Source: Candidatus Bathyarchaeota archaeon | Lineage (GTDB): Archaea > Thermoproteota > Bathyarchaeia > Bathyarchaeales > Bathycorpusculaceae | Direction: 5' to 3' | DNA: 64,000 nucleotides | Assembly: GCA_963826715.1 (NCBI GenBank) | Contig: CAWGYA010000008.1 | Location: 320,001-384,000 of the forward strand | In this document: piece after piece, positions 1 to 64,000 of the stretch | Position numbering within the stretch: position 1 is the stretch's first letter | How the letters are laid out: every line of letters starts with the position of its first letter | Notes under the pieces: model-generated | What the model saw: the letters and a program-made list of their open reading frames with translations, nothing else | What the model was told of the DNA's origin: nothing | Database searches by the model: none | Position numbers and translations under genes: made by a program

Positions 1-1793
1 AAGGCGAAATAGTGCTATTTATTGATGAAATCCACACTCTGGTAGGCGCTGGCGCCAGCGAAGGAGCTATGGACGCAGCCAACATCTTAAAACCAGCGTT
101 AGCCAGAGGTGAACTACGTGCAATCGGTGCAACAACTCTCAAAGAATACCAAAAGTATTTTGAAAAAGACAAAGCACTGGAAAGACGTTTCCAGCCTGTC
201 ATGGTTAACGAGCCCGACACGTTAGATGCAATCTCGATCCTTAGAGGCTTAAAAGAACGCTATGAAGTCTTCCACCACGTAAGAATAAAAGATGAAGCCA
301 TAATCGCCGCAGTCGAACTTTCTCAGCGATACATCTCAGACAGGTTCCTTCCCGACAAAGCAATAGACTTGATAGATGAAGCCGCCTCAAAGCTCCGATT
401 AGAAATCAACTCCGCACCTGTAGAACTCGAAACTATCGAGCGTAAAATTCGACAACTCGAAATCGAGCGGGAAGCCATAAAACGGGAAAAAGACGAAACC
501 AAACTTAAAGCACTCAACCATGAAATCGCTAACCTTAGTGAAGAAAGAAATAAACTCAAAGCCCGCTGGCAAGCTGAAAAAGACATTGTCGAACAAATTC
601 AATCCAAAAAAAATGAAATCGAAAAATTAAGATTCGAAGATGAAGATGCAAACCGCAAAGGAGAATTAGGAAAAATTGCAGAAATCAGGTACGGCAAAAT
701 TCCTGAAGCTTCAAAAACCATCGAAGACCTAAAAAAGAAACTTTCCGAAATACAAAAGGGCTCTCCACTCATCAACGAAGAAGTTGACGCTGAAGAAATA
801 GCAGAAGTAGTTTCGCATTGGACCGGAATCCCAGTCAGTAGAATGCTTCAAAGCGAAAAACAGAAGCTGCTTAACCTTGAAACCGAACTTCACATACGGG
901 TAATCGGGCAGGATGAAGCGGTCCAAGCGGTCTCAGAAGCCATCAGACGAAGTCGCGCAGGGTTACAGGATCCCAAACGTCCCATAGGATCATTCATCTT
1001 TTTAGGCACCACCGGTGTAGGAAAAACTGAGTTAGCTAAAGCCTTGGCTGAATACCTCTTCAACAACGAAAACAATATGATTAGAATTGATATGTCTGAG
1101 TATCAGGAACGCCATACAGTTTCACGATTGGTAGGCGCTCCTCCAGGATACGTTGGATATGAAGAAAGTGGACAACTAACCGAGGCTGTACGTAGGAAAC
1201 CTTATGCTGTTGTTCTGCTTGACGAAATAGAAAAAGCGCACCCCGATGTTTTCAACATCTTACTCCAAGTCCTTGATGATGGTAGATTGACAGATAATAA
1301 AGGGCGCACAGTAGATTTCAAAAATACAATTATCATAATGACATCAAATCTTGGTTCACATCTCATACAGGAAAACCTAGAGAAAATAACACCGGATACA
1401 AGAGAAAAAATTTGGAACCAAACAAAAGAACAGGTATTTGACTTATTGAAAAAAACTATCAAACCAGAATTCCTAAATCGAATCGACGAAATAATAATGT
1501 TTCAACCGTTAAATGAGGAAGAAATCAAAAAAATAGTCAAAAACCAGATCAAAAACGTCCAGAAAATGCTTGAAAAAAATAATGTTAAAATTGACATCAC
1601 AAAGAAAGCCATAAACTACATCGCCAAAGTAGGGTTTGACCCCCAGTTCGGCGCACGACCAATAAAACGCGTGATCCAAAAAACCATTCTCAATGAACTC
1701 TCAAAGATAATACTAGAGGAGAAAGTCAACAAAGATGCAGTTATTGTGGTTGATGAGCAAAACGGATCGTTAGTGTTCAAAAATAAACCATAA
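1..1793 (+). CDS. clpB: ATP-dependent chaperone ClpB, 5' end outside the window
   Basis: NBD1 Walker B LFIDEIH and KPALARGEL; coiled-coil M domain; NBD2 [15 protein letters not shown] and FGARP. The frame is open to the window edge. Confidence 0.97.
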
Positions 1794-1858
1794 CACTTGC
1801 TTACAAGCAAAAAATTAAAGCGTTAAACCGGCTATTGACCCATTAGGTTGAGGACTGA

Positions 1859-2428
1859 TTGATAACGTACGTTACTAAAGCAGACGGCTCCAGACAACCC
1901 TTTGACAAAGAAAAAGTTGTGCAGACATGTCTCCGTATGGGTGCACCTTACGAGGTCGCAATTTTAGTTGCGGAGGCAAAACATCACCTTGCATACCACG
2001 CTTTAACAGGGCTTGATGAGAGCCGCATAGCAAGAGCCATAATAGAAGATCTAACAGAAGGCTATTTGCGGGGCACAACCACTTTAAAAATTGACCGAGC
2101 TATGATAGTTACCAACACTATATATTCCGAGCATGCGAAAATCTACGGTGGTTGCCGCGATATTTTATTGGTTGGTTGGGAATCACCAAAGGGCTTTGGG
2201 CTTAGAGAAACCGTTGAAAAACACAAGCTTTACCCTCTGAGTTGCTTGAAAGGAGTAAATAAAGAAACACGACTTAAGTTGGTCGAAGCTGGCATAGTGC
2301 TCATTAGGCAGTTGCTTGAGCAAGACAGCAGATACATAGAGCGACACATCCACTTGTCTCATGAAAACGTTCTATCTATAATGGAAAAAGCGCGACACAC
2401 CACCGAAACACTATGGCAAAAAACGTAG
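1859..2428 (+). CDS. ATP-cone / Mrr-like restriction endonuclease family protein, apparently with an internal deletion
   Basis: The N-terminus YVTKADGSRQPFDKEKV is the start of an ATP cone. It jumps directly to EAKHH...IVTN...S..A..Y, the C-terminal half of an Mrr-type nuclease. Confidence 0.6.
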   Translation: MITYVTKADGSRQPFDKEKVVQTCLRMGAPYEVAILVAEAKHHLAYHALTGLDESRIARAIIEDLTEGYLRGTTTLKIDRAMIVTNTIYSEHAKIYGGCRDILLVGWESPKGFGLRETVEKHKLYPLSCLKGVNKETRLKLVEAGIVLIRQLLEQDSRYIERHIHLSHENVLSIMEKARHTTETLWQKT

Positions 2429-2517
2429 GTTACTCAAAGAAGAGAGGGATTGCGTTTCGGCCATAAACCCCAAAAAATAAATATCAACTCATTGTTTGTC
2501 TATCGATTGATGAATAC

Positions 2518-2940
2518 ATGGGTATAGAGATCTTGGTTTTCATTTTGCTCTCCGTTACCCTTGAATGTGGCATGGGGATTCTCTACGGCGTTGCAGTCGG
2601 CTACGATCCATGGCTTGTTTTTCCAATGGCGATAGTAATAAATTTCTTAGCGATATTCGCAGCTATTTTTGTGGTAGATAGACTGCTATCGTGGAGGCAA
2701 GGCGTCAAAGTATGGATTGAAAGAAGACTCACAAGAGGTCAAAAACTCATAGATAAGTATGGTGCCGTTGGAATCGTAATGGGCGTTGTTGTTCTCTCTC
2801 CAATACAGTTGGCGATAGTAGGCAGACTGATAGGAATTAAACCCAGTAAACTCTACCCCGCCCTCTTCTGCGCCATTGTCTTGGTAGCGACGGCTTATCT
2901 AGCATTAGCACTTGGCATCTTCAAAATTCTGCTATCTTAA
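2518..2940 (+). CDS. Small multi-pass membrane protein (small multidrug-export/DedA-like)
   Basis: About 4 hydrophobic segments and an IDKYG.VG motif. Confidence 0.6.
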   Translation: MGIEILVFILLSVTLECGMGILYGVAVGYDPWLVFPMAIVINFLAIFAAIFVVDRLLSWRQGVKVWIERRLTRGQKLIDKYGAVGIVMGVVVLSPIQLAIVGRLIGIKPSKLYPALFCAIVLVATAYLALALGIFKILLS

Positions 2941-3106
2941 AAGAGCCAAGGCAACAAGAGGGACCTAAACCATTAAACAGAATAAAAAAACAAGTTGGAA
3001 ATTACTAAGGGCATTCGCATACTCTTAGGGCTCAAAGTTGTATCCGCAACCTTTTTTTGCAAATATTGTTAAGCAACTTATCTTAAAATAGACTTAAGGC
3101 GAAAAC

Positions 3107-3806
3107 GTGACACAAAAGAATAAAGCTATAGTATCAATAGTTGGCTTAATCATTCCCGCTTCTTTGTTGTATTTATCATTTCTATCTACATTAGAAAATG
3201 AAAAACACGTTCAAGAAATGGCAAGTCTCATGGAGAAGATAGAGGTTAATTCAGTTTCTTATAACGAAGCCAATTTGACAGTAACCATAAATTGTACTAA
3301 AGGCTCAAATGATGCTACTGTTTGCGCTCTAACCGATATCATAATTAGAAACTTCCAAAAACAGCTTGAAATCATTCCTTCTCCAAGCAATTTGATCATA
3401 AATTTACCTACAATCCTTAAGCTTCAACTCTAAGAAACTTTGCCCTCAGAGATATACGAACTTCAGATTCGTACAGTCAAAGGATCAAGTTTTAATTACT
3501 ACAATTTTAACATTGGTAACTTCGTTGATCCTCAGCAAAAAATTGAAGTAAAAGAAATTGGTCTATAATCAAACTCAAAATGTTCTTTTAATGTATTGCA
3601 GCAGGATTTATGATAGAACAAGTCTATTTGTTGTCGTCAAGGATACTTACGGGTCACCAGTTGCCACATATGGAGACCCAATTCGCTCCCAAATATCTAA
3701 TGATGATACTTTGCTTACATTAAGGGTTGATCAATTGCTAAGCTCTGGTGAATACAGCGCATATATTGTAACAGAAAAAGGAGCAATCAAAAAATTTAGC
3801 ATATAA
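3107..3806 (+). pseudogene. Membrane-anchored protein with two repeated beta-rich (pilin/Ig-like) domains, disrupted
   Basis: N-terminal TM segment. The in-frame TAA at 3431-3433 is followed by ETLPSEIYELQIRTVKGS...QKIEVKEI, then a frameshift near 3558 into the second repeat. Repeat pairs: KIEVNSVSYN / KIEVKEI-VYN and YELQIRTVKG / YSAYIVTEKG. Confidence 0.6.
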
Positions 3807-3888
3807 TTTTCAAAACAAAAAATTCCGTGACAATTTAGTCAGCAACTAAAACCTATTTTAGCTTGCCGCTAATTATCATAATCCGATC

Positions 3889-4275
3889 TCAGAATGCACC
3901 CACTGCGTTAGGCATATTAGGAGTTACTTGTTGAGTAATATCCCAATACTCTACTAGTTTGTCTCTTTCGAAGCTAAAGAGCTGCATTTGCCTGAGACCG
4001 CCTTGATCTGGTTTGGTTTTGTCATTAAAGAGCTCGGTATGTAATGCAACCAAGTCTTTTTCCTCAATAGCCTGCTTTATTGTAAATTCTGCATTTGGGT
4101 ACTGACCTTTGCCTTCTTTGTTTGTGCCATCCATGGCTTGTATTAGGGTTTCAATATTTCTTGAGATGTAAGGGTTATGGGTTTTGCATGAGGGCAAGAA
4201 ATATTTCAAGCCGTCACTGAATTTGCCTGTTAAACCGAGGTTTATAAAAGCTATTGCTATTTGCTTGTGATCCAT
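3889..4275 (-). CDS. SnoaL-like / NTF2-fold protein
   Basis: HNP motif, DLVALH, and the C-terminal F....KLVEYWD pattern. Confidence 0.8.
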   Translation of the reverse strand: MDHKQIAIAFINLGLTGKFSDGLKYFLPSCKTHNPYISRNIETLIQAMDGTNKEGKGQYPNAEFTIKQAIEEKDLVALHTELFNDKTKPDQGGLRQMQLFSFERDKLVEYWDITQQVTPNMPNAVGAF

Positions 4276-4601
4276 AAAAATTCTTCAAGAACTATAATTT
4301 GCTCTTTGATAATAACCATCCGTTGAAGTCTACAGACATACACAACAACTTTTTGAAGACATTCCGTCAGTTAGCTCATTGTCAGAACATAAAAAATACG
4401 ATAAATAGTTTTGAGGTTGATTACTCTATGTGCCCAACCTGCGACAGACGTTTCTCATACAGTGCATACAAAGCAGCGTTACTTTCTTGAAAAAACATCC
4501 TGAAAAGGGTTTTTGCAGCTAGATTGCCCATATTCCTCATACGAGGAGTTCCAGGCTAACTGACTTCCCTGCGCCTTTTACCTAGGCTTCTTATAAGATA
4601 G

Positions 4602-4760
4602 TTATTGAGATTTAGGAGGCGTGTCTTTGTTGATCCATGTTTTTATTGCTTCTTGGACCGCTTTGGATAAATCACCTTTTTTGCCTCCGAATCGTTCAAC
4701 GGTTTTTAGTCTTAGTTGCATTTCTATTTCATCTGTGATGTCAACATTGATGCGGCCCAA
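4602..4760 (-). CDS. Small ribbon-helix-helix DNA-binding protein, 52 aa (not in the ORF track)
   Basis: Manual translation: MGRINVDITDEIEMQLRLKTVERFGGKKGDLSKAVQEAIKTWINKDTPPKSQ, an archaeal RHH pattern. Confidence 0.8.
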   Translation of the reverse strand: MGRINVDITDEIEMQLRLKTVERFGGKKGDLSKAVQEAIKTWINKDTPPKSQ

Positions 4761-5067
4761 TTTTCTTCACTTATTTTTTGCTAGTTACATATTGTTGTAA
4801 TAAGCGAGCAGCCATTTTGTTTTTTTCGTCATAATTTGTTTCATGTGTTATCCCTGCGGTTTCGCTTATTCACATTAGCACATATACGCATACACACTTA
4901 TAAGTGTATGTGTTTAAGTGAGCAAAACCCCGTGCATCCTCCAACGTACACCAATCATTGAGTCAAGTAAAAACTATCTTTTTGAGGTGCTTCAGGAACT
5001 GTTTCAGTTTTGTTTCAGCCAACTACTATACAAGCTTATGACCATAGTAGTATATGTTGATAAACAA

Positions 5068-5348
5068 ATGACAAACACAAAAATAATATTCGCTCTTGTC
5101 GCGGTTGCGGCATTGACTCTAGCCGCATTTGGAGTGGCGGCAGCTCAAATAGGCCAGAATCAAACAGTTCTCGGGGAACCCCCGAACACTGCAGTTCCAA
5201 CCCAAGGCTTTTGGGGATGCTCGGCAATTGCTTTGGCTATGGAGCCGGTCAGTCATATGATGCCCAATACGTTGCCCCACCAGTAGTTTCTGGCAATCAA
5301 GCTGCCATACCCTACCAAGGCGGTTACGGACCCTGCTGGGCACGATAA
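5068..5348 (+). pseudogene. Small secreted Gly/Tyr/Cys-rich protein with a single frameshift
   Basis: Signal peptide MTNTKIIFALVAVAALTLAAFGVAAA. A 1-nt loss near 5219 (GFWG-TG-) shifts the frame to LGNCFGYGAGQSY...GGYGPCWAR*. Confidence 0.55.
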
Positions 5349-5417
5349 ACAACAAATAACCCTTTTTTTAAGTTTCCCAAATTTTGAAGATAATCTGAAG
5401 TAAAACACGTTTTAGGC

Positions 5418-5453
5418 AAAGCATATTGCGTGGACCAAGTAGGATTCAAACCC
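5418..5453 (-). repeat. Degenerate copy of the tRNA-Ala 3' end plus trailer (old att-like site)
   Basis: aaagcatattgcgtggaccaagtaggattcaaaccc compared with aaagcatgttgaagtggaccgggggggatttgaaccc at 10172-10208. Confidence 0.65.
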
Positions 5454-5526
5454 TTGTAGGGCTCAGGATTTCACTTGCAAAATTTCTCTTTTCTTTGAAA
5501 CAATAAACAAGAACAAAGCAGAAAAA

Positions 5527-5706
5527 TTATCCTAAAGACCTTTTCGGACACTTCATTCCATGAGGTGTCTTATACGTGTCATACAATGCTCCAACAGTTG
5601 CGTCCGACTTCATTCCAAGATTTTCTTGAACTGCTTTTCCGCGAATACAATTGATAAATAGAGCATTTCTTCTCTTTTTACTCCATTTACCAGGCATTCT
5701 CATCAT
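5527..5706 (-). CDS. Small basic hypothetical protein, 59 aa (not in the ORF track)
   Basis: MMRMPGKWSKKRRNALFINCIRGK...CPKRSLG*, with an A-tract and ccttttat TATA-like element about 30 nt upstream. Confidence 0.4.
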   Translation of the reverse strand: MMRMPGKWSKKRRNALFINCIRGKAVQENLGMKSDATVGALYDTYKTPHGMKCPKRSLG

Positions 5707-5839
5707 CTCTCTAAATTACTCAGTTTAAAATAAATAAAAGGTTTTTTTATTAGACCCCCGAGTGGGGCAGTCAAAGAAACTAAAAAATGGGTTCAGAATT
5801 GCTTGAGATCTAAAAGTTCAGACGTATCTCTTCTGAGCT

Positions 5840-6121
5840 TTACCCGAATTTTGCGAGCACTTCCCGTCCGAGGTCAGTTATTTCGACAGCATAAAAATCG
5901 TAAGGTCCAAATTTCTTTGATGACTCAGGATTGTCAATTAGCTTGGATTTTAAAAGATGCCTTACTGCATCGTTGAGACCTTCTGGCATCAAACCTGTCT
6001 TTTGATGTAAAAGATCCACCTTCACTAGCAGACCTTTCTCAAATTGAGATAGGGCTACAAGAACCCGCTTAGCTGATTGGTCAATCATATCAAAATCGTC
6101 TTGTTCAAAATCTTCAACCAT
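5840..6121 (-). CDS. Small winged-helix protein
   Basis: LHQKTGL.PEGLNDAVRHL...LI and VEITDLGRE wHTH pattern; the start is probably the ATG at 6121. Confidence 0.65.
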   Translation of the reverse strand: MVEDFEQDDFDMIDQSAKRVLVALSQFEKGLLVKVDLLHQKTGLMPEGLNDAVRHLLKSKLIDNPESSKKFGPYDFYAVEITDLGREVLAKFG

Positions 6122-6258
6122 ACAAAACACCTAAATCTAACTATAGCAATCTTTGCATAAAAACCATTTGAAACGCCCGTCTGAGCAAAGATAGTTCTGA
6201 CCTTGAATTAACAGTTCTATCCGAGTGGAAGTCTTTGGAACGGGCTTTCGATAAAAAC

Positions 6259-6570
6259 TTAACTTTTCGATTTTTTGACAGCCATGGCGCGTTCGTTGCC
6301 TGTGGTGTTCACGGTCCATTCGAGCGTGTCTCCTGGCTTGAGTTTGAGAAAAACGGCTATAGCTTCTAGGTTAGGCATAGTGTAAGTTCCAACTTCAGCA
6401 AGCCCCAAATCTAAACCAATCTTAGTTGTTAAGCCATCCATAAATTGTACAACAATCAAGAAACCAAAGCAGGAAGAAAGCCACTTTGAATTAATGACTG
6501 GTGTCTTAATTAGGTCTTCACTCAGAAACATCCTCATGGCTTTGCCTCTCCTTCTTAATGAATACTGCAT
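6259..6570 (-). pseudogene. Chimeric ORF: DUF5658-like membrane N-terminal part fused to an AbrB/MazE-like C-terminal part
   Basis: QFMDGLTTKIGLDLGLAEV (DUF5658-type motif) is followed abruptly by EAIAVFLKLKPGDTLEW (AbrB-type motif lacking its N-terminal strand). Confidence 0.45.
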
Positions 6571-6996
6571 AGTTTACGGTATATTTGATACTCCAAATAT
6601 CATAATATCCAGCTAAAATCAAAAAAACGAACTTTGCAATTTACTCTGCATTCGGGCAATAAGGCCTTCCAAAATCTGGAGATGACTTATTTTCTCGGGT
6701 CAATCGGAGCCAGACCTTATTGTCCAATCATCGCGGGCATTGTTTGGGGCAGTATCGAAATAGCTATTAAACTCAAAAGTGACTTCAGAGTAGGTTTACC
6801 TTATGATTTTTGAAGAAGAAGACGATGATTGCTGTTGCGATGAAGATTGCGACTGCGAAGATGAAGAATAAACATCTCTTTTCCTTTTTTTATTGCCTGC
6901 CAAATCATTGATTCAATGTATAAACCTTTCATTAGAGGCAAAATAGTAGAAGTCAGCTTCTGGAAACTAAAACATAAAAGGACCGGGAATCCCGAC

Positions 6997-7032
6997 AAAG
7001 CATGTTTGAAGTGGACCGGGGGATTTGAACCC
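6997..7032 (-). repeat. Direct repeat of the tRNA-Ala 3' end plus 14-nt trailer (att-like)
   Basis: aaagcatgtttgaagtggaccgggggatttgaaccc differs from 10172-10208 only in homopolymer lengths. Confidence 0.9.
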
Positions 7033-7092
7033 AACTCTTAGTGGAGATATCACTCGGAGATTCACCATCATTGAAATTTTTGATCGCCTCAA

Positions 7093-8253
7093 TCATTCAA
7101 TCACTGCTGATCCGCCTTGCCATTGAGATATACGAAATATAACAAACTCAGCCGGCTTCACTGGAGCAACACCGATCAACATTATTAATCTTCCATTGTC
7201 TATATCATCTTGCGTCATTGTGTTACGATCGCATTTCACGAAAAAAGCTTGTTCTGAAGTTGTTCCCATAAGAGCCCCGTCTTTCCAGACAGTTATCAAA
7301 AATTGTGATACAGCTTGCTTTACCCTTGCCCAAAGTCGCTCATTATTAGGTTCAAAAACAACCCATTTGGTTCCCTCTTCAATCGATTCTTCAAGGTACA
7401 AAAACAAGCGCCGAAGGTTGATATATTTCCAAACGGGGTCATTTGAAGTTGTTCGAGCGCCCCACACACGGAAGCCTCGACCGCTAAATTCTCGCAAACA
7501 GTTTACCCCAAGAGGATTTAGAATTTCTTGTTGAGCTCGAGAGATTTGTTGTTCCGGACCGAGAACCCCTTCTATGACTTCATTGACTGGTGCTTTGTGA
7601 ACTCCGCGTTGCAAATCGTTTCGTGCGTAGATCCCACATATGTGTCCGCTGGGTGGGATGCACAAAATTTCTTCGGTATCAGGGTGCCGGATTTTTATCC
7701 ATGGATAATACAATGCAGCATACGATGAGTTGTATAGAGACCGCTGCGTCTGAATCGCGTCCAGACTTGCACATTTTTTTGAGTCAAGCACAGCAAACCG
7801 ATTCTTTAGGTTTTCACAATGCTCAATCATAGCATTATGAATTTTCTGGGTTATTCCACTAGGAATTGCTAAGATTTTGATTTCGTCAACTTGATTCAAC
7901 GCCCAAAGCCCAGTTCTCTGGCTTGGTTCACTGAAGTTTTTGCCTATAATAGTTTCATCGGAAACCACGCTATCTGTGGCTGTAACACGATTTATGTAGA
8001 CTCTTTGACCACCGTTCTGAAAAAACCCTTCGACAGCATGGGGCAAATAACGGTAATCACCATAACTTGTGTCCAAATAACCACCGAATAATCTTTGAAA
8101 TTCGGAAAAACTTGTAACAAGTGTGGGTTGGTTGAGTGGACCTTTCTGAGTTAAACCCACCATGCCTGTTGTACTTGTGCTTTTTCTTTCGATAGGTTTT
8201 GCACCTATTTCTATTTCTTCAATGTAAACTTTGGGTGACAAATATTCTGGAAT
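7093..8253 (-). CDS. Contractile tail sheath protein (eCIS/phage type, short form)
   Basis: PEYLSPKVYIEE N-terminus, GFFQNGG, YAALYYPW, PPSGH, RGVHKAP, GVNCLR.F..RG.RVWGART, WVVFEPN, APVKPAEFVIFRI. The family-type N-terminus begins at an ATT at 8253; the ORF track uses TTG 8241. Confidence 0.95.
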   Translation of the reverse strand: MPEYLSPKVYIEEIEIGAKPIERKSTSTTGMVGLTQKGPLNQPTLVTSFSEFQRLFGGYLDTSYGDYRYLPHAVEGFFQNGGQRVYINRVTATDSVVSDETIIGKNFSEPSQRTGLWALNQVDEIKILAIPSGITQKIHNAMIEHCENLKNRFAVLDSKKCASLDAIQTQRSLYNSSYAALYYPWIKIRHPDTEEILCIPPSGHICGIYARNDLQRGVHKAPVNEVIEGVLGPEQQISRAQQEILNPLGVNCLREFSGRGFRVWGARTTSNDPVWKYINLRRLFLYLEESIEEGTKWVVFEPNNERLWARVKQAVSQFLITVWKDGALMGTTSEQAFFVKCDRNTMTQDDIDNGRLIMLIGVAPVKPAEFVIFRISQWQGGSAVIE

Positions 8254-8284
8254 TGCCTATTCCTCTGGTTATGCTATGTGAGTT

Positions 8285-8380
8285 TTTCTTATAAAATGTA
8301 GCTTAAATTTAAGCGGGCGCTTTTAGAATCTGTCCCGATATCTTGGACTGTATTAATCGATAACGATAAATGTTAAACTA
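8285..8380. promoter_or_regulatory. Divergent sheath/tube promoter region with a 14-bp palindrome
   Basis: TTTATAA on the minus strand at 8289-8295; perfect palindrome gcttaaatttaagc at 8301-8314; TATA-like gttaaa near 8372. Confidence 0.5.
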
Positions 8381-8406
8381 CTCATAAAATATTGGGAGCT
8401 GATTTA

Positions 8407-8919
8407 ATGCCGGAGTTTAGTGTTAATGCAAATCGTTTTGATCCATACAAGAACTTTAAATTCAGAATTAAGTGGGATGGCAAATATGTCGCTGGTTTGA
8501 GCAAAATGTCAGCTTTAAAACGAACCACTGAGGTAGTTAAACATCGATCTGGTGGAGATCCAAGTTCAAGCAGAAAGTCTCCAGGTCGCACCGAGTATGA
8601 GGCAATCACTTTAGAACGTGGAGTCACTCATGATTTGGAGTTTGAAAACTGGGCTAACAAGGTATGGAACTTTGGTGCTGGATTGGGCGGTGAAGTATCC
8701 CTTAAGGATTTTCGCAAGGATATAATAATTGAAATCTACAATGAAGCAGGACAAATGGCAATAGCCTATAAAATTTATCGTTGTTGGGTTTCGGAATACC
8801 AAGCACTGCCAGAGTTAGATGCTAACTCAAACGCTGTTGCTATTCAGAGAATAAAGTTGGAAAATGAGGGTTGGGAAAGAGACACCGATGTCACTGAGCC
8901 CACTGAACCTTCAATTTAG
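8407..8919 (+). CDS. Tail tube protein, T4 gp19-like (eCIS Afp1/5 type)
   Basis: RFDPYKNFKFRIKWDG, RKSPGRTEYEAITLERG, RKDI.IE.YNEAG, YKIYRCWVSEY, LDANSNAVAI. Confidence 0.95.
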   Translation: MPEFSVNANRFDPYKNFKFRIKWDGKYVAGLSKMSALKRTTEVVKHRSGGDPSSSRKSPGRTEYEAITLERGVTHDLEFENWANKVWNFGAGLGGEVSLKDFRKDIIIEIYNEAGQMAIAYKIYRCWVSEYQALPELDANSNAVAIQRIKLENEGWERDTDVTEPTEPSI

Positions 8920-8955
8920 CCTTCAATTTTCCGGTTAATTCTGGAGAATGCCTTC

Positions 8956-10104
8956 TTGGTTCCACTAATTTCAAGCCGATCCAAAACTGTTAAAGGAGCG
9001 TTAGTTTTAGACAGGTCTACTTCAAAGTCTTCCGTCGACGATCTTGATCCTCTGAGCTTTATTTTTCAATACAATCCTGAGATACTCACTCACACGTTTT
9101 TCTCTTCAGACTGCGAAGAAGTAGCAAGGCAGGAAAAGGGGCAGAGAGCTAAAGGCAAAATCGTTGAATCAATAAACTTGAACTTAGAACTCGATGCAAT
9201 CGATCCGCTTATACAACCAAATCTACACCAAGAAATTGATGAATATGGCCTTCATCCAAGCCTCGCCATTCTTGAATCAATCATGCTCTCTCAAAACGCC
9301 ACATCATCTATTGTTCTCTTTACGTGGGGTCCCAATCGGTCAATTCCTGTTTCAATAGAAAACATGAGAATTTTAGAGGAGGCTTTTGATATCAAGCTAA
9401 ACCCAATTCGGGCAAAGATTGAACTTGCTATGAGAGTACTTGATATCTCGGAATTTAGAAAAGGTTCAAAGGGTTACACCCTTTGTCTACTTCACTCAGA
9501 TCGAAGAAATTTCTTCATAAAAAAACGCGTCTACGGAAGTCCATTCAATATGTCATTTGCGACAAAAATTGTTCCTCAACACAGCTGGAAAGATTTAGTT
9601 ATACACGTTAATAAGAAAGAACAAATACGCAAAATATGCAATTACGCAAAAAATAACCCTAAAACTTCTGAAACTCGGGGCTTTGACAAACACTCTCAAC
9701 GAAAGGGTCTCAATATTCTGTTTTTAGGTCCATCTGAGTCTGGAAAAACTATGGTGGCTGAAGTCATCGCCAGTGAATTGAAACTTGATTTGTTCAAAAT
9801 TGATCTTTCGAGGGTTGTCAGTAAGTATATTGGGGAGACAGAGAAGAATCTGAATAGAATTTTTAAAGATTCAGAAGATTCTGATGCAGTTCTGTTTTTC
9901 GACGAAGCTGATGCTTTATTCGGGAAAAGTAGTGAAGCAAAAGATACTCATGACAGGTATGACAATATTGAAGTCAACTATTTGCTACATAAATTGGACG
10001 AACACCAAGGAATCGTTATTCTCGCCAGCCGGGGGAAAGTTGAGGAAGCATTCGTGAAACGGATGAATTTCATCGTAGAGTTTCCATCTCTAAACGGAAA
10101 TTAA
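8956..10104 (+). CDS. Fusion of a CIS tube-like (Afp7/tube-initiator type) domain and an Afp15/Pvc15-like AAA ATPase core
   Basis: N half: FQYNPE.LT, LELDA.D, G.HP.LA.LE, LFTWG..R..PV, EEAFD..LNPIRAK. C half: SWKDLV, GPSESGKT, IDLSRVVSKYIGETEKNL, LFFDEADALFGK, HDRYDNIEVNYLL. Confidence 0.85.
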   Translation: MVPLISSRSKTVKGALVLDRSTSKSSVDDLDPLSFIFQYNPEILTHTFFSSDCEEVARQEKGQRAKGKIVESINLNLELDAIDPLIQPNLHQEIDEYGLHPSLAILESIMLSQNATSSIVLFTWGPNRSIPVSIENMRILEEAFDIKLNPIRAKIELAMRVLDISEFRKGSKGYTLCLLHSDRRNFFIKKRVYGSPFNMSFATKIVPQHSWKDLVIHVNKKEQIRKICNYAKNNPKTSETRGFDKHSQRKGLNILFLGPSESGKTMVAEVIASELKLDLFKIDLSRVVSKYIGETEKNLNRIFKDSEDSDAVLFFDEADALFGKSSEAKDTHDRYDNIEVNYLLHKLDEHQGIVILASRGKVEEAFVKRMNFIVEFPSLNGN

Positions 10105-10185
10105 CCCTCGAGATAATTTTTCCTTAGCTAATGGGGAATTAGCCTTGCAAAATAGGACTGGGGTTTGTTGAAAAGCATGTTGAAG

Positions 10186-10259
10186 TGGACCGGGGGGGAT
10201 TTGAACCCCCGACCTCTTGAGTGCAAGTCAAGCGTTCATACCAGCTGAACTACCGGCCC
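10186..10259 (-). tRNA. tRNA-Ala(TGC)
   Basis: GGGCCGG/CCGGTCC acceptor stem with G3:U70; anticodon arm cttga-cttgcac-tcaag; T arm gggggttcaaatccccc; no encoded CCA. Confidence 0.97.
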
Positions 10260-10604
10260 GTGCTTGCCAATTGATGCATCTCTTTGATATTTAGGTTTTG
10301 CCACCAAAAATCTCAACACATGCAAAATTCAGGGGATAAACAAATAAAAAAAGAAAATTAGTCGTTAAGGTTTGTTGGTTTAGTTCGGTTTTTTGGGTGT
10401 CACGGAAGCGCTTCTCTCATCGTATTTGCCTCAGAAAACTTTCTATTGGGATCAAGTTTGAATGGAGCCGCCTTCTATATCATTGAATAGAAAACTTGTA
10501 CGAAATTTTTTGCAGCCTTGCTGGAATAGGATTATTAATAGAACCCAAGGTTGATTTTAAAACGTTATATCCCAAAATGTATCCAATATGTTGGGAGACA
10601 AAAC

Positions 10605-11090
10605 TTGGATTTAAAAACTGTTAAAATCACACCACCACCAGAATGCAACATCATTTTGGGTATGGCACATTTTATAAAAACTGCTGAAGATCTATACGAG
10701 GCTTTGGTTAATGCGGTACCTAACATTAAATTTGGTGTGGGTTTCTGTGAAAGCAGCGGACCCTGCCTTGTACGCAATGAAGACAACGATAAGGAACTAC
10801 AGCTTCTCGCGGCCGAAAAAGCCTTTGAAATCAGCTGTGGACACAGCTTCATCATCTACCTCAAAAACGCGTACCCTCTAAACGTTCTCGACAAAATCAA
10901 AAAGGTGCCTGAAGTTTGCACTATCTACGCCGCAACAGCTAATCCGCTGGAAGTGCTGGTGGCAGAAACAGAGCAAGGCAGAGGCATAATCGGCGTAATA
11001 GACGGCTACAAAAGCAAAGGCATAGAGACAGAGAACGATAAAGTGGAGCGAAGAGGCTTTCTGCGAAAAATAGGCTACAAACTCGGCTGA
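10605..11090 (+). CDS. Adenosine-specific kinase / DUF355 (COG1839) family protein
   Basis: NIILG.AHFIKT.EDLYEAL, FCESSGPCLVR, AATANP, RGIIGVIDG; probable TTG start at 10605. Confidence 0.9.
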   Translation: MDLKTVKITPPPECNIILGMAHFIKTAEDLYEALVNAVPNIKFGVGFCESSGPCLVRNEDNDKELQLLAAEKAFEISCGHSFIIYLKNAYPLNVLDKIKKVPEVCTIYAATANPLEVLVAETEQGRGIIGVIDGYKSKGIETENDKVERRGFLRKIGYKLG

Positions 11091-12076
11091 GCTGCTAATT
11101 GTTGGGCGATTATGCTTTCTAACAAGGACGGATCAATGTTTCCACCAGTAATCTCCAAAACAACTGTTTTTCCCTCAAATTCTTTACTATTTTCAAGCAG
11201 CATGGCAACACCAGCTACACCTGAGCCCTCCACTACTTGCCCTTCATATTTGCATAACAAATAGACAGCTCGTCTAATGGACTCTTCCGAAACTAACATG
11301 ACTCTGTCAACATACTGCTGAATAATAGGGAAGGTTATGGAGCCTGGCTCTATACCGCCAGATAGACCTTCAGCAATGGTTGTTGGTTCATGTCTGTGAG
11401 GGGGGATAATTCTGCCGGCTTTTATTGACTCATACATAATTGGTACAGCTCGAGACTGCACACCGATAACTTGTATTGAAGGCTTGAGTGATTTAGTGGC
11501 TATACTGATACCTGAGATCAACCCACCACCTCCAACAGGAACCACAACTACATCCGTGTCTGGTTGATCCTGAATAATTTCTAAACCCGCCGTTCCATGC
11601 CCCGCAACAATTAAAGGGTCATTGTAGGGAGAAATGTAGAGTCGTCCCTCTTCACGGGCTAACTGCTTAGCCTTCACCTCAGCCTCAGGATAAGTCTCAC
11701 CGAACAACAGAAGCTCCGCACCAAACCGCCTTATTCCTTCCACCTTAATTGTGGGCGTATTTGTTGGAACAACTATTTTTGTGGAAAAACCAAGCTTTTT
11801 TCCTCCAAAAGCTACGGCCTGCCCATGATTACCAGCAGAAGCCGTTACAACTCCACCGGCTTTTTCTTGGGGCGTTAAATTTTGAAGTTTGTTTATAACA
11901 CCCCTTATTTTAAAAGAATGTGTAACCTGCAGATTATCTAGTTTAAGATAGATCTCGGCGTGACAGAGGTCACTAAGAAAAATCGAACGCAAAAGAGGAG
12001 TATGTTTGGCATAATCGGATATTGCGACTTTTGCATTTTGAATGTCTCGAAGGTTCACCATTAATTCTTCACCCAA
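11075..12076 (-). CDS. PLP-dependent threonine/serine dehydratase
   Basis: SFKIRG lysine motif, ASAGNHGQ, VPVGGGGL, TGGNID. Confidence 0.93.
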   Translation of the reverse strand: MGEELMVNLRDIQNAKVAISDYAKHTPLLRSIFLSDLCHAEIYLKLDNLQVTHSFKIRGVINKLQNLTPQEKAGGVVTASAGNHGQAVAFGGKKLGFSTKIVVPTNTPTIKVEGIRRFGAELLLFGETYPEAEVKAKQLAREEGRLYISPYNDPLIVAGHGTAGLEIIQDQPDTDVVVVPVGGGGLISGISIATKSLKPSIQVIGVQSRAVPIMYESIKAGRIIPPHRHEPTTIAEGLSGGIEPGSITFPIIQQYVDRVMLVSEESIRRAVYLLCKYEGQVVEGSGVAGVAMLLENSKEFEGKTVVLEITGGNIDPSLLESIIAQQLAAQPSL

Positions 12077-12165
12077 AACTGTTGGCGTGTCTATTGTGAA
12101 TTAGTTACCATAAACTATTTTAGGTTACGCAAGATCAAACCTTAAAACAGGATTGTTGATATTTT

Positions 12166-13017
12166 ATGGCGTCATTAGAGAGAAACATGGCTCAACTTCA
12201 AGCTTATCGTGAACAACAAAACAAAGAAAGCCAAGAACTCAAAGAACGCATGGAAAAAATAAAACATAAAATCGCCGTTATAAGCGGCAAAGGCGGCGTA
12301 GGCAAAAGCACAGTAACTGTAAACCTCGCCACAGCATTCGCCATGAAAGGACATAAGGTCGGTATATTGGACGCCGACATCCACGGCCCAAGCGTACCAA
12401 GGCTTCTTGGTCTTGAGGGAAAACAGGTCAAAGCTACCCCCGCAGGAGCCTTCCCCGTTGAGGGACCACTAAACATGAAGGTTATGTCAATTGACTTCTT
12501 CTTAGCAGACCAAGCCCCTGCTATTTGGCGTGGACCGCTAAAGATGCGAGCTATTCGCCAATTTCTCGTTGACATCGTCTGGGGAGAACTTGATTTCTTA
12601 TTCATAGATTTGCCCCCAGGCACAGGCGATGAGCCTTTAAGTATCGCACAACTTCTGCCCGAACTTGACGGGGTCGTAATCGTTACTATGCCCTCACAGC
12701 TTTCAAGCAACATCGTAAAGAAAGCTATAACCTTTGCAGAAACTCTGCATATGCCCACCATAGGGGTTGTCGAAAATATGAGTGGCTTTATCTGCTCTCA
12801 CTGTGGCAAGAAAACCGAAATTTTCGGCTCAGGTGGAGGCGAAAAAATGTCAAAAGAAACTGGTGTAGCGTTCCTAGGCAGCATACCCATCGACCCCAAA
12901 GTCGGGGTTGACTCAGACATGGGAAAGCCATTTGTTCTCTCACAAAAGGATTCTGCTGCAACAAAAGCATTTATGGAAATTGTGGCAAAAGTCCAAAAAT
13001 ATATTCAGAACAAATAA
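12166..13017 (+). CDS. Mrp/NBP35 Fe-S cluster carrier ATPase
   Basis: SGKGGVGKS, DADIHGPS, IWRGP, DLPPGTGD, ENMS.F.C..C. Confidence 0.95.
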   Translation: MASLERNMAQLQAYREQQNKESQELKERMEKIKHKIAVISGKGGVGKSTVTVNLATAFAMKGHKVGILDADIHGPSVPRLLGLEGKQVKATPAGAFPVEGPLNMKVMSIDFFLADQAPAIWRGPLKMRAIRQFLVDIVWGELDFLFIDLPPGTGDEPLSIAQLLPELDGVVIVTMPSQLSSNIVKKAITFAETLHMPTIGVVENMSGFICSHCGKKTEIFGSGGGEKMSKETGVAFLGSIPIDPKVGVDSDMGKPFVLSQKDSAATKAFMEIVAKVQKYIQNK

Positions 13018-13070
13018 AAATTGAAAGGGTTTGAGAGCTAAACTCTCTACTTTATTTTTGGTCGTAATGG

Positions 13071-13361
13071 TTATGCTTTCGTTAGAGTAATCTCTATCGT
13101 GGAAACCATTCTAGACCTATTTTCGCCTTCTCTTGGCGGCATCTCTGCGGTTCCTATTGCGATTTTGGTGACTTTGAGGTCTTTAATGAAGCGGCTTCTG
13201 GTGATTTCAGCGACATCAACAGCTGTAGTGATTGCTTGACCTCTTGCTTTAAGGGTTATTTCTTTTTGGGACCCGGAAGAGAACGCGGTTATAATTGCGA
13301 GCACATAGCTCATGGGTGGTTTATTTCCAACAAATATTACGTCACTAGCTTTTTCAGACAT
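13071..13361 (-). CDS. albA: DNA/RNA-binding protein Alba
   Basis: VGNKPPMSYVLA, LKARGQAITTAVDVAEI, VSTIEITL. Confidence 0.97.
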   Translation of the reverse strand: MSEKASDVIFVGNKPPMSYVLAIITAFSSGSQKEITLKARGQAITTAVDVAEITRSRFIKDLKVTKIAIGTAEMPPREGENRSRMVSTIEITLTKA

Positions 13362-13711
13362 ATGTATTTCACATCTTTTTTTGTATTGTTTGTTTTGCGA
13401 TGTATTAACGTTCCGCTGTGTCCATTTTAGACCACGAAACGTTACTGTTTACTATGCAAACTTCCTTATAAAGAGGATTTCCGATTTCCAAAGCCTAAAA
13501 GCTGATTGTATGGATATTAGTTAATTTATCTATCGAAATAGCTACGTTTTAGTTGTTTTTGCTTCTCAGAATAAACTTGGTTGAAACAGCTCAATTGGCA
13601 ATCGATTGAAGTAAGTTGAAGTAACTTCGCAGTAATTTGGAGTTAAAGAAAAAACGGTATAGTTTTATATCTCATATATGAAGGGAAGAGTAAAAACTGG
13701 AGATCCATTTC

Positions 13712-14482
13712 ATGTCTGTGTCACCCAGCATTAAAGAAATCTTGGCCAGAAGAATAGCAGGAGAAATCACTCTATCAAGCAGACCAGGCACGGCTATGCG
13801 GAAATGGCGGGAACTCTTTGCGGTCTCCCAAATAAACCTCTCTCAAGCCATGGGATTATCCTCTTCTGTCGTCAGCGACTATGAAAGCGGCAGGCGAAAA
13901 AGCCCCGGAGCCAAATTCATCCGTCGATTCGTGTTGTCATTACTGCTGATTGATGAACAGAAAGGCAGCCGCTTCATCCGCGAATTTTCTAAACTTACCA
14001 GTTCACCTAGCATGGCAGTAGTGGATTTACGTGAATTCCCAATACCTGTACGTGCCGAATATTTATGCAAGGCAATCAGTGGCGAAGTGGTAGCTTGCAA
14101 AGACAAATACATCAAAGAAGTTAACGGCTACACAGTTATTGATAGTCGAAAAGCAGTTGAAGCTTACTCTGGACTTGAGTATGCACAGCTTTTCGGCGCC
14201 TCGACGGATCGAGTATTGGTTTTCACCAATGTTGACGTTGGAAGTCTTCCGATGATGATTGTACGAGTCAGCAATCTCAAACCTCGCATAGTAGTTTTCC
14301 ACAAAACACCACCTGATGAAGAAGCTATGCGTATAGCCGAATACGAACAGATACCGATCATCTACTCATCTGCACCTACCGTAGAGTATCTAGTTAAGGC
14401 ACTACGAAAACTCTACCGCATTGCATTACGGGTTAAGTTAGGTAGAAAACGGGTGCGTCCGCCACCACAAATTACTGCTTGA
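13712..14482 (+). CDS. XRE-HTH transcriptional regulator (archaeal COG1709 type)
   Basis: IAGEITLS..PG...RKWRELF, SVVSDYESGRRKSPG, GYTVIDS. Confidence 0.88.
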   Translation: MSVSPSIKEILARRIAGEITLSSRPGTAMRKWRELFAVSQINLSQAMGLSSSVVSDYESGRRKSPGAKFIRRFVLSLLLIDEQKGSRFIREFSKLTSSPSMAVVDLREFPIPVRAEYLCKAISGEVVACKDKYIKEVNGYTVIDSRKAVEAYSGLEYAQLFGASTDRVLVFTNVDVGSLPMMIVRVSNLKPRIVVFHKTPPDEEAMRIAEYEQIPIIYSSAPTVEYLVKALRKLYRIALRVKLGRKRVRPPPQITA

Positions 14483-14691
14483 GCTTTTTTCTTTTCGACA
14501 AAACTTCCACAAAACCATCATCTATGCACTTCACGCAAATAAGTTGATGCTGTTAAGCTCAACATGTCTTAAATTTAGAAAACAGGAGGAATCATCCAAA
14601 AATAGGACTTAATTCAAAAAACACTACTTTTTAAAAGCACAAATAAAGAGAAAAGATGTTAGAGGAGAAACTCGGTGAAATAGATAGTTAG

Positions 14692-14760
14692 CTATTTCTT
14701 TCCAGTTTTTTCTTCATGCTTCTTCTTTTTGGCTGCGTTCTTTTTGGCTAACGAAGGCAT
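14692..14760 (-). CDS. Putative 22-aa lysine-rich micro-protein
   Basis: MPSLAKKNAAKKKKHEEKTGKK*, with a purine-rich gtgggg SD-like element upstream and a T-rich tract downstream. Confidence 0.4.
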   Translation of the reverse strand: MPSLAKKNAAKKKKHEEKTGKK

Positions 14761-15045
14761 AATCTTAACCCCACTTCAATCCTTGATATGAATTACGCAG
14801 CATGCACCCTAAAAGCTTAACTCTTTAACAGTTCTATAAAACTGTAATAATTTGCTGTCCAATTATAATTTGATTTTTTTATTCTATTTCTCACTAAAAC
14901 CACGCACTAAGTGTAAAAATTTTTGCATAGTAAGAATAAAAAACTGGTTTAAAAAATAAACGGAACCTGCAGAGCTAATTGAGGTGCTGATACTTCAATT
15001 AAGCTAATATAATTGTTCCACAGTGCTAAAGCATGTTAGCGTACC

Positions 15046-15492
15046 GTGGAGAGAGTTAGATTGGATGAAATTTTAGAGATACTGGACAAAACTTCCAAGC
15101 GATTCAAGAAAACAGTTGAGCAAACCAAAGAAAACATCTGGAAACAAGCAGCCAAATATGAGCAGCTTCAGCAGTCACCTGAAGCCTCAGAGGATCAGAA
15201 AATAAAAGCTTTCATAAAAAAAACCTTTGAACTAGACCGATTAGAATGGCTGAATTCGCAATTAAGCCTGATATATTCTCTTCAGATTTTCGCCTTCAAA
15301 GTCAAGGTACTCGAGGTTTCTGTGGATAAAATTAATGATGAATTGATAAAGTCTGACGTACTAAAAAGTGGCGAAGAGTTGGAGGGCATCAAAAAGAACA
15401 TTGACGCTCTCAAAATCCTTATGGAAGCCCAGTACGAGTCAATGAAGGAAATTAACGAGTCACAAAACAAAAACTTGGGATATATTCATTAG
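15046..15492 (+). CDS. Coiled-coil hypothetical protein
   Basis: 148-aa charged helical ORF. Confidence 0.7.
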   Translation: MERVRLDEILEILDKTSKRFKKTVEQTKENIWKQAAKYEQLQQSPEASEDQKIKAFIKKTFELDRLEWLNSQLSLIYSLQIFAFKVKVLEVSVDKINDELIKSDVLKSGEELEGIKKNIDALKILMEAQYESMKEINESQNKNLGYIH

Positions 15493-15514
15493 AAATTAAG
15501 ATAATAAAAAAGGC

Positions 15515-15560
15515 AGCTTGGGCCATTCAACCTTAGGGTTGACCGCCTACAGCTTTTTAT
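15515..15560. terminator. Hairpin between convergent genes
   Basis: tcaacc-ttag-ggttga stem within ggc/gcc and agct/agct, flanked by A and T runs. Confidence 0.35.
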
Positions 15561-16481
15561 TTAGAATAATTTTTCCCAGCTTGTAACTAGGTCTAGGACT
15601 TCTTGTCCAGCTTTTCCGCCGTAGCTCTTTAAGCGTTCCCGAGTGTCTTTCTCTGCAATTGCTTTCTTCTGGAATTCTTGCATCTGAGCTGCTTTGTCTG
15701 TGAGGTATAGGATGCCGTCAACACCTGCTCGCGCCATTCGAACGGACACGGTAAGGAGTTCACTTGCTGTGGGTGTTTCTCTTGGATCGTCTCCGGGACC
15801 GATAACATAGAGTGCAATGTTTAACTTGACGTCTTTAAAGAGTTTCTTGAAGTTACGGGTGAGCATTTCCCAATACCAGGGGGTAGCGTAGTTTTTGCTG
15901 AACATAACGACGAGAAATTCGTCGGTTAGTGGGTTGAGGTCATCAAAGTTAACGCCGAAGCGTTCATAGTTGGTGACTGGGTCTGGTAGGACACCAATGT
16001 AGAGTGGTTTCTTTGCTTTGTTGCGTACGCGATCGCTTGTTGCTGTCATGTAGTCTGTGACTTCTTTGCGTCTCCATTCATACCAGGATAAACCGCTTTT
16101 TGCGTGTAGATCTTTACAGCGTGGGCATATGCAGTGGTGGTGTTCAGCGAAGTGTATGCTATTTAGCCAGACACCCTGGCTTTTACGTGCGACATCTTCC
16201 ATGTAGTCTAGTTGTTCTGCTCTGTGTTCTGGTTGGGTTGCGCAGAGAACTTCCCATCGGACGTTGAAGTTGTCATTTGTTCTCCAAGCTGGACCAAGGT
16301 CTGATTGGCTGATCCAGTCTGGATGTAGGCGCGCCGTTACGTTGTCTCCGAAGATTGCAACGTTGCTGTGCATGTCAGCTTTGGGGGGCATTCGTCTGCC
16401 GACTTCAGGTTTTACCCGGAAAAGGTCAAAGTCGAAGCCTGGAACTTTCTTTGCTTCAAACATGTATGTGCCGAATTTCAT
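15561..16481 (-). CDS. Hypothetical TIM-barrel protein, glycoside-hydrolase-like, with a CxCxxC motif
   Basis: HPDW, LC...PE.R, CICPRC, W.EWRR..VT pattern as in GHL10-like proteins; no signal peptide. Confidence 0.55.
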   Translation of the reverse strand: MKFGTYMFEAKKVPGFDFDLFRVKPEVGRRMPPKADMHSNVAIFGDNVTARLHPDWISQSDLGPAWRTNDNFNVRWEVLCATQPEHRAEQLDYMEDVARKSQGVWLNSIHFAEHHHCICPRCKDLHAKSGLSWYEWRRKEVTDYMTATSDRVRNKAKKPLYIGVLPDPVTNYERFGVNFDDLNPLTDEFLVVMFSKNYATPWYWEMLTRNFKKLFKDVKLNIALYVIGPGDDPRETPTASELLTVSVRMARAGVDGILYLTDKAAQMQEFQKKAIAEKDTRERLKSYGGKAGQEVLDLVTSWEKLF

Positions 16482-16730
16482 TTGCTTTTACCTTTTTAGA
16501 AACTCAAAACGCTCGGCGCTGTTATAAAGTTTTGCATAATAAGCCCAAGTTTGGTTGCAAAGTCTAAAAACGATGTTAAGTGATTACCCAAAATCAGTTA
16601 CCAAAGAACTTCCCATAAAGAATCAGGTTGGTTGTAAAACCGGATTTACAATACTGAAAAGTCAACTTGGCTTTTGATCAGAAAAAAAGATAAATTCCAT
16701 TTAATGGAAAGAATAGGGAAGATTTTAACC

Positions 16731-18173
16731 CTATTTTTTGTTGGTCAAGTATTCATGCATTGCTTTGGCTGCGCGTTTACCAGCGCCCATTGCGCTGATA
16801 ACAGTAGCCGCACCTGTAGCGACATCTCCGCCCGCATAAACCCCATCCAAACTTGTTTTGCCTACATCATTAACACAGATAGTACCGTGTCTTGGGTCGC
16901 TCTGTAAGCCTTCAGTTGTGCGTTGGATAATTGGATTGGGAGTTTGTCCGATAGCGATGATAACAGTATCGGTATCCATAACGAATTCGCTGCCAGGAAT
17001 CGTTTTAACTCCACGTCGACCCTTAGCATCCGGTTCAGTCAACTCCATAACGATACATTTCATGGCTTTAACCCAGCCTTTGTCGTCACCATAAAATTCC
17101 AAAGGAGACGCTAAGAACTTGCAGACCAAACCCTCTTCTTCAGCGTTCTCTATTTCCTCTTGACGAGCGGGCAATTCTTCACGTCCACGTCTATAAAGCA
17201 GACAAACATTAGCGCCTAGACGCATACTACTTCTTGCGCAATCCATAGCAACGTTGCCGCCGCCGATCACTACAACCTTTTTACCTATGCGAATGGGAGT
17301 GTCATATTCAGGAAATTTGAAGGCTTTCATCAGGTTGACACGTATAAGAAATTCGTTGGCACTATAGACACCACTAAAGTTCTCCCCTGGAACACCGGTA
17401 AATTGGGGTAGGCCTGCACCGCTGCCGATAAAAACCGCGTCATAACCATTTTTCATGAGTTCAGGGATAGTGTGAATTCTGCCTACCAAGTTTCCTAATC
17501 GTAAATCTACACCAAGATTCTGAACGTAGTTAACTTCGTTTTGCACGATAGCTTTGGGCAATCGGAATTCAGGAATACCATATGAGAGCACCCCACCGCC
17601 AACGTGGAGAGCTTCGAACATAGTGATTTCGTGCCCGAGCTTAACAAGATCTGCCGCAACGGTTAATCCTGCTGGTCCAGCACCGACAACAGCGACTTTT
17701 TTACCAGTCGGCTTTGCCTTTGGTGGGAGATGTGATCCATTTTTCAGTTCCCAATCCGCTAGAAACCGTTCTAGCCGTCCAATGCCCACTGGTTCGCCCA
17801 TTCGACCGATAACACATTTGGCTTGACACTGCACTTCCTGCGGGCATACACGTCCGCAGACAGCCGGTAATGCATTTTTACTTTTAATAACTTGAATGCC
17901 CTCAGCATAATTCTTGTCTTTGATACATTTGATGAATTGTGGAATTGGAACCTCTACGGGGCAGCCACTTCTACAAAGCGGGTTGGGACATTGCAAGCAA
18001 CGGTTAGCTTCTTCTAGCGCTTGCTCTTCCGTGTAGCCTAATGCAACTTCATCAAAATTTTTAGCCCTCACATGAGGCTCTTGCTTTGCCATTTCTACAG
18101 ATTTCTTACTCAATTTGGGTCTAGGCTTTGTTTCTACCACACTTACAACCTCCATGTATTTCTGCGAGCACAC
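16731..18173 (-). CDS. NfnB/SudA-like flavo-iron-sulfur oxidoreductase (GltD family)
   Basis: RCLQC..P.C..GCP, CGRVCPQEVQC, GAGPAG, YGIPEFRLP, GGGNVAMD, GDVATGAATVI. Confidence 0.93.
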   Translation of the reverse strand: MCSQKYMEVVSVVETKPRPKLSKKSVEMAKQEPHVRAKNFDEVALGYTEEQALEEANRCLQCPNPLCRSGCPVEVPIPQFIKCIKDKNYAEGIQVIKSKNALPAVCGRVCPQEVQCQAKCVIGRMGEPVGIGRLERFLADWELKNGSHLPPKAKPTGKKVAVVGAGPAGLTVAADLVKLGHEITMFEALHVGGGVLSYGIPEFRLPKAIVQNEVNYVQNLGVDLRLGNLVGRIHTIPELMKNGYDAVFIGSGAGLPQFTGVPGENFSGVYSANEFLIRVNLMKAFKFPEYDTPIRIGKKVVVIGGGNVAMDCARSSMRLGANVCLLYRRGREELPARQEEIENAEEEGLVCKFLASPLEFYGDDKGWVKAMKCIVMELTEPDAKGRRGVKTIPGSEFVMDTDTVIIAIGQTPNPIIQRTTEGLQSDPRHGTICVNDVGKTSLDGVYAGGDVATGAATVISAMGAGKRAAKAMHEYLTNKK

Positions 18174-18966
18174 TGCTTAACCGTTCCTCAGGAAGCATTG
18201 TACGTTGGCGCAGAATTAACTCGTCAAAATCAACTTGGTGACCATCAAATTCTGGTCCATCTACACAACCAAAGAGCATTTTTCCTCCGACTGTAACACG
18301 ACAGACCCCGCACATGCCCATACCGTCAATCATAATTGGTGTGGTAGTGACTATGGTCGGGATACCAAAGGGCTTGGTGATTTCACTGGCATCTTTCATA
18401 AGTATGACTGGCCCCATGACTACACAACGGTCAAACTTTTCTTTCTTAAGCAATTCAGGCAAAAAAGCTAAGCCCGTGTAGCCTCTACTGCCATCATCGG
18501 TAGCGATAATAACTTGATCACTATATTTTTGGGCTTCCTCTTCCATCATTATAAATTCCTCGCTTCGGGCACCGATGATTGTAGTCACATGATTCCCAGC
18601 TTCCTTCATTACTTTAGCCTGCAAAAGAAGCGGCGCAATCATAACGCTGCCCCCAATGCAAAGAACTTTCCCAAAGTTCTTAATCTCTGAAGGATTCCCC
18701 AACGGACCCGTAACGTTATCGATTTCTTCACCCATTTCTAGTTTTCCCAGGGACTGAGTCGATTTTCCGACTTCATGAAACGCAAACGAAATAGTACCTT
18801 TCACAATATCATAGCCACAGATGGTAAGAGGGATGCGTTCACCTGTTTTTCCATGTATAATCATCAGGAATTGACCTGCATTTGCTTTTGAGGCGATATC
18901 TGGTGCCTCAACTTCGAAAAGCACGATTTTGGGAACGAGCATGGTTTTACTGATTATCTTGTACAT
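18121..18966 (-). CDS. NfnA/SudB-like FAD/[2Fe-2S] subunit (PyrK family)
   Basis: AGQF, GERIPLTI, GPLGNP, DG.GMCGVCRV, CVDGPEFDGH. Confidence 0.93.
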   Translation of the reverse strand: MYKIISKTMLVPKIVLFEVEAPDIASKANAGQFLMIIHGKTGERIPLTICGYDIVKGTISFAFHEVGKSTQSLGKLEMGEEIDNVTGPLGNPSEIKNFGKVLCIGGSVMIAPLLLQAKVMKEAGNHVTTIIGARSEEFIMMEEEAQKYSDQVIIATDDGSRGYTGLAFLPELLKKEKFDRCVVMGPVILMKDASEITKPFGIPTIVTTTPIMIDGMGMCGVCRVTVGGKMLFGCVDGPEFDGHQVDFDELILRQRTMLPEERLSSVLAEIHGGCKCGRNKA

Positions 18967-20177
18967 TCTGCTTTAGCCTCCACTTTCGATTCCTGTTTAG
19001 GTAACTTGGAGATTTTCTGATAGAAATCATTCAGCGCTTTTTGGAATTCACCTTGACACCGCGGAGATTCTTCATAAAGTTCGAAACGTTCCAAAAGCCC
19101 TTTCTTTTTTAAAACATCAAGCAACACACCCAAGTTGCGCTCAGCAGTATCTCTTCCTTCTTGGAGTTTACAATCTTTAGATGCACAAACCACAGCTATT
19201 ACACCGTCAAATCCGCAATCAAAAGCGTTGACTACATGGACTGGGTCGAGGGATTTGAAGCATGGAACCTCAAGTGCCATAACGTTTTTCCCTACAAAAA
19301 CATCGGTAGGGTTATCGAGCGCCGAAAACTCAGACCACTGGCAGATGAAAGCCAAAACAGCAGGTTTATCTAATTTGGCTTTAAGTTGTTCTGCAACTGC
19401 GTTGTAGCGGTTAAGCACATTCTCGAACTCGAAACCTTTAACTTGAATAGCCTTGTGTTGACAAACTAGCTGACACGCACCACAACCGACACATTTTTCC
19501 TGATCCACTTTTGGGGTGGCGAATGATTCAAACTTGATTGCGTCATAAGGACAGATGAAGACACATTTATCACAACCCACACATTCAAGAACATCATAAA
19601 CAGCCTTGCGGCTGAACTTAATAATTCTCACAGCATTTTCGTCGTAACCAAGCTGTTTAAGAACATTGCGCGCCAAAACCAGCCGGCGTGTGTTGATTTT
19701 AGTGCCTTCTTTATAGCGGCAAAAAGGATCTTCACATTGGATTGAAACAATATTTTTTATGCCCATATTTAGGGCTGCAAAGATAAAATCGGTTGGGACT
19801 CGGCCTGCACATGGCAATCGAAGTGATATATAATTATCAGCGCTTAGCCCTTGGTCGTCAAGGATATCCTTGACTTCACCTGTGTTAGGAGAGTTCCCTC
19901 TACACATTAAAACTAATGTTTCTGAGCTGGGGACTTTTGTTTGGGCTTCTTTGAGGTACTCTGTTAAGTTATCGTAGGTATAGTACTGCATTTTTATTGC
20001 TGAAGCTGGACAAGCACTATAGCATATGCCGCATACTTGGCATTCCTCTATATTAATGTCCACTTTGCCTGAGGAGTCACGTTTTATGGCTTCATACGGA
20101 CAAATCGATTGGCAAACATAACAACGACTGCATAAATCCTGATTAACCTCGACTACGGCGAGACATTTTTCACTCAT
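18954..20177 (-). CDS. Polyferredoxin with two MvhD/FlpD-like domains
   Basis: Four CxxCxxCxxxC motifs plus two MvhD-like segments (LRLPCAGRV...C...C.YKEG and FICQW...VPC...DGV...C...C..QEG). Confidence 0.85.
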   Translation of the reverse strand: MSEKCLAVVEVNQDLCSRCYVCQSICPYEAIKRDSSGKVDINIEECQVCGICYSACPASAIKMQYYTYDNLTEYLKEAQTKVPSSETLVLMCRGNSPNTGEVKDILDDQGLSADNYISLRLPCAGRVPTDFIFAALNMGIKNIVSIQCEDPFCRYKEGTKINTRRLVLARNVLKQLGYDENAVRIIKFSRKAVYDVLECVGCDKCVFICPYDAIKFESFATPKVDQEKCVGCGACQLVCQHKAIQVKGFEFENVLNRYNAVAEQLKAKLDKPAVLAFICQWSEFSALDNPTDVFVGKNVMALEVPCFKSLDPVHVVNAFDCGFDGVIAVVCASKDCKLQEGRDTAERNLGVLLDVLKKKGLLERFELYEESPRCQGEFQKALNDFYQKISKLPKQESKVEAKAECTR

Positions 20178-20209
20178 CGTTAACCACTCAGCGTTCCAAT
20201 ATGCGATGC

Positions 20210-20227
20210 TTTAGCATAAATGCTAAA
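20210..20227. promoter_or_regulatory. Inverted-repeat operator overlapping the promoter of the ferredoxin-nfnAB operon
   Basis: tttagcat-aa-atgctaaa, a perfect 8-2-8 repeat located 33-50 nt upstream of the start codon. Confidence 0.55.
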
Positions 20228-20420
20228 AGCCTTTACCGCAAAGAGGTTTTTTGAACGATATAATCCTTACTCTGAAAAATGTGAAAATCCCTTATATAGC
20301 CCAGGTTTACCAAACGTAATATTTACTGTATTTTGAGTAAAAAAAATCCGCCGCAGATTTTACAAAATTCAAATATCAAGATTAAACAAATGCTGCCAAA
20401 TTTAAGAAATCTTTAGACTC

Positions 20421-21362
20421 TTATTTCTTGTAGTATGGGCGACGAATAAATGCGTAGGCCTCTAGAGCCGATGTAATACCTTGACCCACGGCGGTCCCAA
20501 CCTGCTTTACGGGATGATTGGTCACATCGCCCGCACTAAAAACACCAGGTAAGTTGGTGTGTTGGCGTATGTCGATTTTAATGTAACCATGGTCATCAAC
20601 TTTAATACCACTTTCGATTGCGAGTTGGCTGTTTGGAGCTTCGCCGACCTGAACAAACACAGCATCCACTTCGAGTTCAACGGTTTTTCCTGAAGCGTTA
20701 TTGATTAAACTCACGGAGCGTACTTGTTTATCACCTTTAATTTCTTGAATCTCCGTGTTCCAGAGAATATGCACATTGGGTTTACTGGTTATGTCTTTAA
20801 CAAGAGTTTCTTCTGCTCTAAACGTTTCGCGCCTATGAACTACCGTTACCTGCGAAGCCAAGCCAGAAAGGTACAAGGTAGTGATACAGGCTGAGTTACC
20901 GCCGCCCACAACAAGTACATTTTTTCCCTTAAAGAATGGTCCATCGCAGACGCCACAATAACTAACCCCTCTGCCCTTGAAGGTAGCTTCCCCCTTGGCT
21001 CCTATTTCCTTGTAATGCGAGCCAGTTGCGATAATAACGGCCTTGGCTTGGTAGTTTGACGAGGTAGTGGTTACTGTTTTTGCTTCGGCTTGAAGACTTA
21101 AGGCAGTAACGGCTTCGATATCGTGGATGATGGCACCAAGTTTACGCGCATGCTCCGTCATTTTTTGAGCAAGTTCACCACCGCTAATTTCAGCAAAGCC
21201 TGGGTAGTTGACGATGGTCGGGGCGTCGCTAATAGTTCCGCCTGCAAATTTTTCATCCAAAACCAATGTTTTGAGTCCACTTCGGACAGCGTAAATAGCT
21301 GCGGCTAAACCTGCTGAACCAGCGCCAATAATAATGACATCCAAATTTTCCAAAGTAATCAT
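20421..21362 (-). CDS. trxB: Thioredoxin-disulfide reductase
   Basis: GAGSAG, GVSYCGVCDG, GGGNSA, HRR, AGD. Confidence 0.93.
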   Translation of the reverse strand: MITLENLDVIIIGAGSAGLAAAIYAVRSGLKTLVLDEKFAGGTISDAPTIVNYPGFAEISGGELAQKMTEHARKLGAIIHDIEAVTALSLQAEAKTVTTTSSNYQAKAVIIATGSHYKEIGAKGEATFKGRGVSYCGVCDGPFFKGKNVLVVGGGNSACITTLYLSGLASQVTVVHRRETFRAEETLVKDITSKPNVHILWNTEIQEIKGDKQVRSVSLINNASGKTVELEVDAVFVQVGEAPNSQLAIESGIKVDDHGYIKIDIRQHTNLPGVFSAGDVTNHPVKQVGTAVGQGITSALEAYAFIRRPYYKK

Positions 21363-21486
21363 TCCTCTGTTAGGAATATTTGAAGTGCGCAGTTTATGAA
21401 TTGTTCGATGTTTTGGTTAGGTTTTGGTTTTTCCAATAAGCTGATAAGGGTGAAAACAAATAGTTACCTGTTTTTGGGGGACAGTT

Positions 21487-23253
21487 ATGTCTAAGTATCG
21501 GTGCACAGTCTGCAACTGGGTTTATGATGAAGCAAAAGAGAAAGTAAAGTTTTCAGATTTACCTCCTGAGTGGGTTTGCCCCATTTGTGGCGCCCCTAAA
21601 TCTGCCTTTGTGCTTCTATCTCAAACACAGGAAAACCAGATTGACAAGAAAGTGGAACAAACGGTCAGCGACGTGCTCATTAACCAAATCGCGTCCTGGG
21701 GAGTCAAATTTGTCTTCGGTATCCCAGGCACCTCAACCCTGGGCATCGTAGAGGCTATCCGTAAAACTGAAGGAAAGGTCAGATACATTCAAGTACGCCA
21801 CGAAGAAGCAGCTGCATTTATGGCTTCGGCGTATGGCAAACTAACTGGTCATATAGCAGCGGTTCTCGGGATTTCAGGTCCAGGTGCCACAAACCTTGTT
21901 ACAGGACTCTATGATGCACAACTTGACCATGCACCCGTTTTAGCGTTAACAGGTATGGTTCCAAGAAAACTAATTGGAAAAGGCTCTCTACAGGAAATTG
22001 ACCAACAAGCCTTCTTTGATCCACTCACAGTCTATAACAAAACGCTCATGACCGAAGACCAAACCACCTCATTAGCAACCCTCGCTATCAAACATGCACT
22101 GTTAGACCAAGGGGTGGCTCATATCGGCATCCCAAACGATGTACAAAAGCTGCCTTATGAAGCAGAGATTTTATCGTTTGAAGGTAGAATGCCCAACATG
22201 GCATATGGACAGGAAGACTGGGCGATTGAAAAAGCTGCCAAAACGATTGACACCGTTGAACGTCCAGTGATTCTGATGGGTTTCGGTTGCAGAGGACAAG
22301 GCACAAAGCTACTCGCGTTTGCATCAAAAATCGGAGCACCGATTATCTCGACCTTCCGAGCAAAAGGTTTTGTGGACGATTCAGAGCCACTTTATGTCGG
22401 CTGCCACGGCGGCGTAGGTTCCACTGCTGCGGGGGAACTAATGGAGAAAACCGATCTACTCATCGCAATTGGGTCATCTTTCGCAGATCTATCGCAAATT
22501 CCAAAGAAACGTTTGGTACAAATCGACATTAATCCATTGATGCTTGCTCGTCGCTATCCTGCAGAAGTCGGACTTTTGGGCAACAGCGCCGTTTTGATTC
22601 CTAAATTAACCCAGAAAGTAAGTAGAAAAAACAACGCCGCTTATTTGTCCGAGGTTGAACGACTAAAACAAACATGGGAAAAACAACTGGAAAGGGAAGC
22701 TGACGCTTCGGCCAAACCCATTAGGCCACCCTTTATCATGAAGGTGCTCACCGAAAAAATCGCTTCTGATGCAGTGATTTCACTTGATGTGGGCGAGAAC
22801 TGCTGGTGGTTTGGACGTAACTTCCGCATGAAACGCACCCAGAAGATGGTTATGAGCGGCACTTTGGCCACTATGGGTTTTGGCTTACCGGGAGCATTGG
22901 CAGCAGCATTCGCATACCCAGAGCGACAAATAGTGTGCATAACTGGTGACGGCGGCTTAACGATGATGCTGGGTGACTTCTTAACAGCGCACAAATATGG
23001 TTTGCCCATTAAGGTATTTGTTATCAACAACAAACATTTGGGGATGATTATGCAGGAGCAGAAAGTAGAAGGCTACAAAGACTGGCAAACCGATCTGCAT
23101 GATTTCAGCTTCGCCAACTTCGCAGAGAATTCAGGAGGTTTAGGCATCAAAGTAGTTGAACCTACAGATTTACCAAAAGCAGTGGATAAGGCGCTGAAAT
23201 CTGATAAACCCACAATTGTAGACATAGATACCGATCCAAGGCGTTTCCCATAA
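21487..23253 (+). CDS. Rubredoxin-fused TPP-dependent enzyme (pyruvate oxidase/PoxB family)
   Basis: N-terminal CTVC..VYD...WVCPICGA; [21 protein letters not shown]...NN. Confidence 0.9.
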
Positions 23254-23415
23254 AATTAAGACATCCGATACTTAACTAAAAATAGAGCAGTAAGCAAACA
23301 TAAAATTTTAGAAGCCTTGGGGTAAGGTGAGGGTGTAAGTCCCTCTCTTGTTCTTAAAACAAGAAAGGCTTTTGGGCCTTATAAGTCATATTTCGATTTT
23401 CGTAATATCAAAGAT

Positions 23416-23850
23416 TTAAGGTTTAGGCCACGACCTTCCTGGTTCCTGTGTGCTACTCGGCACCGAGAGGTGCATCTGAACCCATAACCACTTACCGTTG
23501 CGTTTCTCTATAACTCCTGTTAACCTTGTAGCTAAATCAAACTTACCTTCACCGACTTTACCGTGGAAAGTAATATCTGCCGAGAACCACGCAACATAAC
23601 CAGCGGCAGAAACCAAAAAATCCTTGACACCAATTGACAGCACCGTACCCTGAGCCCAATCCCGCTTAAGGCTCTCAGTGAGCTGAGTTAATCCTAAACC
23701 TTTTTCGTCCGCGCCTGAACCGAGGGCAAAAACATCTGAATCAGGTGCCCAAAACGAAAGTGTCGCTGGGAGATCTTGTTTTTTGTACGCTTCAAACATC
23801 CCTTTGAAGGCTTGGGTTACTTCAGCTTGAGTTTTCGGGTCTGCTCTCAT
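23416..23850 (-). CDS. SnoaL/NTF2-family protein
   Basis: VAW, RLTGV.EKR.GKW..VQMHLS. Confidence 0.85.
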   Translation of the reverse strand: MRADPKTQAEVTQAFKGMFEAYKKQDLPATLSFWAPDSDVFALGSGADEKGLGLTQLTESLKRDWAQGTVLSIGVKDFLVSAAGYVAWFSADITFHGKVGEGKFDLATRLTGVIEKRNGKWLWVQMHLSVPSSTQEPGRSWPKP

Positions 23851-24051
23851 GTTAATCTACTCATCAAGCGTTAGTGTTATTAACCTTTTAAATTTTGCCA
23901 ATAACCAAACCCTAAGATTATTTCATACCAAAATGTGAATCCGAGTCAGGATCTCAAATTTTAAGCCAATAAAAGTAACAATTCAATTTTAACCACTTTT
24001 TCATGTTCTCTATTTTGCTTTTAGAATCTCTCAAACAAAAAGAGATCATAA

Positions 24052-24336
24052 TTAAATAGCGAGAATCCGATGGATTTTTTCTTTGTCTGTGCCCTTGATA
24101 AGCAGTTTTTTCTCCCGGGATGTAAAACCAAAAACAAGCTCAACCTGTGAATGAAAAAGCCTTGTTAACTCCTTGATGATTTCCTTGTTCACTTTGCCTT
24201 TTTCTGGTTCCTGGGTAGCGTAGATAACAATTTCAGTAGAGTTTACTTCAATTTTAAAATTTGGACTGTTGGGTTTAACAAAAATAGAGAGTACAACGCC
24301 GTCTTTGGTTTCTTTGACGCTCAAGGCACTATGCAC
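24052..24336 (-). CDS. DUF167/YggU family protein
   Basis: VKPNS, PEKGKVN.E, G.TSREK. Confidence 0.88.
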   Translation of the reverse strand: MHSALSVKETKDGVVLSIFVKPNSPNFKIEVNSTEIVIYATQEPEKGKVNKEIIKELTRLFHSQVELVFGFTSREKKLLIKGTDKEKIHRILAI

Positions 24337-26015
24337 TCAGATTCACAGACTTCTGTAGTTTTCTTTTGTTGGAGCGCCCAACTAAACTTGCTCCGGAGCG
24401 TTGTAGGGTAAAATTTTTCAATGTCAAACTTAACTTTTTTTGCCCACTTTACATATGCAGTGGGATCAATGTAGCTCTTTAGTGAAGTGCCAAGGTTATA
24501 CTCTCGAGTTAGTTTGGTAAGTTCGATGTCGAGTTTAGCGCGTTCAATACGGACTTGCAGCGACTCAACTTTCTTACCTTCTTTCTTCTTTACTTTGAGC
24601 TGCTGCTGGAGTTTATTGAGACTCTCCTCCTTTTTGGAAACCCGGGCGTCGAAAGTCGGGGGGATTTTGCGTTTGTGATTCGCTACTTCCGCAACTTTGA
24701 AGTTCGCCATCTTAGCGGCATACTTCTTTTTGTAGTCTGGGTCGGTTTTAGTTACGCCGCTTTTCTCCAATTCTTCCTTGACGGTTTTTGTGCAGCGCCA
24801 GGTACGGAAAACTTTGGCTGTAAGTTTTGGCATTCTTTCGCTTAGGAAGCGGCTAACTTTTTTACTGTCTATACCTTGAAAAAGATATTCCAATTTTGGG
24901 TCTGCTTCTTGCTCTGCTTTGAATTTCTTTATGTTTTGAATTACTATAGGTGGAGCTTTGTAGTCTTTTACCCATCTAACTGAGTCTTTACCAAGGAAGT
25001 CAAAGTGAAGTGTGTCAGCATTGATTGTAATATGCTCGGAGCGAAGCGTAATAGCGCCTACAGTGTCGGCTTCATCAGGATCCTTTTCGTCACCAACCCT
25101 CATGTTCGGCACTAAAATCAGCCATGAAACAGTTGCGACTTTACGACGGTCTTCCTCTTTTGAACTCAAATTCTTGAGAATATGAGCTTCTATTTGCTTG
25201 ATTTGCTTTCCCAAGATTTCTGCTTTCTTGAATTTCTCTTTTTCACGATTTTGTTTCAAAAAAGCCGTATCGCTGAACCAAACATACTTGACTTTGCCTG
25301 TAAGTTTATCAATCCATTTTGCCACGTACATTTTATTGGGTTCCCAAACAATATCTTTCCAATTGCCCTCTGGACGTGGCTCGATGAGGTTGCCATGCTT
25401 GTCTTTAGTTAAATTCAGGATAATATCTTCTTCACAGGGACCTTCTTTCCATTTGCCCCGCTGCGGATGATCACCACGTCCCGCAAAGAGGCAACTAGGC
25501 TCAGCAGTCCAGTTTGCAACTTCCAAACGTTGCCCATCCACTTCAGCGTAACCATATTTCTCTTTGAAGTCTAAGCGTTTTTCTTTGCGCTCTTCCGCCT
25601 GCTGCTTCTTCTCTTCTTTGGTCAGAGCTTCTTTCTTGGCTTTCTCTTCGAGAATAAAAGAAATAATTTCGGCGAAGTCTATTCCCCCGCTTTGGGCTTC
25701 ACAGCCTTTTACTGTTTGTGGCGCTTCTATACTTGTCAGGTAGCTTGGGATGAAATTGTCTAGGAATGCAGCTTTGGGGTTTTCTTCCTTGAGTTTTGTT
25801 AGGAATTCCCTCATGAAGTTTTTTGTAAAAACTGTGTCAGGCGGCGGTATTGTAGTTGAGAGGGTTCTGCGCGTCCAAGCCATCGCCATCATTTCGCTCT
25901 TCGGTAATAGCTTAACTTTTTGTCCAGCAATTTTGATACTGAAACCTTTATAATCATAAGGGGGAACATAAATGCCGTTGTGTTTTAGAGTTTTCATAAC
26001 GTGTTTCATAGCCAT
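24321..26015 (-). CDS. DNA topoisomerase IB (eukaryote-like)
   Basis: L.HNG, EP..LF.GRGDHP.RG, R.GDEK, ADTVG..TLR.EH, FDFLGKDS, TAKVFRT, NH, LGTSLKSYIDP with the catalytic Tyr. Confidence 0.96.
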   Translation of the reverse strand: MAMKHVMKTLKHNGIYVPPYDYKGFSIKIAGQKVKLLPKSEMMAMAWTRRTLSTTIPPPDTVFTKNFMREFLTKLKEENPKAAFLDNFIPSYLTSIEAPQTVKGCEAQSGGIDFAEIISFILEEKAKKEALTKEEKKQQAEERKEKRLDFKEKYGYAEVDGQRLEVANWTAEPSCLFAGRGDHPQRGKWKEGPCEEDIILNLTKDKHGNLIEPRPEGNWKDIVWEPNKMYVAKWIDKLTGKVKYVWFSDTAFLKQNREKEKFKKAEILGKQIKQIEAHILKNLSSKEEDRRKVATVSWLILVPNMRVGDEKDPDEADTVGAITLRSEHITINADTLHFDFLGKDSVRWVKDYKAPPIVIQNIKKFKAEQEADPKLEYLFQGIDSKKVSRFLSERMPKLTAKVFRTWRCTKTVKEELEKSGVTKTDPDYKKKYAAKMANFKVAEVANHKRKIPPTFDARVSKKEESLNKLQQQLKVKKKEGKKVESLQVRIERAKLDIELTKLTREYNLGTSLKSYIDPTAYVKWAKKVKFDIEKFYPTTLRSKFSWALQQKKTTEVCESECIVP

Positions 26016-26095
26016 ACCCCGTTCTGCAGCGAAGTTTTCTTTTTCTTGCCAACTAGTGCTGGAAGCTTAAAAACCTTAAGCAAATCATATAGTGA

Positions 26096-26506
26096 TTATT
26101 TGGGGAAAAGTGTTTTTTGCCGCTTCGTTGCGCGGTCACACTGTAACTTTCTATAAACCATCTCAACGTTTTTGCGTTCCACATAACCCTTGTGGGGACG
26201 AAAACCACCACTGAAACCACCCGGGATATGCATGAGCTCGTGAATAAGAGTTCGTTCCTTGTCCTCGGGAGACATTTTGTCGAAGATTTCCGAGATGACC
26301 TCGATAGTATAGGAAGGCGGCCGATTTAAAACGCCCTGCCAGATTTTCCCTAAGCCATGAATACGGGCGATGGTACGACGAGCTTTGGAGCCTCGACTGC
26401 GCACACAATAAACAAATTGGGGCACAACATGATAGAATTCGCATTCTTCAGCTAACTGGTCAACCTGTTTTTTTATTTCAGGCGCTTCAAGATATTTTAT
26501 CGGCAT
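26096..26506 (-). CDS. Putative zincin metallopeptidase
   Basis: RSRGS..RTIARIHGL and HELMHIP. Confidence 0.8.
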   Translation of the reverse strand: MPIKYLEAPEIKKQVDQLAEECEFYHVVPQFVYCVRSRGSKARRTIARIHGLGKIWQGVLNRPPSYTIEVISEIFDKMSPEDKERTLIHELMHIPGGFSGGFRPHKGYVERKNVEMVYRKLQCDRATKRQKTLFPK

Positions 26507-26588
26507 ACATCTCCCTCTCTTACGGTATCTATTGATTGCTTGAGATTAAAAAGTTAAGTGCTACCCTGGATTAAGTTTAGCATAAGGA

Positions 26589-27659
26589 TTAGCCGATCAA
26601 TTTGGCCGCATAGGGAATTTTTTTAACTAAATAGATAATGACGATGGTTAATGCAAAAGTGACAACTGTAAGTACAGGAACATCCACCAATGAAATGCCT
26701 GTGTAGGGCCACAGAAAGCCTAAAAGGCCCAATTGAAGAGACTCTAAAACCAAGATGTGGATGAGATAAATAGGCAATGTATTTTGCCCAATCCATCCAA
26801 CAAAACGTTTGATGATACGATTGCTACCCTCGAGCTTCTCTCTGGGGATGCGGATTAGAAACAGAAACAAGGCAGCGGATGCAACAATCATGTTAAGGCT
26901 TAGATAGCCATGAAAGTAGGAAGTATACGCCTCGCCATACCATGCAGTCACGTACCAGGCACCAAAAACAGCCACTAAGAATCCTACCAAACCTACCAAT
27001 AGAACTCGGGTAGTCCGTATCTTAGTTTTCAGAATATAAATTCCCAGAAGATAGTAGCCCGCCCAGTCAAACGACATAAACATGACGGGGTTAAAATCAA
27101 AAGTAGTGAATGTATGAATGAAGGGGACGCTAACAGCGCTGATTAACCATAGAACCATTAGAATGGTGAATTTCGATCGGTCAAGATGTTTAACTAGCAC
27201 CCGCAGAATAGGAGTCAGGATGTACAAACCAATTATCATGTATAGAAACCACAGAAGTGGATAGGAGCCAGAAAGCAATCCCTGCTCAACACTTTGAAGA
27301 GAAACTGGCAAATCATGAACGCCAAAGCTCCAAATAAAAAATAACAGTGACCAGAAAACCAGTGGTATCCCTACGCGGTTAAAACGTTTCTTATAAAACA
27401 TTGTTAAGGGTTCATCGGCTTTGTCGGGCGTTAAAAGCAAAAGTCCGCTTAGCATTACAAATATAGGCACCCCAAGATAGCCTATGGCACCATAAAAGTC
27501 GGCTGTGAACCAGTTAAGCGTGACTAGTTGGGTAACTTCGCCGGGAATTTTATAGGGGAACCCTGATGAGTGAACAAGAATAACCATTACGATGGCGATT
27601 GTGCGGACTGAGTTAACCGAGAAAGCAGCTACAGGTTTATTCTCAGGTTTATTTTCCAC
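26589..27659 (-). CDS. Acyltransferase family 3 (WecH-like O-acetyltransferase)
   Basis: R.IAI..V...H, VPIFVMLSG, LWFLY, GYY.LG, IYLIH. Confidence 0.92.
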   Translation of the reverse strand: MENKPENKPVAAFSVNSVRTIAIVMVILVHSSGFPYKIPGEVTQLVTLNWFTADFYGAIGYLGVPIFVMLSGLLLLTPDKADEPLTMFYKKRFNRVGIPLVFWSLLFFIWSFGVHDLPVSLQSVEQGLLSGSYPLLWFLYMIIGLYILTPILRVLVKHLDRSKFTILMVLWLISAVSVPFIHTFTTFDFNPVMFMSFDWAGYYLLGIYILKTKIRTTRVLLVGLVGFLVAVFGAWYVTAWYGEAYTSYFHGYLSLNMIVASAALFLFLIRIPREKLEGSNRIIKRFVGWIGQNTLPIYLIHILVLESLQLGLLGFLWPYTGISLVDVPVLTVVTFALTIVIIYLVKKIPYAAKLIG

Positions 27660-27780
27660 ACATTCCCACCCTGATGATGCCCAGATACCTGGAGGCCATT
27701 ATTAATAAAATTAATGCAAAAACACAAAAAAACTGAAAGTAAAAAAAGAATTTTTTCAGTTTATCAGTCCGTAGAAATGT

Positions 27781-28838
27781 TCAACCAATGATTTTTTTCA
27801 CTATGGGAATCTTCCCCAATGGATAGATTATAAGTGCTGACAACGAAAATGTCAGGAATGCTAACATTGGAACATCAATTAGTGGGTTACTTGTATAGAT
27901 GGGTGTGATACCGAAGAGTCCTAGTTGTATGGTCTCTAAAACCATAACATGGATTAAGTAAATAGGAAGGGTATTCTGTCCAACCCAATGGATAAAACGG
28001 TTAACGAAGCCGTACCGACTCTCCGCTTTATTTTTAGGGAAGGGTAAAGAGCGTAAAAAGGGCGACGGATGAAATTATCATGTTGAAACTAAGGTAGCCA
28101 TGGAAAAAGCCCGTGTAATCTTCGCCGAATGAAGCAGTAACAAGCCAGTCACCCAAAATGGCCACTAACAAACCGAAGAGAAAGAGGATGTATAGCTTGT
28201 ATGGTCGCGTTTTAGCTTTAATAAGGTAAATACCTAAGATGAAGTAGCCCACCCAACCAACAATAATCACCATAACTGGATTATAATTGAAGTCAGTGAA
28301 TGTGTGAATAAGCGGCACTGCAACCGTTCCAGCAAACCAGATCACCAATAGGTACGTTAGCATTCTGTAATTGAGGTTTTTGACCAGAATACGCAAGAAT
28401 GGCGTGACAAGATATAAACCAATAAGCAAATACAGAAACCAAAGATGAGAGTAAGCACCTGAAATGAGACCTTCCGAGACACTGGCAAATGTAAGGGGTT
28501 TATTATGAATATAATAACTCCAAGCGAAATATGCTACCGTCCAAAATATAAGCGGCAACCCAATTCGATTGAACCGTTTTTTAAAAAACACTCGCAAGGG
28601 ATCATTAACTTTTACAGGATCCAAAAGCAAAGAACCGGTCAGCATGACAAAGAGGGGCACACCAAGATACCCAAACGCTGCCCAAACATCAGCTACAAAC
28701 CAGTTGAAGATAACTGTCGAATTGATTACACCTGGGATCCGATAAGGGAACTCTACAATGGAGAAGAATAACAAGAATTATCGATAAGAAACGGATTGAA
28801 TCAACTGGGAAAGCAACGTTGTTTCGCTCAGGTTGCAA
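27781..28838 (-). pseudogene. Tandem acyltransferase-3 paralog with two frameshifts
   Basis: TTG at 28838 reads QPERNNVAFPVDSIRF...LH; frameshift near 28752; core frame runs to 28034; a second frameshift near 28045 leads into FPKNK...WVGQNTLPIYLIH...KIIG*, ending at 27781. Confidence 0.85.
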
Positions 28839-28917
28839 GCGTATTCACAGACGCTATTTCCTTTTGTTACAAAATGCTAATAAAACCTATGAAACAACAC
28901 CAAAAAACAAATTAACC

Positions 28918-31545
28918 CTACAAGTTACCACGGCGTATTTTAACAATTTCCATCCAAAAAGTTGCAGCAAACGCTACCACAACAATCATCAACCAACTCA
29001 TTATCTGCAAAGCAGTTATTTGCAGCGCCGTTTGAACAGCTGGAAGCGAAGTAGCTAATGCAAGAACAGTAACAACCACCAAAGCCCATAAAACCATAAC
29101 CTTATTCGAAAGAATCCCCTGCTTTAGCAAAGGCTGGCTTTCTGAGCGGAAATTAAGCGCTAAAAATATGTGCCCGAACATCCAAGTAGCAAACGCAACC
29201 GTTCTGGCATATATCGTTGCATCATTTACGCTCATCGTTACAATTGACGAGTAATAAGTAAACAGGTAGGTTACAGTCACAGCTATGAACAAGCCCAAGG
29301 CTCCTAAGAATATTGTACGCAACATCTGGTAGTTCATAAAGCGTTCCGCTGGGTTACTGGGTGGTTTCCGCATGGCACCACGTTCCTGAGGTTCAGCGAC
29401 AAATGTAGCCGATGCAGCAAGATCCATGAAAAGCTCTAGTACAATTATTTGGATAGGAGCAAAGGGTAGTGGAATCCCCAATAAGATAGGGACAAGAAAA
29501 ATAGAAACCAATGCAATTTTACAGGCGAGGTAGTAACGAACGCCTTTGCGCAGGTTACTGAAGAGTCGGCGACCTTCGCTGACAGCGGTTTTTATGGTAG
29601 CGAAGTTATCATCGACCAGGATCATGTCGGCCACCTCTTTGGCCACGTCAGTTCCGCGGATGCCCATGACAATTCCTATATGGGCTTCTTTTAGGGCTGG
29701 GGCATCATTTATGCCGTCGCCTGTAACCGCCACAATTTCTCCGCTTTCCCGAAGCAAACGCACTAGCCGTAGCTTATCCTCCGGCGTAACTCGCGCATAA
29801 ACAAAAGTGTTTTTGAAAGCATCCTTTATTTCACCGTTGGACATTGCAACAATTTCTGGTCCCGTCAAGACTTTACTACTATCAATTCCAACCTGCTTTG
29901 CAATCGCTATGGCGGTTTGGGGGTGGTCTCCAGTAATCATAAGCACTTTTATGCCTGCCCGCTGGCAGGTGATAATGGCCTCTCTAACTTCAGGGCGAGG
30001 AGGGTCCAAAAAACCGACTATTCCCACCAAAACCAAGTCCTGTTCCCAGAGTTCTTTATCAGAAACTTCTTCAGGTGACAGGCGGTGGTAACCGAAAGCA
30101 AGGAGACGCTCGCCAGCCTGAGCCATTTGACCTATAATATCAAAAATGGAACCTCGGAACTCATCTGTGAACGAAGTTTCATTCCCCTCCAAAAGCAACC
30201 GTGTTGATTTAGCCAGCACCTTCTCTGGCGCACCACTCGAAAGCACTACCAAAGACGTGCCGTATTGGTAAACATAAGAAGCCATCTTTCGCTCTACATC
30301 AAAACTTAATGCGTCCTTGAGCATCCAGCCCACTGAGAGGCTCTTTGAATCTCCGTTTGCTTCTTTAAGCAAGTCCAGAATAGCCATGGACATCGGATTG
30401 CCCAAGGTGTCGGTTTTGGAGTGAATGGCATCGCTAGCCAAAAAGGCTGTGCGTAGAGCAGCCCTTTCATTTTCTTTAAATTCGACTGAGCTCTGCACTT
30501 TCCCGTCGAAGTAGAGATGCTCAACCCGCATCTTGTTCTCCGTTAGGGTACCTGTTTTATCAGTCGCGATGACGGTAACGTTACCGAGTGTTTCTGCGGC
30601 GCGCAATCGCTTAACGATTACCCCTCTGCGCGAGAGGGCGTAGCTACCAACGCCAAGTACCATCGTAATAATTATGGGAAGTTCCTCTGGAATAACCACA
30701 AACGCCAACGACAGCCCATAAAGAACGGCTTCTCCGGGACTGGGCTGCAAACCGCGCACAAAACTGAGCACAGGAATTAGTACCGCAAAGAACAAAGCCA
30801 CCCACACCAAAGATTTGGAGAGTTGCTTCATAGCAAGCTGCAAATGTGTCTTGGGTTCCTTCGCCGCTATTGTGATTCCCGAGATTCTGCCGAGTTCCGT
30901 AGCCACACCCGTTTGGGTTACGAGTACTTTAGCTCTCCCCCTGGTGACAATAGTTCCCGTGAACACCATATTAGTTTGGTCGTTTATGCGTGTTTGGGCT
31001 GGTAAAACCATTTTGGCGTCTTTGACGACTGGGAACGACTCACCCGTCAGAGAGGACTCGTCAACTTCAAAGTCGAAAGCTTCCAGAATCCGAGCATCCG
31101 CAGGTACCCGTTGTCCAATATTTAAAAGTAAAATATCACCTGGAACGATTAACTTTGTTTGAACCTCCACAGACCGCCCGTCTCGAAGCACAATGGCAGT
31201 TGGTGGAGCAAGCTGTTTAAGTGCTGCAACTGATCTTTTGGCGCGATACTCATTCCAAACCTCAGCCAAAACGAGAAGGATTATTATGACTATTATAGTT
31301 GCAGCATCTTCTAAGCTGCCCAAAATGCTGTATAAGACACCAACTGCAACTAACAGCAAAATCATAGGCTCAGTAATTTCTTCCCGCAGAATGTCCAGAA
31401 AATGTATTTGCACCTGCTTAACCAACTCGTTATTGCCGTATCTAGCCGACCGAGTTGCTGCCTCAGATTCACTTAAGCCTTGTTCGGAGTTGGAACCCAA
31501 CGCAGAAACTGCTTTATCTGGTTGCTGGCTGTAGGGTTGACTCAT
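28918..31545 (-). CDS. Cation-transporting P-type ATPase (P2-like)
   Basis: LTGES, DKTGT, MITGD, GDGINDAPAL; M4 motif IPEELP. Confidence 0.95.
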   Translation of the reverse strand: MSQPYSQQPDKAVSALGSNSEQGLSESEAATRSARYGNNELVKQVQIHFLDILREEITEPMILLLVAVGVLYSILGSLEDAATIIVIIILLVLAEVWNEYRAKRSVAALKQLAPPTAIVLRDGRSVEVQTKLIVPGDILLLNIGQRVPADARILEAFDFEVDESSLTGESFPVVKDAKMVLPAQTRINDQTNMVFTGTIVTRGRAKVLVTQTGVATELGRISGITIAAKEPKTHLQLAMKQLSKSLVWVALFFAVLIPVLSFVRGLQPSPGEAVLYGLSLAFVVIPEELPIIITMVLGVGSYALSRRGVIVKRLRAAETLGNVTVIATDKTGTLTENKMRVEHLYFDGKVQSSVEFKENERAALRTAFLASDAIHSKTDTLGNPMSMAILDLLKEANGDSKSLSVGWMLKDALSFDVERKMASYVYQYGTSLVVLSSGAPEKVLAKSTRLLLEGNETSFTDEFRGSIFDIIGQMAQAGERLLAFGYHRLSPEEVSDKELWEQDLVLVGIVGFLDPPRPEVREAIITCQRAGIKVLMITGDHPQTAIAIAKQVGIDSSKVLTGPEIVAMSNGEIKDAFKNTFVYARVTPEDKLRLVRLLRESGEIVAVTGDGINDAPALKEAHIGIVMGIRGTDVAKEVADMILVDDNFATIKTAVSEGRRLFSNLRKGVRYYLACKIALVSIFLVPILLGIPLPFAPIQIIVLELFMDLAASATFVAEPQERGAMRKPPSNPAERFMNYQMLRTIFLGALGLFIAVTVTYLFTYYSSIVTMSVNDATIYARTVAFATWMFGHIFLALNFRSESQPLLKQGILSNKVMVLWALVVVTVLALATSLPAVQTALQITALQIMSWLMIVVVAFAATFWMEIVKIRRGNL

Positions 31546-31748
31546 CTGGACACCTAAACATTAGCTGAATGAATGGTAATTTGCGAAAGGAACACACCCT
31601 AAAAAGCTTGCGTCACCAATCAGCAGAATTTTCTTCTTTGGAAGTAGGTTTTCACCTGTTTCTGTTCATAGCTAACAGTTGTGGACAGTTATTTATGAGA
31701 GATGTTTATTTTTTCCTTTGCTCATTAAAAAACCAAGAAGGGTTAAAG

Positions 31749-32210
31749 ATGAGGTCAAGCACAAAAATAATGTGTATATTCATGGTCTGCTTAGTTTTGG
31801 CTCTTTCTTCCAACGCAGTTTGGGCCAATCCAACAATTAGCTTGAGTTGGTATAAGAACAACGGATTGGGTATAGGAAATAATATTGGCGGCCAATGGAC
31901 AATCACCGCGCAGGTTTCATATGACGTAACATATGTGGAGTTTTACCTCGATAATCAACTTCAACAAAACGCAACAACAACCCCATATAGCTGGTCATTT
32001 AACACAGCAGACTACACAAACGGCATTCACACAATCAAATCAGTCGCCTACAATACTGCTGGCGAAACCGCAACAGCAGAGGTAGACCGTAACTTTGTTG
32101 AGTACTCAACAAATCTTCTGTTCATCATATTAGGTGTTATTGTTGCTGTAGTTGCAATATCACTTGTGGTTGCGCTCTACTGGGTAAGAAAAAAGGGTTC
32201 AAAAAAATAA
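31749..32210 (+). CDS. Secreted Ig-like domain protein with a C-terminal membrane anchor
   Basis: Signal peptide, VEFYLD...PYSWSFNT...G.HTIK.VAY, C-terminal TM segment followed by RKK. Confidence 0.82.
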   Translation: MRSSTKIMCIFMVCLVLALSSNAVWANPTISLSWYKNNGLGIGNNIGGQWTITAQVSYDVTYVEFYLDNQLQQNATTTPYSWSFNTADYTNGIHTIKSVAYNTAGETATAEVDRNFVEYSTNLLFIILGVIVAVVAISLVVALYWVRKKGSKK

Positions 32211-32214
32211 GCAG

Positions 32215-33447
32215 CTAAATTTTCTTTGTCCGGACTGCGTTCTCTAAGGCTAAAACACCCGGAAGCTTTTTGCCCATCAAAAACTCGATGAGAGCCCCCC
32301 CAGCAGTGCTGATATAACTAATTTTACTGGTTAACCCATATTCTTGGATGGCGGCTATGGTGTTTCCACCACCTGCTAAACTGAAGGCTGTACTATCGGC
32401 TACGGCCTCCAAGACTGCTTTGGTACCATAACAGAATTCTGGGCTTTCATAAACACCCATGGGACCACTTACAACAACGGATTTGGCTTTAGCAATGATA
32501 TCAGCATAGTTAGAGGCGGTCTGGTAACCTATATCGTAAATTTGATAGTCGGTGGGTAAGATACTAATTGTTACATCTTTGCGTTTATCTCCAAAGTTTA
32601 ACGCAACGTCCACTGGAACAACTATTTTGTCTCCGAACTCTGTCATCAATGACTTGATACCATCCACAAATTGTAGGAGTTCTTTTTTGGCTAAAAACTC
32701 CATTGCTGGTTTTCCTAAGCTAACGCCCTTAGCTGCCAAAAACAACTGAGAAGTTACGCCCCCAACTAAGATGTAGTCAGCTACACCATTACTAAGCACA
32801 TATTTGCTGATTTCTAGGCTATCGTCAGCTTTGGCGCCCCCCATAACATAAACACAAGGATGCTCAGGGGTTTCAATAATTTTGCTAAGCGAAACCAATT
32901 CTCGTTGCATAATACGTCCCGCTGCTGAGGGCAAAACAGCTGTGAAACCCACCATCGACACATGTCCACGATGAGCAACAGAGAAAGCATCAGAAACAAA
33001 TAGATCTGCAAGGGGAGCCAGACCCTGCACCAATTGGGTTTTAGATTGTTGCTCAGGGGTACCGCTTTTGGTCTCTGCAGCCCAACTGCGCACGTTTTTC
33101 AACACCAAAATTTCGCCATTTTGAAGATTCTTGATAGCGTCTTTGGCTTTGTCCCCGAATAAATCGTCAACGTACTTCACCGGACACTTAACGATGCCCT
33201 GGAGGACTTTTACGTGACTCTCTAGGTTAGTGTAGTCAGGGTCACCTTTGCGTCCCTGATGCGCAATAACAACCACTCTGGCGCCTCTCTCGGCTAATTC
33301 AGTGAGAGTTGATTCTGCGTGAACGCGGATGCGCACGTCACTTGCGACTTTTTGGGTTTGTGGATCGATTTCTGAGTTAAAATCTACTCTGACGATAACA
33401 GTTTTATTTTTTACCTCAAAATCGTCGATAGTTTTGTATTTCAGCAT
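32215..33447 (-). CDS. pgk: Phosphoglycerate kinase
   Basis: RVDFN, AHQGR, DAFSVAHR, GGAK, GPMGVYE, STAGGA. Confidence 0.96.
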   Translation of the reverse strand: MLKYKTIDDFEVKNKTVIVRVDFNSEIDPQTQKVASDVRIRVHAESTLTELAERGARVVVIAHQGRKGDPDYTNLESHVKVLQGIVKCPVKYVDDLFGDKAKDAIKNLQNGEILVLKNVRSWAAETKSGTPEQQSKTQLVQGLAPLADLFVSDAFSVAHRGHVSMVGFTAVLPSAAGRIMQRELVSLSKIIETPEHPCVYVMGGAKADDSLEISKYVLSNGVADYILVGGVTSQLFLAAKGVSLGKPAMEFLAKKELLQFVDGIKSLMTEFGDKIVVPVDVALNFGDKRKDVTISILPTDYQIYDIGYQTASNYADIIAKAKSVVVSGPMGVYESPEFCYGTKAVLEAVADSTAFSLAGGGNTIAAIQEYGLTSKISYISTAGGALIEFLMGKKLPGVLALENAVRTKKI

Positions 33448-33509
33448 TCTTACTCACTCATCAAGTTAGCAACTGAACAAAAAAGAAAAGAATATTAAAA
33501 GTTTGCTTG

Positions 33510-34547
33510 TTAAACCAAACCTGCTTTTTTCCCGACAAGTTCAATGAAGTCAACCATACGGTTACTAAAGCCCCACTCGTTATCATACCACGAGAAGACC
33601 TTAACGAAATTGCTTTTCGCACCCAAAACCATAGTTAAGCCCGCATCGAAAACGCTGCTATAAGTACTGTGCAAAACGTCTGTGCTGACGATAGGGTCTT
33701 CGGTGTATTGTAGGATGCCTTTGAGTTCGCCTTCAGCTGCTTTCTTCATAACATCATTGATTTCCTGTTTGGTAACTTCTTTGCCCAAAACAGCAGTCAA
33801 ATCCACGATGGACACATCTGGGGTTGGAACACGTAAAGAGATACCGTTCATTTTTCCTGAGCACCCAGGCAGCACTTCCCCAATGGCTTTAGCTGCACCA
33901 GTACTAGTTGGAATAATGTTAATCGCCGCTGAGCGTGCACGACGCAAGTCTTTATGCACCGTGTCCAAAATTCTTTGGTCATTAGTATAACTGTGGCAGG
34001 TGGTCATAAAGGCTTTTTCAAGTCCAAAGTTATCGGCAAGAACCTTACTGATTGGGGCAAGAGCATTTGTGGTGCAACTTGCATTGGATAGAATATTATC
34101 TTTTTGTGGGTCATATGTACTGTCGTTTACCCCTAAAACTATGGTTTTATCGGGTTCTTTTGCAGGTGCAGAAATGAGAACTTTTTGTGCTCCAGCCACC
34201 ATATGTTTGGATGCACCTTCGCGGTTAGTAAATAACCCAGTGCTTTCAACGGCGAGGTAAACCCCAAGTTGTTTCCAGGGCAGGTTCGCAGGGTCTCTTT
34301 CTTGGATACATTTGAGCATTTTGCCGTTAACGACAAGGTCATTACCTCGATCTTCCACAGTACCCGGAAAGCGCCCATGCACGGAGTCATATTTAAGCAG
34401 AGTTGCGTTTGTTTTTGCGTCTGCTAAATCGTTCACTGCAACAAAGTCTATGTTAGCGTTTTTTTCAATGGCTGCTCGGTAAATGAGTCTACCGATTCGT
34501 CCAAAACCGTTTATTCCAACTTTTATCGCCATAAACTGTTTCACCAA
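33510..34547 (-). CDS. gap: Glyceraldehyde-3-phosphate dehydrogenase, class I (bacterial type)
   Basis: [38 protein letters not shown]. Confidence 0.97.
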
Positions 34548-34654
34548 TGTTTGAGTTCTAAAATCGAATCAAAGTTAATTAATTTTCCGTCAATCAGAAA
34601 AACTGACGTTTATTTAACATATTGAGACTATGTAAAATAAAAAATTAAATTTGC

Positions 34655-35230
34655 TTATTCATGAAACACGGGTACACCTGCGAATTTAGCGAGTTCCAAA
34701 TATCTCTTCTCAACCATACATCGCAGTAACTGTCTCAACTCATCACCTTGAGCGTTTCTCTGCTTAAGCAAAACGACTTTTTTGACTAGTTCCTCATCAC
34801 CAAGCCCCCTAAACCATGCTTCGAAATCTCCGCGTCCAATGTGAAACTCTAAAGTATCATTTTCTACCTTGTCGATTTTAGATACAAAGTCACGAAGGTT
34901 ATGTGCATGGATACTAAGAGGTTTGTCTACAGAAGCGTAAAAATGAAAGGCTTTGTCATGCGCCGCATAAGTGAGAATTGTTGCTGCCTTATCTTTGGAT
35001 GTTTCCGCAATTCCCAACGCTCGTTTTCCCAATTGCGTTATTAAATAGAGCCCTTTTTGCGGGGAAGATACATACCCCATTTTTGTGAGCCCCAACAGGT
35101 GCATCATAACGGGTTGGAACTCTTTTTTGGCTGCTTTTGCGATATCCATAGCTTTCTTCGGTGTCTCGCACAAAAGCATAGACTCAAGAATTTCTTGTTT
35201 AACACTTGATAAACTCAATCTGTGCACCAT
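34655..35230 (-). CDS. wHTH + DUF5752 domain protein
   Basis: N-terminal wHTH (Y.IT.LG); C-terminal F.FY...A..L.DF...FH..RGDFEAW. Confidence 0.75.
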   Translation of the reverse strand: MVHRLSLSSVKQEILESMLLCETPKKAMDIAKAAKKEFQPVMMHLLGLTKMGYVSSPQKGLYLITQLGKRALGIAETSKDKAATILTYAAHDKAFHFYASVDKPLSIHAHNLRDFVSKIDKVENDTLEFHIGRGDFEAWFRGLGDEELVKKVVLLKQRNAQGDELRQLLRCMVEKRYLELAKFAGVPVFHE

Positions 35231-35381
35231 TCTCTATCAATGCTATTGTGGCTAATCAAACTTTTCCCTATGAAACAATTAGAAACAATGAATCAATAGC
35301 CAGAAATCGCATTTCCTTCTGTTAGGCAAAGCTTTAGTATCGTGGCTCCTACTCCTAAATGAAAAACTGGTGACATAAAAG

Positions 35382-36632
35382 ATGAAAATTGCCGTTTTTG
35401 TTTATGAGTATCCTCCAAAAATCGTGGGGGGACTTGGCACCTACGCCGCTGAAATCACACGCAAATTCGTCTTAAACGACCATGACGTAACAGTTTTCAC
35501 AATGAACGATGACGCAGGCTCTTTACCCACTCGCGAAATCTGGCGCGGGATAGAAATCCACCGACCTCTTCACATAGATGTCTCCGATTCACTACCGGAC
35601 GTAATTGCCGAAGACATTCGTAAATGGGGCAGGGGCATCCACCTTTTTGGCAAACTTATGGTTTATAATTATCTATCCGCAGCCAAACTCGTTAATGAAC
35701 TAATTAAACGAGAAGGCATGAAATACGATGTCGTGGTAGCACATGACTGGCTTTCTGCGATGGGCGGCATAACAGTGAAGCGTGAAACTGGAATGCCTTT
35801 TGCCTTCCACGTTCACTCCACTGAAAAGGGACGAACAATGGGTAACGGCTCAGGCGTTGTGAGCAACATAGAGTTAAGAGCCGGGAAAATGGCAGACATG
35901 GTGGTCACCGTTTCCTATGCCATGAAAGATGAATTAATAGGTTTAGGCTTCCCAAAAGAGAAGATTCAAGTCAGTTACAACGGCGTGGACCCACAGAAGT
36001 ATGATCCGCAAAATATATCCAAAGATGACATCAAACGTATCCGCAACAAATATGGAATAAAAGATGATGAACAGATGATCCTGTTTCTAGGCAGATTAGT
36101 AGGTGTGAAAGGTGTCGACAAACTAATTATGGCTATGCCCCACATCCTCCCAAAACTACCTAAAGCAAAACTGGTAATCGTCGGCGTCGGCGACCTCCAG
36201 GAATACCTTTCAAACCTCACCCGCACAATACGCCTTGATGAATATGTCAAATTCTGTTTTGACTTCATCCCCGAAGAAGAACGCATCCTCCACTACGCCG
36301 CCTGCGACATAGCAGTTTTCCCAAGCTTCTATGAACCCTTCGGCATTGTAGCACTGGAAGCAATGAGCATGGAAAAACCAGTGGTTGTAGGTGCAGCAGG
36401 CGTGAGCGGCATGCGTGAAATCGTCATATGCTGTGGACCTGAACAATGCGGCTTTCATGTCGACCCCAACAACCCCAGTGACATCGCATGGGGTGTCATC
36501 TCTGCTCTAGAGACCCCCGAAAAAACTAAAATGTTGGGCAAAAATGGGCGCAAAAGAGTGCTAGCAGAATTTACATGGAGCAAAATCGCCAAAAAAACCA
36601 TGGACCTATACCAAACCATTGCAAAACGGTAA
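35382..36632 (+). CDS. GT4 glycosyltransferase (alpha-glucan synthase-like)
   Basis: EYPPKIVGGLG, AHDW, HSTE.GR, GRL..KG, PSFYEPFGIVALEAM. Confidence 0.92.
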   Translation: MKIAVFVYEYPPKIVGGLGTYAAEITRKFVLNDHDVTVFTMNDDAGSLPTREIWRGIEIHRPLHIDVSDSLPDVIAEDIRKWGRGIHLFGKLMVYNYLSAAKLVNELIKREGMKYDVVVAHDWLSAMGGITVKRETGMPFAFHVHSTEKGRTMGNGSGVVSNIELRAGKMADMVVTVSYAMKDELIGLGFPKEKIQVSYNGVDPQKYDPQNISKDDIKRIRNKYGIKDDEQMILFLGRLVGVKGVDKLIMAMPHILPKLPKAKLVIVGVGDLQEYLSNLTRTIRLDEYVKFCFDFIPEEERILHYAACDIAVFPSFYEPFGIVALEAMSMEKPVVVGAAGVSGMREIVICCGPEQCGFHVDPNNPSDIAWGVISALETPEKTKMLGKNGRKRVLAEFTWSKIAKKTMDLYQTIAKR

Positions 36633-37260
36633 GCGGACTTTGTCCAACAACAGTGACTTGAAACAGTTGGTCGCAAGAGAAGCCGCTACACTCTTATATT
36701 TTGGAGGTGAAAAAGAGTTCAAACAAGCAAAGATACATGCTGCAGAGACCTTGGGCAGCCATTTTTTACCTTCGAATCTTGAAGTGGCACTAGAGTTGGA
36801 CAAAATAACTGAGGAGAACGAAGGAGAAACGCGTAAAACAAGGCTCGTTGAAATGCGTAAGGAAGCACTTCATGTGATGCGATTGCTAGAAAAATTCTAC
36901 CCAGTTTTAATAGGTAGTGTCTGGCGAGGCACCATAAAACACGATAGCGATATAGACATAGCCATTTACACAGACACTCCGCAAGAAGTCCTGGAAACAC
37001 TCAAGGGCGGTAAATTGAAAGTACTCAAATCGGTTTGGACTTCAATTAATAAACGCGGAGACACTCTATCTTCTTACCACATCTATGCGCAAACAGACAC
37101 AGGATATGAACTTGAAATTGTGGCTCGTGCTCAAGAGGAAGCTAACAAGAAACGACGCTGCGAAGTGTTCGGAGATGACCTCCGCGGGTTAAACATTCAT
37201 GAACTCGAAAAAGTGCTTAAGAAATATCCAACACAACAATTCATCCCCAGCAATTCATAA
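36619..37260 (+). CDS. Pol-beta-like nucleotidyltransferase domain protein
   Basis: LIGSVWRG.....SDIDI motif. Confidence 0.82.
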   Translation: MQNGKRTLSNNSDLKQLVAREAATLLYFGGEKEFKQAKIHAAETLGSHFLPSNLEVALELDKITEENEGETRKTRLVEMRKEALHVMRLLEKFYPVLIGSVWRGTIKHDSDIDIAIYTDTPQEVLETLKGGKLKVLKSVWTSINKRGDTLSSYHIYAQTDTGYELEIVARAQEEANKKRRCEVFGDDLRGLNIHELEKVLKKYPTQQFIPSNS

Positions 37261-37325
37261 AAAATCGCGACTAAGCATCAAAAAAGGACTTAAACTACCT
37301 AAATCATAGACTCAGTTGATGCCCC

Positions 37326-37730
37326 ATGGAAAAGAAAGACCTCAAGAAAATGTTTCCCCACCTCTATGAAGAACTTGAAGAAGGCGAAGTTAAAGTTCCA
37401 ATTGATGCAGTACGCAAAAACGCCGCCGAAGCTGAAAGCGAATTTAATGATGAATGCGGATGCGATGAGCAAGTCGAGGCAGAGAGAGAAGTTGCAGAGT
37501 GCATCGAACCGGATAAGCTACGGCACTTCAATCCGCAAGCCCTAGATTTTCTACGCCGTTGCGATACCAATGCTCAAGCCGAAGAGATTATCACATATCT
37601 AGAAGGAAAAGGTGAAATAACCAAAGACTACGCCCACGAACTTCGATGCCAACTCGTTCGAGACGGTGTCCGCAGTTTCGGACCTAAAAAAGAAGAATAC
37701 CACTACTTCAAAGAAGGCGGGATCTACTGA
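37326..37730 (+). CDS. DUF2095 family protein
   Basis: FPHL..EL, P..LDFLRRCDT..QAEEII.YLE..GEI, GVRSFG.KK. Confidence 0.85.
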   Translation: MEKKDLKKMFPHLYEELEEGEVKVPIDAVRKNAAEAESEFNDECGCDEQVEAEREVAECIEPDKLRHFNPQALDFLRRCDTNAQAEEIITYLEGKGEITKDYAHELRCQLVRDGVRSFGPKKEEYHYFKEGGIY

Positions 37731-37757
37731 ATAAAACAAAAAAAGAAATAATATGGG

Positions 37758-38744
37758 TCAAGTTATTTGACTGTATATAGGGTGCTCTTTGAATTTGAGG
37801 ATTGTCTGTGACCACTCGATAGTTCCGCTGGGCAATCGTGTACATATCGACTGAACTTTTGCTCCGACACCCGAAATGAATCTCACGCCATCAAGCATTT
37901 CACCTTTGGTGATCCCTGAGGCAGCAAAAATCATTTCATTACCTTTAGCCAGTTCTTTTTCAGTATAGGTTTTGTTTATTTCTACACCTGCAGCTTCCAG
38001 CCGTTTCATTCGGTTTTCATCGTCTTTTTTGTCCTTCCAAACCTTCACCAGCATTGTACCGCCTAAGCATTTCACAGCAGTGGCTGCGATCGTGGCTTCA
38101 GCACCTGCACCCGCCCCTAAAAGCAAGTCAACACCTGAATCTGGCAAGCAGGTAACGATTGACCCTGCAATATCCCCGTCAGTGATCAAAATAATTCGAA
38201 CACCCATCTTTCTAAGTCTTTTTAGCAAATCATCATGTCGAGGGCGTTCAAGCATGATGACAGTGAAATTCGCCAGGGGTCTTTTTTTAAGGGTCGCTAC
38301 AGTGGTAACGATTTCTTCTATCGACATATCAAGGTTGATTTTACCTTTGGCTACGCCATTAGTTGCAACTTTGAAGTAATAACCATCATCAGGCAGCACC
38401 TGAAGACAACCCGCTGGAGCGCATGCAAGGGCAGAAATGGCGTCTTTTTTGCCTTTACTGGTAGCGGTCGTTCCGTCCACTTGGTCAATAACGAATTCGA
38501 CTTTGGGGCCGTTACCGGTACCGACTTTTTCTCGGTTGTTAAAAGCGGGAGCGTTGTCCTTTGGTCCTTCGCAGCAAATAACTTCGCCATCAATTTCCAT
38601 TTGGTTCATTACAGCACGAGAGAAATCCAGTGCGGTTTGGTCCACCATATCGGGATCACCTTTACCAATGTGAAGGGCTGCTCCCACTGCACCTGCAGTG
38701 GTTATTCGAATTAAGGATGGTCCTAGAGAGCGTAAAGAGGTCAT
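37758..38744 (-). CDS. glpX: Fructose-1,6-bisphosphatase class II
   Basis: EG.KD.AP, D.VDGTT, L.RPRH, ITDGD, FAASGIT.G.MLDGV; probable ATG start at 38744. Confidence 0.9.
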   Translation of the reverse strand: MTSLRSLGPSLIRITTAGAVGAALHIGKGDPDMVDQTALDFSRAVMNQMEIDGEVICCEGPKDNAPAFNNREKVGTGNGPKVEFVIDQVDGTTATSKGKKDAISALACAPAGCLQVLPDDGYYFKVATNGVAKGKINLDMSIEEIVTTVATLKKRPLANFTVIMLERPRHDDLLKRLRKMGVRIILITDGDIAGSIVTCLPDSGVDLLLGAGAGAEATIAATAVKCLGGTMLVKVWKDKKDDENRMKRLEAAGVEINKTYTEKELAKGNEMIFAASGITKGEMLDGVRFISGVGAKVQSICTRLPSGTIEWSQTILKFKEHPIYSQIT

Positions 38745-38749
38745 GTCTT

Positions 38750-39670
38750 TCACTTTTTCCTCTCGTTTTGCCAAAGCTCAACGAATTCAATGTAGTTCTG
38801 AGCGATCTTCTCAACTGCACTGTTGCGGTCAATCTGTCCGGCACGGTATTCAACCAGCGGATTCCAGAATATTGTACGCCCTACTGCAAAACCGATTATC
38901 CCAGGAATTTTTGCGCCAACGCTGAGCCATTCTTTAACTTTATCTTTTGACTCTCCACGACCAAGCGTAATAACACCCACTTTGCGTCCACCCGCCTGAG
39001 CCTGCTTAACAATAGCAACAGCATCTTCAGCTTTATCAACGCCTTCCAACTTCCAAATCTCAGGTTCCACGCCACCATCCTGAATCTGCTTTAGGCTAAC
39101 ACACATAAGTTTGGGTCTCAGTTGGCTATCGTAATCTGCTTTGGAACCCACCTGATCCAACTGCTTGGGTGTCGCAGGGACAATAAGTTCAAAGAGAAAT
39201 GGTCTACCTGTTTTATGGAGATAAACACTAAGTTTTTTTAGCCTCTCTAGTTGAGACTGGTTTAACGCTGAGTCACCCTCAGGGTTATAACGCACCAATA
39301 CTTTGAGAAAAGTTGGGGCGAAGTCTTCTATGTGCTCTGTAAATTTGTCCCCGTACTCAAAATCAAACTCTTCTTGACCTGACTTTTCCGCGGGCATCGC
39401 AAAATTAAAACCTTCGTTTTTGGCTTCGCGCAGTACACTTGCGCCAAATTCTTCATCAACCAACAAGCCCGCAATTTCTTTAGGAACCTTTTTTTGAAGC
39501 GCCAGTTTAAAGCCATCAAAAATTATTCTTTTTGCTTCTTCAATATGATGCTTTTCTTCTGCTGTTGGAGGACGCCCTTTGATTCCGAAGAGTTTTTCAA
39601 TAAAAGATGCACGATGATCAAACGCTAAAATCAATAAGTCTTTTTTAGACCAGTCAGTCAACATTTTCAC
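38750..39670 (-). CDS. DUF2090 / LacD-like class I aldolase
   Basis: LAFDHR, LVDEEFG, EKSGQ.EF.FEYG, KVLVRYNP, WKLEG (Schiff-base Lys), LGRG, GFAVGRTIF. Confidence 0.85.
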   Translation of the reverse strand: MKMLTDWSKKDLLILAFDHRASFIEKLFGIKGRPPTAEEKHHIEEAKRIIFDGFKLALQKKVPKEIAGLLVDEEFGASVLREAKNEGFNFAMPAEKSGQEEFDFEYGDKFTEHIEDFAPTFLKVLVRYNPEGDSALNQSQLERLKKLSVYLHKTGRPFLFELIVPATPKQLDQVGSKADYDSQLRPKLMCVSLKQIQDGGVEPEIWKLEGVDKAEDAVAIVKQAQAGGRKVGVITLGRGESKDKVKEWLSVGAKIPGIIGFAVGRTIFWNPLVEYRAGQIDRNSAVEKIAQNYIEFVELWQNERKK

Positions 39671-39800
39671 CGACCAGTTATCTTGTTTTACTCTAATAAA
39701 TCGTTATTGCTTGACCCAATTATAGCTAAGCAAAGTTCATGGGTTTACAGAAACTGTGAAATAACTAAAGCCTACATATGACTTCTTTGAGGAAAAAAAG

Positions 39801-40301
39801 ATGGCGGACATACGTGTAGTCACTGTTAAGTTACCTGAAGATGTCTACCAGGAGATGGCGCTTCGGATACCCGACGGTGAAAGAAGCGATTTCATAAGGG
39901 AAGCCATCTACGATAAACTCCAAAAAACCCCCAGACCCGATACATTACTCACTCTACAAGAGAGAATGAGCAAGATCGAAGAGGAATTCGGATTAATCCG
40001 CAAGAACCTCGCAGACCTAGAAATCCTCACATTCCAACATGGCAAAATCAACCCTCACCAATTCAGTATAGACGACATAGACCACAAAATCATCGAATAC
40101 CTACTCCATTACAAATCAGCAACAACCCCAGATCTCGCTAACTACCTAAAAACCAACCGCTGGCTCGTACTTAATAGGTTGAGAAAAATCGAGAAAAACA
40201 GCAAAAAACAACTTGGAAAATCCATTATCGAATACTATGCAGGTGAGAAATCAGGCAAGAAAAAGGCGTGGTGGCTTGATGAAGAATTGATTAAGGAATA
40301 G
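39801..40301 (+). CDS. RHH + coiled-coil + wHTH regulator
   Basis: VTVKLP...RSDFIREAI (RHH) and a C-terminal HTH-like segment. Confidence 0.75.
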   Translation: MADIRVVTVKLPEDVYQEMALRIPDGERSDFIREAIYDKLQKTPRPDTLLTLQERMSKIEEEFGLIRKNLADLEILTFQHGKINPHQFSIDDIDHKIIEYLLHYKSATTPDLANYLKTNRWLVLNRLRKIEKNSKKQLGKSIIEYYAGEKSGKKKAWWLDEELIKE

Positions 40302-40348
40302 TGTAAGCTAGCTTTAAATTGTCTTTTATGTTTGGTTTGTAAGTCAGC

Positions 40349-40424
40349 GGGCTCGTAGTCTAGCACGGATCAAGGCATCGGCCTCCGGAGCCGAGAATCC
40401 TGGGTTCAAATCCCAGCGGGCCCG
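40349..40424 (+). tRNA. tRNA-Arg(CCG)
   Basis: GGGCTCG/CGGGCCC acceptor stem; anticodon arm tcggc-ctccgga-gccga; T arm ctgggttcaaatcccag. Confidence 0.96.
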
Positions 40425-40573
40425 CCTCTAAATTATATGCAGGTACTTAAAAGAAAAGTCTGCCTGTAAAAGACGATTCTGCCTGTGTCTTCAATCAATA
40501 TACAACTAAAGTTATGTAGTCTATTTGATTTGCAATTGATGTGAAATTAGAATTGTTCCTGCCTACTCTTTTA

Positions 40574-42055
40574 CTATTTTACTAAGCTTTTAAGGTATTT
40601 CATAATGAGCTGAGGCTGGTCGAACGCAGTCCTAAGGGCTTTCTCAGGGCGCTTGAGGTGCCCCATTAAAGAGAGCCTCTTATAATCAGCCAATGCCTTT
40701 GACGCAATCTCTTTAACATCTTTGGGCAAAAATTCAGGGGTTGTAATCAGCGGCATTCCTTTAGGTTGACGAGCTTCAGCAAAAGCATTCCACGACAAAT
40801 CCGCTTCAATATATCCCTTCAATTTACAGTCTTCATAGAGCCTTGTGCCATATGATGGCGTTGCCATAAACAAATGCATGCCCACATCGTATTTTCGCTT
40901 GAGCTCTAGCGCAAAGTCAACAGTACGCTGCATATTTTCTTTGGTTTCACCGGGAAACCCAATTATATAAAATGCACCTGTTTTCAAGCCGATTTTCTTA
41001 CTATTTTGGGCAAATTCAACTACCCGCTTTAGATTAAGACTTTTACAGATGACTTTATCGAGGATTTTCTGGTCACCTGATTCGACGCCAACGAATACAC
41101 TTTTGCAACCTGACTGCTTCATCTTTTTGAGCAACTCCAGATTTAAGCAGTCAGCACGCACACCATTGGGAGTTTCCCAACCGATTTTGATTTTGCGATC
41201 TGTTATGCCTTCACAGATGGTTTCAAACCGTTTCAAGTCAAGCGTTAAATTATCGTCCTCAAAAAAAATGTTCTTAACAGCATACTTTTCTACGACGTAC
41301 TGTATATGGTTTAACACATATTGGGCCGAGTGAGCCCGAAAGCTCCGACCCATGTGCAGATTCACCGCGCAGAAACAACAATTAAAAGGACAGCCTCGAC
41401 TTGTAATCAAGGATATTGCACGGTCTTGAAAGCTGCGGTAACCAATCTTCCTTTGACTAAGATATTGCTCCATATCCACCAAGTCGTAAGCTGGATACGG
41501 CAGCGTATCTAAATCATCAAGAAACGGTCGATGAGGATTCACAATCACATTGCCATCCTGACGGTAAGCAATGCCCTTGATTGTACTCAATTCCTTTTTA
41601 CCTTCAAAATATTGCACGATCTCGAGCAGGGTAAACTCACCCTCACCAATCACAGCAATGTCAACGGTTTTTGTTTCCTCCAAAAACTCTTGAGGAACCA
41701 GAGTAACATGGGGTCCACCCATAACAGTTAAGATATGAGGGTTAACTTCTTTGGCGACCCTACTTGTTTTCACGGCATTTTCTATTTGAGCGGTAAAGGG
41801 TCCAGCAATACCAACTATGTCGGGCTTTCGCGCCGTTATCTCTTGTGATATCTGCTCGAAGCTTAAACCAATGGTTTTGGTTTCACCATTTTTTTGGAAC
41901 CCCGTTCCCATCATGAATGCATCTAAAATCTCCACAGAGTAGTTGGCTTTTTGAAGCACAGCTGCCAAGTACATTAAGCCAATGGGCAGGTTACCCGCGG
42001 GCGATTCGGAACCCGGATAGAAGGTCTGCGGAGGATTGATTAGAAGAATCTTCAT
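40574..42055 (-). CDS. B12-binding radical SAM enzyme
   Basis: P.GL.YLAA, GGPHVT, GEGE, SRGCPFNCCFC, GVESG, IIGFPGET. Confidence 0.93.
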   Translation of the reverse strand: MKILLINPPQTFYPGSESPAGNLPIGLMYLAAVLQKANYSVEILDAFMMGTGFQKNGETKTIGLSFEQISQEITARKPDIVGIAGPFTAQIENAVKTSRVAKEVNPHILTVMGGPHVTLVPQEFLEETKTVDIAVIGEGEFTLLEIVQYFEGKKELSTIKGIAYRQDGNVIVNPHRPFLDDLDTLPYPAYDLVDMEQYLSQRKIGYRSFQDRAISLITSRGCPFNCCFCAVNLHMGRSFRAHSAQYVLNHIQYVVEKYAVKNIFFEDDNLTLDLKRFETICEGITDRKIKIGWETPNGVRADCLNLELLKKMKQSGCKSVFVGVESGDQKILDKVICKSLNLKRVVEFAQNSKKIGLKTGAFYIIGFPGETKENMQRTVDFALELKRKYDVGMHLFMATPSYGTRLYEDCKLKGYIEADLSWNAFAEARQPKGMPLITTPEFLPKDVKEIASKALADYKRLSLMGHLKRPEKALRTAFDQPQLIMKYLKSLVK

Positions 42056-42289
42056 CGGCGGTACCTAAGTGATTATTTAGTTAATTTACCCCGAATATAA
42101 ATTAACCCTGTGATATCCATTTGATAAACAATTTATCTTGTAAGCTGTTTCTTGTTAAATTACCCTCAGATTACTCTGATTTTTGATGAAAGTTGGAATG
42201 TTACTGCCATGCTACAACAACATATGTTTATGAACATTTATTCGGCTCTATTCTTGATTACTTTAACAGTAAAAAAGGAGGTAAATTTT

Positions 42290-42601
42290 TTGAGTACACG
42301 AATAAAAGAAAAAGTAAAAAGCAAAATGACCGTGGTGGAAGCAGGAAGGAAAGGCGGGAAAAAAACTGCTTCAACCCATGGCAAAGAATTCTACGAAGAA
42401 ATCGGGCGCAAAGGCGGTAAAAAAGTCTCAGCTGAAAGAGGACCAGAGTTTTACAGTAAAATCGGCAGCAAAGGCGGCTCCAAACGCGCAAAACAACACA
42501 AAGGCTCAACTGAAGCTGCCGGCAAAATCAGTATAGAAGAAGCAGGTCATCGAGGGGGACAACGAAGTAGGAAATTAATTGAAGAAAGTCAAGAACAATA
42601 A
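42290..42601 (+). CDS. KGG-repeat general stress protein (GsiB/Em-like hydrophilin)
   Basis: EAGRKGG, EFYEEIGRKGG, EFYSKIGSKGG and EAGHRGG repeats; AAGGAGGT SD before TTG 42290. Confidence 0.85.
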   Translation: MSTRIKEKVKSKMTVVEAGRKGGKKTASTHGKEFYEEIGRKGGKKVSAERGPEFYSKIGSKGGSKRAKQHKGSTEAAGKISIEEAGHRGGQRSRKLIEESQEQ

Positions 42602-42936
42602 TTGGAAATAATTCTGTAATGGAATCTCAGAAAAATCCTCTACATGTCCAATATCTTGTTATACTTTTGATTGCTGACGAATATATTGAAAGGAAAACAA
42701 TGCCATCTGAAGAAAAATGAATAATATTCGAAGAATTACCTTAAACTCACAACAAAAAGTCTAAGTAAATCAGTATTAAATAAATCAATAAATTCACCAG
42801 TTGATCGAATACGTAAAGAAAAACAAAAATCAAGGTCCAATCTTAAGATACACTTAAATGAAAACTAATTTTCCTTGTTTAGAAATAGAGTGGATCTAGC
42901 ATAATGTTGAAATATTTTTGAGCTTATTTTTACCTT

Positions 42937-43380
42937 ATGAAGAAATTACTTGTATTATATTATAGCCGGAGTGGAAACACTGAAAAAATGGCTAAAGCCA
43001 TCGCTGAAGGAGCCCAAGCCATAAACGGCGTTCAAGTAGACATAAGCTACCACGTAGAACCTCAAGAGCTTAAGGACTATGACGCAATTATTGTCGGAGC
43101 ACCAACCTACCGGCATGAAATGCCTGTCGACTTCAAAAACCTATTTGAAGGGGCAGAGGCACAACACCTGAATTTAAAAAACAAAATCGGGGCAGTATTT
43201 GGCTCCTATGGATGGAGTGGTGAAGCACCCAAAATACTTTTGGATATTATGCAAACAAAACTTGAAATGATAACAACAGAACCCCCTATTTTAGCAAAAT
43301 ACATCCCCGACCAAGAAACACTTGATAAATGCAGAACTTTAGGAAAAAAAATCGCCGAAACCTTGATGAGTTCCGTTTAG
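42937..43380 (+). CDS. Flavodoxin (FprA C-terminal type)
   Basis: YYSRSGNTEKMA, GAPTY, FGSYGWSGEA. Confidence 0.92.
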   Translation: MKKLLVLYYSRSGNTEKMAKAIAEGAQAINGVQVDISYHVEPQELKDYDAIIVGAPTYRHEMPVDFKNLFEGAEAQHLNLKNKIGAVFGSYGWSGEAPKILLDIMQTKLEMITTEPPILAKYIPDQETLDKCRTLGKKIAETLMSSV

Positions 43381-43403
43381 CATAAGAGGAATGGAGAATA
43401 CTT

Positions 43404-43892
43404 ATGGAAGAAAAAAATAACGATACCCTTTTAGAATTTCTCAGAAACCAAGTGAGTGTCGAAAAGGAAATCGTAGAGTCCCTTGAAAAAGCACTTGTCG
43501 GCATGAAAAACCCTGCTGTAAAGGGTGTCCTCAAAGGAGTCTCCCTTGATTCAGTTAAACATGCAGAACTCTATACCTCCGCCATCACCCTGCTCACCAA
43601 CGCCTCAACCGCATTGACCCAAGCAGACCTCGATCAACAAAAAGCTCTAATCCAAAAACATATCGATATTGAAGCTAAACTCATAAAAGTCCTTAAAGAA
43701 AAAATTCCCAACATCCAAAACCAAAAAGTTGTTTTCCTACTAAAAGCCATCCTTGAAGATGAAATTAGGCACCATGCAATGCTTAAAATGGTTCTTGAAA
43801 TTATCGTTCATGGTGAAACCATAACTGAAGATGACTGGTGGAAGTTGCTCTGGGAAGGGGTCCCATTTCACGGTGCACCCGGTGGCGGGTAA
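43404..43892 (+). CDS. Ferritin-like / rubrerythrin-type di-iron protein
   Basis: Duplicated helix pairs E...DSVKH and E...DEIRHH. Confidence 0.8.
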   Translation: MEEKNNDTLLEFLRNQVSVEKEIVESLEKALVGMKNPAVKGVLKGVSLDSVKHAELYTSAITLLTNASTALTQADLDQQKALIQKHIDIEAKLIKVLKEKIPNIQNQKVVFLLKAILEDEIRHHAMLKMVLEIIVHGETITEDDWWKLLWEGVPFHGAPGGG

Positions 43893-43910
43893 ATAGAAAA
43901 AAGTATGGGT

Positions 43911-44855
43911 TTAAGCGTTTTCGTTTGTGTGGAAAACCTGCTGCGCATAACTCCAGGTTTCCTCAACCGTCTGCGATAACTCTTCAAGCACTGAAGCAAG
44001 CTTTTCGCCCTTAGGGGTTAAACTGTAGGCTTTTGGTGTTTTCCTCACGAAGATCAATTTTTTGCCCTTTAAGCCTCGAAGATATTTGTAAATTCGGCGC
44101 ATCGATAAACCTGTTTCTTTAGAAAGACCACCAGCGGAGATTCCTCCGGGAAGTATAAAGTCATAGATTTTTTTTTCCGTTGCTGTGAATGTTTCTTTGT
44201 TTGGGTCTCGTTTAGATTTAAAAAAGAAGATATAATCGCGTTCTTCGGGAGTTTCAATTAATCCTACTTCACGTAAGCGCTTAAGAATTCTGGATACAAT
44301 TTTCGGCAAAATAATCGTTTCTATATCATCGAAAGTTTTGGTTCCTGACAACATAGACTGCAAAACAGATTCCTCGTAACATTCGGAGTGAGCTGGCAAA
44401 ACATTAGCAAATTCTGGAAAGACACTGATGATTTCTGAAAGTCTCCCGCCGAAGGTGGTAGCGTAGTATTCGTCGCATGATTCATTAGCTAATCCAACAA
44501 CAAGTAAAGGTTGAAGGTACTCTTCACTAATCGTATCTTGGCTATGGCTGTAACCAGTTTTTTTTAGCTCCTTCTGAAGTTGGCTAACGGAATACCTGCC
44601 TTCAGCAATGGTTTTTAGAATATGTAAACGTGTTTGGTTTTTGAGAACGTTAAATAATTCTTTTATATAGCCAGGTTGTTCCATGGCTTCGCTTAGTTTG
44701 CGAAGTTCATTTTTTAATTTGTATACTTGACATCTGTTGATACATTCCAACGGTGAGGTTGGTGAGCAGTTGCGACATTCAGTGTTGAGAGTTTGCATCA
44801 TAGATGAGAAGTTACGTTTTTCACCATTTTGGGTTGGTTGGAGGACATTGCCCAT
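43911..44855 (-). CDS. Multi-wHTH protein with an N-terminal Cys cluster
   Basis: CRNC.P.SPLEC..RC followed by about three wHTH-like segments (Y.TTFG, LKRL...GLI, YSLTPKG). Confidence 0.72.
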   Translation of the reverse strand: MGNVLQPTQNGEKRNFSSMMQTLNTECRNCSPTSPLECINRCQVYKLKNELRKLSEAMEQPGYIKELFNVLKNQTRLHILKTIAEGRYSVSQLQKELKKTGYSHSQDTISEEYLQPLLVVGLANESCDEYYATTFGGRLSEIISVFPEFANVLPAHSECYEESVLQSMLSGTKTFDDIETIILPKIVSRILKRLREVGLIETPEERDYIFFFKSKRDPNKETFTATEKKIYDFILPGGISAGGLSKETGLSMRRIYKYLRGLKGKKLIFVRKTPKAYSLTPKGEKLASVLEELSQTVEETWSYAQQVFHTNENA

Positions 44856-44936
44856 TTATTGTTATTCTCCTTTATTTGGCGAGTGCCAAAACGAGATGGA
44901 GTAAATGCTTACCTATTTTTTGATCAATAACTCATA

Positions 44937-44969
44937 TTGACACGCGTCATACTTTATGACAAGCGTCAA
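44937..44969. promoter_or_regulatory. Tandem TGAC-N4-GTCA operator between divergent regulators
   Basis: tgac-acgc-gtca (44938-44949) and tgac-aagc-gtca (44957-44968), immediately before the TATA-like cttaaata. Confidence 0.65.
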
Positions 44970-45014
44970 GCTTAAATAAGTTACCCCCACAAATACACTA
45001 AATCAGGTGTTAAA

Positions 45015-45392
45015 TTGATACTGCCATGCGAGGTAGGAGTTAAAACAGTGCTACCGGCTGTCAAAGCCATAATGGCACGCACTATTGTAGAAAAACACGG
45101 CTACAACGAAAAACAAACCGCCAACCTTCTTGGACTATCACAGTCCGCAGTCAGCCGCTACATTGGCAGAGAAAGAGGTGCCAACCTTTTAGCTATAGAA
45201 AATACAAGCGAAATCCTCGCCCTCATCGACCAAATGGTCAGCTCAGTCATAAAAGAACCTAACAATCGTGCTAAAATACTAGAGCTTTTCTGCAAAACCT
45301 GCACCGCTATCCGAGAAAAAGGGCTTATGTGCCCCAAATGCCAGAAAAATATGCCAGCAATTTGGGTTGATAAATGCTTCTTCTGCCGTTGA
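45015..45392 (+). CDS. HTH transcriptional regulator (COG2522-like) with a Cys-rich tail
   Basis: PCE....VLPA, LGLSQSAVSRY...RG, three CxxC motifs. Confidence 0.85.
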   Translation: MILPCEVGVKTVLPAVKAIMARTIVEKHGYNEKQTANLLGLSQSAVSRYIGRERGANLLAIENTSEILALIDQMVSSVIKEPNNRAKILELFCKTCTAIREKGLMCPKCQKNMPAIWVDKCFFCR

Positions 45393-45835
45393 TCTTTGTC
45401 TATTAATTTTCAAAAAGTATTCAGCGAACGCTAACAGACTCTTTGGATGTTAGATAGACATAAGCCTCATCTTTTGCTTACAATTTAGTTTATACCATTT
45501 TTCGTTTTTCAGAATTTCTCTAATCGTCGACCCCAAGAATTTCAATAGTTCGAGAGAATAAATCATCAAATCGGCAAAACAGAATAAACTTAATTATGTA
45601 TCGTTTTGAAACTTTATTAAAATCGCTGTTCCATTTTTCAGAGAATACTTTGCCGTACAATGAAAAACGGAGGATTAGATATCATCCGAAAACCAACAAA
45701 AAAGCAGTCAACCTTTCACACATCAAAGAAGGCACACACACCATCTTCTACCAAACCATAAAAACAGAATGAGATACTATTAGGCACCAAACCATCAGTG
45801 AATTAAAAACTAAGTAAATCATTGCAGGTGAATAT

Positions 45836-46264
45836 TTGAGCCAAAACCAAATCAAAGAAATCCTAAAAAAATACAAAGTTATCGCGATCGTTGGCTTATC
45901 GGATCAGGTGAACAAACCCAGCCACCAAGTTGCAACCTACCTTAAAAACCATGGTTACAAAATAATCCCAGTTAACCCCTACATTTATGAGACATTGGGC
46001 GAAAAAAGCTACCCGAGCCTTCTGGATATTCCAACATCAACCCAGAGCACTATCGATGTGGTAGATATTTTCCGGCAAAGCAACGCGGTGCCATCCATAG
46101 TCGAGGAAACAATCAAACTCAAACAAAAAACGGGGCGACCGTTTGTAATTTGGATGCAGTTAGGTGTTGTTGAGTTACATTCCGCCGCCATTGCACAGAA
46201 AGCAGGATTATCTGTGGTTATGGATAAATGTTTTATGGCAGAGCATATTCATCTGCTGCGATAA
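45836..46264 (+). CDS. CoA-binding protein (YccU-like)
   Basis: IAIVGLS, YKIIPVNP, DVVDIFR, WMQLG, VMDKC. Confidence 0.93.
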   Translation: MSQNQIKEILKKYKVIAIVGLSDQVNKPSHQVATYLKNHGYKIIPVNPYIYETLGEKSYPSLLDIPTSTQSTIDVVDIFRQSNAVPSIVEETIKLKQKTGRPFVIWMQLGVVELHSAAIAQKAGLSVVMDKCFMAEHIHLLR

Positions 46265-46267
46265 GGT

Positions 46268-47131
46268 TTACGCTCCGCCCAGTATAAGCGATGCAATAGT
46301 TGCAATAATCACTATTGTCAAGGTTTCGGCAAGGGTAATCTTCCAATTGACACGGGTTTTTTTACTGCGATAACGAACAAGAAAGACACCTACTATAGCG
46401 CTAACCAGCAGAAGCGAAACTCCTACGTTATAATAAAGTGGAAGCACAAGGTATGTGGCTATTGGGATAATACCTGCTATGAAAGTTGTAACTCCACAGA
46501 TTATAGCGGCATAGAGGTTCGACCGATGTATCTCTTTGCTGAGCAACGTGAAGAGTTTCTGAACAAGTAAAAGAGATTTATCGCGTTCCCTTTTGTCAGG
46601 AATGTCACTTAAGCTGTAGTTCATGAGGTTCTGCAGCGTCATGATATCATTCAGATCCTCAGTAATTCCCCCTAGTAAAAAACTTGAAAAGTTGGTAATG
46701 GAAACTGCACTTAGTGTTAAGAAAGCAGCAAATATTACAGCAGGCTGATTTGATAGAAAGCTTGAAGTTGCAGTGAATGTGGCTATGAAGGCGGAGAGAA
46801 TAATAACCAAACTTGTGATTGAGCCATCCACCAAACCTGCTACAACCTCCATAATCGGTTCCTTTTTAAGCAACAAACTCTCCCATTCCTTGCCGAGTTT
46901 TTGTCCTTGAGGTGTCAAATAGACGAAATCATCTTTTTCTTCAATGAGTTTTTCTGCCGCCATCTCGCGAAGGGCTTTATCGAGTTCCGAAATGTCGATA
47001 CAGGCGTAGCTCACGCAAACTCGGTCAAGGCGACTTTTAAGCGCGGATTTTTTTAGTTTAAGGCCTTTGGTTAAGTTAAGCAGAACGATGACGCGGATAA
47101 CGTCAGGTAACTCTTGAATTTCAAAGGACAA
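46268..47131 (-). CDS. wHTH fused to a VIT1/CCC1-like membrane domain
   Basis: N-terminal wHTH (YLTPQG), then GLVDG, TM helices and TF.AG.IP..Y. Confidence 0.65.
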   Translation of the reverse strand: MSFEIQELPDVIRVIVLLNLTKGLKLKKSALKSRLDRVCVSYACIDISELDKALREMAAEKLIEEKDDFVYLTPQGQKLGKEWESLLLKKEPIMEVVAGLVDGSITSLVIILSAFIATFTATSSFLSNQPAVIFAAFLTLSAVSITNFSSFLLGGITEDLNDIMTLQNLMNYSLSDIPDKRERDKSLLLVQKLFTLLSKEIHRSNLYAAIICGVTTFIAGIIPIATYLVLPLYYNVGVSLLLVSAIVGVFLVRYRSKKTRVNWKITLAETLTIVIIATIASLILGGA

Positions 47132-47382
47132 TCAAATAGTCACCGAACACAAATAGTCATTCAACTATTTTCTTTACTGAAACTAATAACTTTTGCGTGG
47201 AGTTTTAGAATTTTGACTTTAATGAATTCAATTACTTCTCAAAGCCCACCTACTAACATAACCTAGAATTTGTTATTTTGATATCTTTTAACCTCTACAG
47301 AATTAAGCCTCAAACCTCAAAAAACCATTCAAAACAAATCTCTTCAGGTCTCAATAGATGATTAATGTAACAGAAAAGTGAA

Positions 47383-48339
47383 TTATTCTACGAAAATGGA
47401 GTAACTTAAAAGGGAGTCGGTTGTGCTCGAACCCGTCAAAAGATAAAGGGTGTAAACACCACTTTGATGAGTAGCTATAGCCTTGTCCATTTGGAAACTA
47501 ACCTGGAAACTATTTCTGTTTTGGCTCCAGTTACTAGCTTGTATTGTAATTCCACTTGTTACCTGATAATTGGGAGGCAAAACTGAACCAACGTAGGTAC
47601 CGGGGTTATATCCATCATTGTAAGGTGACTCCTCTATCTGCGCCTTTGTTAGAGGTTGAGGATTGTCATAGTAGATTGCGACTTGCTGGATTGCTCTCTG
47701 AATAGTCATGGTTCCCTTCAGCGTGACTGTTCCATTTATGAAAGCTAATTGTTCCCAGCTAACATAATCATCTTCGAAATCTTGGACAAGGTAAACCCGG
47801 TTTTGATCATACGAAACACCGATGCTGACACGATTATGTGTGGGATTGAGGATATTTTCTTTGTGACCCCAGTTTGAGGCGGCATCATCATTCATCATGG
47901 CCAATTCAAGTTCTTTAAGAGCAGATTTAACGTCGATTCCAAACAAACCAGATACCCCCTCCCACGCACAATTCTCTTCAACAGCGCCCATGCCTCCCGC
48001 CAGCGTGTATCGCATATAGGGTTTGTAGCCATTCAAGCCCCAGTGACTAAAGTAACTCTTCGCGAGCATATCGTCAGCATGCTGCTGAGCAGAATCTACA
48101 TTGCTCAAGGTCACATTACCCAAGCCATTAGCTTGCCTATCGGCGTTAATCAGTGATAAAACATATGCCACATATTGTTTTATTGTTGCGTTGGGATCTG
48201 ATGTTGGGGTAGGCGAAGGTGAAAAGCTATGCAGATCCGGGCTAAATAAAACAATAAAAAGTAAAGCCGCTGCTAACAAAATAGCCACAATGCCAAACGC
48301 TATGACAGCATTTCTATAGCTACGTTTCTTCGGCTCCAT
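47383..48339 (-). CDS. Membrane-anchored CAP/SCP domain protein
   Basis: N-terminal TM segment; LIN.DR..GL, AQ.HA.DM...YFSH, EN, GH..NIL. Confidence 0.9.
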   Translation of the reverse strand: MEPKKRSYRNAVIAFGIVAILLAAALLFIVLFSPDLHSFSPSPTPTSDPNATIKQYVAYVLSLINADRQANGLGNVTLSNVDSAQQHADDMLAKSYFSHWGLNGYKPYMRYTLAGGMGAVEENCAWEGVSGLFGIDVKSALKELELAMMNDDAASNWGHKENILNPTHNRVSIGVSYDQNRVYLVQDFEDDYVSWEQLAFINGTVTLKGTMTIQRAIQQVAIYYDNPQPLTKAQIEESPYNDGYNPGTYVGSVLPPNYQVTSGITIQASNWSQNRNSFQVSFQMDKAIATHQSGVYTLYLLTGSSTTDSLLSYSIFVE

Positions 48340-48373
48340 ACATTTAGCTCCAAAACTCCGTATAGGTCAACTA

Positions 48374-49114
48374 TTAATTTGCTTGAGAGAGTAAATGTTC
48401 AAGTTTTTTGCTAAGCGATGATAAGTCTTTTTCCACGTGATCTGCTTCCTGTTTGCTTTTTTCTAAATCTATCAAGCTGTTGAACTGAGAGGGAACAAAA
48501 ACTGTCTTCAATCCTACACCCTTGGCACCTTTAATATCCTCCACAGGACTATCACCTATGAAAATGGCCTCTTCTGCTTTGACTTGAAGCCGTAATAACG
48601 TATCTTGAAATATTTTTGGGCTGGGTTTTCGCCAACCCACATCATCAGAGACGACGATGGCATTAAAGTAGTTGCTAATCCCTACTTTCCTGAGGCTTTT
48701 GTGGATCACCGGCGCATGTGTGAAGTTACTGATTAAACCTATCTTTGCTTGGTCCGCGGTTTGCTTTAGCAATTTTTTGGCACCATTCCTCAATTCCAGC
48801 GTTTCGAGAAAGTCTTGGAAGAAAACATTAAGAGCTGCTTTTACCTTTGAATCCTCAGGCGATACCTTATAGCCTAAGCTACCGAGAGCTTCCGCAACCC
48901 AGATGGCGTTTGTGACTTCGCGATACTCTTCATAACGGATTTTTCGATATTTCTTGTGCGCTAAATTGTAAGCAGAAAAAAACTTGTCTTTCTCAACAAA
49001 AAAGCCTTCTTCTACAAGTGCACAATATAGATTATCCTCTGAAGCTTCCATGCTGTAGCCTCTACAGTTAACCAAAGTTCCAATGTAGTCGAAAATAACA
49101 GATTTAAAATGCAT
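48374..49114 (-). CDS. HAD-superfamily hydrolase
   Basis: IFDYIGTL, ISN, KP...IF, IGDS..EDI.GA; start placed at ATG 49114. Confidence 0.9.
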   Translation of the reverse strand: MHFKSVIFDYIGTLVNCRGYSMEASEDNLYCALVEEGFFVEKDKFFSAYNLAHKKYRKIRYEEYREVTNAIWVAEALGSLGYKVSPEDSKVKAALNVFFQDFLETLELRNGAKKLLKQTADQAKIGLISNFTHAPVIHKSLRKVGISNYFNAIVVSDDVGWRKPSPKIFQDTLLRLQVKAEEAIFIGDSPVEDIKGAKGVGLKTVFVPSQFNSLIDLEKSKQEADHVEKDLSSLSKKLEHLLSQAN

Positions 49115-49856
49115 TGCCGTTCCCTTTGCCAGCAGCAACTTTTTTGATTTGTGCCATAGCTGTGCCCATGGCTGTGTGAAGCAGTCGTCCAGGGTTACCA
49201 ATAGCCCCTTCAACTTCTGAGTCGAATGAGATTGCACCTAAATACTGCAAGTGAAGCTTCTCAGTTTCTTCTTTGATAGGGCTCGACGTAGTCATTTTCA
49301 TGTTTTCCACAACACCGACGATAGGCATTCCGAGTTCGCAGAGCAGCTCAACCTGTTTCTTAACAACTTCAAACGCCAAAAGCGAAGGCGTAGTAACAAT
49401 CAAAAACTCTATTCGCCCAACCAGCCTCACCAAATCCAAAACGGCATCACCAATGCCCGGCGGCATATCAATAATAAGGTAATCCAATTCGCCCCATCGT
49501 GTAACCGCAAGCAATTCTATTAGAGCATTTGAAACGTCTATTCCCCTCAAAGGTGTGGCCTTCCCACCGACAAAATATACTAAAGACATGTATTCCAATC
49601 CTTCAACAATGGCAGGAACTAAACCTTTGTCTTCAGTTGGCTGAAGCGAATTAGAAACACCAAGGATGATATGAGTTGAGGGACCAGTAAAGTCCACATC
49701 AAAGAGACCAACTTTAAAGCCATCCCTGACAAGTGAAAGCGCTAGCGCAGTGGCAACCATACTCTTACCAACGCCCCCTTTGCCACTGGAAACAGCAATA
49801 ATCCGTCCTATCTTTACCAACCGCTCGGATATCACACTTGTCCGCGGATCCTTCAT
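49104..49856 (-). CDS. Mrp/MinD-family ATPase, probable ATP-type HypB for nickel insertion
   Basis: MKDPR, SGKGGVGKS, ELLAVTRW, DMPPG, ENM without CxxC; coupled to hypA as in Thermococcales. Confidence 0.85.
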   Translation of the reverse strand: MKDPRTSVISERLVKIGRIIAVSSGKGGVGKSMVATALALSLVRDGFKVGLFDVDFTGPSTHIILGVSNSLQPTEDKGLVPAIVEGLEYMSLVYFVGGKATPLRGIDVSNALIELLAVTRWGELDYLIIDMPPGIGDAVLDLVRLVGRIEFLIVTTPSLLAFEVVKKQVELLCELGMPIVGVVENMKMTTSSPIKEETEKLHLQYLGAISFDSEVEGAIGNPGRLLHTAMGTAMAQIKKVAAGKGNGNAF

Positions 49857-50257
49857 AGTGACTTAGCTCCTTTTAGGTCTTCCAGCCAAACACCGCGACC
49901 ACTAGCTATTTCAAAGTCCGGGCTGCCACATTTGGGGCATTTGACATAACTGTGGGCAACTTCGGGAACGAAGTGGATAGCTTCAGCGGTAACTTTATCG
50001 AATTTTTTAGTATTATACTGCCATTTAGCATTGCAGACTCGGCATTTAAGTGTGGATTTAGCTTTTAGAATTCGAAATGTTGCTTTCTTCAGTTTACCTG
50101 CTCGAAGCTGTTTGAGGGCAAAACGTAGAATTAGCGGCTCAACCTGCTGCAAATCCCCAACACGTATCGTGACTTCTGAAACCGACTCTAACCCTTCTTG
50201 ATCAGCAATCTGTTCTGCTGTGGCAAGAATGCCTTCAGCTAATGCCCATTCATGCAT
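49853..50257 (-). CDS. hypA: Hydrogenase nickel incorporation protein HypA
   Basis: MHEWALA, CRVC, EAIHFVPE, CPKCGS.DFEI..GRG. Confidence 0.95.
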   Translation of the reverse strand: MHEWALAEGILATAEQIADQEGLESVSEVTIRVGDLQQVEPLILRFALKQLRAGKLKKATFRILKAKSTLKCRVCNAKWQYNTKKFDKVTAEAIHFVPEVAHSYVKCPKCGSPDFEIASGRGVWLEDLKGAKSL

Positions 50258-50369
50258 AAACTTAGAGAGCCCAACGGCTCAATAAAAGAATACCGCAAAA
50301 TATACTCCACTATGCAGAAAGGATTTAACTTTAAATTGTAACACCCACGTAACCTTTATTCGGGTTTAA

Positions 50370-50936
50370 ATGACTAGAAAAATTCAAATCCTCGCTTTCG
50401 CAGGGAGCCTCCGCGCAGGCTCCTTCAACAAAGCTCTCGTCCAAGCCGCCATCCAAGTTGCCCCGCCATCAGTTTCCATTGAAGTTTTCAATTTAGAGGG
50501 TATCCCTCCCTTCAACGCAGATTTGGAAACAATTCCGCCAACAAGAGTAGTAAAATTTAAAGATAAAATCCGCGATGCAGACGCATTGCTTATCGCAACT
50601 CCTGAATACAACTACTCGGTCAGCAGCGTCCTCAAAAATGCAATCGACTGGGCTTCAAGACCCAAAGCAGATAATCCTCTGGAAGGCAAACCGGTTGCGA
50701 TTATGAGCGCCTCAACGAGTAAATTCGGCGGAGCTCGCGCCCAGTATCATCTGCGACAAATATTTGTATTCCTAAACATGCAGCCAATTAACAAACCTGA
50801 AGTCATGCTCTCTGACGCCGCGCATAACGTGGATGTCGTTGGAAAATTAACCAACCAAGAAACTCTAAAGCTTATAAAGCAATTAGTTGAGGCCGTGGCA
50901 GCGTGGACAATTAAGTTACAAAATAAACCCGAATAA
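50370..50936 (+). CDS. NAD(P)H-dependent FMN reductase (ChrR-like)
   Basis: GSLR.GSFN, TPEYNYS...LKNAIDW.SR, GGARAQ.HLRQ. Confidence 0.93.
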   Translation: MTRKIQILAFAGSLRAGSFNKALVQAAIQVAPPSVSIEVFNLEGIPPFNADLETIPPTRVVKFKDKIRDADALLIATPEYNYSVSSVLKNAIDWASRPKADNPLEGKPVAIMSASTSKFGGARAQYHLRQIFVFLNMQPINKPEVMLSDAAHNVDVVGKLTNQETLKLIKQLVEAVAAWTIKLQNKPE

Positions 50937-51022
50937 TTCATCGTCCTTACCAAGCTGCTTTCTTGTTGACTGTGCAAACCCTTAAAATGGATAGTGATCA
51001 CGTAGGAATTGGCGTGAATTAG

Positions 51023-52315
51023 ATGAGAATTATAGCAGACCTGCATATTCACGGCAGATACAGCCGCGCAACCAGCGAGCAAATGCATATAACCGAAATC
51101 GCAAAATACGCAAAAATCAAAGGACTTAACTTAGTAGGCACAGGCGACTTCACTCATCCCCTCTGGCTTCAAGAAATCCAAGAAAGTCTTACCCCAGAAA
51201 ACACTACAGGACTACTAAAAACTGCCAAAGCAGATTCGCCTGTGCGATTTATTCTGCAAACTGAAGTGTGCACCATCTTTGACTATAAAGGGGAATCAAA
51301 AAAGGTCCACCACGTAATCTTAACACCTAACCTAGAAACAGCACAACAGATTAATGAGCGTCTCAAAAGATATGGCGACTTAGCCTCTGACGGCAGAGCC
51401 ATCCTTGATGCCACCGCTCCTCAGCTAGCTGAGGAAGTCATGGAGGTCAGCGGCGACAACATGATTTTCCCCGCCCATGTATGGACGCCATGGTTTAGCA
51501 TCTTCGGCGCTTTCAGTGGCTTTGATTCAGTTCAAGATTGTTACCAGGACATGACTAAACACATCCATGCATTAGAAACAGGACTATCATCTGATCCAGC
51601 GATGAACTGGAGGCTGAGCAAACTTGACCGGTTCACTCTTGTTTCTAACAGTGACTGCCACAGTTTCTGGCCATGGCGCATCGGCAGAGAAGCCAACGTC
51701 TTTGATCTTCCAGACTTTACCTACAATAATGTGATCTCGGCTATTTCGGACAATGATCCAGAACGCTTCAAGTTTACAATTGAAACTGACCCCGCCTATG
51801 GAAAGTATCACTGGACAGGACATCGCAACTGTAAAATTGCTCTCTCGCCAGAGGAAGCTATCAAATTCGGCAACATCTGTCCCTCATGCCGTCGCAAACT
51901 AACAAAAGGGGTTGAGCAACGCGTAGAGGAACTTGCCGATCGACCAGCTGACTTTAAACGCGCCAATGTACCGGGTTTTAAGCGGCTTCTGCCTCTCTCC
52001 GAAATCATTGCGGCTGTGATTGGAACTGACTCACCTGCCATTCAAGCAGTCTGGAAACCCTATAATTTGCTGATAAAGCGCTTTGGAGACGAATATAGCG
52101 TATTGTTGGATGCTCCCTTAGGTGAGCTGACAAAAGTTGTGGATACGCAGTTTGCTGATGCAATTGTAAAAGTGCGAGAAGGTAAAGCGGAGGTAAAACC
52201 TGGCTATGATGGCGTATATGGACAACTGGTACTGGGAATAGATCCGTTGAAAGTTAAACCTAAACAAACCTCTGCCCCCACGGTGCAACAACGCAGTATG
52301 ACCGATTTCTGGTAA
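51023..52315 (+). CDS. Endonuclease Q family (PHP domain + zinc ribbon)
   Basis: ADLHIH..YSRATS, GTGDFTHP, PAH.WTPW, ETGLSSD, SNSDCHS, GKYH, CPSC, PGYDGVYG. Confidence 0.92.
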   Translation: MRIIADLHIHGRYSRATSEQMHITEIAKYAKIKGLNLVGTGDFTHPLWLQEIQESLTPENTTGLLKTAKADSPVRFILQTEVCTIFDYKGESKKVHHVILTPNLETAQQINERLKRYGDLASDGRAILDATAPQLAEEVMEVSGDNMIFPAHVWTPWFSIFGAFSGFDSVQDCYQDMTKHIHALETGLSSDPAMNWRLSKLDRFTLVSNSDCHSFWPWRIGREANVFDLPDFTYNNVISAISDNDPERFKFTIETDPAYGKYHWTGHRNCKIALSPEEAIKFGNICPSCRRKLTKGVEQRVEELADRPADFKRANVPGFKRLLPLSEIIAAVIGTDSPAIQAVWKPYNLLIKRFGDEYSVLLDAPLGELTKVVDTQFADAIVKVREGKAEVKPGYDGVYGQLVLGIDPLKVKPKQTSAPTVQQRSMTDFW

Positions 52316-52617
52316 AAAGGATCTTAAAACAAATGGAGCTAAATACCCTATCAGATTGAGTCCAATTTAAAAAATGTGACTGCAAAACTATTGAAGTTTG
52401 ACAAGCATACCATTTACCATCCACATCTGAACACGCGCATCCTAAGGTAATAGAACCAATTTCAGAATGGCAACGTTGCCAAAAGAGTGCGACCTATCCA
52501 CCTATACCGCATATTATTAAATGCCTTATCCACCTCAAAGGTTATTTTACACATAGAGTCATCAATTGAACACCCCGAAGAGCACAATCATTTTATGCCT
52601 AAGTTTAACTCATGTAA

Positions 52618-54021
52618 ATGCGGATTTGGTTACTCTTGAAAGAGCTTCTGAACAGATTAACTAATACAGCCTCGTCTAAGTTTGGCGCAGAATACGCTGA
52701 AGCCCGAGCACAACACTTAACCAAAACCATGCTCACTATAAAAGAGGAAAGGGTAGAGGCCGCCAAACAGGGAATTGAAAATGGCGTGGCCATCCGAGTC
52801 CTAATCAACGGTGCGTGGGGCTTCGCTTCCGTTGGCTCTTTGGACCCCTTGATTTTAGAAAACGCAGTTTCAGATTCCTGTCGAATGGCAAAACTTGCAA
52901 GTACAAGGTTGAAAACCCCGATTAAGATAGCAGTAACCAAAGTTGTGGAAGACCATGTCGTTGCAAACCCCAAAAAAAACCCCTCTGAGATATCCATAGA
53001 GGACAAAATCAAAACCGTGTTAGCAATTAACAAAACCAGTCTTGCCTTTGACCCTCGCATTAAGAGCTGCGGAGTTGACTATATGGATATGATGAGCAAC
53101 AGCTTTTTTGTTAACAGCGAAGGCACTAGCATAGAACAGGATAAAATCTATGTTTGGGGACGAATAACCGCTTCAGCACAAAGCGAAGGCATTTTCACTT
53201 TCAGTCGCGAAGAAATCGGCTCTACTACAGGTTATGAACTCTTTGATAAAGAACCCCCTGAAGTTATTGGTCAAAAAGTAGCTAAACGTGCCATAGAGCA
53301 ACTAAGGGCTAATCCACCTAAAGGAGGCAAATCCCCAGTTGTCTTAGGTCCTAATGTGGTAGGGGTTTTTGTACACGAGGCATTTGGGCACCTAGCCGAA
53401 GCCGATTTAGCGCTTTCAGGCGGATTACTAACCAGTTACATGGGCAAAAAAATCGGTTCCGACTTAGTTACATTCTACGACGACGGCACAATCGAGGGCT
53501 CCTTTGGCGCCTTCAAATATGACGATGAAGGAGTCGCCAGCCACAAAACCCTACTCATCAAAGGAGGCGTTGTTAAGGGTTTGATGCATAACCGCGAAAC
53601 CGCCTATAAATTTGGTGCAACCCCTACAGGAAACGCACGCGCTGAAGATTTCCGTGTTGAACCTATTATTCGAATGCGATGCACTTACATGGAACCTAAA
53701 GACCACACCTTCGAGGAATTGCTGGAAGGTATCAAGTTAGGCTATTTCTTTAAAAGTTTCCGCGGAGGCCAGGCGAGTCTTGATGGCACCTTCCAAGTAG
53801 GAATTCAAGAAGGATATGAAATCAACAACGGTGAAATCGGTGCCCCCGTCCGAAACGCATCCATCAGCGGCAACACATTAGAAACCCTGCATAAGGTGGA
53901 TGGCGTAGGGAAAGACTTTGCTTTAGAACCTGGCAGATGTGGAAAAGGCCAGACGGCATTTATCTGTGATGGTGGACCGCACATTAGAATAAATGAGGTG
54001 ATTGTCGGTGGCAGCGCTTGA
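52618..54021 (+). CDS. tldD: TldD family metalloprotease
   Basis: [32 protein letters not shown]; the start may be TTG 52636. Confidence 0.93.
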
Positions 54022-55372
54022 AAAACACTTCATGATTGATTTAGCCGAAAAAGCAGTAGCTTCTGCATTGAAGCTGGGCGCGGCTGAAGCTGAAGCCTAT
54101 GTGTATGATGGGCAAGCGATCAACATTGGCATCGACCTTGGGCAAATCAGCAAATCCAACCGCATTATAGACCGCGGAGTGGGTATTCAAGTCATCCAAG
54201 GCAAGGCTAAAGGATTTGCGTATACAAACATCATAGACAAACCTACCAGTATAGAAAAAGTTGCTGCAAATGCATTGAGTTCAGCAAGAGCAAGCAAACC
54301 CGACATTGACTGGCAGGAACTACCGCAAAAGAAACCCTACAGCCTAACACAACAGACCTTTGATCCAAAAATCATGGAACTCATCCCCGAAGATCTTGTA
54401 AATATTACAGCAACTATGCTTGATGCCGCAAATGTAGTTGACAAGCGGGTTTTAGCCATTGAAGGAGGAGTCGGCAGTGGATTCGTCGCAAATGCTATCG
54501 CCAACTCAAATGGCATATCAGCCTATGACCGTGGTACAATTGTTGAATGCAGTTTGGCTACATTAGCAAAAGACGCCGGCTCAGTTACGCCAGTATGTTT
54601 CGAATTCAATGCAGCACGAAACTATACCCTAGATCCAGTTTGGGTTGGCAGAGAAGCCGCAAAACGGGCTATTTCAGCCTTAAAACCTAAACCTGCCGAA
54701 ACAAAAACCGCCAAAGTGATTCTAACACAGTTTGCCCTTCAAGATCTCCTTGCCTCTACATTCATGGGGGCTATCAAAGCCGATAGCGTCCAACGCAACC
54801 AATCACCGTTCAAAGAAAAACTCGGTGCGCAAGTCGCTTCAGAAAACCTAACCATCATCGATAACGGTTTGTTCCCCGCCGGGTTACGAACCTCAGTTTT
54901 CGACGGCGAAGGAATTCCACATCAAAAAACAGTAGTTATCGAAAAAGGCGTTCTGAAAAAATTTCTCTACGATAACTACACTGCCAGAAAAAGCGGAGTG
55001 GAAAGCACAGGCAACGCTTCACGACCAGGTTACCTCTCAACATCTATCATCGAAACCACAAACTTACATATCCTTCCCCAAAACCAGACTCCAGAGCAGA
55101 TGATTTCAGGAGTCGACGACGGTTTCATCGTCTATTACCTACAAGGAGCTCACAGCAGCAACCCCGTAAGTGGTGAATTCTCAGTTGTCGCAACACCTGC
55201 ATGGAAGATCCGTAATGGTGAAATTGTGCATCCCTGTCAAGGCGTTATGCTTGCAGGCAACATCTTCGACTTGCTCAAAAACATCTCTGTTGTCGGCACC
55301 AACGAGCGGCAGATGGGCTCCTTGATTGGACCATGGATTACAGTGGACAAACTTCGAGTAATCGGCAGATAG
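54002..55372 (+). CDS. pmbA: PmbA/TldE family protein
   Basis: [23 protein letters not shown]; lacks the HE motif; coupled to tldD. Confidence 0.9.
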
Positions 55373-55374
55373 AT

Positions 55375-56610
55375 TTAGAGTTTTGCCCAGAAACTCTTTG
55401 AGTATTCACCTATAACACCTTCGTAGATGTGTTTGGTTTGCTGGGCAATTTTTTCCCAGTCATACTTCTCCTGCACTCGTTTGTAAGCGTTATCTCGAAT
55501 GAGACCAGCAAACCCCTCATTCTTCAACACCTTAGTTATACCCCAAGCAAGCGAATCAGGATTATTTGGGTAAACTTTCACCCCTGTCATTTCATGCTCA
55601 ATGATCTCCGACAAGCCGCCTGTATCCGACGCCACAACAGGACTTTGCGCCGCCATAGCCTCCAGCGCCACAATGCCAAAGGGTTCAAACAAAGAGGGTA
55701 CAACTGACACATCCGCTACCCTTTGCAACTTAAACAGCGTTACCTCATCGAGGAAGCCTTCAAAAAGCACCTTATGCTCCAACCCCATGCTACGAACAAT
55801 ATTTAGAAGTTGCTCTTTCATGTAGCCACTGCCAACAATTATAAATTTAGCATTGACTTTACTGAGGATTTTGGGCACAGCATTAACAAGAACATGAATT
55901 CCCTTCTCATACACTAGTCGCCCCACGAAGAGCACGATTTTTTCTTCAGGCAAAGCAAATTTACTACGGAATTTATTGCGGTCTATATCGCTGTCGTAGT
56001 TGTGGATATTGACACCGTTAGGCACCATAACCAACTTATCGTTGGGCAATCCAAAAACATAACGAACATGCGATATCATGTAATTACTGCAACAAATAAC
56101 CTTCCAAGCCTCATAGGTGAGCCACGCCTCAGTTTCATGAATCATCTTTTCAGCAGTGGTGTGTAAGCCGTCGCGCCTACCCATTTCTGTGGAGTGCATC
56201 GTTACCAGTAATGGTTTTCTAAAAACATGTTTAAGTCCGATACCGGCGTTTGCCACCAACCAATCATGTGCATGGATAACGTCAATTTTATTGCCGAATT
56301 TCTTCATCAATGCCGCAGTTTCCCGCTGCATGTTCATGTTCATCAGGTACACCCATGTGGCGAAGTCAGGAGAGGGATTCTTGTAAGAGTCGATTCGATA
56401 GACTTCTACGCCGTCTATGACTTCATGCGCTGGAGCTCCCGGAAAATCGCAGGTTACAACATAAACCTTCACACCTTGCTTGGCTAAGTGTTTAGATAAG
56501 AAGTAAATATGGGGTGATATACCCCCGATGACTCTGGGCGGATATTCCCAAGTCAGCATCATAACAGATAGTTTATGTTGCATGTTATTTTGCCTCCGCA
56601 ACATTACCAT
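55375..56610 (-). CDS. GT4 glycosyltransferase (glycogen synthase-like)
   Basis: WEYPPRVIGG, HAHDWL, HSTE.GR, GRLVYEKG, PSLFEPFGIVALEAM. Confidence 0.92.
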   Translation of the reverse strand: MVMLRRQNNMQHKLSVMMLTWEYPPRVIGGISPHIYFLSKHLAKQGVKVYVVTCDFPGAPAHEVIDGVEVYRIDSYKNPSPDFATWVYLMNMNMQRETAALMKKFGNKIDVIHAHDWLVANAGIGLKHVFRKPLLVTMHSTEMGRRDGLHTTAEKMIHETEAWLTYEAWKVICCSNYMISHVRYVFGLPNDKLVMVPNGVNIHNYDSDIDRNKFRSKFALPEEKIVLFVGRLVYEKGIHVLVNAVPKILSKVNAKFIIVGSGYMKEQLLNIVRSMGLEHKVLFEGFLDEVTLFKLQRVADVSVVPSLFEPFGIVALEAMAAQSPVVASDTGGLSEIIEHEMTGVKVYPNNPDSLAWGITKVLKNEGFAGLIRDNAYKRVQEKYDWEKIAQQTKHIYEGVIGEYSKSFWAKL

Positions 56611-57202
56611 AGAGTTTTAGAACATCTTCTATCCAAGAACCAGAGGTGATTGAAATAACGGCGATTTTTTCCTCGGGAACGTTATAAATTCGCATAACCT
56701 CCTCCTTCATCCACTCGGACTTGACCATTGTCATCTTAGCCTCGAAAAATCCCAACCACTCAATGCTTTTTATAGCCAAATTATATGATGAATTTGCCGT
56801 AGGTGATCGGTGGTCTTCTAAGCTTTCAACCGAGTAGACAAAGGGGATGCCCAACCCTTTTTTGAGGGTAACAGCAGCAGGGATAAAGTGCCAATCAAAC
56901 ACATCTATTAAATCGATTTTCCGGTTCGCATCGTAGTAGACATTTGCGGCAGTACGTTCGACCTCTTGGTTCAGGGTAAGTACCCAGGTTAGGACACCAA
57001 TGTGTGTTTTCACCGGGTTTGTGACACGCATAGTTTTGACTCCGCTAGGCTCAGTTGTTTCGCCTGTGATGCGGTCATCGTAGGTAACGACGGTTATATC
57101 CACTTTGTTTGCAGCAAGCTGGGATGTTAAAGATTTAACATATCCAGAGAGTTGTCCGACCACCCGAGGAGGGTACTCCCACGAAAAAACTATAGCACGC
57201 AT
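56585..57202 (-). CDS. Stand-alone GT4 N-terminal domain protein
   Basis: WEYPPRVVG, D.FDW, IE.LG; no C-terminal domain and no EPFG motif. Confidence 0.8.
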   Translation of the reverse strand: MRAIVFSWEYPPRVVGQLSGYVKSLTSQLAANKVDITVVTYDDRITGETTEPSGVKTMRVTNPVKTHIGVLTWVLTLNQEVERTAANVYYDANRKIDLIDVFDWHFIPAAVTLKKGLGIPFVYSVESLEDHRSPTANSSYNLAIKSIEWLGFFEAKMTMVKSEWMKEEVMRIYNVPEEKIAVISITSGSWIEDVLKLYGNVAEAK

Positions 57203-57209
57203 ATTTTCA

Positions 57210-57479
57210 CTACGTAAATAGTGAACAAACCTTAATTATTCCTCGACCATTGAGATAGTAACGTTTTTTGCCTTCATTATCAATGAACCCTTCAGCAAAA
57301 CCTTCAGACTTGTATCGGTCCAGAATACTTTCAATTTCGTTAGGATCTTTCTGCAATAACCTTGCCACTTCGTCTCCTCGTCTAGCCAAGTCAGCTGCTG
57401 TAGCACATAGGTTGTGGAGTGTCTGCAGAACCTTGTCTGGAAACGGAAGTTCTTCCCTCATATCTTTTGCACCGTACAA
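57210..57479 (-). CDS. Small wHTH protein
   Basis: HTH-like helices and KRYYLN.RGI. Confidence 0.6.
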   Translation of the reverse strand: MYGAKDMREELPFPDKVLQTLHNLCATAADLARRGDEVARLLQKDPNEIESILDRYKSEGFAEGFIDNEGKKRYYLNGRGIIKVCSLFT

Positions 57480-57528
57480 TCAGATAGTACGCCAATTTGG
57501 TTTATAAACGCATATGAGAAAGGCGCAA

Positions 57529-59100
57529 CTACGAAAGTTGAGTAGCTTCATTAACCTCTTTAACTTGGGATACGAAACGTTTCTTGGCTACGGCAAGAAG
57601 ATTATTTCTTAGTTCCTCACTTGTCTGCTTGGTCTTTTTCAACGTTTTAATGCTGTCGGCGAGTTTCGGGTCCCGAAGGGAGAACCGCGCCCAGCTTTCA
57701 AAATCGCCGTTGCTAACATGGAAATTCACTGCTTTGACATCTACAACTTCAAGACCACTAACAAAGCCTTTCAGACTCCAAGCCATAATACCTGTATCAT
57801 ATTCTCTACCAATGCCCGTATGGAACAGAAAAGGTTCATTTGCTGTTAAAATAGCCAGACGCAATCTAGCTTCGAAATCGTTGATTAGTGTTTGAGCAGC
57901 AACAAAAGCATCCATCGGTGATTCGTAAGGGCTAAAGTATGAATGCACTTCACCTGGACCGCCTCCAGCGGTGAACATGTAGTAGAGATGATCACTAGTC
58001 TGGAAGTCCCGCCAAAGTTTCAAAAAAACCTCATCATCTGCCTCTTTGATTAGAGGCTCAAGTCTACGTATAGTCGTGTAATACGCCCATTGCATAACGT
58101 TACCTAACCAGCCGGACTGGTCCCTTTGAATATCAGCCCATGAAACAGTTCCCTCTGATTCAGGCACATCCAGTTCACCCTCTGAGGCATGTTTATCCAA
58201 TACTTCTGAGGGCGTCACCATCTGTAAGTGGTCATATTTTAACAATTCATCAGGAAGGTGCTGTAGAAAACTATGTATGCCAGTTTCGGGCCAATGGTGT
58301 TCGCCGAAGGTTTCATAGTCAGGAAATATGTTTATCACTTCACCCTTGGTTGTTGCAAGCCAGCCAGCGTATTTTGAGGCTGTTAGGGGCCACTCAGGCC
58401 ACCAACGAGCGGAAAAACGGAAGCCAATGTCATCCGTCAACTTGTAGTTACGCAATAACACGCGGATTTTTTTAGACCCTTTCGGTGTGTAAATATAGTT
58501 GGGTGACTTTCCACCCAGAATCTTCTCTACGCCCTCTGTGAAAATGCCCTCGTAACCCATGTCCTCAACGGTTTTAGCGATAGTGTTGTTGTAAAGTAAT
58601 TCAGTATTCTCGAAAACCGTTGGAGTATAACCAAGCAAGTCTTTAACGATTTGTTTATGTAGTTTGGATTGGGCAATAAATTCTTCTTTTTCAGGGTATA
58701 GACTAGCAATAGAATGGTAATAGGTTTGATTTAGAAATTCTGCGCAACCTGTGGCCGCGAGTTGACGAAAACTTTCCAATAGGTCTTTATCGAACATTTC
58801 GCATTGCTCTAAAAACACTCCTGAGACACTAAAAGAGAACTTGGCTTGTTTTCGACACCGCTTATAATTATCTATGACGTCGAGGATTATTTGGTTTGAA
58901 GGAAAATAGCATTTACGTGCTGCACGCTTAAAGATTTCACGGTCTACCTCGGTGTCAAAATAGTAGTTAAAGAGTTCCTCTTTGGTTTGACGGCGAAAAA
59001 CTTTACCTTCCCAAAATAGGTTTCGCCGCAGCCGATGAGGTTGATGCACCTCAAAGACGAACACAACATCAGTCATAACACTTGCCTCTAAACCAAACAA
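57529..59100 (-). CDS. GH57 alpha-amylase-like hydrolase with a C-terminal DUF5752 domain
   Basis: FEVHQP, TYYHS, F.NTEL.Y, RNYKLTDDI.FRFS, DYETFGEH, QTSDH.YYM; C-terminal FH...GDFESW. Confidence 0.92.
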   Translation of the reverse strand: MFGLEASVMTDVVFVFEVHQPHRLRRNLFWEGKVFRRQTKEELFNYYFDTEVDREIFKRAARKCYFPSNQIILDVIDNYKRCRKQAKFSFSVSGVFLEQCEMFDKDLLESFRQLAATGCAEFLNQTYYHSIASLYPEKEEFIAQSKLHKQIVKDLLGYTPTVFENTELLYNNTIAKTVEDMGYEGIFTEGVEKILGGKSPNYIYTPKGSKKIRVLLRNYKLTDDIGFRFSARWWPEWPLTASKYAGWLATTKGEVINIFPDYETFGEHHWPETGIHSFLQHLPDELLKYDHLQMVTPSEVLDKHASEGELDVPESEGTVSWADIQRDQSGWLGNVMQWAYYTTIRRLEPLIKEADDEVFLKLWRDFQTSDHLYYMFTAGGGPGEVHSYFSPYESPMDAFVAAQTLINDFEARLRLAILTANEPFLFHTGIGREYDTGIMAWSLKGFVSGLEVVDVKAVNFHVSNGDFESWARFSLRDPKLADSIKTLKKTKQTSEELRNNLLAVAKKRFVSQVKEVNEATQLS

Positions 59101-59227
59101 ATACTATGCTACGCTTATTTCTAACTTATGCTAAATAGGAAATTCTGCTCTGAAGTTGAATTTGTTTTTTGGTTGCACCAATGAAAAAAGCTTTAATGAT
59201 TATTCATAACTATTAATCAATGAGCGA

Positions 59228-60514
59228 TTGACAAAGGTGCCCCCAGGAAAAGAAGAAATTTACTCAATTATGTTCAGTTCACTTAAGCATCCCATACGCA
59301 GAAAAATCCTGCGCATCCTCGCTGACAAACCTTTAGCTTTCTCAGAGATGCTTGAGCTTCTTGGCATCTCTAGCTCAAACTTAACCTACCACCTTGAAAG
59401 CTTAGGAGAGTTAGTTTCCAAACACGAAAACGGTGTATATCGGCTCTCAACTTTTGGGCAAGCTTCCGTAAGCACTATGAAAATCGTTGAAGAAGCCCCC
59501 GATGGTCCAAACAAAAAACGCAACGGCATAGCCCGCAAATGGAAAATGGTAACAGGAATTCTCCTTATCACCGTAATTGTTTTTGCAAGTGCCGCTTCTT
59601 TGGAAATTAGCACGCTAAGCGAGACTATTAGCCAACGAGATGCACTACAAGTGCGCTACGACCAACTACTTTCTTGGACGACTACTACTGACAATGCTAT
59701 TGACTTTCTTCAGAATGTAGTCCAAATTGACACAGGTAAATATCAAGCCAATCTTCTTAGCCGAACCGTCGAGCAGCGAGCGGATTTAGGCGGGGTAGTT
59801 GAAGAGATAATGCGTTATTCGCTAACGAGTGAAAATAGCAAATTAGATGTTATATTTAGGTTCAGAGATAATCAGCTGTCACAGTATCGACTTGTTGTTA
59901 CTGAGGGCGCCCCAATCTATTCTGAGGCACAATCACATATTGCATTAGACGCCGCTAAGGGTGTTCTTGATAGATTTAGAGATTATGCAGGCGGTAGTTA
60001 TTTAGCAAACATGAGTCGGCTGCTTTCGCTGGTGAACACCCAGCAGAACATGGAAATAAAGGAAGGTAACATTAAACTAAACGCAACTGTCTCTGATGAG
60101 GATGCTCAAATTATCTTGATGAATACTGAAAATGGCGTTGATTTTTCTCCTAAAAGCTTAATTTTGGCGTATAAAGACCGCACGTTGACTGAGTTAACTA
60201 ATGACTGGTACCTCTTTACTGTCGGAAGCACCACTATAACCGTTTCTAATGAACGTGCCGTTCAACTTGCCAAGAATGCCTTAAGTGGTTACTCATGGTC
60301 AGCGAGTGGGCAAAGAATTTCAAACTTCCAAGTATTGTCTAGTCCCTTAACGGTGGTTTTCCATCCAAGCACCAAAAATGACGTGGTTCTTTATCCACAG
60401 TGGACAGTTACATTCTATCTAGACAAGGTATACTCTGGAGGGGTCTACAAAATTTCTGTCGGTGTGTGGGCTGATACAGGTGAGGTTGCTCAGATAGAGC
60501 CACTCAATATCTAA
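59228..60514 (+). CDS. Membrane-tethered ArsR-type wHTH regulator with a large extracellular domain
   Basis: LKHPIRRKIL...LTYHL...YRLS.FG, a TM segment, and an S/T/N-rich exterior ending VWADTGEV. Confidence 0.78.
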   Translation: MTKVPPGKEEIYSIMFSSLKHPIRRKILRILADKPLAFSEMLELLGISSSNLTYHLESLGELVSKHENGVYRLSTFGQASVSTMKIVEEAPDGPNKKRNGIARKWKMVTGILLITVIVFASAASLEISTLSETISQRDALQVRYDQLLSWTTTTDNAIDFLQNVVQIDTGKYQANLLSRTVEQRADLGGVVEEIMRYSLTSENSKLDVIFRFRDNQLSQYRLVVTEGAPIYSEAQSHIALDAAKGVLDRFRDYAGGSYLANMSRLLSLVNTQQNMEIKEGNIKLNATVSDEDAQIILMNTENGVDFSPKSLILAYKDRTLTELTNDWYLFTVGSTTITVSNERAVQLAKNALSGYSWSASGQRISNFQVLSSPLTVVFHPSTKNDVVLYPQWTVTFYLDKVYSGGVYKISVGVWADTGEVAQIEPLNI

Positions 60515-60673
60515 ACTTGTAGTTGAGTGTCTGTAACCAATTGAATCATGCTCGCACTACGCCTCACCTACTATATAGAAATCATCAACAAATTCCGCTA
60601 ACCAAACGCCTACCTCTTCCATTGCCCTCCACCGCATAGCAAAAATTTCTAAACCGCAACCGTTTAATAAGTA

Positions 60674-61759
60674 ATGCCTCAAAGCTTTATCACCAAAACT
60701 AGAAGGCACCCTAACTTGTCATTAAACCAAATCTTAGAAAAACTTTCCAACGCCTGCGGAGTAACAGGCAGGGAAAACCAAGTCCGCGACCTCCTCACTC
60801 AAATGCTTAAACCCTACGCAGACGAAATTCAAATAGACCGCATGGAAAATATCATCGCCATTAAACATGGCAAACCGAAAGCACTGAAAATCATGTTGGC
60901 AGCACATATGGATGAAGTCGGGTTAATGGTGAAAACCATAACCAAAGATGGTTTTCTTCAGTTCAGCAAAATCGGTGGCATCGACGATCGCATCCTTCCG
61001 GCGCAAAAAATTGTAGTTAACACCAAAAAAGCCGTTTACCCCGGCATAATCGGTTCAAAGCCGCCGCACATACAAAAAGAAGATGAACGTAAAAAAATAG
61101 CTACATACGACGAGCTCTTCATTGATGTGGGCGCTGAAAACAGAGAAGCTGCCGTTGGTATGGGGGTTGCAATCGGTGACCCTGTTTCTTTTGACGTAAC
61201 ATATACTCAGCTTGGCGGAGAACGGGTAATGGGAAAAGCCTTTGATAACCGAGCTGGTTGCGCTGTTATGGTTGAAACTATGCGGTTGTTGAAGGAAACC
61301 GATTGCTCAGTTTTTGCAGTTGGTACCGTGCAGGAGGAGGTAGGTTTGCGTGGGGCAACTACGGCGGCGTTTGGCGTAGACCCTGATTTAGCGTTGGCAC
61401 TTGACGTGACTATAGCAGGGGATGTTCCTGGAGTGAGGGAGTTCGACACTAGTGTAAAAATAGGTAACGGACCTGCTTTAACCATCAGCGATTCAGGGTT
61501 GATTACACATCCTAAAATTTTGCGGTGGCTGCTTGAAACAGGGGAGGAAGAGAAAATCCCCATCCAGCTTGAGTCAGGGTTGCTTGGCAGCACTGACGCC
61601 GCCCGAATCTCCATTACTCGTGCGGGTATCCCAGCAGGAACCATATCCATCCCTACACGTTATATCCACAGTCCGGCAGGTATCCTAAGCCTTAAAGACA
61701 TAGAAAACAGCTCAAAACTGGCTGCTGCAGCAATCGAGAAAATTGCCAAGTTCTTTTAG
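60674..61759 (+). CDS. M42 family aminopeptidase (TET-like)
   Basis: AAHMDEVG, KAFDNR.G, VQEEVGLRGA, DVT, RYIHS; the start may be TTG 60716. Confidence 0.95.
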   Translation: MPQSFITKTRRHPNLSLNQILEKLSNACGVTGRENQVRDLLTQMLKPYADEIQIDRMENIIAIKHGKPKALKIMLAAHMDEVGLMVKTITKDGFLQFSKIGGIDDRILPAQKIVVNTKKAVYPGIIGSKPPHIQKEDERKKIATYDELFIDVGAENREAAVGMGVAIGDPVSFDVTYTQLGGERVMGKAFDNRAGCAVMVETMRLLKETDCSVFAVGTVQEEVGLRGATTAAFGVDPDLALALDVTIAGDVPGVREFDTSVKIGNGPALTISDSGLITHPKILRWLLETGEEEKIPIQLESGLLGSTDAARISITRAGIPAGTISIPTRYIHSPAGILSLKDIENSSKLAAAAIEKIAKFF

Positions 61760-61810
61760 GCGGAATTGATTTTTATTAACCTCCCTTCTTCTTTATACAA
61801 GTGAGCAAGC

Positions 61811-64000: not shown

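Follow-up and report, generated by a model that had tools for sequence, protein, structure and literature searches.

Three uninterrupted open reading frames lie at positions 7093-10104 of the 64,000-nucleotide stretch of Candidatus Bathyarchaeota DNA analysed here (the window), and they encode a contractile sheath, a tail tube and a fusion of a tube-initiator domain with an AAA domain (Table 1). The sheath gene (-) is divergent from the genes of the tube (+) and the fusion (+), and the locus as a whole is a 3.1-kb cassette inserted beside tRNA-Ala. The host is an archaeon, as had been proposed: on the contig that carries the window, the archaeal SSU rRNA model outscores the rest of its clan, and Alba is encoded in the window.

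Table 1. Features of the sheath-tube cassette and its borders, in window positions.
Feature	Position	Strand	Basis or remark
Left direct repeat, att-like	6997..7033		37 nt, repeats the tRNA-Ala 3' end and 13 nt of the flank downstream of it
3.07-kb cassette common to a second species (G054)	7058..10131		blastn against L040
One-domain contractile sheath, 382 aa, TTG start	7093..8241	-	PF04984 9e-23; PF17482 1.3e-19
Divergent intergenic region, junction of sheath unit and tube unit	8242..8391		the two units are also found apart
gp19-type tail tube, 175 aa from TTG, 170 aa from ATG at 8407	8392..8919	+	PF06841 6.8e-46
Fusion protein, 382 aa	8956..10104	+	AAA PF00004 5.2e-23; CIS_tube PF19266 4.7e-4
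Fusion N-domain, Afp7/Pvc7-type tube-initiator fold without LysM part	8956..9540	+	AF2 model, Foldseek, PF19266 in relatives
Fusion C-domain, large subdomain of an Afp15/Pvc15-D2-like classical AAA, lidless	9541..10104	+	PF00004 5.2e-23
Right direct repeat, att-like	10172..10210		overlaps the tRNA 3' end
tRNA-Ala (TGC), intact integration target	10185..10259	-	ARAGORN; Rfam RF00005 70.7 bits

When aligned, the two repeats that enclose the cassette (6997-7033 and 10172-10210) agree at 36 positions, with two small indels. The original prediction placed three intact reading frames between two tRNA-Ala repeats, and while the reading frames are indeed intact, the second 'tRNA-Ala' is a copy of the 3' end and not a gene; ARAGORN reports a single tRNA-Ala(TGC) here. 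A 27-nt pattern taken from the right copy matches once in the window, against 0 expected from 100 shuffles, and misses the left copy because of a 2-nt indel in the latter. In all five relatives without the cassette at this site (5/5), the neighbourhood of tRNA-Ala and adenosine kinase is preserved. With respect to a tRNA-integrated element, the insert is bounded by a directly repeated tRNA 3' end, and an integrase of its own is absent: none was found between the repeats or in window positions 1-16000, and the 18 integrase matches in the genome are all outside the window. Three further open reading frames, at 3107, about 5068 and 6259, had been regarded as broken accessory genes, and a link to CIS is not confirmed for them: none has a Pfam match better than 1e-3 (the best is at 0.0011), and they show no similarity to CIS proteins.

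In the second species, G054, the cassette is found in L040 at 7948-11028 with 92.8% nucleotide identity over 3082 aligned columns, in flanks unrelated to those in the window and with no tRNA in L040. With its att repeats and its two sites, the cassette looks mobile. Homology of the sheath unit to another genome (G012) extends up to position 8307, and homology of the tube unit to two others (G059 and G104) begins at 8349-8358.

The identities assigned to the three proteins from the sequence are confirmed. The sheath exceeds the Pfam gathering scores of both its families (PF04984, 81.4 bits vs. 31.4; PF17482, 70.5 bits vs. 26.9), and its closest solved relatives by sequence are 9ezm_A (2.2e-119) and 8bky_A (6.8e-114); sequence matches to Pvc2 and Afp3 are at 2.2e-52 and 2.9e-50, respectively. 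It is the sole sheath that profile searches detect in the 2.64-Mb assembly, and its reading frame of 382 aa is intact in 5 of 5 genomes examined, with dN/dS values of 0.16-0.25. The tube covers the gp19-type profile PF06841 completely (positions 1-134 of 134, 155.9 bits, cut-off 28.2), matches the Afp1 and AlgoCIS tube chains, and is likewise the only protein of its type in the genome according to profile searches. Its reading frame is intact in 4 of 4 genomes examined (dN/dS 0.08-0.16), and it is 67-70% identical to tubes that adjoin standalone initiator genes in other species.

The fusion is a chimera, in which an Afp7/Pvc7-type initiator has its usual C-terminal part swapped for the large subdomain of an AAA domain. 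The window copy scores 20.4-21.1 bits against PF19266, under the cut-off of 27, and 67 of 81 aligned relatives match this profile, the best with an E-value of 1.2e-12. The AF2 model of the N-domain (pLDDT 88.8) matches baseplate initiator chains at Foldseek PDB ranks 1-9 (E 2.8e-8 to 1e-6), and these top nine include 7aeb_M, 6j0n_b, 9qgl_7A, 7b5h_AK, 8kea_P, 9gtp_M and 6rao_G (Afp7); the profile of the N-domain matches the PDB sequence 9rce_H at 6.2e-7. Initiators of this type have a C-terminal LysM-type domain, which links the ring to the baseplate; Pfam gives no match to LysM in the fusion, in which the AAA domain runs from residue about 195 on.

This AAA domain is 55-67% identical to CIS ATPases of the WHD+AAA type, and its fold matches Cdc48, Rix7, Rpt and Vps4. 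Pfam detects no winged-helix domain (PF22977) in the fusion, and D1 and the lid with sensor 2 are also absent; all eight protein clusters of full-length fusions stop at one point before the lid. The DEAD of Walker B is conserved, as is the pore-loop motif; three of the eight clusters have a degenerate Walker A, and a deletion of two residues (6 nt) at sensor 1 has cost the window copy its Asn. The reading frame is intact in 4 of 4 genomes, with dN/dS values of 0.27-0.48 (0.44-0.48 between close pairs) and below 0.6 for each domain. The missing lid, the loss at sensor 1, the degenerate Walker A and a dN/dS of up to 0.48 fit a partial relaxation of constraint. Judged from these motifs, it is doubtful whether the fusion hydrolyses ATP, and its AAA part would more likely be an oligomerisation or docking domain. 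In protein databases, the same AAA domain is also fused to other structural CIS domains, namely gp25, cap and sheath. A comparison with PADLOC-DB 2.0 yields only generic AAA similarity of the fusion to IetA, TRIP13 and DolB, and 0 matches for sheath and tube.

The lack of a VgrG/PAAR spike, baseplate wedge and cap that had been noted for the window extends to the entire genome (2.64 Mb in 8 contigs, 96% complete, not closed). Genome-wide profile searches gave 0 matches for gp25, Baseplate_J, Phage_GPD, Pvc16_N, Phage_base_V (VgrG) and PAAR, where the gp25 search did find matches in control genomes, as well as in 10 of 101 genomes of the genus, and Pvc16_N was found in 39 of these 101. Of the parts that denote a complete CIS, the gp25-like sheath initiator, the Baseplate_J wedge, the spike and the Pvc16_N cap are missing from this genome. 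A tblastn search with all reading frames of five complete CIS loci from the same genus matched only the three cassette genes and housekeeping flanks. It returned no tape measure either, although the query reading frames were not individually assigned and tape measures diverge fast. The rest of a CIS was not found in the genome. The view that only the polymerising parts and their initiator/ATPase have been kept is supported, and these searches lend no support to a cassette that works in trans with a CIS encoded at another place in the genome, or to one half of an ordinary split locus. Capsid (2) and terminase (7) matches occur elsewhere in the genome and not inside the window, and several regions resemble head-tail proviruses. 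As the genome holds only one sheath and one tube, no contractile-tailed provirus is seen in it.

The layout is not unique to this genome. Besides the compact cassette, which occurs only here and in G054, the same three genes are present unlinked in two more species, 49 kb apart in G059 and on different contigs in G104. Among 101 genomes of the genus, tallied singly and irrespective of shared ancestry, a sheath is found in 40, a tube in 46, gp25 in 10, Baseplate_J in 7 and Phage_base_V in 13, and at least one baseplate or spike marker in 14. Sheath and tube without gp25, Baseplate_J and Phage_base_V occur together in 26 of the 101 (kinship again ignored), and each of these 26 has a third part, which is initiator-like in 14, a Pvc16 cap in 11 and both in one. 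All three parts are devoid of stops in the matched stretches in 25 of the 26; the exception, G048, is clearly decayed, with 5 stops in its tube. Three baseplate-less genomes consist of a single contig (G014, G068 and G111), and in these the sheath and the tube are 480-730 kb apart. The standalone initiator domains in the genus are 30-39% identical to the N-domain of the fusion. Three-part sets are dispersed over the genus, and the cassette, with its genes linked, is one special form of them.

All three genes are under purifying selection, with dN/dS values of 0.08-0.48 and therefore not near 1. The sheath and the AAA domain are closest to one lineage with a complete CIS (58-60% and 65-67%, respectively), and the tube to another (72-82%, vs. 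28-30% in the sheath/AAA lineage), so that, as far as the sampled lineages can tell, the parts look mosaic and not like a simple deletion derivative. This mosaic look and the conservation of the fusion speak against a deletion remnant, which the original prediction had kept in reserve.

The explanation I favour, at about an even chance, is that selection has kept the cassette as a module for sheath-tube assembly, which has no baseplate and is unable to inject. The initiator domain would form a ring for the stacking of tube subunits, after which the sheath would polymerise round the tube. Six AAA-like domains would then be located on the face of the ring that contacts the spike or baseplate hub in complete systems, and could be a built-in platform or plug. 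Within the cell, the cassette would give rise to a sheathed tube or polymer that has no baseplate, and this product could not be a triggerable injector, as the genome is without gp25, wedge, spike, cap and recognisable tape measure. Further partner genes, unlinked to the cassette, may exist. In T4 and in the T6SS, sheaths normally require gp25 to begin in the extended state, and a baseplate-free extended sheath is for this reason only putative. Possible roles include structural or storage functions, stress-linked lysis, and interference with tailed viruses or tailocins.

Alternatively, the three genes may be functionless, all that is left of a CIS or a provirus tail in the course of decay. The genome without baseplate, spike or cap would suit such neutral wreckage, as would the lidless AAA with its eroded motifs, the sensor-1 deletion of the window copy and the islet without integrase, and decay does happen in the genus: apart from G048, a tube in G088, an initiator in G015 and the complete CIS locus G054:C9 have decayed. 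However, this last locus shows that genuine decay looks quite different, with a split gp25, 3 stops in the tube and 1 in the spike, whereas the cassette is intact in that very genome, the one that also has a complete locus. As the reading frames are intact wherever examined, the dN/dS values are low, one cassette sits at two unrelated sites, and nearly all baseplate-less genomes keep their three parts stop-free, I consider wreckage very unlikely; the recurrence of three-part sets in about a quarter of the genus points to a kept, reduced system instead. It is also quite unlikely, in my estimate, that the products are spare parts, which join a complete contractile machine from outside the assembly and either supply what it lacks or are mobilised along with it. 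Such a partner could be encoded by a plasmid or virus missing from the assembly, or be a myovirus or tailocin that infects the cell. A mobile-looking cassette, a genome that is not closed, its provirus-like regions with capsid and terminase matches, and the complete CIS loci that circulate in the genus speak in favour of this, but the baseplate, spike and cap genes were not found here, the baseplate-less pattern extends to the three single-contig genomes, and G054, the sole genome with both, has its complete locus pseudogenised.

An antiviral role, in which the sheath, the tube and especially the chimera would be decoy or poison subunits against contractile-tailed viruses or tailocins, seems unlikely as well. 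Co-assembling with incoming tails, capping them or derailing them are the modes proposed for it. Such a role would be in keeping with a variable tRNA-linked islet, with a chimera that couples an assembly-nucleating domain to a degenerate AAA, with a host exposed to tailed viruses as judged from its capsid and terminase matches, and with the other structural CIS domains to which this AAA is fused in databases; the similarity to the defence ATPase IetA is generic and no more. On the other hand, the sheath and tube have no counterpart in PADLOC, both are highly conserved (tube dN/dS 0.08-0.10), unlike what arms-race turnover produces, the class-A sheath resides in a conserved chromosomal neighbourhood in six or more species, and contractile-tailed proviruses are not seen in the genome.

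In a more far-reaching view, the genus might have domesticated contractile-tail parts into a baseplate-free, non-injecting polymer, composed of sheath, tube and one end-piece (initiator or cap) and inherited both vertically and as a small cassette. In the cassette form, a pseudo-AAA ring joined to the initiator ring would take the place of the baseplate hub. I propose this tentatively, at somewhat less than an even chance; if true, it would add a functional class to the sheath-tube machines, such as a contractile or structural filament inside the cell, or an antiviral device that poisons assembly. The sheath-tube machines characterised so far, namely myovirus tails, tailocins, eCIS and T6SS, are all built on a baseplate, which is both sheath nucleator and trigger. 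Surveys of CIS pick loci by sets of core components, and reduced sets would therefore escape them. A cassette of three genes, present in two species, is compact enough for direct expression and imaging. If the parts assemble, they would show what a sheath and tube are capable of without a baseplate, provide a minimal nucleation system, in which an AAA-like ring is attached to the initiator ring, and hint at a part played by tail-derived polymers in the cell biology of archaea or in their defence against viruses; otherwise, the locus still records the break-up of CIS loci into long-lived fragments.

Each cassette protein is homologous to a part of Afp, PVC and AlgoCIS (Afp1 tube, Afp2-4 sheath, Afp7 initiator, Afp15 ATPase), and Afp7, Pvc7 and the corresponding AlgoCIS protein share their fold with the N-domain of the fusion. 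In contrast to these systems, the cassette is without spike, PAAR, gp25, wedge, cap and fibre, its genes are divergent instead of forming a single operon, its initiator has no LysM part and is fused to an ATPase domain, and this ATPase is devoid of the WHD N-domain, D1 and lid of Afp15/Pvc15. What is left of it resembles, with its DEAD Walker B, the D2 of Pvc15, which is the active AAA domain according to an excerpt of PMC11495950. A more remote parallel may be drawn with ClpV, the AAA+ protein with a sheath-docking N-domain that recycles the T6SS sheath, as in both cases a dedicated N-terminal domain would target an AAA-type domain to a polymer of sheath and tube. However, ClpV is a complete two-ring Clp/Hsp100 unfoldase without a fused tube-like domain, whereas the cassette has one AAA domain only, which is lidless and eroded in its motifs, and this makes an unfoldase role of the fusion doubtful.

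The closest solved sheaths belong to membrane-anchored or cytoplasmic CIS of archaea and actinobacteria, namely the T6SS-like CIS of Halogeometricum borinquense (9EZM) and the CIS of Streptomyces coelicolor (8BKY/9GTP). These are intracellular assemblies, as the product of the cassette would be. That archaea use CIS is shown by the haloarchaeal system, as described in an excerpt of PMC11566945. These two systems comprise 14 or more structural genes (cis1-16), baseplate included, as compared to three here, and their sheaths carry an extra domain and measure 534-574 aa instead of 382. Within the genus itself, the pairs of tube and initiator, or of tube and Pvc16 cap, have a third part without AAA fusion and a solitary sheath that is distant and unlinked, but they follow the same three-part logic as the cassette, free of baseplate markers.

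In the genome that holds the window (G000; 2.64 Mb, 8 contigs, 96% complete), the profiles for gp25, Baseplate_J, Phage_GPD, Phage_base_V, PAAR and Pvc16_N find no match anywhere, and the sheath and the gp19-type tube each occur just once genome-wide. Elsewhere in the genus, the searches for gp25, Baseplate_J, Phage_base_V and Pvc16_N were positive. A tblastn search of G000 with every ORF of five complete contractile injection system (CIS) loci from the same genus returned the three cassette genes and housekeeping flanks only, so that the absence of recognisable spike, PAAR, baseplate wedge and cap genes, originally read from the window, extends to the assembled genome. The absence of capsid and terminase genes from the window is likewise borne out: G000 has 2 capsid, 7 terminase and 18 integrase matches, none of them inside the window, and therefore hosts head-tail elements elsewhere. 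HK97-type capsids lie near terminase matches on two of its contigs (C7:124815-137910 and C5:158662-164721), and the integrase matches are to tyrosine integrases, which makes several head-tail provirus-like elements in a genome with a single sheath and gp19-type tube.

Features of the cassette and its insertion site, in window coordinates
Feature	Position	Strand	Size	Match or remark
tRNA-Ala 3'-end copy with 13 nt of downstream flank	6997-7033		37 nt	
Sheath gene	7093-8241	minus	382 aa	PF04984 9e-23, PF17482 1.3e-19
Divergent spacer	between sheath and tube genes		150 bp	
gp19-type tube gene	8392-8919		170 aa from ATG at 8407	PF06841 6.8e-46
Fusion gene	8956-10104		382 aa	PF00004 5.2e-23 for AAA part
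Second repeat copy	10172-10210			overlaps intact tRNA-Ala(TGC)
tRNA-Ala(TGC), intact	10185-10259	minus		

The sheath, the tube and the AAA part of the fusion all have strong Pfam matches. The two tRNA-Ala direct repeats of the original prediction are present in modified form, with an intact tRNA gene on the right and a 3'-end copy with its flank on the left; tRNA is also the only Rfam family above gathering score in window 2400-10400. The host is an archaeon, as the archaeal SSU model is the best of its clan on the contig of the cassette, and the window also encodes Alba and an adenosine kinase of archaeal type. In all five relatives examined the tRNA-Ala and adenosine kinase neighbourhood is kept and the cassette is absent. 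The stretch left of the tRNA differs in length among relatives, and G001 has an att-like repeat of its own, about 1 kb from tRNA-Ala (L071, G001:C3, 14569-14614), so the site is an insertion hot spot. A partial copy of the tRNA-Ala 3'-end (98% identity over 45 nt) also occurs at an unrelated site in G059 (C4:738188-738232), and the copies in these two genomes point to repeated integration via this att sequence. The integrase search found none around the cassette, neither in G000 nor in G054, the other genome with the complete cassette. Five DNA rows from two studies, all soil metagenomes, and no RNA are listed as sequencing runs; short contigs from four runs of one study, possibly the source sample, bridge both junctions when aligned to window 5500-11500 (e.g. 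6937-7688 and 9764-10261), and no contig contains a joint that skips the cassette. This result neither adds independent support nor speaks against mobility.

Several neighbours were considered as further parts and rejected. The ORFs at 3107, 4918/5068 and 6259, once taken for broken accessory genes, do not resemble CIS proteins and have no Pfam match better than E 1e-3 (best 0.0011). Positions 4970-5380 belong to a dispersed repeat family of about 400 bp, with further G000 copies at C2:30809-31208, C4:20501-20898, C5:36342-36726 and C8:1075757-1076129; the small ORF from 5068 within it has a signal-peptide-like start and an apparent frameshift after about 50 codons. Positions 4467-4928 on the minus strand hold a small ribbon-helix-helix-like gene, and this stretch is conserved at the nucleotide level a few kb from sheath genes in G012 (L015, 14186-14634) and G104 (L056, 14800-15256).

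The layout is not unique to this genome, and uniqueness was among the outcomes that the original prediction had counted against itself. In G054 the cassette recurs across window 7058-10131 (92.8% nucleotide identity), with flanks unrelated to those of G000 and without a tRNA nearby; this copy sits in a 9.6-kb genome-specific stretch in which a clean empty site is not definable. G059 and G104 have the tube and fusion genes as a pair at 77% nucleotide identity, and the same 382-aa sheath type 49 kb off the pair and on another contig, respectively. In G012 the window-type sheath lies beside a different tube, and an unlinked pair of tube and standalone initiator is also present.

Among 101 genomes of the genus, matches were found for the sheath in 40, the gp19-type tube in 46, the Pvc16_N cap in 39 and the initiator profile in 28, and for gp25 in 10, Baseplate_J in 7 and Phage_base_V in 13, so that some baseplate or spike marker occurs in 14 genomes. 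Sheath and tube occur together in 34 genomes, and 26 of these lack gp25, Baseplate_J and Phage_base_V. Each of the 26 has a third part: the initiator only (14), the cap only (11), or both (1). One of them, G048, is clearly decayed, its tube having five stops. Three others (G014, G068 and G111) are single-contig genomes, with sheath and tube 480-730 kb apart, and the pattern is therefore not explained by missing contigs. Of the 87 genomes lacking baseplate markers, 26 have both sheath and tube, 5 the sheath alone, 10 the tube alone and 46 neither of them (Fisher p 2e-9, uncorrected for kinship and not to be taken as a probability). Several of the genomes with only a tube are incomplete, or have stops (two in the tube of G088, one in the initiator of G015). 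Sheath genes are rare beyond the genus: the protein query found them in none of 16 further genomes from the order, and the family model in 5 of 146 genomes from the class outside the genus. In 15 genomes Pvc16_N is matched without sheath, tube or baseplate marker (e.g. G013:C6:25226, G016:C5:505243, G047:C30:26310 and G053:C5:711412); most of these listed matches fall within open reading frames about 290-320 aa long, and the cap domain thus occurs alone.

Another sheath type, here called class A, is a solitary gene of about 360 aa at one syntenic site (loci L016-L021, from G002, G008, G001, G010, G014 and G005), and co-occurs with both types of third partner. Its neighbourhood is conserved and encodes a NUDIX protein, an ABC-type permease, a HerA-like ATPase (DUF87) and two proteins of no known family (360 aa and 172-182 aa). 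The HerA-like ATPase and the unknown-family proteins were considered as hidden partners and rejected, since they are absent from G000, as is the class-A sheath itself.

Neutral wreckage, i.e. the remains of a dismantled machine, appears improbable. The ORFs are intact, the three-gene set recurs in other species, and the dN/dS values (NG86) are low, at 0.16-0.25 for the sheath (five genomes, all 382 aa), 0.08-0.16 for the tube (G000, G054, G059 and G104, the four with a tube of the window type) and 0.27-0.48 for the whole fusion (four genomes; N-domain 0.26-0.57, AAA domain 0.28-0.40). Whole-gene values of 0.08-0.48 do not fit the ratio near 1 that the original prediction had associated with a remnant. 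Decay within one genome serves as an internal control: in G054 the cassette is intact, and a complete-type CIS locus (L046, C9:44000-63999) is heavily pseudogenised, with wedge and ATPase ORFs in small pieces, gp25 split, three stops in the tube and one in the spike. In G012 the syntenic class-A sheath is broken (L024, C5:25000-44999, about 9822-10474; one TAA, middle part lost) and the window-type sheath and tube are intact on another contig; one sheath may have been replaced by another. Use of the cassette in trans with an unseen complete machine also seems improbable, given that the three single-contig genomes show the baseplate-free pattern.

A simple deletion remnant, kept as a possibility in the original prediction, is disfavoured. 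The window sheath is 58-60% identical to that of the complete CIS loci of G101/G063 type and 33-36% to that of the G006/G017/G045 type, and the AAA domain is similarly divided (65-67% vs. 49-51%), whereas the tube shows the opposite affinity (28-30% vs. 72-82%). Between G000 and G059, dS is 0.38 in the sheath and 0.94 in the tube, so that these units have different histories. Complete loci do not have the initiator gene next to the ATPase gene (about 10 kb separate them in G045), and hence the fusion is not the product of a one-step frameshift. These comparisons argue against a plain deletion derivative, although an unsampled lineage could have all parts together.

The N-half of the fusion scores 20.4 bits against Pfam CIS_tube, below the threshold of 27, and a fold search with the full-length model matched AAA proteins alone; the N-domain was therefore modelled by itself (residues 1-195, alignment of 81 relatives, pLDDT 88.8). 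Its nine best PDB fold matches (E 2.8e-8 to 1e-6) are all tube-initiator ring chains of solved baseplates, of about 225 aa: AlgoCIS 7aeb_M, PVC 6j0n_b and 9qgl_7A, Anabaena 7b5h_AK, the 'baseplate-initiators' 8kea_P and 8kea_R of cyanophage A-1(L), Streptomyces 9gtp_M, and Afp7 6rao_G and 6rbk_A. The family profile against PDB sequences gives 9rce_H (6.2e-7), 7b5h_AK (0.012) and Afp7 (0.2), and PF19266 is matched by 67 of the 81 relatives. The family counts 681 representatives at E<=1e-3, mostly standalone and 200-240 aa long. An AAA domain of the classical clade makes up the C-half, with fold matches to Cdc48, Rix7, Rpt and Vps4; it shares 55-67% identity with the AAA at the C-terminus of WHD+AAA ATPases from complete CIS loci. 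All eight full-length fusion clusters end at one shared position, before the AAA lid. Walker B and pore loop are conserved, Walker A is degenerate in three of the eight clusters, and a 6-nt in-frame deletion in the window copy has removed the sensor-1 Asn, which is kept in an 88%-identical orthologue. Judging by these fold and profile matches and the shared end, the fusion is an initiator ring domain joined to a lidless AAA that is probably poor in hydrolysis. A complex prediction of tube with initiator domain, run without controls, scored at best 0.09 against a mark of 0.32, and I count it neither for nor against. This AAA is also fused to gp25 (P0018, P0099), to the cap domain Pvc16_N (P0031) and to a sheath (P0102, whose source record names Candidatus Bathyarchaeum) in public databases, which suggests that the ATPase domain habitually docks on the structural core of the tail. 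The same databases also contain a sheath+Pvc16_N chimera (P0288) and a protein of 840 aa in which the initiator domain occurs in 15 stretches (P0127).

In solved CIS, the first tube ring is templated by an Afp7-type hexamer seated on the spike hub, and the PDB chain descriptions are consistent with this. The initiator part that normally ties to the baseplate is replaced in the fusion by a helix and the AAA large subdomain. Six AAA-like domains could thus occupy the hub position, the tube would grow from the fusion ring, and the sheath would then polymerise around it. As gp25, wedge, spike, cap and a recognisable tape measure are absent, there would be no trigger, piercing tip or length control, and what forms would be a sheathed tube or polymer within the cell and not an injector. 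That the cassette acts as an antiviral decoy or poison seems rather unlikely, with no match in PADLOC and with tube and sheath highly conserved.

No paper linking Bathyarchaeia with a tail sheath was found, nor baseplate-less or orphan-sheath wording among the papers listed. The available part of PMC9230969 does mention homologues of the sheath from assemblies of Bathyarchaeota and other archaea, with no analysis of their context, and that of PMC12210884 does not mention reduced loci. In these searches I found no description of a baseplate-free set or an initiator-AAA fusion, though partial loci may appear in the locus tables of CIS surveys. All cassette parts are members of known families; the AAA domain of the fusion corresponds to D2 of Pvc15, which is active and has a DEAD Walker B according to the accessible text of PMC11495950. 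What is new compared with these known systems is a recurrent, selected, baseplate-free set of three parts, and the joining of initiator and AAA in one protein.
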